IMG/VR virus record: IMGVR_UViG_3300042563_002362
DNA from: a virus
Taxonomy: Duplodnaviria; Heunggongvirae; Uroviricota; Caudoviricetes
Length of the DNA stretch: 43,978 nucleotides
Reading direction: 5' to 3' (one strand)
In this document: in pieces, positions 1 through 43,978 of the stretch
Layout: each line of letters starts with the position of its first letter
Position numbering within the stretch: the stretch's first letter is position 1
Program-made: the position numbers and the translations under genes
The notes under the pieces: model-generated
Database searches by the model: none
What the model was told of the DNA's origin: nothing
Seen by the model: only the letters and a program-made list of their open reading frames with translations

Positions 1-466
1 GCTGAAAGAATGGATCACTGCATCGATGTCCACTACAATCAATATCGTCTGTCCTGATGCAGGCGCTGGCAAGCGTGTTGGGAAGGTTGCATCTTACCTT
101 GCAAAGCGCTTCCCACAAAACACCGTCAATCTTATCCGTTGTGAAAAGGTTCGCGATGTACGTGACGGTTCGCTCAAGGAATTCTTTGTCCAAGCCGATG
201 ATCTTGGTGGACATCCTACGCTTATCATCGATGACATTGTCGCTTATGGCGGAACGTTCCTTGGACTTGCTGACAAGCTGCGTGAACGCAACTGTGGCGA
301 GCTTGGCATCTTTGTCTCGCATGCTGACTGTGAAGCTGGCATTGAGAATCTGAAGCAAAAGTTCGACGTTGTCGCTGCGACTGACTCGAAGCGTGACTAT
401 GCAGGCTACAGCTTGGACAATGACCCTATCGTTAAGATCATTCCATTCAAAGTTCAGACTGCATGA
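1..466 (+). CDS. Ribose-phosphate pyrophosphokinase-like protein (PRPP synthetase / Adps-like), 5'-truncated by window edge
   Basis: Frame is open from base 2. Motifs IVCPDAGAGKR and LIIDDIVAYGGTF (PRPP-binding loop) and VSH are typical of PRS/PRTase proteins. A NAMPT-like gene lies nearby. Confidence 0.85.
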   Translation, partial: LKEWITASMSTTINIVCPDAGAGKRVGKVASYLAKRFPQNTVNLIRCEKVRDVRDGSLKEFFVQADDLGGHPTLIIDDIVAYGGTFLGLADKLRERNCGELGIFVSHADCEAGIENLKQKFDVVAATDSKRDYAGYSLDNDPIVKIIPFKVQTA

Positions 467-506
467 AGAAAGTTGTGATATACAGAAAATCTCCACAAAA
501 CAAGAC

Positions 507-548
507 TCAAACACTCCAATGATTAAGTCAAACACTCCAATGATTAAG
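507..548 (+). repeat. Perfect 21-bp tandem duplication TCAAACACTCCAATGATTAAG x2
   Basis: 507-527 and 528-548 are identical; each copy contains an in-frame ATG. Confidence 0.95.
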
Positions 549-1007
549 CTATACCTACGACAACCGTCTGACATTCCATTTCAGTGGAAGCGTGTTTATG
601 CCAAGAAAAAGACAGGCGTGACTATCCGTGCAGTGAAGCCAGAAGGTGAAAGCTTCAAGGTTTCATGGAGTGAAAGTCTGCTGTATGCTGATCCTAATCT
701 TGATCTGATTGTTCGTAGTGAACTTGACGGTAGGGAATATCCTTGTAAGAAGGACATCTTTACGGAAACGTATGAACTCGCTGGACCTGCATATGAAGCT
801 GAAGGAACAATTGCTAGCTATCGCTACACGAAGAAGACGGTGAATTCACTTGTCGAAGTTCCACAAGGATATGATGTTACGGTCGGAACACTTGAAGGAG
901 ACGTGACCGATGTCCAGTATCCTGACTACATTGCAATTGGTCCAAAATGCGAATTGTATGTAAATACGAAAAAGACGGTCGACGAAAACATGGAAATCCT
1001 TCCATGA
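519..1007 (+). CDS. PGDYG-like phage protein (start 519 or 540)
   Basis: YPCKKDIFTETYE and YPDYIAIGPKCELY segments resemble the PGDYG family. The start region is duplicated. Confidence 0.5.
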   Translation: MIKSNTPMIKLYLRQPSDIPFQWKRVYAKKKTGVTIRAVKPEGESFKVSWSESLLYADPNLDLIVRSELDGREYPCKKDIFTETYELAGPAYEAEGTIASYRYTKKTVNSLVEVPQGYDVTVGTLEGDVTDVQYPDYIAIGPKCELYVNTKKTVDENMEILP

Positions 1008-1019
1008 CCATGATTCTGG

Positions 1020-1121
1020 GAAAATTCGCAAAATTTTACGAAAAAAAGTGAAAATTTGTGAATTTTCTTGTTTACATCTGATCATTTTCCGTTTATAATA
1101 ATCCCGTAAGGAAACCACCAC
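1020..1121 (+). promoter_or_regulatory. Early sigma70-like promoter cassette with upstream hairpin
   Basis: TTTACA 1071-76, 17 nt spacer, TATAAT 1094-99. Imperfect inverted repeat 1020-1067. Leader GTAAGGAAACCACCAC is shared with other cassettes. Confidence 0.85.
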
Positions 1122-1349
1122 ATGCAATCAAAACCGCTTATCTCCGAGGAAAATCAAAACCAAGCAAATGTTATTCTTAGCTCTTTGCTGAATGTTTTAC
1201 CGTCTGGTCGCTATCACGTCAGCGAATTGCTACCACGGATGATTATTAATCAATTTGAAGTGTGTGAGGTCTGGTACCAATCATGCAGTGATCTTGCCCT
1301 GCGAAAGCTTTCTTATGATTCGGTGCCTGGTTGGTTCGAACTTCAATAA
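1122..1349 (+). CDS. Hypothetical early protein
   Basis: 75-aa ORF directly behind the promoter cassette. Confidence 0.7.
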   Translation: MQSKPLISEENQNQANVILSSLLNVLPSGRYHVSELLPRMIINQFEVCEVWYQSCSDLALRKLSYDSVPGWFELQ

Positions 1350-1358
1350 ACTTTTCCA

Positions 1359-1387
1359 TTTACATCCATTCGTTTTCCGTTTATAAT
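1359..1387 (+). promoter_or_regulatory. sigma70-like promoter
   Basis: TTTACA 1359-64, 17 nt, TATAAT 1382-87; shares TTTTCCGTT spacer. Confidence 0.8.
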
Positions 1388-1407
1388 CTAACTGACACAA
1401 ACAAAAT

Positions 1408-1680
1408 ATGAAACCACTACTTACTTCCCTAGCCGCGGCTGCAATCGTTCTCCTCAGCTCTTGTACTGAAAACGAACGCGCAAAATCGTTTGGCGGAACT
1501 CAAACTATCAATCTTCCAACAAAGACAAAGCTTGTCAATGTGACTTGGAAGGCTGACTCTAACATGTGGATTCTGACACGCCCAATGCGTGAAAATGAAA
1601 CTCCCGAAACGCTTACCTTCTCCGAAAAGTCTAACTTTGGCGTCATGGAAGGCACTGTGATCTTCAACGAATCTAACTAA
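1408..1680 (+). CDS. Small lipoprotein (conserved phage hypothetical)
   Basis: Signal peptide with lipobox LLSSC followed by TENERAKSFGG. Confidence 0.75.
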   Translation: MKPLLTSLAAAAIVLLSSCTENERAKSFGGTQTINLPTKTKLVNVTWKADSNMWILTRPMRENETPETLTFSEKSNFGVMEGTVIFNESN

Positions 1681-1699
1681 TCCAACTCAACACTACATT

Positions 1700-3301
1700 A
1701 TGACTACCGCAAACATTCCACCAAATAACGTCCGCACTCTTGCTCCGCTCAACGTTGACGGATACAAGGTTGATCACCGCCCTCAATACCCAACCAATTC
1801 TGCTCTTGTCTTTAGTAACTTTACTGCACGTGGTACTCGCGTGAAAGGTCTTGACAAGGTCATCTTCTTCGGTCTGCAGTACTTCATGGATGAGTACCTG
1901 ACCAAGGATTGGAATGACAACTTCTTCAACCTTCCGCTTGATGAAGTCACTGAACAATATGGACACGATCTCGTTGGCTACCTTGGTGTGAATAACATCG
2001 GTGATCAGCACATCCGCGATCTCCACGCTCTTGGTCATCTGCCGCTTGAGATCTGGGCTCTGCCTGAGGGCTCGAATGTCGACCTTCGCGTTCCAATGTT
2101 TGTCGTTTGGAATACCGATGCTCGCTTCTTCTGGCTGACCAACGCCATCGAGACTATTCTCTCGACGACCATTTGGCTTCCATGTACCAGTGCTACAACT
2201 GCTCTGATGTATCGCCGTATTCTTCAGCGCTATGCTGATGAAACGAATCCTGAGATGGGCGACTTCGTTCAGTGGCAAGGTCACGACTTCTCGTTCCGCG
2301 GTCACTCCTCGCGTGAATCGGCTTGCACTAGCGGTGCTGGTCACTTGCTTGTCTTCACTGGAACTGATACGCTGCCCGCTGTTAGCCTGCTTGAGAAGCA
2401 CTATGCTTGCAGCCGTAAGACTCAGCTCATCGGTGGTTCGGTTGCTGCAACTGAGCACTCGGTCATGTGCATGGGTGGAATGGAAGACGAAGTTGGTACA
2501 TTCCGTCGCCTGATCGAAGATGTTTACCCAACCGGTATCCTCTCGATCGTTTCGGACACGTGGGACTTCTGGAACGTTGTCAATCCTGATGGCGGCATTG
2601 CTGCTCAACTGAAGGATAAGATTATGGCACGTGATGGTAAGGTTGTGATTCGTCCTGACAGTGGTGATCCAGTTAAGATTGTGACAGGTTATACCGAAGA
2701 TGAGATTGTTCGTCTTGACGGTAAGATCTATGAGAATAACGGACACACTAATGGTAAGGAACTCACCGAACTTGAAGTCAAGGGTATGATTGTGTGCCTT
2801 TGGGAAATCTTCGGGGGTACCGAAACCAGCACGGGTTACAAGCAGCTCGACAGCCACATTGGTGCAATCTATGGCGACAGTATTACCCTTGAACGCGCTG
2901 AGCAAATCTGCGCACGTCTCAAGGCTAAGGGCTTTGCTTCGACCAACCTTGTGTACGGTATCGGATCGTTCACCTATCAGGGTGCTGTTACCGAAGACGC
3001 TATCGTTACTCGTGATACTCACATGTTTGCTGTCAAGAGCACTTACGGCGAAGTCTTCGATGCCGAAGGTAATCGCGTTGGTGTTGAGATCTTCAAAGAT
3101 CCTAAGACTGACGGCGGCATGAAGAAGAGCGCCAAGGGACTCACTGCTGTCTATCGCACTGAGAACGGATTCGCTCTTAAAGATCAGGCAACGTGGGACG
3201 AAGTTAAGAACTGCGCTTTCGTTCAGGTCTACAAGGATGGTAACGTTGTTAAGCGTTGGACTCTCGACGAGGTTCGGGCCGAGGTTGCCAAGAGCTTTTA
3301 A
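1700..3301 (+). CDS. nadV: Nicotinamide phosphoribosyltransferase-like protein (NAMPT/Namat)
   Basis: DGYKVDH, HDFSFRG, ATEHSVM, SIVSDTWD, VIRPDSGDP, IYGDSIT, KDPKTD..KKSAKG motifs. Confidence 0.93.
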   Translation: MTTANIPPNNVRTLAPLNVDGYKVDHRPQYPTNSALVFSNFTARGTRVKGLDKVIFFGLQYFMDEYLTKDWNDNFFNLPLDEVTEQYGHDLVGYLGVNNIGDQHIRDLHALGHLPLEIWALPEGSNVDLRVPMFVVWNTDARFFWLTNAIETILSTTIWLPCTSATTALMYRRILQRYADETNPEMGDFVQWQGHDFSFRGHSSRESACTSGAGHLLVFTGTDTLPAVSLLEKHYACSRKTQLIGGSVAATEHSVMCMGGMEDEVGTFRRLIEDVYPTGILSIVSDTWDFWNVVNPDGGIAAQLKDKIMARDGKVVIRPDSGDPVKIVTGYTEDEIVRLDGKIYENNGHTNGKELTELEVKGMIVCLWEIFGGTETSTGYKQLDSHIGAIYGDSITLERAEQICARLKAKGFASTNLVYGIGSFTYQGAVTEDAIVTRDTHMFAVKSTYGEVFDAEGNRVGVEIFKDPKTDGGMKKSAKGLTAVYRTENGFALKDQATWDEVKNCAFVQVYKDGNVVKRWTLDEVRAEVAKSF

Positions 3302-3302
3302 T

Positions 3303-3509
3303 ATGCAAAAATTCACAGTCATATGGGAATATGTGCATCCCGCAGTAAATACGTGCATTCAAACTCAAAAAACATTTGTTCTTGCAAAAACATTAGAATC
3401 TGCTAAAACTGTAGCAGCTCCTCCAAGCGTAGTTCGCTTTGTTTATGAAGGACATTTGAAGCCTGTGTTTGATTGTTACAATGACGATACTGTAATCACA
3501 ATCCCATAA
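3303..3509 (+). CDS. Hypothetical protein
   Basis: 68-aa ORF from the ATG immediately after the nadV stop. Confidence 0.55.
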   Translation: MQKFTVIWEYVHPAVNTCIQTQKTFVLAKTLESAKTVAAPPSVVRFVYEGHLKPVFDCYNDDTVITIP

Positions 3510-3514
3510 GCTAT

Positions 3515-3654
3515 TCAGGTCGTGCTCCCGGACCTATACGGGAGACCACATTTCAGCCTCTGCAATGAGGGCATCTGATAAGCGTTAGTTCAGCCAAGGG
3601 AGAAAGAAGTGGCGCATCTTTCCGTGAGCGACCTGATCGGAGGCTGAAATGTGG
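3515..3654 (+). ncRNA. Putative structured (pseudoknotted) RNA element
   Basis: 15-bp perfect stem 3546-3560/3640-3654; crossing 8-bp pairing 3515-3522/3629-3636; hairpins CTCCCG/CGGGAG and GAAAGA/TCTTTC. Confidence 0.55.
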
Positions 3655-3821
3655 AAACTCTCAAAGAAAAGAAGAACCAATTACGAAATCTGAAAAGATC
3701 ATTGCGACAAAAAGCTCGCTATAACTATTCATGGGAATGTTATAATATCAATCAGACTATAAAGACTCTCCAAAAAGAAATAACACAAACTGAACAACAA
3801 AATGCTACTGGTAAGATTTGA
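3651..3821 (+). CDS. Possible small coiled-coil protein (GTG start)
   Basis: 56-aa ORF METLKEKKNQLRNLKRSLRQK...; GGAGG lies 7 nt upstream. Not in the ORF track. Confidence 0.4.
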   Translation: METLKEKKNQLRNLKRSLRQKARYNYSWECYNINQTIKTLQKEITQTEQQNATGKI

Positions 3822-4113
3822 CGACAATTGGGCTGATGAAATGGATGTCAGCGGGTTTAAGCTTTTTGACAATCTTGACGCTTGGAACGCTGCTATTGCT
3901 GAGTTCAAAGAGGAAAAGGAGATTGTTGACGGTGAGGACAACGGATACTTCGAGGTATGCTTTGGCACAAACGAATACATCGAGTATGAAACTGTCGAAG
4001 AGTTTTTGACACAGTTTGATATCACTGAAATTAGTGATGCTGCGGCAGAAGTGATTGAGACATTGTTTCCTGAAGCTAAGCTTAGCTATGGATACGGACA
4101 CTTCCCACTATAA
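3802..4113 (+). CDS. Acidic hypothetical protein
   Basis: 103-aa ORF, D/E-rich. Confidence 0.75.
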   Translation: MLLVRFDDNWADEMDVSGFKLFDNLDAWNAAIAEFKEEKEIVDGEDNGYFEVCFGTNEYIEYETVEEFLTQFDITEISDAAAEVIETLFPEAKLSYGYGHFPL

Positions 4114-4116
4114 GAT

Positions 4117-4611
4117 ATGATTGAAGTATACACACCTCCGACTTATTACATTCCAAAGAACAAGTCCTACCCAACTATATTCCTAGCAGGAAGCATCGAG
4201 ATGGGTAACGCTGAAGATTGGCAAAAGCGAGTCATCGATTATTGTCGGGCTAAGGCTCCTTTTGATGCTCTTACTTTTTACAATCCACGTCGTGCCGATT
4301 GGGATTCTAGTTGGGAGCAGTCGCTAAACAGCCCAAACTTCTATGAGCAGGTATCTTGGGAACTTGACATGCTCATTGCGTCAGACTTCATCTATATGTA
4401 CTTTGATCCATCTACACAAAGTCCTATTTCTCTTCTTGAGCTTGGAATGTTTGCAAGCAGCGGCAAGATGATTGTATGCTGTCCCAATGGATTCTATCGT
4501 AAAGGAAACGTCGATGTTGTCTGTCAGAAGTTTAACATACCGCTCTTTACAGATTTTGATGCTAGCCTAGTTGCTCTAAGAAACAAAATTAGAGAATACA
4601 CCAATTCATAA
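4117..4611 (+). CDS. Nucleoside 2-deoxyribosyltransferase-like protein
   Basis: IFLAGSI..DWQ, YNPRR, QVSWE, SPISLLELG motifs. Confidence 0.85.
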   Translation: MIEVYTPPTYYIPKNKSYPTIFLAGSIEMGNAEDWQKRVIDYCRAKAPFDALTFYNPRRADWDSSWEQSLNSPNFYEQVSWELDMLIASDFIYMYFDPSTQSPISLLELGMFASSGKMIVCCPNGFYRKGNVDVVCQKFNIPLFTDFDASLVALRNKIREYTNS

Positions 4612-4619
4612 GTTTCTTG

Positions 4620-4647
4620 TTTACATACGTGCAAAACTGTTTATAAT
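4620..4647 (+). promoter_or_regulatory. sigma70-like promoter
   Basis: TTTACA 4620-25, 16 nt, TATAAT 4642-47. Confidence 0.7.
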
Positions 4648-4826
4648 ATAACTATCATGGGAACGCTATTTGACGATTGGTCGCGACTATCGGGATTGTG
4701 CATCGCTACATCATTCATATGGATGCGGTGTTACGGTCAATGAAGAATTGTTGTATGCAGGTATCCCTATGCTACATGTTGAAACAGCGGCTGAAGGTAA
4801 AATAACAAAATTTGAATCTAAGTAAT

Positions 4827-5375
4827 ATGGAAAAACTAAAGACACCTGAAGAATACGGATACGTCCAGCATGGAAACATTGTGCTCTTTCAAAAAGGACC
4901 GCTGTCACAATGGTATGGTGGCTTCTCTGGACAAAGCGGAGGCTTCCATCCTATGCTCGACAAAAATCGTATGTCTACCGATCTGCTCTGTAATTGTGCA
5001 GAGCAATGGATGATGCTGGCAAAGGCAGCAATCTTCAACGATGAAGATACCTACAATTTGATTCGAGATGCAACCAATCCGAAGGATCAAAAGGACCTAG
5101 GCCGTCTTATCAAGAACTATGATGAGACTCTTTGGAGCAAGCACAAATACACTGTTGTTGTTTCGGGTAACACATGGAAGTTTAAGCAAAATCCACACCT
5201 AAAAGAATTCATCACTCAATTTCCACGCAACACAATCTTTGCGGAAGCTGCTCCTTGGGATCGTGTCTGGGGTATTGGTCTTGGACCTGAAGATCCTCGT
5301 GCATTGGACCCTAAGCAATGGAATGGCGAAAACCTTCTTGGAAAAGCGTTGAGTAAAGTTCGTAAACTACTATGA
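4827..5375 (+). CDS. NADAR (YbiA/T4 gp30.3-like) N-glycosidase
   Basis: LSQWY, AEQWMMLAKA..F.D, KF.QN, AEAAPWDRVWGIG, GENLLGKAL motifs. Confidence 0.92.
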   Translation: MEKLKTPEEYGYVQHGNIVLFQKGPLSQWYGGFSGQSGGFHPMLDKNRMSTDLLCNCAEQWMMLAKAAIFNDEDTYNLIRDATNPKDQKDLGRLIKNYDETLWSKHKYTVVVSGNTWKFKQNPHLKEFITQFPRNTIFAEAAPWDRVWGIGLGPEDPRALDPKQWNGENLLGKALSKVRKLL

Positions 5376-5902
5376 AAGCATATTTGAAAAATCTGTTCCG
5401 CGTATTCCGTGAGCCGTCAATGCTCTTTAATCGTTTTTGGAGATCTGATGTTATCTATCCAATCACTTCATGGTTTAATCCAAAGCAAAAGTGGCTGACA
5501 CGCGTCATTCCAAACACTTGGTGTGACAAGGTTGAACTGGTTCCTCAAATCCTATTTGCATGTCTTATTGACTTTGTCGAAAAGGAAAAAGGTCTGGATC
5601 AGCTTGACATTGATTGGAAGGAAGGACTTGAAGATGGACATTTTTCTCAGGCGTATGTTGACAATGTGATTAAGACATACAGCGAACTACGTGATGTGTA
5701 TGTCTACGTTAAGACTGAACGTGCTCTGCTACAAAAGCAGCACGATGAATCATATCCAGACTATCCACTACCACCTGAGCTTGAAGGTAAAAGTTACCAT
5801 GAAGTCTATGCAGAGACTAACCGTCTTGAGAAACTAATTGAAGAAAAAGATCAGTGGGCAATGCATGCAATTGTAACACATGTAGGATGCTTATGGACCT
5901 AA
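5372..5902 (+). CDS. Conserved phage hypothetical protein
   Basis: 176-aa ORF overlapping the previous stop; WCDK..L and C-terminal LWT motifs. Confidence 0.75.
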   Translation: MKAYLKNLFRVFREPSMLFNRFWRSDVIYPITSWFNPKQKWLTRVIPNTWCDKVELVPQILFACLIDFVEKEKGLDQLDIDWKEGLEDGHFSQAYVDNVIKTYSELRDVYVYVKTERALLQKQHDESYPDYPLPPELEGKSYHEVYAETNRLEKLIEEKDQWAMHAIVTHVGCLWT

Positions 5903-6150
5903 ACATGATTTACGCTCCATACATACCGATACTTTTAACTGAACCACGCACTATGAACGACGAATATACACTCTTCATGAATGAATACAACCGCTTGCAC
6001 AGTCATTGTCCAGAGTGCGGTAGTACTAGCAATGTGCAGACTCTGCTTGCATTCATATTAAATCTCTCTAAGAAAGAAGAATATGTAGACCGCAACGGTT
6101 GCACTTGCTGCGGTTGCGGATGGACTGGAATTGTCCACGACCTAGTTTAA
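5893..6150 (+). CDS. Small Zn-finger protein (start uncertain: 5893/5905/5953)
   Basis: CPECG and CTCCGCGW motifs. Confidence 0.6.
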   Translation: MDLNMIYAPYIPILLTEPRTMNDEYTLFMNEYNRLHSHCPECGSTSNVQTLLAFILNLSKKEEYVDRNGCTCCGCGWTGIVHDLV

Positions 6151-6155
6151 CAAAA

Positions 6156-6860
6156 ATGAAATTTACATCAGTGAAAGAACTTAAAGAAAAACTCGACACA
6201 GAACTTGAAGCAGAGAAATGCTTCGAGACACATCTGATGAACAAGTATCCATCTCTCTTTTACAAGGATGCAGATGGTAAATTGCTGCCTCCTGACAGTG
6301 GCATTTGGTGTCCTCCAGGATGGCAAAGTTTGGTTGAACGTCTATGTGAAAGCATTGTGTTTCGCATCAAGAATAACCATACCTATACTCCTCGCAAGTT
6401 CTTTGCGTTGCCAGTTCGCCATTGGATTTGGAATCGCATTGTTTATCCGATTCGTGTTTGCGTTGATCCTAAGACAAAGGTCTTCAAGAATAAGAGATTT
6501 ATAACAGGCGCCGAATCTAACAAGATTGATGCAGACCATCCATGGCGAACATACATCGTAAGAAACATCTTCAGACGCGTCGAGACTTTTCTCGTACCGC
6601 GGAATAAATACAAACTGGGACCAATCCCTGAAGTTAAGATTGGTCAAATTAAAGAAAAGTTCGGTACCCTGAGATTCTACTATGATGGAGGAGACTCTGT
6701 CGTTCACGGAATGGTAAGCTTTGCCGAGACTTTGTCTGGTAACACCTGTGAGATGACCGGCGAAGCTGGTAGTCTCTGTAAGAGGGGTAAAGGGATGTCT
6801 TGGTATAAGACACTCTCCGAACGTAAAGCAAACGAAATAGGATACACTAAAGTAGAATGA
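6156..6860 (+). CDS. Conserved phage protein (QIKEKFGxLRFY family)
   Basis: PPGW..LV, QIKEKFGTLRFY, TCEMTG motifs. Confidence 0.75.
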   Translation: MKFTSVKELKEKLDTELEAEKCFETHLMNKYPSLFYKDADGKLLPPDSGIWCPPGWQSLVERLCESIVFRIKNNHTYTPRKFFALPVRHWIWNRIVYPIRVCVDPKTKVFKNKRFITGAESNKIDADHPWRTYIVRNIFRRVETFLVPRNKYKLGPIPEVKIGQIKEKFGTLRFYYDGGDSVVHGMVSFAETLSGNTCEMTGEAGSLCKRGKGMSWYKTLSERKANEIGYTKVE

Positions 6861-7264
6861 AAATACGTAAATACATCGCAATAATGTCATGCTTGATATT
6901 CACGTCATGTGTAATGACAAAAGAAGTGAATGCAACACCAACTGAAAAAGTAGCTCCAACCGAACAGCACGGTCGTGCATCATGGTATAGCATACGCACA
7001 AATGGAGGAACACAAACCGCAAGCGGAAAGACTCTCTCAGACTATGCTTCCACGGCTGCACATAAAACGTTACCGTTTGGAACTAAGGTTCGGGTAACTA
7101 ATAAGAATAACGGTAAATCTGAAATTGTGACAATTACCGATCGTGGACCATACATTCATGGTCGCATTATTGACGTCACAGTCGGCACCGCAAAAAGACT
7201 TGGATTTGCTGATCAGGGATTAGCTCATGTGAAGGTGGAAGTCCTGAAGTCTACGAATAATTAA
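6857..7264 (+). CDS. rlpA: RlpA-like double-psi beta-barrel lipoprotein (lytic transglycosylase-like)
   Basis: Lipobox IFTSC; GRASWY, TASG, TAAHKTLPFGTKVRVTN, ITDRGPY..GRIID motifs. Confidence 0.9.
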   Translation: MKIRKYIAIMSCLIFTSCVMTKEVNATPTEKVAPTEQHGRASWYSIRTNGGTQTASGKTLSDYASTAAHKTLPFGTKVRVTNKNNGKSEIVTITDRGPYIHGRIIDVTVGTAKRLGFADQGLAHVKVEVLKSTNN

Positions 7265-7279
7265 GAAAAACCGTACTAC

Positions 7280-7415
7280 AATTCCCAGAAATGCATAACC
7301 CATTGAGTTTCAATGGCGTGAAAAATATGCATTTCTGGGAATTTTCTTGTTTACATCTGATTGTTTTCCGTTTATAATAATTCTGTAAGGCAAACCACCA
7401 CAATCCAACCGATTT
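7280..7415 (+). promoter_or_regulatory. Early promoter cassette with 18-bp perfect inverted repeat
   Basis: Inverted repeat 7280-7297/7326-7343; TTTACA 7350-55, 17 nt, TATAAT 7373-78; leader GTAAGGCAAACCACCAC. Confidence 0.88.
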
Positions 7416-7700
7416 ATGAAAATTGAAAGTATCCTAGTTTGGCCTCGTGAAATCAACCTCGGCTGGGCCGACTGTTGTGAAAACAAATCAACCGACACTC
7501 ATCATAGCGAAAGTGCTGCAAAGGCAGTTTGTCAGGCTCTGATTCGCGAGGGATTTGGATGCAATCGTCAGCAGTTTCCAACTGAAGCACGTGTCGAAGT
7601 TGATGGCAAGATTGTGTTCCATTGGACCGAGGAAGAAGGCTACATCATCGATGAAGTGAAACAACAAGATCGCATCATGTGGGGACTAAGCTGCTTCTGA
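7416..7700 (+). CDS. Hypothetical early protein
   Basis: 94-aa ORF behind the promoter cassette. Confidence 0.75.
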   Translation: MKIESILVWPREINLGWADCCENKSTDTHHSESAAKAVCQALIREGFGCNRQQFPTEARVEVDGKIVFHWTEEEGYIIDEVKQQDRIMWGLSCF

Positions 7701-7719
7701 ATATCAGTCAAGATCTCTC

Positions 7720-7832
7720 AAAATGCACAAATTGTGAAAATCTATGAAACTTTTTTCACTTTTGTGCATTTTCTTGTTTACATTTGAGCGGTTTCCGTTT
7801 ATAATAATTCTGTAAGGCAACCACCACAAAAT
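7720..7832 (+). promoter_or_regulatory. Early promoter cassette with inverted repeat
   Basis: Inverted repeat 7720-31/7761-72; TTTACA 7777-82, 17 nt, TATAAT 7800-05; shared leader. Confidence 0.88.
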
Positions 7833-8249
7833 ATGATCAAAGTTACCACACATAAGACCAGAAGTTTCCGGGAAAAACGAATCAACGGCGCTCGCGCGTA
7901 TGTCAATTCATCGGTCGGGAAGGTCGTTGACAATTTCTTCAATGACAACAAAATTTATGCTCTTAAGTTCAAGTGCAGCACGTGGAATGCATTGAAGCGG
8001 AAGGCTGTCGAGTCTGACATTGCCGATCTGAAGACGATCTTCGGCGAAGACTCCGAAATCCGCTGGTCGAAAACCGCTGGTTGCTCGTGTGGATGCTCTC
8101 CAGGATATGTGGTCGACGGCAAGATTGACGGAAAATACCGCAATTCTGACGTCTGGATCGACATTGATTCTTGCACCGCTCATCTTGTGAAACTTCTCCC
8201 GGACTTCATGAAGAAACTGACGGCTGAAATTGCCAAGAAAAATTCTTAA
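7833..8249 (+). CDS. Hypothetical early protein (AGCSCGCSPG motif)
   Basis: 138-aa ORF with a Cys-rich motif. Confidence 0.75.
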   Translation: MIKVTTHKTRSFREKRINGARAYVNSSVGKVVDNFFNDNKIYALKFKCSTWNALKRKAVESDIADLKTIFGEDSEIRWSKTAGCSCGCSPGYVVDGKIDGKYRNSDVWIDIDSCTAHLVKLLPDFMKKLTAEIAKKNS

Positions 8250-8256
8250 AAAGTTG

Positions 8257-8285
8257 TTTACATTCTGCCGAAAACCTGTTAAAAT
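8257..8285 (+). promoter_or_regulatory. sigma70-like promoter
   Basis: TTTACA 8257-62, 17 nt, TAAAAT 8280-85. Confidence 0.75.
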
Positions 8286-8318
8286 AATTCCGTAACGAAA
8301 CTCGAAATACACTATATT

Positions 8319-8768
8319 ATGTCGCTAAACCGAATGACTGAAATGCTGGAAGATATGAACTCCCAGCCAAACGCCGCTGAAGGATTCTCCGCTGCCGAAT
8401 TTTATAAGGCAGGCCAAAAGTACGGAGTAACCTGCAGCGAAATCATGGTGAACTTCCTTGGCAAAGCCCGTGCGCTTTCTCGCGGTAAGTATCCCGCCGT
8501 TGCTCCTGACGCTCCGCTTGAAACGAGCCGCAAGCCAAAAGCTGCAGCTGCTCCCAAGCCAAAAGCTGCAGCTGCTCCCAAGCCGTTGAAGGTCGCTGCG
8601 AAAAAGGCGCCCAAGAAGGCCGATGAAAAACCCGCCAAGGTGCCCAAAAAGACCAAGCCGAGCATTGCCGATGAAATCAATGCCGAGCTCGATGCCGAAG
8701 ATCTCGAGGAAAGCGGTGCAGTGTTTGTATACATCGCGACTCCTGACGAAATTGCTGAAGAAGGCTGA
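8319..8768 (+). CDS. Early protein with K/A/P-rich (histone H1-like) linker and acidic tail
   Basis: KPKAAAAP repeats encoded by a 24-bp direct repeat (8531-8584); E/D-rich C-terminus. Confidence 0.75.
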   Translation: MSLNRMTEMLEDMNSQPNAAEGFSAAEFYKAGQKYGVTCSEIMVNFLGKARALSRGKYPAVAPDAPLETSRKPKAAAAPKPKAAAAPKPLKVAAKKAPKKADEKPAKVPKKTKPSIADEINAELDAEDLEESGAVFVYIATPDEIAEEG

Positions 8769-8777
8769 ATCATTTAT

Positions 8778-8800
8778 GCAGGGTGAAAGCCCTGCTTTTC
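8778..8800 (+). terminator. Rho-independent terminator
   Basis: GCAGGG-TGAAAG-CCCTGC followed by TTTT. Confidence 0.7.
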
Positions 8801-8804
8801 CTTT

Positions 8805-9050
8805 ATGAAAAATCTTACGAAAACATTCTGGCGCGCATATTACCGTCTGACTCTTGGCGCCGAAGAGAATTCTCGCCGTGTCGAATCAGCTAAGATGTTT
8901 GGCGGTTACCTTGCTGAACAATCTGAAAGTGTTGGTATCGGTCGCAATTACGATGTAAATGGAAATCAAATTCGCGGATGGCATCGGCGCTCAGCCCGCC
9001 TCGCTTCTCCGAGAGATTCGCATCCACTCATTGAAAGGTATTGCCGATGA
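8805..9050 (+). CDS. Hypothetical protein
   Basis: 81-aa ORF. Confidence 0.6.
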   Translation: MKNLTKTFWRAYYRLTLGAEENSRRVESAKMFGGYLAEQSESVGIGRNYDVNGNQIRGWHRRSARLASPRDSHPLIERYCR

Positions 9051-9098
9051 ACTAAGAGAAAAAAAAGTTCACTAACATACTTCTTCCGTGCTTTTGCC

Positions 9099-9132
9099 GG
9101 CAGCTGAATTTAGGTTCAGCTGCCTTTTATTA
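9099..9132 (+). terminator. Rho-independent terminator
   Basis: 10-bp stem GGCAGCTGAA/TTCAGCTGCC followed by TTTTATT. Confidence 0.85.
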
Positions 9133-9167
9133 TTTACATTTTGAGGACAATAAATTATATTAAACAT

Positions 9168-9500
9168 ATGAATATTCCAATACTAAACCGTCTGTATGAA
9201 TTGTTTGGGTCGCCCAATCAATCTTGCTATGCAAACGATATGCTTGCATCATACATGTTTTCATTCCTCGAAGAAGGAGACACTTATGTCGATCTTAAAC
9301 TGCCTCTTGATGTACGTGATCTTATTGAAGAATGTCAGACGTATGTTTTAAGTGATCGCCCAGCTCAAATAAACATTGCAATTGAAGCTGAACTTAGAGA
9401 AGATTATAATCGGTACGATGAAATCATTGCTGCTATTTATGAACAGGATACCGCAGTTCTATGTAATCTTGTTAAAATCCGTAACCACATTTTTGCATGA
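9168..9500 (+). CDS. Hypothetical protein, first gene of the DNA-modification cluster
   Basis: ATG 6 nt after TATATT (9156-61) of a promoter with TTTACA at 9133-38; stop overlaps the gp42 start. Confidence 0.7.
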   Translation: MNIPILNRLYELFGSPNQSCYANDMLASYMFSFLEEGDTYVDLKLPLDVRDLIEECQTYVLSDRPAQINIAIEAELREDYNRYDEIIAAIYEQDTAVLCNLVKIRNHIFA

Positions 9501-10204
9501 AACCTGTCAAAACAGCAGACATCCGCGATACACTTGCTTCTCTCTATAAGCAAGGACAATTTTCAACCGACAAGACTGGTGTAAAAACCGTAGAGATTGT
9601 CGGTGCAAGCTTCATTGCCGACGAACCTACAATCTTTGGTTCTCTCAATGATGAATACATCAAAAAGGAATTGGATTGGTACCTTTCGCAGAGCCTATAT
9701 GTCAAAGACATTGGTGATCCAGTCCCAAAGATTTGGACAGCAGTATCTAGTTCTGAAGGTAAGATCAATTCCAACTATGGATATCTGATTTACTCTGAGG
9801 CCAACGGATTCCAGTTTGATAATGTTCTTAATGAACTGTTCTCAAACAAAGATTCGCGACGCGCTGTAATGATTTACACTCGCCCAACCATGCATAAGGA
9901 TTATAATGCAGATGGCATGAGCGATTTCATTTGCACCAATGCAGTTCAATACTTGATTCGCGATGGTGTATTGCATACAATTGTCCAAATGCGCAGCAAT
10001 GATGTTGTCTTTGGATATCGCAATGACTATGCTTGGCAGCATTACGTATCGTCTTCTCTTCTTAAGCAATACAACGATTGCCTTCAGGATCAAAGCGATG
10101 AAATTACTCTAGGCAGTATTACTTGGCAAGTTGGTTCTTTGCACGTGTATGAAAGACACTTTGGTTTGATTGAGGATTACATTGCTTCACTCTCTGAGCA
10201 ATAA
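9497..10204 (+). CDS. gp42: dCMP hydroxymethylase (T4 gp42 homolog)
   Basis: DKTGVKTVEIVGASF.ADEP.IFG, INSNYG, DSRR..IYTRP, SDFICTN (catalytic Cys), MRSNDVVFGYRNDYAWQ (Asp that specifies dCMP), GSLHVY; close to T4 gp42 as recalled. Confidence 0.95.
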   Translation: MKPVKTADIRDTLASLYKQGQFSTDKTGVKTVEIVGASFIADEPTIFGSLNDEYIKKELDWYLSQSLYVKDIGDPVPKIWTAVSSSEGKINSNYGYLIYSEANGFQFDNVLNELFSNKDSRRAVMIYTRPTMHKDYNADGMSDFICTNAVQYLIRDGVLHTIVQMRSNDVVFGYRNDYAWQHYVSSSLLKQYNDCLQDQSDEITLGSITWQVGSLHVYERHFGLIEDYIASLSEQ

Positions 10205-10244
10205 ATTGTTTACAAACATCATACATCCTGATATAATAATCAAT

Positions 10245-10733
10245 ATGACGGAACAGTTGCATTATGATCCTGAGAATTTTAGAGCGTTCATCCCTAAGAT
10301 TAAAGGAATCAGCAAATTTCCAGAAATCATTGCATATTTGATTCCTGCGCCAGACTACTCAAAGCAACCAACTAAAATAAACTATACCCGAATGGAAGAA
10401 AAAGAAAGCATAAAAATTCTCGACGAGTGTAAAGCTCTTCAAATCAAAAAGTCAAACGACTACCAAAATCCACACTCGCGTATTCGACAAGCGGATTATT
10501 ACCCACGTGGTGTTGCCACAATTCTAGACATCATTCAGGCTAAAGTCCTGCGGATGTATTCAGTGATTGAGGCTATGGAAAATGATCCAAGCTATGTTCC
10601 TAACTTTGAAAGCTTCGAAGATTCGTGTAAAGATTTGATCAACTATGCCAGTTTTGCGGCTGCGTATTCGCGCGGAAAGGTTGATGGTCAGTCTGACTCT
10701 AAGGACTTTCTAAATCGCAATGTGAAGGCATGA
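10245..10733 (+). CDS. Nucleotide-modification-associated (Nmad1/DUF1599-like) all-alpha NTP pyrophosphatase-like protein
   Basis: KKSNDY, K..R, ES.EDS..DLINYA motifs; own promoter TTTACA 10209/TATAAT 10232. Confidence 0.7.
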   Translation: MTEQLHYDPENFRAFIPKIKGISKFPEIIAYLIPAPDYSKQPTKINYTRMEEKESIKILDECKALQIKKSNDYQNPHSRIRQADYYPRGVATILDIIQAKVLRMYSVIEAMENDPSYVPNFESFEDSCKDLINYASFAAAYSRGKVDGQSDSKDFLNRNVKA

Positions 10734-11617
10734 AGAATGTGGTGTTCATACCAACGTCCAATCTTTACAGAGTGCGTACTCTGATAAAGTACTACAATGT
10801 TCATAACTTGCCAACCGATCAGCGAGTGATTTTCATTGCTGATGATCGAGGTAGCATCTCAAAGGAAGAGTATGCTGAGGCTGTAAACGATCCACGTTTT
10901 GAATTGATCTATACGTCGGATATGCTGGCAGGCGTAAATGAACTCTTTGCGGATTGTCCATACTATGATGTAATCATCAATGACATGTATAAAGTGTCAG
11001 TCAAGATGGTTGTGTTCATTTACGCTTCACATGTGTTGGGTATCAAGAAGAGTCTGATGCTTGACGACGACATCTTGTTTCTCAAGCCGCTTGATGAATG
11101 GTTTAAGTATGACTACGTTGTCAAAGAAGATGGCTTGTCAAACATGACAGACGCTCAAGTGAAAGCGTTTCAACGTGCATACCCACATGTTGATGTTGCG
11201 GAATTTAATCAGTCAAAGCATCGCATCAATTCAGGTAGCATTCTTTACACAATGGAAGATAGCAGCCGTCGTCTTCTTGATGATGTTCGTGCATTCTTTT
11301 CGTCAGACGATATTTACCACATCTTCGTGAATCGTCTGAACAAGACCAACAGCCGACGTAAAGGTTGGGGTTATGATTGGATGCTTGAGCAATACTTCTA
11401 TGGTATCCACATGTATTCCTTAGGCGTAGAGATTCCACGCTTCCGCTCGGCAGTCAATATTGCTCTAGGATATCCAAAGGAAGACAAACCACCTAAGCCG
11501 TTCAAGAAAATTCCAAATGTAATTCACTTCCTTCAGATGGAAAAGCAGCGAATGTACGATGCATATCTACCATTGATTGATTCCTATTTGGAAAGCAATA
11601 ATTACAACAACAAATAA
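10730..11617 (+). CDS. GT-A fold glycosyltransferase
   Basis: LMLDDDILF DxD motif, INSG, EQ..., C-terminal VIHF (GT8-like pattern). Confidence 0.7.
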   Translation: MKNVVFIPTSNLYRVRTLIKYYNVHNLPTDQRVIFIADDRGSISKEEYAEAVNDPRFELIYTSDMLAGVNELFADCPYYDVIINDMYKVSVKMVVFIYASHVLGIKKSLMLDDDILFLKPLDEWFKYDYVVKEDGLSNMTDAQVKAFQRAYPHVDVAEFNQSKHRINSGSILYTMEDSSRRLLDDVRAFFSSDDIYHIFVNRLNKTNSRRKGWGYDWMLEQYFYGIHMYSLGVEIPRFRSAVNIALGYPKEDKPPKPFKKIPNVIHFLQMEKQRMYDAYLPLIDSYLESNNYNNK

Positions 11618-11633
11618 CAAAACAACAATCATT

Positions 11634-13022
11634 ATGAGAAAATTCACAGTAGCGTTTTTCGCATTGGGTTCGGCACTAAAGTTTGATGAGAGTAAAGTTC
11701 TACGTTCAGACGGAAGTAGCGAATACCTTGCGTTAGCCAAATTGCTCCTTCGCAACAAGTCTATCGAAAAGATCGTTCTTCTTTCAAAGTCTGACCTTGC
11801 ACGTATCAGCCCTCAAAAGCGAAACGAACTTGATCCTGAAGGTAAACTGTTTAATCCATATGAGGCCTTTCCACAACTCCGAAAATTCCCTCGCATGGAA
11901 GATATTCCAGCTGAGGAATGGCCTAATCAGTTTATTGGTTTCACAAAAGCTATGGATGACGCTGGCATAAAGTGCGACTTTGGTATCGGCTTTACTTCAC
12001 AAGGTCATGCGGTTCTTTCGCTTGGTGGTTACCTTTGGACTGTTCGTGACACTCCTGAAAAGCCTCGCTCTAAGGCAAAGTGTTTGTCTATGTCATTGCG
12101 CTATGCAGCTGACCCAGTCTATTACCTCGGCTCACACCCAGAATTGAATTGGTGGTTGCTTGCAACAGATCCTCGGTATGTCAAGCCATCTATGCGCCAT
12201 CGTGACAACGCAAACCTTCCAAAGAAAGTTCTTGGGCAGCATGACTTTGACATTAAGTGGCATACAATCAAAAAGCTACATCCTGACGCGCTTGAAGAGA
12301 ATGGTGACTTCCATGACGTCTATCTCAAGTCAGAATACAGCGGAATTGAAAAGATGAACCTTATGGGCGAAGGTGTTCTTGATCCTGAGAAAACAGATAA
12401 GCCTAACAAGTTTACGATTGTATCCATGCAGGTGTCGGCTCCTTCTGCAACTGAAGATCTACGTTATGACATTCTTAAGGAATACATCATTGATCGTGAT
12501 CCTGAAGGTAAGGCAAACATCTATGGAAAATGGAATGACTACTTTAAGAAAGATCATGTCCAATTCAAAGGATACATTGCAACTGAAGATCTTGACAAAA
12601 CATTTGCAGATACTCGCTATACGCTAGTGCTTCCAACTGAAGCAGGATGGGTAACAAGTAAGTATGCTGAAATGCTACAGCTTGCAGTTGTTCCATTCTT
12701 GCATCCGCGATATGACACTCAATATCACATCGTTCCAAAGGATCATTTCATTCGCGTTAAAGACGCTGATGATTTCTACAAGAAGATGGAATACCTTGAC
12801 ACGAATCCAAACAAGCGTATTGCACTGCTTAAGGATTTGCAAAACGGTCTCATCAAGGAAGCGTTCACTGGTAAGTTTATGATTGACCTGCTGAACAAAC
12901 AACTCGATGAATATAACTATGAAAACCGTCTAGACGATTCTGAAGAATCTCTTTGGCCTCTGAAGGAAAAGGTAATCACTGTCCCTGAGAAGGACGTTTC
13001 ACTCGACCAATTTTTCGCATAA
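11634..13022 (+). CDS. T4 beta-glucosyltransferase-like (GT-B) DNA glycosyltransferase
   Basis: SSEY (cf. BGT PSSET), LATDPR (cf. FTDIR catalytic Asp), TSKYAEML..VPFLHPRYDTQYHIV..IRVKD (cf. TLRVWETM..DEEFDTKHRII..FYV). Confidence 0.75.
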   Translation: MRKFTVAFFALGSALKFDESKVLRSDGSSEYLALAKLLLRNKSIEKIVLLSKSDLARISPQKRNELDPEGKLFNPYEAFPQLRKFPRMEDIPAEEWPNQFIGFTKAMDDAGIKCDFGIGFTSQGHAVLSLGGYLWTVRDTPEKPRSKAKCLSMSLRYAADPVYYLGSHPELNWWLLATDPRYVKPSMRHRDNANLPKKVLGQHDFDIKWHTIKKLHPDALEENGDFHDVYLKSEYSGIEKMNLMGEGVLDPEKTDKPNKFTIVSMQVSAPSATEDLRYDILKEYIIDRDPEGKANIYGKWNDYFKKDHVQFKGYIATEDLDKTFADTRYTLVLPTEAGWVTSKYAEMLQLAVVPFLHPRYDTQYHIVPKDHFIRVKDADDFYKKMEYLDTNPNKRIALLKDLQNGLIKEAFTGKFMIDLLNKQLDEYNYENRLDDSEESLWPLKEKVITVPEKDVSLDQFFA

Positions 13023-13044
13023 CATTCTCATATATAATACACAC

Positions 13045-14007
13045 ATGAAGAAACTGACAATCGTAACTACGACAATTAACTCGCCAACTGAAGCCACTCA
13101 CCGCTTTGCAAAAATTGCAAGCGACAAAGGTTTTAAGTTGGTTATCGCAGGTGATACTAAAACTCCACATGCCGAATATGAAGCATTGGCAGCTAAGTAT
13201 GGTAAGGACGTGATCCATTACCTTTCACCTGAAACGCAGGAAAGACTGTTCCCACTGCTTTCCGAAACGATCGGATGGAAAACCATTCAGCGACGTAATG
13301 TTGGATATGCCTATGCCTATCTACATACCGATGCAGACGTAATTGCAACTGTTGACGATGATAACATTCCTTATGCAAATTGGGGTGAAAACATTTTGGT
13401 TGGTGAAGACGTTACCTATGATTGCTACATCAACAAGAGATCTGATTATTTTGATCCTCTATCGGTAACAAAGGACAACTATGTTTGGCATCGCGGCTAT
13501 CCGATTCAGCATCTACAAACTCGTCATGACAATGAATATCGTGGACCGTCCGTAAAGCGCTGCTTGGTTCAGGCAATGCTTTGGGATGGTGATCCTGACA
13601 TTGATGCAATGGCTCGTCTGACACATAAGCCCTGCGTTCGCTACAATGACATCACGCGTCCATACGGAAGTACGCAGCTTGCTCCGTTTAACTCTCAAAA
13701 TACTTTCCTTGACCGTTCGGTAATGCCAGTTTATGCTGTGCTTCCATATGTCGGTCGTATGGATGATATTTGGGGTGCATACATTATGCAATCATATTTC
13801 CCTAACAGCGTCGTCTATGATGTTGCTACGGTCTATCAAGATCGCAACGTTCAAGACCTTGTTACCAATCTCGAAAATGAAGTCATCGGATATCGCAATA
13901 CCCTGAAGCTCGTTGAGCACATTCGTAACGGCGAAGACTTCTTCAGCATTCTTCCAGATACAACAAAGCGCTTTTGGGATACTTACACAACAACACTTAA
14001 TCAATAA
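13045..14007 (+). CDS. GT75/STELLO (RGP/UDP-sugar mutase-related) protein
   Basis: VTTTIN.PT, GDTKTP, RRNVGY, VDDDN, WHRGYP, DGDPDIDA, PFNSQNT, RMDDIW motifs. Confidence 0.82.
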   Translation: MKKLTIVTTTINSPTEATHRFAKIASDKGFKLVIAGDTKTPHAEYEALAAKYGKDVIHYLSPETQERLFPLLSETIGWKTIQRRNVGYAYAYLHTDADVIATVDDDNIPYANWGENILVGEDVTYDCYINKRSDYFDPLSVTKDNYVWHRGYPIQHLQTRHDNEYRGPSVKRCLVQAMLWDGDPDIDAMARLTHKPCVRYNDITRPYGSTQLAPFNSQNTFLDRSVMPVYAVLPYVGRMDDIWGAYIMQSYFPNSVVYDVATVYQDRNVQDLVTNLENEVIGYRNTLKLVEHIRNGEDFFSILPDTTKRFWDTYTTTLNQ

Positions 14008-15032
14008 TGAAACAAAAAACAGCATTGGTATTGGGCGGAGGCGGCTTTATTGGCGGCCATCTTGCAAAACGTTTGAAGGATGAAGGATTCTACGTTCGTG
14101 TAGTTGACATCAAGCCTCAACATGAGTATTGGGATCACGCAGTCATGTGCGATGAATATGTTGCTGGAGATCTACGCGATCCACGCGTTGTTTCACGTGT
14201 AATGTTTGCGCCAGATCAGGGTTCTGAAAGTAATCCTGGATTTGACGAAGTGTATCAACTAGCAGCTGATATGGGCGGTGCAGGTTATATCTTTACGGGT
14301 GAGCATGACGCTGATGTTATGCATAACTCTGCAATGATTAACTTGAATGTTGCGTATGAAGCGTCTAAGAAAAACGTTCAGCGTATTTTTTATTCTTCTT
14401 CGGCATGCATGTATCCAGAGCATAATCAGTTGGATCCTGACAACCCGAACTGTGAAGAATCATCTGCTTATCCAGCAAATCCAGATAGTGAATATGGTTG
14501 GGAAAAGCTTTTTAGTGAGCGTATGTTCTTTGCCTTTGCACGTAACTACAACCTAGACGTTCGTGTTGCACGATTCCATAACATCTTTGGGCCTATGGGT
14601 ACATATGATGGTGGAAAAGAAAAGGCTCCAGCCGCTATGTGCCGCAAGGCTCTATTGGCAGATGGAGAAATTGAAGTATGGGGTGACGGTAAACAAACGC
14701 GTTCATTCTTATACATCGACGACTGCCTCGAGGCTATCATACGATTCATGCGACAAGATACTTTTGAAGGTCCAGTAAACATTGGTTCGGAAGAGCAGGT
14801 TACAATTAACCAACTTGCCGAAATGGCAATTGGTCTATCAAAGAAAGACACTGTCATTCGTAACATCGAAGGCGCTGACTTTGAAGCTAAGTATGGCTTC
14901 AGATGTCCAGTTGGTGTACGTGGACGTAATTCCGACAACCGTCTCTATCGTGAAAAGATGGGATGGGAAGTTTCTCAACCACTGCTTGTTGGTATGGAGA
15001 AGACTTACGAATGGATCTCTTCACGTTACTAA
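14007..15032 (+). CDS. GDP-mannose 3,5-epimerase-like extended SDR
   Basis: GGGGFIG, LAADMGG.G.I, YSSSACMYP (catalytic Cys), YGWEK, GGKEKAPAAMCRK (catalytic Lys), GVRGRNSDN. Confidence 0.9.
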   Translation: MKQKTALVLGGGGFIGGHLAKRLKDEGFYVRVVDIKPQHEYWDHAVMCDEYVAGDLRDPRVVSRVMFAPDQGSESNPGFDEVYQLAADMGGAGYIFTGEHDADVMHNSAMINLNVAYEASKKNVQRIFYSSSACMYPEHNQLDPDNPNCEESSAYPANPDSEYGWEKLFSERMFFAFARNYNLDVRVARFHNIFGPMGTYDGGKEKAPAAMCRKALLADGEIEVWGDGKQTRSFLYIDDCLEAIIRFMRQDTFEGPVNIGSEEQVTINQLAEMAIGLSKKDTVIRNIEGADFEAKYGFRCPVGVRGRNSDNRLYREKMGWEVSQPLLVGMEKTYEWISSRY

Positions 15033-15046
15033 ACAAAATACTCATC

Positions 15047-15082
15047 AAACCCAGGGAGCGGAATGTTCCCCTGGGTTTCTTA
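15047..15082 (+). terminator. Rho-independent terminator
   Basis: AAACCCAGG/CCTGGGTTT stem followed by TCTTAT. Confidence 0.7.
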
Positions 15083-15095
15083 TAGATAAATTACA

Positions 15096-16361
15096 ATGAA
15101 TTTGAAATACGCAGCAATTGTTCCTCTAATTGGAGGTGAAGTATTAGGTACAGCTGAAGCTCTAAATGGACAACTACCTGAATATGTACTGTCATACACC
15201 CCATTTAAGAATAACGACGAACACTACATCAATTATATCCGTACACAAAAAGGCTGGTCCGGTGATTATGTTTTCTTGGACGAAGATCCTGACTATGTAG
15301 CGCCGCATGTAGACGTTGTTCTTACAACATGCCCTTGTGCTGGATTATCAAGCTTTAGTACAACAAGCAGTGAAAACAGTGCAACCAATGATTGGATGTA
15401 TCGCACTGCCGAATACGTACTTGGCACAATCAAGCCAACTGTCTTTTGGGGAGAAAACGCTCCACGATTGTATGGTAACAGCGGTAAGAAAGTAGCAGAT
15501 CGTCTACATGAAATTGGTAAAGAACTTGGATACAGTCTGAATCTTTACTACACTGAAAGCCGTCTGCATGGTCTATCGCAAAAGAGACCGCGCACTTTCT
15601 ACTTCTTTACAAAGAGTGATACTGCTCCTATCTTCCCATGGCATCGTAAGGAAGAAGAACCGGTTGTCGATCTATTGAAGATTCCAAAGGACGCTGAAGA
15701 TCCAATGAACGTTCTTACAAACCAAGAATGTCCAACTGCAAATGCATGGGTTGCCTATAACATGGCAATGACTGGATCAAAGACAATCCGTGAATTGTCC
15801 ACTCACTTTGAGAAGACAACAAACTTGATCGTGAACACCGACGGTGGATACGGTAAAGGTCTGTTAGAAGTTGCAGATTGGATGGATGCAAATGGATTCT
15901 CGCATACAGCTAATCGCGCACGTGCTATGCAGGCTAAATTGGATGATGGTAAAGGTTATTGGGCGCACGGTGTTACTCTTCCAAAAGGTAACTCCATTCC
16001 AGCATTTATTGGACCGCTTCCATACTTCCTAATCAATCCAGAGACTGAAAAGTACATTACGATTCGTGATGGTCTTCGTCTGATGAAGATGCCAGATGAT
16101 TTTAATCTTGTAGGTGATAAGCCGCTCTCTAAGATTAACCACATTTGCCAAAACGTTCCAGTTACGACTGCACGTGACATGATGCTTAATGTACTTGAAT
16201 ATCTTGACGGCAAAACAATCAATGGAGACTGCTCGTACATCAAACAGAGCAACAAGAACAAGACAGTTGTTCGCGTTACTCTTGATGAAACTTATGCAGC
16301 AAATACTGCGGAGCTTGATGAGTTTTTCCATTTACATAAACATAAAACTGATATACAATAA
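15096..16361 (+). CDS. C5-cytosine DNA methyltransferase-like protein with atypical motif I
   Basis: CPCAGLS (IV), GENAP (VI), QKRPR (VIII), TIRDGLRLMKMPDDF (IX), CQNVPV (X); motif I reads IVPLIGG rather than FxGxGG. Confidence 0.78.
   Translation: MNLKYAAIVPLIGGEVLGTAEALNGQLPEYVLSYTPFKNNDEHYINYIRTQKGWSGDYVFLDEDPDYVAPHVDVVLTTCPCAGLSSFSTTSSENSATNDWMYRTAEYVLGTIKPTVFWGENAPRLYGNSGKKVADRLHEIGKELGYSLNLYYTESRLHGLSQKRPRTFYFFTKSDTAPIFPWHRKEEEPVVDLLKIPKDAEDPMNVLTNQECPTANAWVAYNMAMTGSKTIRELSTHFEKTTNLIVNTDGGYGKGLLEVADWMDANGFSHTANRARAMQAKLDDGKGYWAHGVTLPKGNSIPAFIGPLPYFLINPETEKYITIRDGLRLMKMPDDFNLVGDKPLSKINHICQNVPVTTARDMMLNVLEYLDGKTINGDCSYIKQSNKNKTVVRVTLDETYAANTAELDEFFHLHKHKTDIQ
16331..16359 (+). promoter_or_regulatory. 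sigma70-like promoter for uvsX
   Basis: TTTACA 16331-36, 17 nt, TACAAT 16354-59. Confidence 0.7.
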
Positions 16362-16375
16362 TAACATAATAACAC

Positions 16376-17458
16376 ATGTCATCTATACTCGAAAAATTAA
16401 AAAAGAATTGCCGAATTAAAGAAGCCGATGTTCTGTCGGAATCAGACTTCTATTCGGAAAAGGATATTACTCCTACACCAGTGCCGATGATTAATGTTGC
16501 TCTTAGTGGCAGCATTGACGGTGGACTTACCAGCGGACTAACAGTTCTTGCAGGTCCGTCTAAGCACTTCAAAACTAGCTTTGCTCTTCTTATGGCAGCA
16601 AGCTATTTGAAAAAGCATAAGGACGCGATTCTTATGTTCTATGATTCCGAATTCGGATCACCGCAGCAATACTTTGAAAGCTTTGGCATTGATACATCAC
16701 GTGTTCTACATATTCCGATCAAGAACGTCGAAGAACTAAAGTTTGACTTGGTTAACCAACTTGACCAAATCGACCGTAAGGATAAGGTTGCAATCGTCAT
16801 CGACTCCGTTGGTAACCTTGCAAGTAAGAAGGAACTTGAAGATGCTCTGAATGAAAAGAGCGTCGCGGATATGACACGCGCTAAGGCGCTTAAAGGTCTG
16901 TTCCGTATGGTTACTCCATACCTTACGATGAAGAACATTCCGCTTATTGCGATCAACCACACCTACCAGGAAATTGGATTGTTCCCGAAGGCGATTGTTA
17001 GTGGTGGTACTGGCATCACCTATTCCGCTGACAACATTTGGATTCTTGGACGTCAGCAAGATAAAGATGGTACCGAAATTCAAGGATATCACTTCATTAT
17101 CAATGTTGAGAAATCTCGCTTTGTTAAGGAAAAGTCGAAGATCCCGATCAGCGTAAGCTGGGAAGGTGGTATCCAGAAGTGGTCTGGATTGCTTGATGTT
17201 GCGATTGATGGCGGATATGTTATTAAGCCAAAGAATGGTTGGTACATGGCAGTGAATAAGGCAACGGGAGAACCACTTACACAAAACCTACGAGCTGCGC
17301 AGACTATGACGGCTGACTTCTGGGGTAAGGTGTTTAACAACACCGACTTTGCCAAATACCTTAAGGACAAGTATACCATTGGTCTACGTGACATGATCAC
17401 TGAGACTGCATCTAAGGACTTGTCCGATGATGAAATCATTGAGCAGTACGAAGAGTAA
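16376..17458 (+). CDS. uvsX: RecA-like recombinase UvsX
   Basis: NVALSG..GG, AGPSKHFKT (Walker A), FYDSEFG, IDSVGNLASKKE, SVADMTRAK, SGGTG. Confidence 0.97.
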   Translation: MSSILEKLKKNCRIKEADVLSESDFYSEKDITPTPVPMINVALSGSIDGGLTSGLTVLAGPSKHFKTSFALLMAASYLKKHKDAILMFYDSEFGSPQQYFESFGIDTSRVLHIPIKNVEELKFDLVNQLDQIDRKDKVAIVIDSVGNLASKKELEDALNEKSVADMTRAKALKGLFRMVTPYLTMKNIPLIAINHTYQEIGLFPKAIVSGGTGITYSADNIWILGRQQDKDGTEIQGYHFIINVEKSRFVKEKSKIPISVSWEGGIQKWSGLLDVAIDGGYVIKPKNGWYMAVNKATGEPLTQNLRAAQTMTADFWGKVFNNTDFAKYLKDKYTIGLRDMITETASKDLSDDEIIEQYEE

Positions 17459-17757
17459 TGAAAGAAGGAAAAGACTACTTGTTGGTCGAAGATGATTTAC
17501 ATCCAGACCAATTCCTGATACAATTAACAAGTAGCGGATATGCTGGTATCGTTTACCGTTATGGTAAAGTCAGTATAATTGAGGAAAAAAATCAGGCACG
17601 TTTGCGATTTATCTACAAAATCGAGAGCGTGCCTGATTCCCTCACACACCGCCGCGACATGCTAAAAGAAGATCCCGAATTCAATAATCATATCGGTGAT
17701 ATCTTAGCTGACATTATTTCAAACAACGACTACATAATAGGAAGACCACATGACTGA
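17458..17757 (+). CDS. gp40-like head vertex assembly chaperone
   Basis: Size and position between uvsX and gp41 match T4 synteny; YRYGKV and FNNHIGDIL segments. Confidence 0.55.
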   Translation: MKEGKDYLLVEDDLHPDQFLIQLTSSGYAGIVYRYGKVSIIEEKNQARLRFIYKIESVPDSLTHRRDMLKEDPEFNNHIGDILADIISNNDYIIGRPHD

Positions 17758-19519
17758 CGTTTCAATCGAATCACTTATATTAAATAATCTTGTCAATAGC
17801 GAACCATACACGCGTAAGGCAATGCCTCACATTAAGCCTGAATACTTCACGGGCTCACAACGCGTAATTTATGAGCTGATTCTCGACTTCATCAGTAAGT
17901 ACAATAAGCTGCCAAACTCTAGCGTACTTGACATTGAATTCCAAAAAAGTAATGCTGCCGTCCGTCCAGACCGACATGAGATTCTTCAGGCTATTCATGA
18001 TTTTGCTACACCTCAGCCAGCCGAACATGATTGGCTTGTAGATAGCACCGAAAAGTGGTGTAAGGATCGCGCCGTTCATTTGGCTGTTATGGAAGCCATC
18101 TCGATCATTGATGGTAAAAGCGCCGATAAAGCCGAAGGAGCAATTCCAGAGATTTTGAACAAGGCGTTGAGCGTTACGTTTGACACAAACGTAGGTCACG
18201 ATTACCTTGAGAACGCAGATCGTCGATTTGATTTTTATCATCACGTTGAAGATAAGATCGAGTTTGACCTTGATATGTTCAACCAAATTACCAATGGTGG
18301 TGTACCTCGCAAGACTCTGAATATCATCTTAGCTGGGTGTGTTCACCCTGATACTAAAATTGTTGTGAGGATAACTTCGCTTGCGGTTGAAAAAGAAATT
18401 AAAATCGGTGAAGTGAAAGCTTTACTCGAAAACGGTTATACACTTGAAGTTTCATCTCCTGATGGTTGGGTTAAGATATCGGATTTTATCGACAAAGGTC
18501 AATGGGATGAATACTCATTCAGTTGTAATGATAAGAATATTTCATGCAATGAAAATCATCTTTTCCAATCAACGTTAGGGTGGATGAGTGCGAAGGATAT
18601 ATTTAATGCTCAAGAAGTTACTTTATCAAAATTGCACTTTTTCTGTGATACTGGGCGATATGAACCTGGCACAGTCATAAAAACCGGAAAGAAGATTCCA
18701 ATTGTTGATATTCACGTTGAGCATAATAACAACCGATACTACACAAATGGAATCTCCTCGCATAATACAGGCGTTGGTAAGAGTTTGGGTATGTGTCACC
18801 TTGCAGCGGCAGATCTTTCCATGGGGCGCGATGTTCTTTACATTACGATGGAAATGGCAGAAGAACGTATTGCTGAACGTATTGATGCTAACCTGCTTGA
18901 CGTTCGTATTGATGAACTGAAGAACCTGTCACAAGCCACGTTCTCCTCCAAGATTAAGAACTTGTCAGACCGAACAAAAGGTAAGATTGTCATTAAGGAA
19001 TATCCAACTGCAAGCGCGCATGTCGGTCACTTCCGTGCATTGCTACATGAACTTAAACTGAAAAAGAAGTTCACGCCTGACGTCATCTACATCGACTATC
19101 TTAACATTTGCGCCAGCAGTCGTATCAAAGGTCTAAGCGGAAGTGTCAATACTTACAGTTTAATCAAGGCAATTGCTGAAGAACTGCGTGGTCTCGCTGT
19201 TGAATTTAATGTTCCGATTTGGAGTGCAACACAAACAAATCGCAATGGATATTGTTTAGATCCTTTAACTATTGTTGAAACGGAATATGGTAATAAACGC
19301 TTAAATGAAATTGTGGTTGGTGATTGTATAAAAAGCAATACTGGCTTTAATGAGGTGGTTACAGTGTTTCCTAAAACAAAAAAGAAAGCATATCGTATTA
19401 CGACTTCTTCAGGAAAGACTATTATTTGTAGCGCCGATCATAAATTCCCAGTCAATGATATTGATAAGTCAATTAACTCTGGATTAAAAATTGGAGATTC
19501 TTTAGTGACGTTGAACTAA
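17750..19519 (+). CDS. gp41: gp41 replicative helicase N-terminal part (cis mini-intein + N-half of split intein)
   Basis: TEKWCKDRA, FDTNVGHDY, ILAG/TGVGKS Walker A split by the intein, ITMEMAEE, KEYPT, IDYLNICAS, SATQTNR. Confidence 0.95.
   Translation: MTDVSIESLILNNLVNSEPYTRKAMPHIKPEYFTGSQRVIYELILDFISKYNKLPNSSVLDIEFQKSNAAVRPDRHEILQAIHDFATPQPAEHDWLVDSTEKWCKDRAVHLAVMEAISIIDGKSADKAEGAIPEILNKALSVTFDTNVGHDYLENADRRFDFYHHVEDKIEFDLDMFNQITNGGVPRKTLNIILAGCVHPDTKIVVRITSLAVEKEIKIGEVKALLENGYTLEVSSPDGWVKISDFIDKGQWDEYSFSCNDKNISCNENHLFQSTLGWMSAKDIFNAQEVTLSKLHFFCDTGRYEPGTVIKTGKKIPIVDIHVEHNNNRYYTNGISSHNTGVGKSLGMCHLAAADLSMGRDVLYITMEMAEERIAERIDANLLDVRIDELKNLSQATFSSKIKNLSDRTKGKIVIKEYPTASAHVGHFRALLHELKLKKKFTPDVIYIDYLNICASSRIKGLSGSVNTYSLIKAIAEELRGLAVEFNVPIWSATQTNRNGYCLDPLTIVETEYGNKRLNEIVVGDCIKSNTGFNEVVTVFPKTKKKAYRITTSSGKTIICSADHKFPVNDIDKSINSGLKIGDSLVTLN
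18338..18766 (+). mobile_element. Cis mini-intein (143 aa) in the gp41 Walker A
   Basis: Starts CVHPDT, block B CNENH, ends YYTNGISSHN before Thr+1; removal restores AGTGVGKS; no endonuclease domain. Confidence 0.92.
19253..19516 (+). mobile_element. Split intein N-fragment (88 aa, gp41-1-like)
   Basis: NGY|CLDPLT..SNTGFNEVVTVFPKTKKKAY..GKTIICSADHKFP..SGLK then stop. Confidence 0.93.
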
Positions 19520-19526
19520 CACATAT

Positions 19527-19534
19527 TATAAATA
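19527..19534 (+). promoter_or_regulatory. T4-type late promoter TATAAATA
   Basis: Exact consensus, 5 nt before the HNH gene ATG. Confidence 0.75.
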
Positions 19535-19539
19535 GTTAT

Positions 19540-20217
19540 ATGCCAAATAACTATAGAAAAATCTGGGAAGAACATAATCATCAAAAAATTCCAGAAGGAT
19601 ATCACATACATCATATAGACGGAAATCATGATAATAATGATCCATTGAATTTAGAATGCTTAAGAGCTGAGGACCACTGGCAAAGACATTATGAACAGGG
19701 AGATATTGTCGCAATAAACGGCAAATTTATTCAAGGTGCAAGTGAAGCGGGAAAAAAGGGTGGGGCAGCTGGTAAAGGGAAAACTAAAGATCATAGTAAT
19801 GGAAAACTATCCAAAAGTTTAAAGGAATCATACATTAAAAGAGGCGGAAGTCCTCTTAAAGGACGCGTTTTGTCGGATGAACATATTAAAAACATTACAT
19901 TAGCGGTCCAAGGCGAAAATAATCCAATGTTTGGTAAGAAGCACTCAGAAGAATCAATATCACTAATCCGAATAAATAGAGGTTCTCTTGAAGGCGAAAA
20001 TAATCCAATGTTTGGTAAAACGCAATCAGATGAAACTAAACAAAAAATATCAGATAAAGCAAAAGGGAGAAAATCGAAGATGAAAGGGCGGATTAACGAA
20101 ACAACCCGATCAAGAAAATACAAATGGTATAATGATGGGGTAACTTCATTTTTTATGCCAGAAGGAACGCAGCCCGAAAATTATAAACTAGGAAGAATTA
20201 AAACATGGAAGAATTGA
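19540..20217 (+). CDS. Free-standing HNH homing endonuclease with NUMOD3 repeats
   Basis: HIHHIDGNHDNNDPLNL..L...H; GENNPMFGK x2; KWYNDG; AT-rich; lies between the intein halves. Confidence 0.92.
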   Translation: MPNNYRKIWEEHNHQKIPEGYHIHHIDGNHDNNDPLNLECLRAEDHWQRHYEQGDIVAINGKFIQGASEAGKKGGAAGKGKTKDHSNGKLSKSLKESYIKRGGSPLKGRVLSDEHIKNITLAVQGENNPMFGKKHSEESISLIRINRGSLEGENNPMFGKTQSDETKQKISDKAKGRKSKMKGRINETTRSRKYKWYNDGVTSFFMPEGTQPENYKLGRIKTWKN

Positions 20218-20315
20218 TTACAAACATAGAAGAATTAGATTATGATATTGAAATGATTGATATTGAAGTAAATGGTAACCATTTATTTTTTGCTAATAAT
20301 ATACTTACACATAAT
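20205..20315 (+). mobile_element. Split intein C-fragment (37 aa)
   Basis: IDIEVNGNHLFFANNILTHN followed by Ser+1. Confidence 0.93.
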
Positions 20316-20651
20316 TCAAATAGCGATGTTGAACTTACTGATACATCTGAAAGCTTTGGTTTGCCTGCAACAGCAGACTTGATGATTGCATTCATCAGTA
20401 CTGAGCAACTTGAAAAGATGAATCAGTTAATGATCAAACAGCTTAAGAATCGTTACAATGATGCCAATAACAACAAGCGATTTACGGTGGGTATTGATCG
20501 CGCTAAGATGAGGCTGTATGATGTTGCAGATCCAACCGCGAATATCATGAGCAATGACTCTTCTTCGGCTGCTCCAGTCGCGAATACGCCGTTTAGTCGA
20601 GGTGGTAATAACAATCAACGTGGTAAAACCTTTAGTGACTTTAAAGTATAA
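20205..20651 (+). CDS. gp41: gp41 helicase C-terminal part preceded by split intein C-fragment
   Basis: Extein SNSDVELTDTSESFGLPATAD..KQLKNRY..F.VGIDRAKMRLYD. Confidence 0.95.
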   Translation: MEELITNIEELDYDIEMIDIEVNGNHLFFANNILTHNSNSDVELTDTSESFGLPATADLMIAFISTEQLEKMNQLMIKQLKNRYNDANNNKRFTVGIDRAKMRLYDVADPTANIMSNDSSSAAPVANTPFSRGGNNNQRGKTFSDFKV

Positions 20652-20654
20652 ATA
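20647..20654 (+). promoter_or_regulatory. T4-type late promoter TATAAATA
   Basis: Exact consensus, 6 nt before ATG 20661. Confidence 0.78.
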
Positions 20655-20660
20655 GACTAT

Positions 20661-22211
20661 ATGTCTACAACACTTAGCTTCAAAGGATACCTAGCCGAGG
20701 CGATTTCCTCGTCCTCCGCTGATAAGGCCGCTTTCCTTATTGCTAAATACCTCAAGAAAAAGACGGGATATACTTTCTTTCGTTATCCAGGACTTGAGGC
20801 ATTTAGAAATACAAAGGGAAAAGGATTTGGTTTGCGTTTTTACACTAGTAAGAAGAATCGCTCTATTCGTTTCAACTGGATCAGTTCCACTGCCGTTGGC
20901 ATGATTGGTCTAAATAGCATCGACTATTGGGACGGTATCTCCAATACACCTTACCGCATCGAATTTGATACCGAAGTTTCTCTAGTTAAGACACTGCCAA
21001 TCATCGCATCCATCTTATCAAATACCAAACCTGAACTTGGTTCGTTCTACACTCTACCAGATGGCATTCCATTGGAAGAAGCCGGTGTTGTATCAGAATC
21101 CTCGATGATTCTTGAGGCAAAAGGTGGCGTTAGCGTTGAGGATATGCTTGATGGTATTCTTGACATGGTTACATTACCAAACTTCTCAAAAGGTAAAGTA
21201 TATAGCGCATACAAAGGCGCTGGCATGAAGATCTTTGATCAACTTGAAATGATGTACCCTTCATTGATTGTCAAGAGCGGTACAAAGTACAGCTGGAGCG
21301 GCGCACCGAAGGATCTGCAAAAGATCAAGAAGGACAAGTCCAAATTGCTTTCCGCAATTGGTAGCGTTGAAGCAAAGGTCACCAAAGGTGCGTCCAATGA
21401 AACATATGAGCCTACAGGTAACATTGCCGACATTGAAAACAATCGTGAGCGTCTTTCGTTTGAAAAGCAGTTGCTTGACCTTGAAAACTTGCTTAAGCTA
21501 ACAATCAATGGTTCTGCAAACGCAATCTTCGTTTCAGGTAAAGGTGGTGTTGGTAAGACACACACAACCGAAAAGATTCTTGCAAGCATGGGTCTGCGCG
21601 ACGGTAACGGTTACTTCAAGAACACTGGTTCTGCATCAGCAGCTGGTATGTACTCGTTGTTGTTCCGTTATAAGAACAGCATTATCTTCTTCGATGACTC
21701 TGACGATGCTCTTAAAGATCAAGAAAGCCGTAACTTGCTTAAGGCTGCAACTGATACCAAGAAGATTCGTAAGCTTGTTTGGAACAAGATGGGCAAGAAC
21801 GTTGTTGATAACGAAGATATGACCGACGAAGAAATCCTTGACCAAGGGTTGATTCCACGTTTCTTCGAATTTACTGGTAAGGTAATCTTTATCTCTAACC
21901 TCGATCTTGACAAGTTGGATCCAGACGGCGCACTACGCACTCGCGCATTCATTGTAAACATCGACCCAACTGAAATGGAAATCTATGACTTCATGGAAAA
22001 GATCGTTGGCGATATTGAACTTGAAGATGGTTTAAGTCTTGATCTTAAAGCACGTAAGCACGTTGTTGATCTACTACGCAAAGGTAAGAGCAAGCAAAGC
22101 GCTAACCTTCGTAAGCTATCACGTGGACTATCCATGGCAGCAGGAGCAATTGCCGCAGGCGTTGAAGTTAGTGATAGTGACCTACAACGCATGATTGAAA
22201 CATACGCATAA
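20661..22211 (+). CDS. AAA+ ATPase with capsid-targeting-like N-terminus
   Basis: GKGGVGKT Walker A, IIFFDDSD Walker B, IFISN sensor, ALRTR Arg finger; leader LSFKGYLAE. Confidence 0.85.
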   Translation: MSTTLSFKGYLAEAISSSSADKAAFLIAKYLKKKTGYTFFRYPGLEAFRNTKGKGFGLRFYTSKKNRSIRFNWISSTAVGMIGLNSIDYWDGISNTPYRIEFDTEVSLVKTLPIIASILSNTKPELGSFYTLPDGIPLEEAGVVSESSMILEAKGGVSVEDMLDGILDMVTLPNFSKGKVYSAYKGAGMKIFDQLEMMYPSLIVKSGTKYSWSGAPKDLQKIKKDKSKLLSAIGSVEAKVTKGASNETYEPTGNIADIENNRERLSFEKQLLDLENLLKLTINGSANAIFVSGKGGVGKTHTTEKILASMGLRDGNGYFKNTGSASAAGMYSLLFRYKNSIIFFDDSDDALKDQESRNLLKAATDTKKIRKLVWNKMGKNVVDNEDMTDEEILDQGLIPRFFEFTGKVIFISNLDLDKLDPDGALRTRAFIVNIDPTEMEIYDFMEKIVGDIELEDGLSLDLKARKHVVDLLRKGKSKQSANLRKLSRGLSMAAGAIAAGVEVSDSDLQRMIETYA

Positions 22212-22212
22212 G

Positions 22213-22476
22213 ATGAATAAATCTCTACTAGAAGCAGCCGCCGCCAGTCTAGACAATATTTGCGAAGATGAATCGTTTCAACGTTTACCAGGACACGTTG
22301 TTAAAAATGAATTGTACATGCTGAAAAAGAAATTTGATATGATGTACGACGCATTAAAGAGCGGAGCCGATTATGATGATAAGCGTTTTACTTCTATCAT
22401 CAAATCTTTGCAGGATATTCGTAAAGAGGCGAAGTCGTTTAAAGCAGGAGACGCTGTGCCTATTAGCTATAAGTAA
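22213..22476 (+). CDS. Hypothetical (putative internal virion) protein
   Basis: 87-aa ORF starting MNKSLLE. Confidence 0.65.
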   Translation: MNKSLLEAAAASLDNICEDESFQRLPGHVVKNELYMLKKKFDMMYDALKSGADYDDKRFTSIIKSLQDIRKEAKSFKAGDAVPISYK

Positions 22477-22907
22477 TGAAACTCATAAAAGTATACGGCT
22501 GCTCAAAAAGCCCCGCTCGTAAGGACCTAGTCCGCCGAGCAGCCGTATACTTTCTTAATGTTTTACTTCCACGTAAACGCAAGATTGAAATTGGTATTCG
22601 TGTTGAGGAAAATCTCATTAAGAATCATAGCATGTATGGATGTTGCTACCATATAACCAAGTCTCCATCAAAATATAAGATTCTTCTTGATAACAGTATG
22701 TCAGATGAAATGCTTATAGGTACTCTCGCACATGAGTTTGTGCACGTGCGTCAATTTGACAATAATGAATTGGTTTTTATGAATAACCGTAGTCGCTGGC
22801 ATGACAAATACTATTCAGATGATGAATTTGCTGTAACCGAGGAGCCGTGGGAAGTTGAACCACGTGAACGTGAATCGGTCCTAGCCGCAGATTTCTTTGC
22901 ACAATAA
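22476..22907 (+). CDS. Zincin metallopeptidase-like protein
   Basis: TLAHEFVHVRQ (HExxH) and EPWEVE third ligand. Confidence 0.85.
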   Translation: MKLIKVYGCSKSPARKDLVRRAAVYFLNVLLPRKRKIEIGIRVEENLIKNHSMYGCCYHITKSPSKYKILLDNSMSDEMLIGTLAHEFVHVRQFDNNELVFMNNRSRWHDKYYSDDEFAVTEEPWEVEPRERESVLAADFFAQ

Positions 22908-22915
22908 ATACCATA

Positions 22916-23815
22916 ATGAATGGCACTGACATCGCAAACCTGCTTAAAAAGCTAAAAGGTGTCACCGTGAAGTCATCAACTTCAACCTCAATTGTACTAT
23001 TAGTAAATGGTAATCGTATTGAGGAAATGCACAGAGTTGCAAAATTTTTATCCACTCTTAATGCTGTTGTCGATTCTAATTTAAAAGGATCAAGCATTGG
23101 CGGAATTAAGGTTGGGAACGTCAAGATCCTAATCAAAGGCGCTGGGCGCACTGGCGGCCTTGACGTTGAATCGGCTGCAATCAGCGCTTTAGAATCCGCA
23201 GTGTTTGCGGCGGTTGCAGAAGCCGGAGGCCCTATTAAAATTAAATTAGGCGATGGCAAAATTATTCAAAAGGTATCACGTGTCCTAAAAACAGCAGGAA
23301 CACCAAAAAGTGATTTTAACTTAGCTGATGATTCAGGTAAGCCATTAATCCACATCAGCCATAAGAAAGGTAAATCACCAAAGGATTTCCAACAATGGGG
23401 AGGATTAACAGAAGAACGAATTAAAAACCATAAAGAAACAAAGTCATTTATATTAAAATGTCAGGCTCTTTATGGAGATAAGATTCCTCCAAGTGAATCT
23501 GCATACGCTGTCATAAAAAGCAAAGATCTTAAAATGATGTCGGTATTTGGCGTTAATTTTGACAAAGGTTCAATTGACGAAAACCGAGTAGATGTTCTTA
23601 TACAAGGAGATCCTGGTTTAAAGAAAATTTCAAAAGGAATATATGCGTTAACTGCCACCGGGCATATTCATTACCACGGTGAAGTTCCAGATGCTGGATT
23701 TACTCCAGTGTTAGCCGTAATATATAAAGGAGACCGAGATCAATTTGATATTAAAGGTGCTCGTTTTTCGATTTACCCTAAAGATGGTCGTTCATTCAAA
23801 ACACACATACCATGA
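22916..23815 (+). CDS. PD-(D/E)xK restriction-endonuclease-like protein
   Basis: E..AI helix, TPKSDF, ISHKK, FQQWGG; late-like AATAAATA at 22903-10. Confidence 0.55.
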   Translation: MNGTDIANLLKKLKGVTVKSSTSTSIVLLVNGNRIEEMHRVAKFLSTLNAVVDSNLKGSSIGGIKVGNVKILIKGAGRTGGLDVESAAISALESAVFAAVAEAGGPIKIKLGDGKIIQKVSRVLKTAGTPKSDFNLADDSGKPLIHISHKKGKSPKDFQQWGGLTEERIKNHKETKSFILKCQALYGDKIPPSESAYAVIKSKDLKMMSVFGVNFDKGSIDENRVDVLIQGDPGLKKISKGIYALTATGHIHYHGEVPDAGFTPVLAVIYKGDRDQFDIKGARFSIYPKDGRSFKTHIP

Positions 23816-25113
23816 AATCATTTAGAACATTTTTAACCGAAGGAGCAAATCTTGCTCCAGCGGAACTTTACAAGTACGATTGGCGTATTGAATTGTTTAT
23901 TGACAAACTTAAAAGTGGTCTCCCGTTGACTCTTGTAAAAGGCGGTGAGATTTCATTACACTATGATGCTGACGCTGAGAGCCGTCTACGCGCTAAAAAA
24001 GATCCAGGTAAGATTCCTTTCCGAGGTTATGACAACGCTGTTTATTACCTAAAGGACTTTGCGAAGTCAAAAGAATTTGGAGGAGGCGGTGGTTCTGGTG
24101 CTGGAGCCGATGTTACACAGTTAACCGAAAGTGCTCAGGCAGTTTATGCAGCTGCAAAATGGAACGGTGCTAAGACATACAATACTGAGGAATTGGCAAA
24201 AGGTTATGCACACTCCGATGTAGACGATGACATTAATCGTATCTTAAATGATCTTCCGAAAGAATGGCGAGAATCATGTATCCTTGGTGCTGAAGAATTA
24301 TACAAGCTGTTACGCGGTAAAGCATATACATTCCATCGTGGCAGTGCATGGGTAAATAAACTTGAAAAGCATTTCAAGACTCTTAATTCTAAAGAAAAGG
24401 CATTCTCTAACTTGAATAAGTGGAGCCCTGCCGATATTTACTTGGTGTCGCCTGTAGGTAAAACTATTCATTTTGAAAATGCTCAAAGTATTGCTGAACT
24501 AAACAGCATGCTAACTGAAGCTCTAAAGAACAAAGATGTAATTGGTGTATCGCTCAAGCTGTTGAAAAAGAATGCTCATATTTCATACTACAACTTTGAT
24601 TCCAAGAAGAAGGTCATCGAGTTTGATCGTTTCACTACAGGTAACAAAGGATTCTTTGGAGGTAAGGACGTCTATATGTACTTTACGTTAGACGGTAAGA
24701 TTCAGTTCCGTACATTCCCTGAAACATTTCAAGGAGAAATTAAAGGTAAGAATGCTAACCAAGGTAAACTGAGTTATGGTCCAATCCAAACAATTCTCCG
24801 TCATCTAAAATTACCACAGCTGATTGACATCAAAAAGCTACGTGCTGGATTACAAAAGAATGATCCTTCTCTGCTTAAGGAGTTTTACACAAACTATACA
24901 CGTTATGCAAAGGATACCGAAAAGCTTTCATATGACGAGTTTGTCGAAAAGATAGCAGATCAAGGAGTTTCTTGGGCATTTAGTAAATTCCTTGGTTGTG
25001 AACTCATTGACATAATTTCAAAAAGCTCGCAAGAAGACGAGTTTATTACTGCGTGTATCAGCTATGCAAGTAGCAGCAGTGATCTTAGCGCACCATTCAT
25101 TAAAGTAGAATAA
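23812..25113 (+). CDS. Capsid-targeted PD-(D/E)xK-like protein
   Basis: Leader MKSFRTFLTE; T..TES, NKWSPADIY, IGVSLK motifs. Confidence 0.55.
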   Translation: MKSFRTFLTEGANLAPAELYKYDWRIELFIDKLKSGLPLTLVKGGEISLHYDADAESRLRAKKDPGKIPFRGYDNAVYYLKDFAKSKEFGGGGGSGAGADVTQLTESAQAVYAAAKWNGAKTYNTEELAKGYAHSDVDDDINRILNDLPKEWRESCILGAEELYKLLRGKAYTFHRGSAWVNKLEKHFKTLNSKEKAFSNLNKWSPADIYLVSPVGKTIHFENAQSIAELNSMLTEALKNKDVIGVSLKLLKKNAHISYYNFDSKKKVIEFDRFTTGNKGFFGGKDVYMYFTLDGKIQFRTFPETFQGEIKGKNANQGKLSYGPIQTILRHLKLPQLIDIKKLRAGLQKNDPSLLKEFYTNYTRYAKDTEKLSYDEFVEKIADQGVSWAFSKFLGCELIDIISKSSQEDEFITACISYASSSSDLSAPFIKVE

Positions 25114-25114
25114 C

Positions 25115-26353
25115 ATGAAATCATTTAAGGAATACATTGCTGAAGCTTCAGCTGAAGGTAAGAACCTTCACATGACGCATATCGAAGATCAGGTAATTTA
25201 CGGAGGCGTTAAAGGAGCACGTGAAGCAATCCTTGCGCTACGTAGCCTACGTGATATGCTTGCGGGGAACGCTAAAACTTCAACTGACGTTACGGTAAAA
25301 TGGGACGGTGCACCTGCAGTATTTGCAGGGATTGATCCATCGGATGGTCAGTTCTTCGTTGCTAAGAAAGGTATCTTCAACAAGAACCCAAAGATCTATA
25401 AGAGCGTATCTGACGTTCGCGCCGATACATCTGGAGACCTTGCTGATAAACTATCCATTGCTTTTAACGAATTGCAGAAGCTTGGGATTAAAGGAGTACT
25501 TCAAGGCGACATCATGTTTACTCAAAAGGATCTTAGCGTTGAAGACTATGATGGCGAAAAGTACATCACGTTCCAACCTAACACAATCGTTTATGCAGTT
25601 CCAGCTGATAGCGATGTTGCAAAGAGTATCAAGAAAGCTAAGATTGGTGTAGTATTCCATACACGATACAGCGGAGCTACTCTTGAAACCATGAAAGCTT
25701 CTTATGACTTTGATCAGAGCGAACTTAAAAAGACTCCATCGGTTTGGTTCCAAGACGCAAAGGTTCATGACCTTTCGGGTAAAGCTACCTTTACGGCTGA
25801 AGAAACTGCTGAATTAACCGCAAGACTTTCGGTCGCAGGTAAGATATTCCAGAAGATCAACAGCTCAACACTTAAGGAAATTGAAGACAATCCTGACTTT
25901 GCACAAAGCCTTGAAACATTCAATAACACGTATGTACGTCGAGGCGAGGTTGTTTCTAACACAAAGGCACATGTTGATAATCTAATCAAATGGGCAACCG
26001 ATCGTTTCAATAAAGATATTGAGTCCAAGAAGTCAGAGAAAGGTAAGGAAACAGCATCTGCTAAGCGTGATCAATATATGAAGTTCTTTTCGGATGAAAA
26101 CAAAAAGAACCTTAACTTGGTTTATCAGTTGCAAAACGCGATTATTGATGCAAAGAGACTTATTATAAATAAACTCGATACTCTTAAAAAGTTAAGCACT
26201 TTTGTGCGAACATCAAGTGGATTCCGTGTTACAGGCCAAGAAGGTTTTGTTGCAATCGACCATCTATCAGGTGGAGCAGTGAAATTGGTTGACCGTATGG
26301 AATTCTCTAAGAATAACTTTTCGGCTGACATAATTAAAGGGTGGGATCGCTAA
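25115..26353 (+). CDS. Capsid-targeted ligase-fold nucleotidyltransferase (DUF6267-like)
   Basis: Leader MKSFKEYIAE; motif I VKWDGAP, III QGD, IV EGFV, V VKLV. Confidence 0.7.
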   Translation: MKSFKEYIAEASAEGKNLHMTHIEDQVIYGGVKGAREAILALRSLRDMLAGNAKTSTDVTVKWDGAPAVFAGIDPSDGQFFVAKKGIFNKNPKIYKSVSDVRADTSGDLADKLSIAFNELQKLGIKGVLQGDIMFTQKDLSVEDYDGEKYITFQPNTIVYAVPADSDVAKSIKKAKIGVVFHTRYSGATLETMKASYDFDQSELKKTPSVWFQDAKVHDLSGKATFTAEETAELTARLSVAGKIFQKINSSTLKEIEDNPDFAQSLETFNNTYVRRGEVVSNTKAHVDNLIKWATDRFNKDIESKKSEKGKETASAKRDQYMKFFSDENKKNLNLVYQLQNAIIDAKRLIINKLDTLKKLSTFVRTSSGFRVTGQEGFVAIDHLSGGAVKLVDRMEFSKNNFSADIIKGWDR

Positions 26354-26354
26354 T

Positions 26355-27332
26355 ATGAAACAATCAGATACTACGACTGCAAAGAAAGAACCTAAGAAGA
26401 TTAGATTGAGAGATCTGATTCCAGTTGACTATACCGATGGCTCATGGCCCGAAGACGAACAAGGTGAGTTGACATACGATTATTGGAAGCGTGCTTCAGG
26501 AGTTCTTGATGAAGAAGAGATCGAAGAAAGTGGTTCGTGGATTGATGGTTATATTGACAAGTATACACAAATGGTATACAAGCCTAAAGAAGAAATCTTA
26601 ACACTAACTTGGAGAAATTACGAAAAATTTCCAAAGGATGTTAAGCTTGATAAAGCTTCATGGGAAATACTAAGTAAATCACAAAATCGTCCACGTGCCT
26701 TTAATCAGTTGTGGATGAGCGGAAAGATTAAGGCTATGAAAGAAGAAACCTCTCTCGATGAAGCATATGATACTGAACTCTCTAAGTATCAACTAAATGG
26801 AGAGCTTAATCGCGTTAACGGTCGTATTAAGTTTTTACAATCAGCACATCGTGGTTCCGCTTTACCCGCTGATGTTGCATCTGAACTAAAGAAGCTTCAA
26901 GACCTGCGTGATAGTATTCTCGCAATGCTTAAGGAAGAAGATATCCTCGACGACGTTGATGCAGACACCATAACTGAAGCTCTAAACATGCTGCAACGTA
27001 TGAAGCGTCGTGCTATCATGCGTAGAAACAAATCTAAGATTCTCGCAGGTCGACGTCGCGCTCAACGCCGTCGTGCATCTACATCTGTTCTTCAACAGCG
27101 CGCTATGCGTGCAGCTCGTGCAGCACTTGCTCGTCGACTATTACGTAAAAACAAAGGTGAAGCCAGTTACGGAGAAAAAGTTCGTGTTGAAAAAATGCTC
27201 GCTTCTCGCCGCGGTGCAATTAAAAACATTGCTCGCCGCCTTCTTTCAAAAGTTCGCCAAAAGGAACGTATGCGTTTCCAAAAGCACGCCACTCCGCCAA
27301 AACCAATTCAATCCGTAAAGCCAAATAAGTAA
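26355..27332 (+). CDS. Putative prohead core/internal protein with Arg-rich C-terminal domain
   Basis: Acidic linkers (LDE, IEE, ITE) followed by RMKRRAIMRRNKSK..RRRAQRRR. Confidence 0.6.
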   Translation: MKQSDTTTAKKEPKKIRLRDLIPVDYTDGSWPEDEQGELTYDYWKRASGVLDEEEIEESGSWIDGYIDKYTQMVYKPKEEILTLTWRNYEKFPKDVKLDKASWEILSKSQNRPRAFNQLWMSGKIKAMKEETSLDEAYDTELSKYQLNGELNRVNGRIKFLQSAHRGSALPADVASELKKLQDLRDSILAMLKEEDILDDVDADTITEALNMLQRMKRRAIMRRNKSKILAGRRRAQRRRASTSVLQQRAMRAARAALARRLLRKNKGEASYGEKVRVEKMLASRRGAIKNIARRLLSKVRQKERMRFQKHATPPKPIQSVKPNK

Positions 27333-28570
27333 TGGGACTCAAATCATTCCGTACATATACTGAGGAATCAACTAAGGAATTAGTTGCCACCTTTGGTCGC
27401 TTTAATCCTCCGACAATTGGACATGAAAAATTGATCAATGCCGTCGCAAAAGAGGGTAAGGGTAAAACGTATCGTGTCTATGCTTCGCAAAGCGAAGATT
27501 CAAAAAAGAACCCGCTATCCTATGATGATAAGATCAAATTTATGCGCAAGATGTTTCCTCAATATGGTCGTAATATCATATTGGATCGTAGCATCAAAAA
27601 CGTGTTTAATGTCGCAGCGGCAGCACACGACGACGGCTTTACGAAATTCACATTAGTCGTTGGCAGTGATCGTGTTCCTGAATTTAAGACTTTACTTGCA
27701 AAGTACGATGGCGTAAAAGGTACACATGGTTACTACAAGTTTCGTGATGGTATTCAAGTAGTATCGGCAGGTGAACGTGATCCAGATGCAGATGACGTTA
27801 GTGGAATGAGCGCGTCAAAGATGCGTGCCGCTGCAGCCGATAATGATCTTGATACTTTCGCAAAAGGATTGCCTAAAACATTTGGAGAAGTCAAGGAATT
27901 GTTCAATGCAGTGCGAAAGGGAATGGGACTAAAAGAAAGTCACAACTTCCGTAAGCACGTACAATTTCAACCTCTAAACGATATACGTGAACGCTATATC
28001 GCTGGAGAAATTTTCAATGTTGGAGATCAAGTTTATGCTGAATCTGAGAGTGGAATGATCTTAACCGTTGAATCACGAGGACCAAACAATGTCACGTGTA
28101 AACTACCAAATGGAGAAACTAAACGTTTCTTCTTATCTGATCTTCATATAGTTGAAGGATCTTCTTACTATACCGGTTTGTCTAAATCAACCGCAGACAA
28201 ACGCGAAAAGCATTTTGAAAAGAATGCTAAGAAAGACGATAACAATGACAGTGCATATGAGCCTGCACCAGGCGATAAGACTGCTGTCACTAAGCCTTCA
28301 AAATACACCAAGGAGTATCAAAAAAGATTTGATGAAGAGGCTAGCCCAGCGTCTAAATCACTACGTAAAAAGTCTGAAGAATCTGGTATTGACTATGGTA
28401 TACTTAAAGACGTTTATGATCGTGGACACGCTGCATGGCGAACAGGTCATCGTCCTGGAACAACTCCTGAACAATGGGGATTGGCTAGAGTAAATAGTTT
28501 TATAGTTGGCGGCACTACACAAAAGACCACAGACGCCGACTTGTGGAAAAAACATAAATCAAATAAATAA
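27332..28570 (+). CDS. Cytidylyltransferase-like (HIGH-family) protein with capsid-targeting leader and extra C-terminal domains
   Basis: TFGRFNPPTIGH, KNPL, VVGSDRV, SAGERDPD, MSASKMR; leader LKSFRTYTEE. Confidence 0.85.
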   Translation: MGLKSFRTYTEESTKELVATFGRFNPPTIGHEKLINAVAKEGKGKTYRVYASQSEDSKKNPLSYDDKIKFMRKMFPQYGRNIILDRSIKNVFNVAAAAHDDGFTKFTLVVGSDRVPEFKTLLAKYDGVKGTHGYYKFRDGIQVVSAGERDPDADDVSGMSASKMRAAAADNDLDTFAKGLPKTFGEVKELFNAVRKGMGLKESHNFRKHVQFQPLNDIRERYIAGEIFNVGDQVYAESESGMILTVESRGPNNVTCKLPNGETKRFFLSDLHIVEGSSYYTGLSKSTADKREKHFEKNAKKDDNNDSAYEPAPGDKTAVTKPSKYTKEYQKRFDEEASPASKSLRKKSEESGIDYGILKDVYDRGHAAWRTGHRPGTTPEQWGLARVNSFIVGGTTQKTTDADLWKKHKSNK

Positions 28571-28574
28571 TCAT

Positions 28575-29771
28575 ATGAAGAAACTTTCGGATATTCTGCT
28601 TGAGGCTGAAACGCTAGAGCATGTAAAGACAATCGCAGAAGATGCTGCAACTGACAATAGCAACACAATCATTCCTCCAGTAACGTTGGTCACAGCAGAC
28701 CGAGTCGGCGCTGCTTTGCAGAAGTTAGATCAAATCGGCGAAATGGTTGATGATCTATATAATACGTTTTCTCATCTTGAGGAAATTGATGCAGAAGCTG
28801 ATGCTGCTCTAACAGGTGCATATAATTCTATCGATGATCTATATGCAAAGATTGACGATAAGTATGACATCATCCCAGTTGATCTTGATGAATATGACAT
28901 CGAAGAAGAACTTGAACTCTTTGCTGATGTTGAAACTATCGTTGAAAAGCTTTCGCCTGATGCTCCTGCGTCTGAATGGATCGATGATTTCATTAAGAGC
29001 GATGCTCCACAATTCGAAGGTAAGTCCAAGAAGGAACGTATCAAGATGGCTCTAGGCGCATATTACGGTGCACAACAGAACGAAGATCTTGAGCTTGAAG
29101 AAAGCTTCCGTCCTGGATATGATATGGTACCTGCTCCAATTGGTAAGGATACCTATCAAGCTGATGGACTACGTAAACTCTGGGGTATCAAAATGCGCGC
29201 TGGTAAGTGGGCTGATACCTTTGTAGCCATGTATGCTGACGGTAAGATTGGTATTGTTAATGATCAAGGCGTTAACAAGTACTCAACCGTCGACGCTTTT
29301 GAAAAAGGATTTGAAAAGTACCGCAAGAGTGGCAATCTAGACGAAGCGGTGAATAAAGAAAAGGTGCGCGAGAAGCTTGCGTCTCTGAAGAAAGCATATC
29401 AAGATATTATTGACAAAAAGCAAGATAAGAATTACACCGATAAATATGATGCTCAAGATCGAATTTACCATGATCGTCGATTGAAAGAAATTCCAACTGA
29501 GTTAAAGAAGCTTCGAGCAAAGCTTTTAGGAGAAGATCTTGAGCTTGAAGAAAGTGTTAACCTTCCAAAAATCAAAGAGCTTGTATCACTTGCTCTAATT
29601 GATGAAAAAGATGTACCTGCTACAATCGCTGCATTGAAAGCAACTCAATCTGACAAGGCATTGACTCCTGCGCAAACCAAATTGTTAGGTAACCTTGCTG
29701 TTATGTTGACCAACGTTATCCTTGGAGATACAAGCGCATTGTCAAGCGTTAAACGCGCTGCTAAGGAATAA
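28575..29771 (+). CDS. Modular internal head polyprotein-like protein
   Basis: Start MKKLSDILLE after AATAAATA (28562-69); EDLELEES linker x2; WIDDFIKSDAPQFEGKSK module. Confidence 0.65.
   Translation: MKKLSDILLEAETLEHVKTIAEDAATDNSNTIIPPVTLVTADRVGAALQKLDQIGEMVDDLYNTFSHLEEIDAEADAALTGAYNSIDDLYAKIDDKYDIIPVDLDEYDIEEELELFADVETIVEKLSPDAPASEWIDDFIKSDAPQFEGKSKKERIKMALGAYYGAQQNEDLELEESFRPGYDMVPAPIGKDTYQADGLRKLWGIKMRAGKWADTFVAMYADGKIGIVNDQGVNKYSTVDAFEKGFEKYRKSGNLDEAVNKEKVREKLASLKKAYQDIIDKKQDKNYTDKYDAQDRIYHDRRLKEIPTELKKLRAKLLGEDLELEESVNLPKIKELVSLALIDEKDVPATIAALKATQSDKALTPAQTKLLGNLAVMLTNVILGDTSALSSVKRAAKE
29082..29554 (+). repeat. 23-bp exact direct repeat GAAGATCTTGAGCTTGAAGAAAG (29082-29104, 29532-29554)
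   Basis: Copies are identical, 450 bp apart and in frame. Confidence 0.9.
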
Positions 29772-29826
29772 CTCTATTCCACCTTTCCAGCCATGAAGGA
29801 TATTTTATGATCCCTTCGGGAACCTT

Positions 29827-29864
29827 CGGTTAATCTAGTTTCTTCTGGATTAACCGTTTGTTTT
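29827..29864 (+). terminator. Hairpin/terminator
   Basis: CGGTTAATCTAG/CTGGATTAACCG stem followed by TTTGTTTT. Confidence 0.65.
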
Positions 29865-29905
29865 ATTCAGCCATCCAACAGTTGTCGCAGAATGAATACT
29901 TAATT

Positions 29906-29933
29906 ATTATAACATAGTCTGCGAAAATGTAAA
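29906..29933 (-). promoter_or_regulatory. Minus-strand sigma70-like promoter with flanking inverted repeat
   Basis: Minus strand TTTACA-16nt(TGn)-TATAAT; TCGCAGA 29885-91 / TCTGCGA 29918-24 flank the -10. Confidence 0.7.
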
Positions 29934-29959
29934 TAACAAAATTCATAATAAATAGAATT

Positions 29960-30742
29960 ATGGACTTCAACGGTAAAAAAGAATTAGTAAAACGAGTACA
30001 ACACGCTCTAGGATTAGATGCGGATGGACTAGACGGACAAAAGACATGGGCCGGTATTGTCGATAAGATATGTCCGCTTCCAGCTGAAACACCAAAGCCA
30101 GTTGAATCTGCTGAACAGGCCGTTGCTCTATCGCCACGCGCTTTAAAGCTAATTCTTGATTATGAAGTTGGCGGCGGTGAAGGTTACTATAATGCCGCTT
30201 TAAAGAATCCATGCTATCCAGGCGGTCAAAGCGGAGTTACTATTGGAATCGGTTACGACCTGGGTTATAATACTGCAGCTCAATTTCAAGCGGATTGGGG
30301 TTCATTCATAAAGGAGGGTGACTATAATCGTTTAGTAAGTCATATCGGTAAAAAGCAATTTTCTGCAAAGGCTGCTATCCCTTCTGTTAAGGATATTGTA
30401 ATTCCATGGGATGCTGCTCTTGCGGTGTTCAAGAAAAATACCGTTCCACGTTTTATTAAAGAAACTCTTCGCGCATTCCCAGGCGCAAATAAACTACACA
30501 GCGACGCATTTGGCGCATTGGTATCCTTGGTGTTTAACCGAGGCGGATCTCTTAGTGGAAGCAGTCGTGTCGAGATGCTAAATATCTCGAAAGCAATTAA
30601 AGGAGAAATTCAAACCGCAAACATTTATGGGTACATTGCTGACCAAATTATTTCTATGAAGCGTCTATGGGTTGGTAAAGGGCTTGATGGTTTACTACGC
30701 CGTCGTAATGAAGAAGCCGATATGATTCGCAAATGTAACTAA
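29960..30742 (+). CDS. Endolysin: peptidoglycan-binding domain + lysozyme (GH24/pesticin-like)
   Basis: VQHALGLDADGLDGQKTW; YEVGG..PGGQSGVTIGIGYDLG; ALVSLVFNRG; GLLRRRNEEA. Confidence 0.88.
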   Translation: MDFNGKKELVKRVQHALGLDADGLDGQKTWAGIVDKICPLPAETPKPVESAEQAVALSPRALKLILDYEVGGGEGYYNAALKNPCYPGGQSGVTIGIGYDLGYNTAAQFQADWGSFIKEGDYNRLVSHIGKKQFSAKAAIPSVKDIVIPWDAALAVFKKNTVPRFIKETLRAFPGANKLHSDAFGALVSLVFNRGGSLSGSSRVEMLNISKAIKGEIQTANIYGYIADQIISMKRLWVGKGLDGLLRRRNEEADMIRKCN

Positions 30743-30751
30743 AACAAAAAT

Positions 30752-32023
30752 ATGCCTACTCAATACTTATCAGGACCTAAAACATTAACGCGCGAACGCG
30801 CGCGCTATGAGGTCCACATGTTGGCCGACCAATTAACACCTGGCGGATCTTTAACGGATGCATTTGGTCGCCTACGAACCAGCTCGCCATTTACTATATT
30901 CGACAGTCAGTATCGCTATGGTGATAATGGCAAGTGGGATACGCTAACAGCAACTAATGGCTCTGCCACGCATGTGACAACCGAAAACGTAATGGCGCTT
31001 GCGGTGACCAACGAGTCAGGTAGTAAGGTTATTCGTGAAACACGTCGAGTAATGCCGTATCAGCCTGGAAAAAGTTTGCTAATTCTTGCTAGTTTTTGTT
31101 TAGGAACTCTTAAGGCAAACGTACGTCAACGTGTTGGCTATTTTGGAAATGATGATGGTATATTTCTTGAAGCTGATGGTGAAACCGTTTCATTAAAAAT
31201 TCGTAGTCGCAGCCTTAATACTACGCTAACTGCGGCACGCACTGAATGGAATGGCGATAAGTTTGATGGGACGGGTTATAGCGGCCGCACAATTGATTTT
31301 AGTAAAGCTCAGATATTTTGGATGGATATTGAATGGTTGGGCGTAGGCGATGTTCGTTGCGGATTTGTCGTAGATGGTCATTTAATTGTAGCTCATACAT
31401 TCCACAATGATAACGTCCGAACAACGACATATATGTCAACGGCATGTTTGCCTATTCGTTATGAAATTGAAAACTTAGCCGCAACATCAGGCTCAACCAC
31501 AATGAAGCAGGTTTGCTCGTCGGTAATATCCGAAGGTGGATATGAACCAATTACAAAACAGTGGGCTGCAACAAGAACTACTGCTATCGCAAGTACGTCA
31601 GTTGCAAATGGATATGCTCCGGTTGTATCGCTTCGTTTGAAAAGTGGATATACTGACTCTATAGTCCTCCCTTCACAAGTTCATATTCTTGGCACTGGAA
31701 ATGGAATCATTTATGAATATGCTCTTATACGAAACGCTTCTATTACTGGAGGAAGTTGGACAACGCATACTGGTAGTGGCTCAGTATTAGAATACAATAT
31801 AAGCGCAACATCAATGACAGGCGGGATTGTTGAAGAAAGTGGACTATTTGAAAGTAGCAATCAATCTCGTCAAATAATTAATGAAAATTTACAATATGCA
31901 TTTGAACAGCAATTAGGCAGAACGATCGGTGGTGCTTCTGATACATTTACATTAGGAGTCCGCCACTTAAGCACTGGCGGCGGCAATGTTTATGGCACAC
32001 TAAATTGGAATAGTATATTATAA
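30752..32023 (+). CDS. Putative virion structural protein (beta-rich)
   Basis: DAFGRLR, YQPGKS, WLGVG.VR.G, LPIRYEI; S/T/G-rich. Confidence 0.65.
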   Translation: MPTQYLSGPKTLTRERARYEVHMLADQLTPGGSLTDAFGRLRTSSPFTIFDSQYRYGDNGKWDTLTATNGSATHVTTENVMALAVTNESGSKVIRETRRVMPYQPGKSLLILASFCLGTLKANVRQRVGYFGNDDGIFLEADGETVSLKIRSRSLNTTLTAARTEWNGDKFDGTGYSGRTIDFSKAQIFWMDIEWLGVGDVRCGFVVDGHLIVAHTFHNDNVRTTTYMSTACLPIRYEIENLAATSGSTTMKQVCSSVISEGGYEPITKQWAATRTTAIASTSVANGYAPVVSLRLKSGYTDSIVLPSQVHILGTGNGIIYEYALIRNASITGGSWTTHTGSGSVLEYNISATSMTGGIVEESGLFESSNQSRQIINENLQYAFEQQLGRTIGGASDTFTLGVRHLSTGGGNVYGTLNWNSIL

Positions 32024-32024
32024 T

Positions 32025-32567
32025 ATGGAATCATTTAAAACATATGTAGAAAATTCTACAATCCCAAAGGCGCTTGAGTATCACATCATCAACGATATTC
32101 CATTAGCACAAAACGTTTTCCGCGCCCACACTCCAAACTATTATGCGCTGTTTGAGTATGCTCGACAAAACGTAGATTCGGTTGATACTCTATCTGAGTT
32201 TGATCGTATGCTTATGGAAAGCGATATTGGTCAGTTAGCAACATACGAAGGAATTGAAGTTCCACTTGACCATCCGTTGATTGAAGAAGATGACAAGGAT
32301 GTAGAACTAAATTCTCCAAAGCGTGGTGGCGCTAAGAAGTTCTACGTTTATGTTAAGAATGAAAAGGGTAACATCATCAAAGTTCAGTTTGGTGACACAA
32401 CTGGATTGACCGCAAAGATCGATGATCCTGCTGCTCGCAAATCGTTTGCGGCCCGACATAATTGTGATCAGAAAAATGATAAGACTACTCCTGGCTATTG
32501 GTCGTGCCGCCTCCCAAAATACGCAAAGGAACTTGGCCTAAAAGGTGGAGGGTCGTTTTTTTGGTAA
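32025..32567 (+). CDS. Capsid-targeted conserved phage protein (DUF6321-like C-terminus)
   Basis: Leader MESFKTYVE; KFYVYV..V.FGD..ARKSFAARH.C..GYWSC. Confidence 0.7.
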   Translation: MESFKTYVENSTIPKALEYHIINDIPLAQNVFRAHTPNYYALFEYARQNVDSVDTLSEFDRMLMESDIGQLATYEGIEVPLDHPLIEEDDKDVELNSPKRGGAKKFYVYVKNEKGNIIKVQFGDTTGLTAKIDDPAARKSFAARHNCDQKNDKTTPGYWSCRLPKYAKELGLKGGGSFFW

Positions 32568-32568
32568 T

Positions 32569-32835
32569 ATGCAACCATATCGCGACGGGAATAAAACAAA
32601 CAACACTTGGGTTCGAGAATTTGAACCTAATACCGATAGTCATGAATTGGTTTGGCATCGTGACAAAAACGACCGAGCGGTTAAGGTATTGGAAGGTGAA
32701 GGTTGGGTATTCCAAATGGACGAACAATTACCACGTGAACTTAAGAAAGGTGATGTTCTAACCGTACCTAAAGAAACATATCATCGATTATTTAAGGCAG
32801 GACCCACAGTTTTAAGAATTGAAATTACTGAATAA
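32569..32835 (+). CDS. Small cupin-fold protein
   Basis: WHRD..R.V.V..G.GW.FQMD..P..YHR. Confidence 0.7.
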   Translation: MQPYRDGNKTNNTWVREFEPNTDSHELVWHRDKNDRAVKVLEGEGWVFQMDEQLPRELKKGDVLTVPKETYHRLFKAGPTVLRIEITE

Positions 32836-32839
32836 CCGA

Positions 32840-33196
32840 ATGGAACTAACCGATAAAACTTTTCTAATCTTTGCGGCGCGGCATTATGTTAATCCATGTT
32901 GCATTGACGTAAAAGAATTTTACGAGGATATTTCGAGATTCAAATACCTTAAGAAACTTTTAAAGCGGTACAAAGATAAAGGTGAACTCCAAGAACGCTT
33001 GATATTAAATCATATCATTATCATCCATAATACATTTGGGATCTCTGCAGGTGTCCGCATGTGTTTTTTCAAAATACCTGAGGAATATTGGCCGGCGCTA
33101 AAAACCTTCCTGTTATACCTAAACTACATTTACATAGAGGAACATATAAATATTCCTAGCGACATGTACGTTGTGCGTAGACTGCAGCAAATCTAA
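32840..33196 (+). CDS. Conserved T4-like hypothetical protein
   Basis: FA..HY.NP.C....EF.ED..RFKY.K.L, ERLILNH.I. Confidence 0.75.
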   Translation: MELTDKTFLIFAARHYVNPCCIDVKEFYEDISRFKYLKKLLKRYKDKGELQERLILNHIIIIHNTFGISAGVRMCFFKIPEEYWPALKTFLLYLNYIYIEEHINIPSDMYVVRRLQQI

Positions 33197-33208
33197 CACG
33201 AAAACAAT

Positions 33209-33793
33209 ATGGGATTACTTTCAAGAGCAACTGATACTTTTTATGCATTCCGCTTTTTGCGTTTGCTTACTACTCCATGGGAAAAAACTGGAGCTTATAA
33301 AGCAGGAATCATCGATGATAAAGGCAAGGTCATAAAGAAGCCAGAGACTTCTGATGAAAGGAGCGTCTATAATTATTTCCATCGTTTAGTGTTTAATGTC
33401 AAGCGTATGTTAAACAAACTACCATTTGGGAAGACTACAATTGCAAGTTATCTTACTGCGTTGTTTCTTATTAAGGAACATACCGGATTGTCAAATTCGG
33501 CTCTATCGGAAGCTTTGTATAAAATTACAGATGTAGACGTACACATCCCGTTTTTGCTTGAGAGCACTTGGTATCAAACCGATGATGGATATTTACGTGA
33601 AGGATCATATATACTACGTCATACCTTACCTTTGCCAAAAACCGGTGAAATGTTAGCTCTCCGAAATACTCGAGTACTCGCTGAATCTGACACCAAGCCA
33701 TCTGGAAATATCTTTGGAGCTCCAGTCTATAAGGTGCTCCACTTAAAGACTAACCAATACATTTACGTAAACCAAGCTGACCTAATCCAATGA
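33209..33793 (+). CDS. Conserved T4-like hypothetical protein
   Basis: FRFLRLLTTPW....AYK.GIID..G, FHRLVFN.KR. Confidence 0.75.
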   Translation: MGLLSRATDTFYAFRFLRLLTTPWEKTGAYKAGIIDDKGKVIKKPETSDERSVYNYFHRLVFNVKRMLNKLPFGKTTIASYLTALFLIKEHTGLSNSALSEALYKITDVDVHIPFLLESTWYQTDDGYLREGSYILRHTLPLPKTGEMLALRNTRVLAESDTKPSGNIFGAPVYKVLHLKTNQYIYVNQADLIQ

Positions 33794-34077
33794 CTAACGA
33801 AGATACGACAACCTCAAACGTAGCAATGCCGCCGTCTGACTATCCAAAGACAGGCGCAACCTGGAGACTCTTTAGTGTAAAACCCGATGTCTTTCGTAGG
33901 TTTGAAACCGGGCGTAATAAATTTGAGCGTTGGTCTAAGTACTTAGATTTGACTGACGACACTCATAAGGAGATCTTTGATTATGCTAAGAAGAACAAAG
34001 GTAAAAAGACCATCGTACTTCAGTGCAGCGAAACGGGTGCAATGCGCAGCATTAGAAAACGTGCCGTGAATGAATAA
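33790..34077 (+). CDS. Conserved phage hypothetical protein
   Basis: 95 aa; G..KF.RWSKY, ETGAM. Confidence 0.7.
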   Translation: MTNEDTTTSNVAMPPSDYPKTGATWRLFSVKPDVFRRFETGRNKFERWSKYLDLTDDTHKEIFDYAKKNKGKKTIVLQCSETGAMRSIRKRAVNE

Positions 34078-34082
34078 AATTA

Positions 34083-34150
34083 TTTACATTTGACCTTTGC
34101 TGATATATAGTAAACTATAACAAGAAGGGCTACGTAATGTGGCCCGTTTT
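34083..34150 (+). promoter_or_regulatory. sigma70-like promoter plus leader hairpin for nrdBA
   Basis: TTTACA 34083-88, 17 nt, TATAGT 34106-11; hairpin GGGCTAC/GTGGCCC 34127-45 followed by TTTTT. Confidence 0.65.
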
Positions 34151-34167
34151 TATGTAAAAAAAATCAT

Positions 34168-35148
34168 ATGGATCATAGCATTTTCGAAGAACAAGTATCA
34201 CGTAAACCAAATCATTATTCATGGGCCGAACAATTCATTGAGGCTATGCATAATGGATTTTGGACTGACAAAGAATTTACATTCAAACCTGACCTCCATG
34301 ATTTCCGAACAATCCTCAATGACCAGGAACGCGAAATTGTAGTACGTACTCTTTCGGCAATTGGTCAGATTGAAGTTGCGGTTAAAACCTTCTGGGCAAA
34401 GCTTGGAGAAAACCTTCCACATCCATCTTTACAAGATCTTGGATACGTAATGGCTAACACCGAGGTTATTCATAATAATGCATATGAACGTCTGCTAACT
34501 GTACTTGATCTTGAAGATGTGTTTGAAGAAAACCTCAAGCTTGAATGGATTCAAGGACGTGTCAAGTATTTACGTAAATACACTCATCGATTCTACAAGG
34601 ACTCCAAGAAGCAATACCTATATGCTTTGATACTATTCACGCTACTCGTTGAAAACGTATCGCTCTTTAGTCAGTTCTATGTCATCAATTGGTTTGGAAC
34701 ATTCAAGAATGTTCTTAAGCACACTGATCAGCAAGTCAAGTATACACGTAATGAAGAAACGATTCATGCTCTTGTTGGAATTAAATTGATCAATACTATT
34801 CGTGAAGAACATCCCGAATTGTTTGACGCTGAACTTGAGGAAAGAATTTCGAAAGCTTTAACTGATGCATACCGCGCTGAAAGCACGATTGTTGATTGGA
34901 TGGTAAATGGCATTGATGAAGAAAATTTAAGTGCTCCTATTCTAAAGGAACTTATCAAGCAACGCATCAACGATTCTGTTACTGAAATTGGCTTTGCTAA
35001 ACCGTTTGAGATTGATGATGAACTGATCGGTAAGACCACGTGGTTCTATGAACAGATTCATGGCAACAACATGACAGATTTTTTTCATTCGAAGCCCGTC
35101 GAATATTCTAAGAAGAATCAAAGCTTTGATGAGCAGGAACTGTTCTAA
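34168..35148 (+). CDS. nrdB: Ribonucleotide reductase class I beta subunit (class Id-like)
   Basis: FWT, QIEVAVKTFW, EVIHNNAY, VENVSLFSQF, EETIH, DFF....EY. Confidence 0.93.
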   Translation: MDHSIFEEQVSRKPNHYSWAEQFIEAMHNGFWTDKEFTFKPDLHDFRTILNDQEREIVVRTLSAIGQIEVAVKTFWAKLGENLPHPSLQDLGYVMANTEVIHNNAYERLLTVLDLEDVFEENLKLEWIQGRVKYLRKYTHRFYKDSKKQYLYALILFTLLVENVSLFSQFYVINWFGTFKNVLKHTDQQVKYTRNEETIHALVGIKLINTIREEHPELFDAELEERISKALTDAYRAESTIVDWMVNGIDEENLSAPILKELIKQRINDSVTEIGFAKPFEIDDELIGKTTWFYEQIHGNNMTDFFHSKPVEYSKKNQSFDEQELF

Positions 35149-35166
35149 TACGTGTATAAATTGATT

Positions 35167-36819
35167 ATGGAAACAAATTGTTATTGGCTCAATAAAGATA
35201 GCCGCAAATTTTTAAGTCGTGGCTATCTTCTTGAGGGAGAAACTGCTGAAGTGCGGATTCGCGATATTGCTGAAGGTGCCGAAAAGATTTTAGGAATCCC
35301 TGGATTTGCTGATAAGTTCGAGCGGTATATGCTTCTTGGATATTATTCGTTGTCTAGTCCTATTTGGTCTAACTTCGCGCGCACTCGGGGATTACCTATC
35401 AGTTGCTTTGGAAGTTATATTGAAGATACACTTGAGGCTATCACTGGATATAAGCTCGCGGAAATCAGCATGATGACCAAAGGCGGCGGTGGTACAAGTG
35501 CATACTTTGGTGCGCTTCGTGGTCGCGGTGCTCCAATCGGCAGTGGCGGGCAGTCAACCGGAAGTGTTCACTTTATGGAACTGTATGATAAGCTGATGAA
35601 CGTTGTTTCACAAGGCAACGTTCGTCGTGGATCATTTGCAGCATACCTACCAATTGACCACCCTGATATTGAAGAGTTCCTTAAGATCCGCGGAGAAGGT
35701 AATTCAATCCAGGACATGTCTATTGGCGTTACGGTCAGTGATCAATGGATGCGTGAAATGGTCGATGGCGATAGTTCCAAGCGTAAGATTTGGGGACTCG
35801 TAATCAAGAAGCGTTTTGAGTCTGGGTATCCATACATATTCTTCAGCGACAACGCTAATAATAATGCGCCTGATGTTTACAAGCAGCAGGACATGAAGAT
35901 ACATGCAAGTAACCTTTGTACTGAGATCTTCCTTCCAACTACAAAGGATGAAAGCTTTGTATGCGATCTTAGCTCGATGAACCTTGAAAAGTGGGACGAG
36001 TTTTCTAAGACAGATGCAGTTGAAACACTGGTTTATTTCCTCGACGCTGTTATGACGGAGTTCATCAACAAGACCGAAGGCGTTCCATTTATGGAAGCTC
36101 CAAGAAAGTTTGCAATTCGCCACCGTGCTCTTGGTGTTGGCGTATTGGGTTGGCATAGCTTGCTACAGAAAAAGATGATTCCGTTTGAAGGAATGGAAGC
36201 ACAGTTCCTTAACATGGACATCTGGAAATTTATTCGTGAACGCGCTGATGCTGCAACGACTGAATTGGCCGGTCTCTATGGAGAGCCTGAAGTATGTAAG
36301 GGTTATGGCCGTCGCAATACAACCACTCTTGCAATTGCTCCAACAACTTCAAGTTCATTCATCCTCGGTCAAGTATCTCCGTCGATTGAACCGCTTAACA
36401 GTAACTACTTTGTCAAGGATCTTGCAAAAGGAAAGTTCACTTATCGCAATCCATACCTAGCTGAACTGCTTAAGACTAAGCAGCGCGACAACACTGAAGT
36501 GTGGAAGGATATCCTTGTTCATGGTGGAAGTGTACAACATCTTGACTTCTTGACTCCCGAAGAAAAGGCAGTGTTTAAGACCTTTGGTGAAATCTCGCAG
36601 AAGGAAATTGTTACACAAGCCGTTCAACGTCAGCGATATATAGATCAAGGGCAGAGTCTAAATCTTATGATTGGCCCGAAAGTCAAACCAAAAGAGGTTA
36701 ATGAATTAATGATCTATGCGTGGGAAAACGGTATTAAAAGCTTATACTATCAACGCAGCGCAAATCCAGCACAGGAACTCGCGCGTAGCATCTTAACATG
36801 TAGCACATGTGAATCATGA
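35167..36819 (+). CDS. nrdA: Ribonucleotide reductase class I alpha subunit, short, no ATP-cone
   Basis: LPISCF, GGGTS, SNLCTEI, IAPTTSSS, DQGQSLN, KSLYYQRS, C-terminal CSTC. Confidence 0.95.
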   Translation: METNCYWLNKDSRKFLSRGYLLEGETAEVRIRDIAEGAEKILGIPGFADKFERYMLLGYYSLSSPIWSNFARTRGLPISCFGSYIEDTLEAITGYKLAEISMMTKGGGGTSAYFGALRGRGAPIGSGGQSTGSVHFMELYDKLMNVVSQGNVRRGSFAAYLPIDHPDIEEFLKIRGEGNSIQDMSIGVTVSDQWMREMVDGDSSKRKIWGLVIKKRFESGYPYIFFSDNANNNAPDVYKQQDMKIHASNLCTEIFLPTTKDESFVCDLSSMNLEKWDEFSKTDAVETLVYFLDAVMTEFINKTEGVPFMEAPRKFAIRHRALGVGVLGWHSLLQKKMIPFEGMEAQFLNMDIWKFIRERADAATTELAGLYGEPEVCKGYGRRNTTTLAIAPTTSSSFILGQVSPSIEPLNSNYFVKDLAKGKFTYRNPYLAELLKTKQRDNTEVWKDILVHGGSVQHLDFLTPEEKAVFKTFGEISQKEIVTQAVQRQRYIDQGQSLNLMIGPKVKPKEVNELMIYAWENGIKSLYYQRSANPAQELARSILTCSTCES

Positions 36820-37031
36820 AAGATTACGAAGACTCCTATATAACGACTCCAATCAAAAGCCCATTATTTGAATCTGTTGCATTATTGGTCGTGATGCCAT
36901 TTATGATAATCGGATTAGCTTTGGCATTTATATTCATTTTGATTACTCTTTTGGTTATGTGGCCTATTGTGCCTTTCTTTGTTTATGCTGAACGTAAAAA
37001 AGAATTAACCGCAGATGATCGAGAAGAATAA
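36816..37031 (+). CDS. Small membrane protein
   Basis: Long hydrophobic stretch. Confidence 0.6.
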   Translation: MKDYEDSYITTPIKSPLFESVALLVVMPFMIIGLALAFIFILITLLVMWPIVPFFVYAERKKELTADDREE

Positions 37032-37224
37032 ATGTGCATGCTGTAAGAATGTTTATGAAATCATGTGGGACGATGACACCGATGATTATTATTCAGACAG
37101 CATTGAAGATGATGATGACTCTATTTGTGAAGATGAACAATATCCTGAGTATTGTCCTTTTTGTGGAGTACATCGCGAGTATGGCGGTGAAGAAGATGGC
37201 TATGACTCATACAATGATAAATAG
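37015..37224 (+). CDS. Small acidic Zn-ribbon protein
   Basis: CACC..Y and YCPFCG motifs; D/E-rich. Confidence 0.7.
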   Translation: MIEKNKCACCKNVYEIMWDDDTDDYYSDSIEDDDDSICEDEQYPEYCPFCGVHREYGGEEDGYDSYNDK

Positions 37225-37229
37225 ATTGT

Positions 37230-37664
37230 ATGAGCCCATGGACATATCAAAACATTATCTTCGTTAAGGAAAACGCCGAACTAAAAATTGCCGAAGGCTG
37301 TATCGGATTCGTCTATGAAATTACAGATGTCTCAAACGGTAAAAAGTACATTGGTAAAAAGCTGCTAATCACCAAAAGAAAACGTCCTCCGCTTAAAGGT
37401 CAAAAGAGAAAACGTATTGACATTATTCAAAGCGATTGGGAAAAGTATTGCGGTAGTAGCGAAACAGTTAAGCTACTGGTTAAGGATCGACCTGATGATT
37501 TCCGTCGTGAAATACTTGAGTTCTGTAAAGCAAAGGGTGAACTATCGTACATTGAAGCAAAGTGGCAATTTGCAAAAGAAGTGCTGCTAAGGGATGATTT
37601 CTATAACGAGTTTATCGGCTGTCGAATTAATGCCAGTCATTTGAAAAATCTTTGGAAAAAGTAA
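37230..37664 (+). CDS. GIY-YIG endonuclease
   Basis: GFVYEIT..NGKKYIGKK, SDW..Y.GS, F.REIL, E..., FYN. Confidence 0.85.
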   Translation: MSPWTYQNIIFVKENAELKIAEGCIGFVYEITDVSNGKKYIGKKLLITKRKRPPLKGQKRKRIDIIQSDWEKYCGSSETVKLLVKDRPDDFRREILEFCKAKGELSYIEAKWQFAKEVLLRDDFYNEFIGCRINASHLKNLWKK

Positions 37665-37693
37665 TTTACATTGCGTCCAATTTTGGTTATAAT
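37665..37693 (+). promoter_or_regulatory. sigma70-like promoter
   Basis: TTTACA 37665-70, 17 nt, TATAAT 37688-93. Confidence 0.75.
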
Positions 37694-37715
37694 TTAAATC
37701 TAAAGAAACAATATT

Positions 37716-38588
37716 ATGTCTATTTTAGTTGACTACAGCGGAATCGCAATTGCGAGTATCTTTTCTCAGGTTAAGAACGACAAGATCGAAGAATCATTCA
37801 TTCGCCACCTGATCCTAAATACTCTAAGAATGTATAATGTAAAGTACCGAGCCAAGTATGGTCAGATGGTATTGGCATGTGATGGGGGTTCCTGGCGGAA
37901 GACATACTACTCTTACTACAAAGCTTCGCGCCGCAAAGGTCGAGAAGAGTCGACCCTTGATTGGACTGAGATCTTTCGTATCCTCAATAAGGTTAAAGAC
38001 GAGATTTCTACACATCTTCCTTATAAAGTCATTCAGACTGATGGCGCAGAGGCGGACGATATCATTGGCACTCTTGTTGCCAATACTCAAGAGTTTGGTC
38101 AGTATGAGCCAGTTATGATTATTAGCGCTGACAAGGACTTCATTCAGCTGCAGCGTTATGACAATGTTCAACAGTTCAGCCCTATGACTAAGAAGTTGCT
38201 AACTGATAAGAATCCGCATCGTTACCTCTTTGAGCATATCATAAAAGGAGACGGTGGTGACGGCATCCCAAACATTCTTTCAGCTGACGAAGTATTTGTT
38301 ACTGAAGGCATGCGTCAGACTCCAGTTCGTTCGACTAAAATCGAGGATTGGTATGCTGCATATAAGAATGGTACTATTGAATCTGTTCTTGGCGAAAATA
38401 CATATCGTAACTATGTTCGCAACCGCACTCTAATTGATCTTGAATGTACTCCATCGGATTTACGCGATGTTATCATTAATACATACAATGAGGCGCCTGT
38501 TGTTGGTAACTCAAAGGTGCTTAACTATCTGATTAGCAACCGATGCAATATGCTTATAGCCTGCGCTGAAGAATTTTTCATCAAATAA
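37716..38588 (+). CDS. rnh: T4 RNase H (5'-3' exonuclease)
   Basis: ILVD, SWRK..Y..YK..R, AEADDIIG, IISADKDF.QL, GDGGDGIPN, RN..LIDL. Confidence 0.95.
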   Translation: MSILVDYSGIAIASIFSQVKNDKIEESFIRHLILNTLRMYNVKYRAKYGQMVLACDGGSWRKTYYSYYKASRRKGREESTLDWTEIFRILNKVKDEISTHLPYKVIQTDGAEADDIIGTLVANTQEFGQYEPVMIISADKDFIQLQRYDNVQQFSPMTKKLLTDKNPHRYLFEHIIKGDGGDGIPNILSADEVFVTEGMRQTPVRSTKIEDWYAAYKNGTIESVLGENTYRNYVRNRTLIDLECTPSDLRDVIINTYNEAPVVGNSKVLNYLISNRCNMLIACAEEFFIK

Positions 38589-38591
38589 GCC

Positions 38592-39050
38592 ATGCATAAA
38601 TTAAATCGTAAACTACCACATGAGGTATTTGACCTCGTTCAACAAGCGACAAATGTCAATGAACGTGTTCGCATTCTTCAGGAAAACAATACATTCGAAA
38701 TTCAGACAATTTTACAAGGAGGATTTCATCCCGGTGTTATTTTCGATCTCCCAGAGGGAGCACCTCCATACACACCTGATACTGCGGTGCCTGGACTTCA
38801 ACCAACCCCGCTACACAAGCAGATTGGTTTCTTAGTCAACTGTGTAAAAGGTAAAGGAAGGTTTGACGAGAAAGATCGTTACACACGAATGCGCCGCGAG
38901 GCCCAGTTCATCAAGATCCTTGAAATTGCATACTCTAAGGATGCTGAAATTCTAATCGCCATGAAAGATAAAAAGCTTCATAAGCTGTATCCTTCATTGA
39001 CGGCGTCGGTTGTTCGTAAGGCATTTCCAAATATTCTACCGAGCAAATGA
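38592..39050 (+). CDS. Conserved T4-like hypothetical protein
   Basis: LPEGAPPY, RREAQFI..LE, DAE.L..MKDK, AFP. Confidence 0.75.
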   Translation: MHKLNRKLPHEVFDLVQQATNVNERVRILQENNTFEIQTILQGGFHPGVIFDLPEGAPPYTPDTAVPGLQPTPLHKQIGFLVNCVKGKGRFDEKDRYTRMRREAQFIKILEIAYSKDAEILIAMKDKKLHKLYPSLTASVVRKAFPNILPSK

Positions 39051-39307
39051 CATACACTTACCGTTGCAGCGCATGTAATACACAATGGGAAGATCGGCAT
39101 CCTATGTCGGAACGTGATGCCCCAACAACAAAGAAATGCCCTCATTGTGAATCTGAAAATACTGTAAAACGCATCATCGACTTTGCACCTCGTGTAAGCT
39201 ATGATGGAGCGAAGACCGTATTACAGCGAGCTGGGTCTGGTTGGAATGACGTGCTAAATAAGATCAAGAAGAGTAGCGGCCGACATACAAATATAGAAAC
39301 CCGGTAA
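39047..39307 (+). CDS. FmdB-like Zn-ribbon protein
   Basis: YTYRC..C and CPHC; GW.DVL.KIK. Confidence 0.8.
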   Translation: MTYTYRCSACNTQWEDRHPMSERDAPTTKKCPHCESENTVKRIIDFAPRVSYDGAKTVLQRAGSGWNDVLNKIKKSSGRHTNIETR

Positions 39308-39311
39308 GACT

Positions 39312-39464
39312 ATGGGTAAGAGTAAAAATAATCGCGATAAGGATAAACGTTCTTACTATAAAGATTATGCATATGATTGTCATAATCACAAACCTCGCAA
39401 AAAACGCAACCCTGACAATCATAACTCTCCATCGCGTAAGTTTGATCGGACTAAAAGCGTATAA
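39312..39464 (+). CDS. Small basic hypothetical protein
   Basis: 50-aa ORF MGKSKNNRD... fills the intergenic gap; below the ORF-track cutoff. Confidence 0.5.
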   Translation: MGKSKNNRDKDKRSYYKDYAYDCHNHKPRKKRNPDNHNSPSRKFDRTKSV

Positions 39465-39471
39465 TTAAAAT

Positions 39472-39813
39472 ATGGGACAAATTACAATACCGTGTAGGTC
39501 TGGGGAAGTATCTGATGGTTATCACACCTTTGATGAACTTTACGATCATCGCAGCGCTCTATACATGGCTTTTCTAAAAGGCCGTCCGCAACACTCATGG
39601 ATGAGCAAAAGACACTGCGATGATGCCTTATGGGATGGCTGGTTTATTGCTGGCACAACCCTTCCATCGGGTGACATTACATATCATCTTAACGTTAAGT
39701 TTTGGGACTCCTTAAAGAAGGCTGGTTTATCTGTTTTAGACAGAGCTCCAAAGTGGGATCGTCATACAAGTAAGGATGTCTATAATCGAATCATTGAATA
39801 CGTTGAAAAATAA
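39472..39813 (+). CDS. WDGH-like domain protein
   Basis: SDGYHTFDELYDHR, GWFIAG, ITYH, PKWDRHT. Confidence 0.7.
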   Translation: MGQITIPCRSGEVSDGYHTFDELYDHRSALYMAFLKGRPQHSWMSKRHCDDALWDGWFIAGTTLPSGDITYHLNVKFWDSLKKAGLSVLDRAPKWDRHTSKDVYNRIIEYVEK

Positions 39814-40442
39814 TGTCGTTTCTTAATCATAATATACCAGTCATCAGATGTATGATTAGAAACGAATTTCTATTCAATCATACAAAAGGACATAAATTAT
39901 TTACAAACTGCGATGTTCATACTGTGACGTCGATGGAAGGCAAGTCACCTCTGTTTGAATCGTTTTTAGAAAATGGTGTAAATTGGACAAGGCGTCCATT
40001 GCATGCTTTTGCTTGGAAGGAAGATGCGCCGGTTCGTAAATTAACAGACCATGTTTATTGGGATTGCTTTTCTAGTTATGTAGACGTTTCTATTAGACAT
40101 CGCTTACAAGGTCTTAGAGCACAATTGGTTTTACCTTCAAATGAAAAGCTTGAGGGACAATACCTATTTACTATAGATTGGTCTTTTGAAAATAAAGGCA
40201 TTTGTGATTATGGATTTTCTGAAGTATCAGAACATAAATGCGCACATGTATTTAAGATGGACGAAGGAAACTTTTTTGCATATCCAAACAATCGTATAAT
40301 TTGGTATGATAAGGCATGGACCTATAATAGAATTCAGTCTAACCCTGGGTACATTATTGATTCTGAAATTTACAGTGTTGAAGGATCTGCTAAATTGGAA
40401 TCTACACACGAATATATGACTAATTTTAATGAAGTTAAATAA
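39813..40442 (+). CDS. Conserved phage hypothetical protein
   Basis: LNHNIP, RRPLHAF, WDCFS, YLFTIDW, EHKCAH, YPNNR. Confidence 0.75.
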   Translation: MSFLNHNIPVIRCMIRNEFLFNHTKGHKLFTNCDVHTVTSMEGKSPLFESFLENGVNWTRRPLHAFAWKEDAPVRKLTDHVYWDCFSSYVDVSIRHRLQGLRAQLVLPSNEKLEGQYLFTIDWSFENKGICDYGFSEVSEHKCAHVFKMDEGNFFAYPNNRIIWYDKAWTYNRIQSNPGYIIDSEIYSVEGSAKLESTHEYMTNFNEVK

Positions 40443-41136
40443 AGATCGTAAATTCTTTGTTCATGATCCTATTGATCTTGGGTATGATAACCTAAAGGAC
40501 AACACCAGTTCTTCAGGCCGAACATACATTACTCCTGAAGGCAAGAAGTATCCAAGCATCACGACCGTACTTGGTGTACGCTCTAAGGAAGCTATTATGG
40601 AATGGCGTAGACGAGTTGGTGAAGAAGAAGCAAATCGCGTATCACGTCATGCAGCTGCTCGTGGAACTGCATTGCATACGGTTGCTGAAAACTACATCAA
40701 CAATGACGTTGAGTATTTTCCGTCTAACACGATGCCACATGTTCGTGCATTGTTCAAAAGCGTAAAGCCAATCATCGACACTTACGTCGGTACGGTGGTT
40801 CTTCAGGAAAAGCCACTCTATTCTGACCATCTTGGTATTGCTGGTCGTGTTGACCTTGTTGCCGAATTTAACGGCAAGCTATCAATTGTTGACTTTAAAA
40901 CGTCTAAGCGCCGCAAAAAACGTGAAGACATTACGAATTACTTTGCACAAGCTACCGCTTATTCAATTATGTTTGAGGAACGCACTGGAATTCCAGTCCC
41001 TCAGTTAGTTATAATTATGGCTGTCGACGATGATCCAAAACCTATTGTGTTTGTTGAAAAACGTAATTCGTGGGTAGAAGAACTCCAAGGCGCGATTCTC
41101 GAGTACAACAAATCAATCCTATTTGGACATGCATAA
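40429..41136 (+). CDS. PD-(D/E)xK (Cas4-like) exonuclease
   Basis: YPSITTVL, RGT.LH...E, E..LYS, AGRVD, DFKTS, Q..AY. Confidence 0.88.
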   Translation: MKLNKDRKFFVHDPIDLGYDNLKDNTSSSGRTYITPEGKKYPSITTVLGVRSKEAIMEWRRRVGEEEANRVSRHAAARGTALHTVAENYINNDVEYFPSNTMPHVRALFKSVKPIIDTYVGTVVLQEKPLYSDHLGIAGRVDLVAEFNGKLSIVDFKTSKRRKKREDITNYFAQATAYSIMFEERTGIPVPQLVIIMAVDDDPKPIVFVEKRNSWVEELQGAILEYNKSILFGHA

Positions 41137-41785
41137 CCAAACACTATTACGTAACGGCAAAGGTCTATTAGACCTTATTAAAGGATCATCACAGTCAGAA
41201 TCATTTAGCGCAGACTATGGCTGCATTAAGGATTATTACTTATCAGATGAAATTGGAAGTCCAGATGATTATACACAAATGATACAGGATATTCGTTCAT
41301 CGCGTCAAACCGATGTAGTTAAGCTTCATATCAATTGTCCAGGTGGTAACCTATTTACGACCATTCAGATTCTTCAAGCAATGGCCGAAAGTGAGGCGCA
41401 TATTGTCGCAAGTGTCGAAGGAGCATGCATGAGTGCCGCAACTCTCATCTTCTTATGTGCCGATGAATGCATGATTACCAACCACAGCATGTTCTTGTTC
41501 CACAATTATAGCGGCGGAACATTTGGTAAAGGCGGCGAAATGTACCATGGTGTAATCCACGAACGTAAATGGAGTGAAGGTTTAATGCGCGACTTATACG
41601 GAGACTTTCTGACAAATGACGAAATCACTGAACTCATCAATGATAAGGATATTTGGATGGACGCAAGCCAAGTACTTGAACGTCTTGAAAAGCGCGGAAA
41701 ACTGCACGAGAAGAAAACGAAAGCTGCTGAGAAGGTAAATAACCGAGGAAAAAAGACAAAGGAAGCCACTCTTTTGACCGAATGA
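41129..41785 (+). CDS. ClpP-like serine protease
   Basis: LHINCPGG, CMSAATLI (Ser), LFHN (His), D.W (Asp). Confidence 0.85.
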   Translation: MHNQTLLRNGKGLLDLIKGSSQSESFSADYGCIKDYYLSDEIGSPDDYTQMIQDIRSSRQTDVVKLHINCPGGNLFTTIQILQAMAESEAHIVASVEGACMSAATLIFLCADECMITNHSMFLFHNYSGGTFGKGGEMYHGVIHERKWSEGLMRDLYGDFLTNDEITELINDKDIWMDASQVLERLEKRGKLHEKKTKAAEKVNNRGKKTKEATLLTE

Positions 41786-41816
41786 CCTAATTTTCACCGA
41801 AAACACCCGATTTGGT

Positions 41817-41942
41817 AAAATGCGCAACTTGTTGGTTTTCAACGGTTGCGCATTTTTAATGAAAAAAGGTGAAAATTTATGAAAAAAGTTATTTACATCC
41901 AGGGAGTTTCCGTTTATAATGATTCTGTAACGAAACTACCAC
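41817..41942 (+). promoter_or_regulatory. Early promoter cassette with inverted repeat
   Basis: Inverted repeat 41817-28/41845-56; TTTACA 41892-97, 17 nt, TATAAT 41915-20; leader CTGTAACGAAACTACCAC. Confidence 0.85.
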
Positions 41943-42308
41943 ATGCAAATCAATCTTGATATTACCACTCTTATCGGACAAACCGTAATCAAAGTTAAAA
42001 ATGACCTTGGTGGTCATGAAACGATCGCTGACCTTCGCCGTCAGGCTCGCGCCGAAAACTGCAAGCAGCGCGCCAAAGCATTGCTTGATCCGTCCTACAT
42101 TCCAGTCTTCGTGCGAGTCGTATTCTTTGGCCGTCTTGGCGAGAACAGCCCACATTCATGGATTTATCGTTCACGTAATAAAGGCTTCCGTAACGGATAC
42201 CAACGCATTGATACTCAACACGCGGCTGAACTCGCCGTTTACATCAACCCTATGTCCAAGAGTAATTGGGGTCTCCATCAAACCTCTATTTTCAAATTCG
42301 TCAAATGA
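41943..42308 (+). CDS. Hypothetical early protein
   Basis: 121 aa behind the promoter; GRLGENSP. Confidence 0.7.
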   Translation: MQINLDITTLIGQTVIKVKNDLGGHETIADLRRQARAENCKQRAKALLDPSYIPVFVRVVFFGRLGENSPHSWIYRSRNKGFRNGYQRIDTQHAAELAVYINPMSKSNWGLHQTSIFKFVK

Positions 42309-42898
42309 CTCCAGTCCCTCCAACACGTAAGACGACTCTTGTTCTTACGGCCGCATTTCAACCTTGTGGATTTTTCTCCGCACGCAGCGCAATCCGAAAC
42401 CTCATGGTCGGCGGCGTAAAGGCATATGACACTCATGGCAACATCCATGACTGGAAAAGCTGGATCGCCAACGACAATGGCTTGGAACCCGATCATCCTT
42501 CACTACGCAGTGTTAATGCTGACTGGGCAATTCCGACAATCGTCGTGATCCCAGGTTACTTCGGCAATCACAAGCGCCGTGGTAAGCGTCGCAGCCGAAC
42601 GATTAACCTCCGTCAGCTGTATCACGTCTATGATGGTCAGTGTCAATACTGCCTGAAGAAGATTCCTTACACGCATGCGACTCGTGATCACCTTCTTCCG
42701 CGCAGTAAGGGTGGAGGCAACCAGGATGACAACATTGTTCTGAGCTGTAAGAAGTGCAACACCAAGAAGTCTAACCACTTTCCATACTTCAACGCGCATG
42801 GCAGTGAAGTCAAGCCCAAGATCTTATCTGACATTGACTTCACTGCACTGTCTGAAAAGGTTCAGCGTCGTCCAGAGTGGAATACTTTCCTTGGATAG
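42305..42898 (+). CDS. McrA-type HNH endonuclease
   Basis: TLVL...F.P, CQYC, TRDHLLPRSKGG...DNIVLSCKKCN.KK. Confidence 0.9.
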   Translation: MTPVPPTRKTTLVLTAAFQPCGFFSARSAIRNLMVGGVKAYDTHGNIHDWKSWIANDNGLEPDHPSLRSVNADWAIPTIVVIPGYFGNHKRRGKRRSRTINLRQLYHVYDGQCQYCLKKIPYTHATRDHLLPRSKGGGNQDDNIVLSCKKCNTKKSNHFPYFNAHGSEVKPKILSDIDFTALSEKVQRRPEWNTFLG

Positions 42899-42951
42899 AG
42901 TGAAAGTATTTCATAATGTGAAGATTTTGTGCTTTTTAAGATCTCTTGAAG

Positions 42952-42959
42952 TATAAATA
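42952..42959 (+). promoter_or_regulatory. T4-type late promoter TATAAATA
   Basis: Exact consensus, 6 nt before ATG 42966. Confidence 0.7.
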
Positions 42960-42965
42960 AAGTAG

Positions 42966-43097
42966 ATGGCAAATAACGGTCATACATATACCACAGCATG
43001 GACACGACCTCTCAACGCGGTTGCCGAATCCTTATGCTCAGGCATTGCTATGAATGTAGGATTTAATGGACAAAAAGATCCAAGACTCCAACGATAA
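42966..43097 (+). CDS. Possible 43-aa late peptide
   Basis: MANNGHTYTTAW...PRLQR, between a late promoter and a terminator. Confidence 0.4.
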   Translation: MANNGHTYTTAWTRPLNAVAESLCSGIAMNVGFNGQKDPRLQR

Positions 43098-43120
43098 GCC
43101 AGAAGAAATTTTCCTCCCTG

Positions 43121-43160
43121 AAAACCTTCGTTCTGGCAACCCCAAACGAAGGTTTTTTAT
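43121..43160 (+). terminator. Rho-independent terminator
   Basis: AAAACCTTCGTT/AACGAAGGTTTT stem followed by a T-run. Confidence 0.85.
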
Positions 43161-43169
43161 TACCCAAAG

Positions 43170-43443
43170 AAAAAAGTTATTTACATACACCCATTTTCCG
43201 TATAGAATAAATTCACGATCGGCAACGGCAAACAAAAACCAATTCCGATCGCGAAGAAAAAGTTGAAAAAAGTTATTTACTTTCCAAGCTTTTCTGTATA
43301 GAATAAATTCACGATCGGCAACGGCAAACAAAAACCGAAGCTGATCCGATCAAAAAAAGTTGAAAAAAGTTATTTACTTTCCAAGCTTTTCCGATTATAA
43401 TAGTTCAACAATCAACGGCAGCTGTTACAACCTGCCGCTGAAC
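43170..43443 (+). repeat. Three tandem ~96-97-bp promoter-plus-hairpin units
   Basis: -35/-10 at 43180/43203, 43276/43299, 43373/43396; exact ~40-bp blocks shared between neighbouring units. Confidence 0.85.
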
Positions 43444-43449
43444 ATCAAA

Positions 43450-43661
43450 AAGCCAACCAAGTGCAAAAGAAACTTGGGAACGACCGTGGATGTACGGCTT
43501 GGAACCTGAAGAAGGTTGCGATGACAATAAGTTAAGAAGCAGGAGCACTCAGTCCCTGCGTAAAAAGACATAGCTGATGAACAGTTTTGGTTGTAGCGCC
43601 GCACGTTGCGGGGTCACGCTCCCATTGCTTTCAGAAGAAAGCCAAAACTATGTCAACTGAG
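43450..43661 (+). ncRNA. Putative structured ncRNA upstream of the tRNAs
   Basis: Several hairpins, long helix 43567-90/43641-54, pseudoknot CTCAGT 43548-53 / ACTGAG 43656-61. Confidence 0.55.
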
Positions 43662-43671
43662 AAATTTTCAT

Positions 43672-43758
43672 GCGTCAGTAAAGCAAGCGGCTCTTGCAGC
43701 GAGACTGTAAATCTCGTCCCTTCATTGGGGAGTGGATCGACACCACACTGGCGCACCA
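43672..43758 (+). tRNA. tRNA-Tyr(GUA), copy 1
   Basis: Acceptor GCGTCAG/CTGGCGC + A + CCA; anticodon arm CGAGA-CTGTAAA-TCTCG; long variable arm; T arm GTGG-ATCGACA-CCAC. Confidence 0.85.
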
Positions 43759-43765
43759 TTTTCAT

Positions 43766-43852
43766 GCGTCAGTAAAGCAAGCGGCTCTTGCAGCGAGACT
43801 GTAAATCTCGTCCCTTCATTGGGGAGTGGATCGACACCACACTGGCGCACCA
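43766..43852 (+). tRNA. tRNA-Tyr(GUA), copy 2 (identical)
   Basis: Exact repeat, 94-bp period. Confidence 0.75.
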
Positions 43853-43859
43853 TTTTCAT

Positions 43860-43946
43860 GCGTCAGTAAAGCAAGCGGCTCTTGCAGCGAGACTGTAAAT
43901 CTCGTCCCTTCATTGGGGAGTGGATCGACACCACACTGGCGCACCA
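43860..43946 (+). tRNA. tRNA-Tyr(GUA), copy 3 (identical)
   Basis: Exact repeat, 94-bp period. Confidence 0.75.
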
Positions 43947-43978
43947 TTTTCATGCGTCAGTAAAGCAAGCGGCTCTTG

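Follow-up and report, generated by a model that had tools for sequence, protein, structure and literature searches.

A probable T4-type DNA hypermodification operon with a putative L-galactose-type sugar supply in a tailed phage

Which sugar would a phage place on its DNA if, at the position where T4 carries the genes of its dCMP hydroxymethylase (gp42) and of its DNA glucosyltransferase (BGT, family GT63), it also encoded sugar-nucleotide enzymes of its own? T4 itself draws on the UDP-glucose of its host and lacks genes for such enzymes. The question is raised by an operon in a 43,978-nucleotide stretch of DNA from an uncultured T4-like phage (hereafter, the window), which goes beyond T4 in carrying genes for a GDP-mannose 3,5-epimerase (GME), a GT75-like protein, a GT8-like GT-A glycosyltransferase and a protein with a C5-methyltransferase fold. 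On balance, we lean towards a T4-type DNA hypermodification operon with a new sugar supply, in which 5-hydroxymethylcytosine (hmC) would be combined with a rare L-galactose-type sugar; the identity and ring form of this sugar, the length of the glycan, its acceptor and its donor are what we infer. If this reading is true, a strategy against restriction that is already known would be represented here with a new sugar.

Gene order and flanking regions

Eight contiguous genes at 9168-16361, all on the plus strand, lie beside uvsX and gene 41, as a preliminary description of this DNA had proposed, and the BGT-like GT-B, the GT-A, the GT75 relative, the GME and the C5-methyltransferase-like gene are indeed all found at the position of T4 genes 42 and b-gt, which is also that of the RB69 arabinosylation cluster, just upstream of uvsX-40-41. 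The gene order is as in T4 (42, b-gt, uvsX, 40, 41) and in RB69. The UvsX recombinase (16376-17458, plus strand; PF21134 and RecA matches, phrog_97 with E 8e-90) marks the flank of the locus that holds 42 and b-gt in T4 and lies outside the pathway; it is followed by a 99-aa ORF and then by the gp41 helicase. UvsX and gp41, both named as neighbors earlier, were recovered by profile match, and the 99-aa ORF bears the label 'gp40' by position only.

The operon opens with a small entry of the ORF list, a helical 110-aa protein (9168-9500, plus strand). Its counterpart in the relative L090 (57% identity) likewise precedes the gene for ThyA; it has no family in Pfam, PHROGs or NCBIfam, and an Atlas search gave no usable match. 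A strong terminator-like hairpin with an 11-bp stem and a T run (9099-9124, plus strand) and, after it, a promoter-like site just 5' of the first gene (9133-9161, plus strand) would mark the upstream edge of the operon; both are consensus matches only, and the number of promoter-like matches in the region is at chance level.

The predicted base

The ThyA homolog (9497-10204, plus strand) matches the T4 dCMP hydroxymethylase (1B5E) with E 1e-85, is about 60% identical to gp42 of an Aeromonas T4-like phage and carries the D143/C146/D169/D177 active-site signature of T4 gp42, which bears out the earlier claim of an hmC-type base. Its sequence thus assigns it to the T4 gp42-type dCMP hydroxymethylases, predicted to make 5-hydroxymethyl-dCMP, and it follows that the phage DNA would be replicated with hmC replacing C. 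According to a published rule, D169N marks synthases of 5-hydroxycytosine (5hoC), and RB69 gp48, the control (E143/N169; 23% identity to the window protein), conforms to it. Because D169 is kept in the window enzyme, an RB69-type 5-hydroxy-dCMP synthase is ruled out, and the prediction for the base is 5hmC instead of 5hoC.

The next gene (10245-10733, plus strand; alternative TTG start at 10170) encodes an all-helical protein of 162 aa, which matches Pfam DUF1599/Nmad1 below the cut-off (E 0.09), phrog_1485 and a 'hydrolase' phrog. As many as 25 of its 30 Atlas feature matches belong to the DUF1599-bearing set, and its ortholog in the relative L095 has a weak PF07659 match. The protein is possibly a nucleotide-pool enzyme; the Nmad1 likeness described before stands, weakly, and the name 'pyrophosphatase' was an extrapolation. 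Neither a dCTPase nor a dNMP kinase turned up within the window, a point that counts against the hypermodification reading.

Glycosyltransferases and their partner gene

The structure search that had been suggested for each glycosyltransferase was run for the GT-A and the GT-B. The AF2 model of the 295-aa protein (10730-11617, plus strand; pLDDT 88) indicates a GT-A enzyme with a GT8-like (retaining) fold, since Foldseek matched it to glycogenin, XXYLT1, LARGE1 and LgtC (E ~1e-6, TM 0.45-0.5); its DDD112-114 is invariant. This enzyme may add a second or an alternative sugar. In another locus (L092), a 30% identical homolog adjoins a TAGT-family glycosyltransferase, an epimerase and a UDPG dehydrogenase.

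The 462-aa GT-B (11634-13022, plus strand), the gene of which is the positional equivalent of T4 b-gt, matches Pfam Glyco_trans_1_2 with E 7e-7. The five best Foldseek matches of its AF2 model (pLDDT 93.5) in the PDB are all T4 BGT (E 2.6e-8), and the VIA comparison with BGT gave Z 20.7 (rmsd 4.4, 312 aligned residues), against 17.3 for the next family, so that unrelated GT-B families trail by about 3 units. The resemblance by sequence is weak (hhalign E 0.025; 15-16% identity), and the window protein is 110 aa longer than BGT. We regard it as a candidate hmC-DNA glycosyltransferase, which, once the DNA has been replicated, would attach the sugar to hmC in the duplex through the hydroxymethyl group. 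A ThyA homolog accompanies this GT-B family in 47 of 80 IMG/VR loci, counted in locus DNA of at most 10 kb on each side, and the D169/D177 signature is present in 47/47; where 8 kb or more was available to each side, the homolog was found in 25/35 loci.

A constant partner of this family is the C5-cytosine methyltransferase-fold protein (15096-16361, plus strand), the gene of which adjoins and follows that of the GT-B in 77/80 loci, with a median gap of 141 nt. Its match to Pfam DNA_methylase (E 1e-15) covers profile positions 49-318 only. The family invariants are P80-C81, E120-N121-A122-P123 and Q162/R164/R166; motif I is altered and reads PLIGG, and the catalytic core is intact. We take the protein to be a conserved accessory of these GT-B enzymes, which may have some part in the proposed pathway.

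The sugar supply

The product of the gene at 14007-15032 (plus strand) matches Arabidopsis GME (2C59) with E 1.4e-82 and conserves S143, C145, Y174, K178, K217 and the GVRGRNSDN segment. By these features it is a genuine GME, which is predicted to convert host GDP-D-mannose to GDP-L-galactose or GDP-L-gulose. The gene that directly adjoins it encodes the GT75-like protein (13045-14007, plus strand; 320 aa), the sole solved sequence relative of which is MtdL (7XPR/7YUA; 376 aa; E 5e-19). In the A201A cluster, a GDP-mannose 3,5-epimerase supplies MtdL with its substrate. MtdL, together with Hyg20, is a GT75 pyranose-furanose mutase of GDP-L-galactose and GDP-L-fucose in the A201A and hygromycin A pathways (PMC9937993).

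The GT75-like protein retains the guanine-binding residues T13 and D40 and most catalytic residues of MtdL: I15, R90, DDD109-111 (the DXD motif), R159, D195, S228, Q229, R257, D260 and R289 are also kept. Four residues are changed (N42K, D87I, H287Q and H292Q), and these changes are constant in 59 viral homologs. In MtdL, H287 is a Mn ligand and D87 contacts the sugar; D87N and D87S abolish activity, and the inactive AtRGP5 is marked by the loss of H287 and R257. The protein is therefore a candidate GDP-sugar mutase, which probably contracts the ring of the GME product to give a GDP-L-hexofuranose, as MtdL does, and H287Q and D87I weaken this assignment.

GME and GT75 genes also occur together elsewhere. 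In 55/68 IMG/VR loci of the GT75-like family, a GME gene is found at a distance of no more than ~1 to 6 kb, in many cases directly adjacent, and in 67/68 the pair is found without this GT-B or the methyltransferase-like gene. Among pair-carrying virus records that are at least 90% complete, a ThyA homolog is absent in 3/5; the genomes of the cyanophages S-T4 and Sf-CH8, both complete, have the pair and lack ThyA, and the other ThyA homologs found with the pair are canonical thymidylate synthases (L143, N177). In phages without an hmC synthase, the pair is part of large islands that also contain heptose, cytidylyltransferase and glycosyltransferase genes. The pair is thus not specific to hmC phages, which limits the reading of its product as a DNA sugar.

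Exchange of the cassette among relatives

Relatives were compared by percent identity to the window proteins. In L095, the values are 74 for GT-B, 86 for GT75, 87 for GME, 79 for UvsX and 58 for the methyltransferase-like protein; in another lineage (L005/L096), they are 60, 66-68, 67-75, 37-39 and 32-34, respectively. The three sugar genes are conserved above the backbone in these relatives. The near-identical phage L090 (UvsX 97, methyltransferase-like protein 88) carries another GT-B (26) and another sugar cassette in the same frame: GT75 is absent, and the space between the same flanking genes is taken up by a cytidylyltransferase-like gene and by another SDR (22 to GME). Since GT-B, GT75 and GME are kept better than the backbone and are replaced together in L090, they appear to be inherited as a unit, which fits a transferase and its donor pathway. 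The synteny survey proposed earlier thus supports a single mobile cassette, although the GME and GT75 pair alone is found in phages without an hmC synthase. At the same locus, the relative C48C1 lacks ThyA and carries genes for a methyltransferase, an epimerase and a UDP-glucose dehydrogenase, and the relative ACP17 has 7-deazaguanine genes. With GT-B and its sugar supply being exchangeable, close relatives could differ in their DNA glycans.

Alternative explanations

It is conceivable, but in our opinion rather unlikely, that hmC is glycosylated with UDP-glucose or another common donor of the host, while GME and the GT75-like protein serve a glycan of virion proteins or of the host envelope, as presumably in cyanophages. 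The wide occurrence of the pair in islands of phages without an hmC synthase would agree with this, as would the fact that the characterized DNA glycosyltransferases in the literature examined all use UDP-sugars. What speaks against it is the co-inheritance of GT-B, GT75 and GME across lineages and their joint replacement in L090, the embedding of the sugar genes between the hydroxymethylase and the constant partner gene of the GT-B, and an operon without other acceptor-related genes (membrane, flippase or structural). More radically, the whole sugar part could modify a non-DNA target (capsid or tail proteins, or the host surface), the gene 42 position being a recombination hotspot only. The unrelated cassettes of C48C1 and ACP17 could be taken in this sense, but such cassettes consist mostly of DNA-modification genes themselves, the nearest structure to the GT-B is a DNA glucosyltransferase, and its family is tied to a hydroxymethylase-type ThyA and a DNA-methyltransferase-fold gene; we hold this explanation to be improbable.

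The remaining alternative concerns the ring form. The GT75-like protein may be a glycosyltransferase or a self-glycosylating protein that adds a further residue, in which case L-galactopyranose or L-gulopyranose would be the sugar on DNA. A GT-A fold and autoglycosylation of a conserved arginine, present here as R150, are features of GT75 members, and the replacement of H287 and D87 by Q and I in 59/59 viral homologs points the same way. Yet nearly all residues that mutagenesis showed to be required for MtdL mutase activity (R159, D195, Q229, R257, D260 and D109) are invariant, and the pairing with GME whatever glycosyltransferases surround it fits a donor-pathway enzyme, which makes a non-mutase function unlikely. 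For the non-host L-sugar, possibly furanose, that was originally proposed, the route from GDP-mannose through GDP-L-galactose to a furanose mirrors the MtdL system (PMC9937993) and agrees with the co-inheritance; the active-site changes and the commonness of the pair outside hmC phages count against it.

Relation to known hypermodification systems

It had been stated that no such base was described. This holds for the L-galactose-type sugar in the literature searched and does not hold for the combination of 5hmC, a glycosyltransferase and a partner epimerase: in metavirome C5-MT/TET(5mYOX) clusters, phage GT-A and GT-B enzymes glycosylate 5hmC, experiments showed that a partner sugar epimerase is strictly needed, and ThyS-associated glycosyltransferase clusters that include epimerases and methyltransferases are on record as well (bioRxiv 10.1101/2023.12.21.572611). 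The C5-MT/TET clusters act post-replicatively through an active C5-MT and a dioxygenase and yield Hex, HexNAc and HexA, and the words 'GDP', 'mutase' and 'furanos' are absent from the text of that study (bioRxiv 10.1101/2023.12.21.572611). Epimerase-dependent glycosylation of 5hmC being already known, the L-galactose-type supply is most likely a new sugar variant of it.

The window shares its logic and locus with the arabinosyl-5-hydroxycytosine pathway of RB69 and DLP3, in which a ThyA homolog provides hydroxylated dCMP, the phage encodes an NDP-sugar pathway and several GT-B enzymes produce mono- to tri-glycosides (PMC13326640). The base predicted here differs from theirs, and so does the sugar route: that of the window would start from GDP-mannose, whereas RB69 and DLP3 employ an arabinose-5-P isomerase, a phosphatase and a kinase-uridylyltransferase. 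The C5-methyltransferase-fold gene is absent from the RB69 cluster region examined (24-31 kb). In Pseudoalteromonas phage XG4, a ThyA homolog with D169, an RB69-like sugar-activation pair, a member of the GT-B family described here and the methyltransferase-like gene stand in one row.

Organization and position of the operon

Eight tightly packed genes on the plus strand make up the operon at 9168–16361, and we lean slightly towards reading it as a pathway for the glycosylation of hmC with an L-sugar donor derived from GDP-mannose. The operon is preceded by a terminator-like hairpin (9099–9124) and a promoter-like site (9133–9161). Its first gene codes for a 110-aa helical protein without a family match in Pfam, PHROGs or NCBIfam, and is followed by genes for a thymidylate synthase (ThyA) homolog (9497–10204), a 162-aa DUF1599/Nmad1-like protein (10245–10733), a 295-aa glycosyltransferase-like protein, GT-A (10730–11617), a second one of 462 aa, GT-B (11634–13022), a 320-aa GT75-like protein (13045–14007), an SDR epimerase, GME (14007–15032), and a C5-methyltransferase-like protein (15096–16361). 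Further downstream lie UvsX, a 99-aa ORF and the gp41 helicase, and the gene order of the window is that of T4 (42, b-gt, uvsX, 40, 41). RB69 carries its own DNA-sugar cluster at the equivalent place. Both the gene set and the T4 42/b-gt position named in the preliminary description were borne out. The evidence for the DUF1599/Nmad1-like protein is weak: its PF07659 match has an E-value of 0.09 and 13.6 bits against a curated cut-off of 25, and the family is supported by Atlas feature matches and by a weak match of an ortholog. A megablast search of the operon region against 50,697 phage records returned no match, and no PRA-PH/MazG dCTPase was found in the contigs of relatives, a search that covers only one 28%-complete record (G001).

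The predicted base

The ThyA homolog has the thymidylate synthase fold (PF00303, E 2.6e-15) and, in the E. coli ThyA numbering used here for all such homologs, the catalytic C146. Its signature, D143, C146, D169 and D177, with D169 in the motif MRSNDVVFGYRNDYAW, is the same as that of T4 gp42, while in the controls the corresponding residues are E143/N169 (RB69 gp48) and L143/N177 (canonical thymidylate synthases). In ThyA homologs, N177D determines dCMP specificity and L143D/E gives access to water (PMC13326640). According to the same 2026 paper, the RB69-type "gp42 homologs" produce 5-hydroxy-dCMP and not 5-hydroxymethyl-dCMP, and D169N is the marker of this activity (PMC13326640). That the window protein is a 5-hydroxy-dCMP synthase of the RB69 type is ruled out by its D169 and by its identity to gp48 of only 23%, as against an E-value of 1e-85 to the T4 dCMP hydroxymethylase (1B5E). 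Because the signature is that of T4 gp42, the gp48 control carries N169 and the identity to gp48 is low, the base of the phage DNA is predicted to be hmC.

Enzymes of the proposed sugar donor

The epimerase matches Arabidopsis GME (2C59) with an E-value of 1.4e-82, and S143, C145, Y174, K178 and K217 are all conserved (in this alignment the chain index equals the residue number plus 2). From Arabidopsis GME, we take these residues to be the S/Y/K triad of an extended SDR and the acid/base pair Cys145 and Lys217. The protein is predicted to be a GDP-mannose 3,5-epimerase that would convert GDP-D-mannose to GDP-L-galactose/GDP-L-gulose.

The sole solved sequence relative of the GT75-like protein is MtdL (E 5e-19), which in the A201A pathway acts as a GT75 GDP-L-galactopyranose/furanose mutase (PMC9937993). 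The key residues of MtdL were defined by structure and mutagenesis, and the importance of H287 and D87 was described (PMC9937993). The GT75-like protein keeps T13, I15, D40, R90, D109–D111, R159, D195, S228, Q229, R257, D260 and R289, of which the DXD motif, the catalytic/autoglycosylated Arg159, D195, Q229, R257 and D260 are invariant in 59 viral homologs. Where specificity for GDP, and not UDP, is set by Thr13, Ser86 and Asp40, the viral protein has T, T/S and D. Four positions are changed (N42 to K, D87 to I, the Mn ligand H287 to Q and H292 to Q), and these changes are constant in the 59 distinct homologs, i.e., the Mn2+ ligand His287 and the sugar-contacting Asp87 of GT75 mutases are absent throughout the viral family. 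The label GT75-like, and not that of a proven mutase, is used because of the substitutions of H287 and D87. Judged by residue conservation, the viral proteins appear to form a functional but distinct subfamily of candidate, unproven mutases, and a furanose form of the sugar is plausible, if weakened by H287Q and D87I.

The glycosyltransferases and the distribution of the GT-B family

In a Foldseek search of the PDB with the GT-B model (pLDDT 93.5), the five best matches were all T4 beta-glucosyltransferase (BGT; E 2.6e-8). VIA-align superimposed 312 residues of GT-B on T4 BGT (Z 20.7, rmsd 4.4); the next family reached Z 17.3 and T4 alpha-glucosyltransferase Z 16.4. At the sequence level, the GT-B family profile and T4 BGT are only weakly linked (hhalign E 0.025, probability 2%, C-terminal domain only). 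The GT-A model (pLDDT 88) has a fold like that of the retaining GT8 enzymes, with glycogenin, XXYLT1 and LgtC as Foldseek matches (E about 1e-6, TM 0.45–0.5), and its DXD motif, DDD112–114, is invariant. Profile searches gave no sequence-family match for GT-A, nor did tblastn find a GT-A match among phage records, and sequence searches of the PDB with GT-A, GT-B and the methyltransferase-like protein returned nothing usable. The structure search that had been suggested for each glycosyltransferase thus placed GT-B closest to T4 BGT and GT-A in the GT8-like fold. The idea that a mono- to trisaccharide is built on the base comes solely from the number of glycosyltransferase-like genes.

At least 308 relatives of the GT-B family are present in IMG/VR, and the counts that follow refer to the best 80 of them, with at most 10 kb of locus DNA on each side. 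Within the DNA covered, a ThyA homolog is present in 47 of the 80 loci, always with the D169/D177 signature (47/47), and it is found in 25 of the 35 loci whose DNA extends for 8 kb or more to each side. GT-B proteins of this family are linked to phages of the hmC type, and this association with hydroxymethylase-type ThyA makes GT-B a candidate hmC duplex-DNA glycosyltransferase. A C5-methyltransferase-like gene stands directly downstream of GT-B in 77 of the 80 loci, at a median gap of 141 nt. The BGT-like glycosyltransferase and the C5-methyltransferase-fold gene therefore form a widespread, near-obligate module. Our literature search found no description of this module and no paper combining a dCMP hydroxymethylase, a cytosine methyltransferase and a glycosyltransferase.

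Genes for an RB69-like phosphatase and nucleotidyltransferase-kinase occur in 63 of the 80 loci, and GME with GT75 in only 4; the cultured Pseudoalteromonas phage XG4 belongs to the common type. The presence of the phosphatase and nucleotidyltransferase-kinase genes together with a ThyA of hydroxymethylase signature (D169) in most loci suggests a widespread pathway of pentosyl- or arabinosyl-hmC type that is distinct from the 5hoC pathway of RB69.

The donor genes inside and outside hmC phages

In a separate survey of 68 IMG/VR loci, 55 have GME within about 1 to 6 kb of the GT75-like gene, in many cases immediately next to it, and 67 lack GT-B and the methyltransferase-like gene. Among the five records that are at least 90% complete and carry both GME and GT75, three have no ThyA homolog and the remainder have canonical thymidylate synthases; in the complete genomes of the cyanophages S-T4 and Sf-CH8, which lack ThyA, the pair sits inside large glycan islands. 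GME and GT75 as an hmC-specific module are ruled out by these observations: the pair is a mobile module for sugar-donor supply and occurs independently of hmC.

What connects the pair to GT-B in the window is the pattern of identities among relatives (given as percent identity to the window proteins). In the relative L095, GT-B (74%), GT75 (86%) and GME (87%) stand beside UvsX at 79%, the methyltransferase-like protein at 58% and gp42 at 61%. In another lineage, represented by contigs L005 and L096, GT-B is at 60%, GT75 at 66–68% and GME at 67–75%, with UvsX at 37–39% and the methyltransferase-like protein at 32–34%; gp42, a ThyA of hydroxymethylase signature, is located elsewhere in the contig. 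The near-identical metagenomic phage L090 shares UvsX (97%), the methyltransferase-like protein (88%), gp42 (85%) and GT-A (88%) with the window, and has a GT-B of 26%, no GT75 and a different SDR at the place of GME (22%). Between flanking genes of 88–90% identity, 10878–14670 of L090 holds a different cassette in the place of 11634–15032 of the window, which consists of a 349-aa protein, a cytidylyltransferase-like gene, the other SDR and the 26% GT-B. By this pattern, GT-B, the GT75-like protein and GME are inherited and replaced together, as would be expected of a transferase and its donor pathway, and this co-inheritance is the strongest argument that the product of GME and GT75 reaches the acceptor of GT-B. 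The synteny survey proposed in the preliminary description thus upheld the linkage of the three genes, while the GME and GT75 pair was also found in phages without an hmC synthase. Different GT-B and donor cassettes in phages as close as these point to cassette swapping as a route to DNA glycan diversity.

The closest cultured relatives by UvsX carry other modification cassettes in the same replication-gene neighbourhood: Phage C48C1 combines a DNA methyltransferase gene with genes for an epimerase and a UDP-glucose dehydrogenase (8292–12038) and has no ThyA in its genome, and Acidovorax phage ACP17 has the 7-deazaguanine genes QueD/FolE/QueE (11434–16850). The neighbourhood appears to be a hotspot of genes for DNA modification. 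A T4-like contig, L092 (8486–16406), encodes a 30% GT-A homolog beside an IMPDH/FMN-dehydrogenase-like gene, a dCMP deaminase and a glycosyltransferase of the TAGT family (T4 alpha-GT-like), as well as an epimerase, a UDP-glucose dehydrogenase and a GT4, with no ThyA within 10 kb, and may have a different base-glycosylation pathway.

The methyltransferase-fold protein

In 29 family members, the C5-methyltransferase-like protein has invariant motifs IV (P80-C81), VI (E120-N121-A122) and VIII (Q162/R164/R166), i.e., the PC, ENxP and QxRxR motifs, together with QNVP. In the SAM-binding motif I, FxGxG is replaced by PLIGG, with the change of the first Gly to Leu invariant, and the match to Pfam covers the profile only from position 49 onwards; for these two reasons, the protein is not classed as a methyltransferase. 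Since the C5 of hmC DNA already carries a substituent, the protein is unlikely to methylate the phage's own cytosines in the ordinary way. With the covalent-catalysis core kept, the SAM motif not, and GT-B as its partner in nearly all loci, one may entertain, as a long shot, a SAM-independent enzyme acting on hmC or glycosyl-hmC DNA, in which attack at C6 could activate the 5-CH2-O position. If so, the final base would be something other than a simple O-glycoside, or else a base-flipping partner of the methyltransferase fold would be needed for glycosylation; such a step combined with a GDP-L-hexofuranose donor would be DNA base chemistry without a described counterpart.

In cyanophage S-TIM5, the intervals 9305–10522 and 12906–13742 hold a methyltransferase-fold homolog (27%) and, about 2.4 kb from it, a ThyA homolog. 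Since position 177 of this ThyA homolog is the dCMP-type Asp (D177) and position 143 is not Leu, and since it lies near the methyltransferase-fold homolog, S-TIM5 may also modify cytosine at C5. In contig L005, a 132-aa SET-domain protein (PF00856, E 2e-11) is encoded at 4864–5262, between GME and the methyltransferase-fold gene.

Relation to known systems

Four known systems come nearest to the operon. Its predicted base, its locus and its nearest fold are those of T4 gp42 and BGT (GT63), and its predicted donor chemistry is that of MtdL. The arabinosyl-5hoC pathway of RB69 and DLP3 follows the same logic, with an NDP-sugar route encoded by the phage and several glycosyltransferases, and experiments on the metavirome clusters of MT/TET, glycosyltransferase and epimerase genes showed that 5hmC glycosylation can depend on a partner epimerase (10.1101/2023.12.21.572611). 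That study catalogued ThyS-associated glycosyltransferase clusters, and its text does not mention GDP, mutase or furanose (10.1101/2023.12.21.572611). The view that no such base had been described holds insofar as our literature search found no paper linking GDP-L-galactose with phage DNA modification, but epimerase-dependent glycosylation of 5hmC had been published. The donors of all DNA glycosyltransferases characterised in the literature surveyed are UDP-sugars with the D-configuration, either as pyranose or in arabinose form. A sugar derived from GDP-L-galactose on hmC, possibly a furanose, would, if confirmed, be a new class of DNA glycan, and it would probably protect the DNA from those type IV restriction enzymes and DNA glycosylases whose target is glucosyl-hmC.

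Other features of the window

Upstream of the operon, 1700–3301 and 4812–5375 contain a nicotinamide phosphoribosyltransferase gene (phrog_448, E 5e-174) and NAD-related genes nearby, and NAMPT, Nuc_deoxyri_tr2 and NADAR are kept in L090. The gp41 helicase ORF (589 aa; region 17750–20217) has an intein-like C-terminal part (PF14890, E 3e-5) and is followed by an HNH endonuclease gene, whereas in L095 the intein-like insertion is in UvsX. A DUF6267 protein (E 2e-102; region 25115–28570) is encoded one ORF away from a cytidylyltransferase-like and DUF5824 protein, and a weak homolog of DUF6267 also occurs in phage XG4, close to the cluster of that phage.
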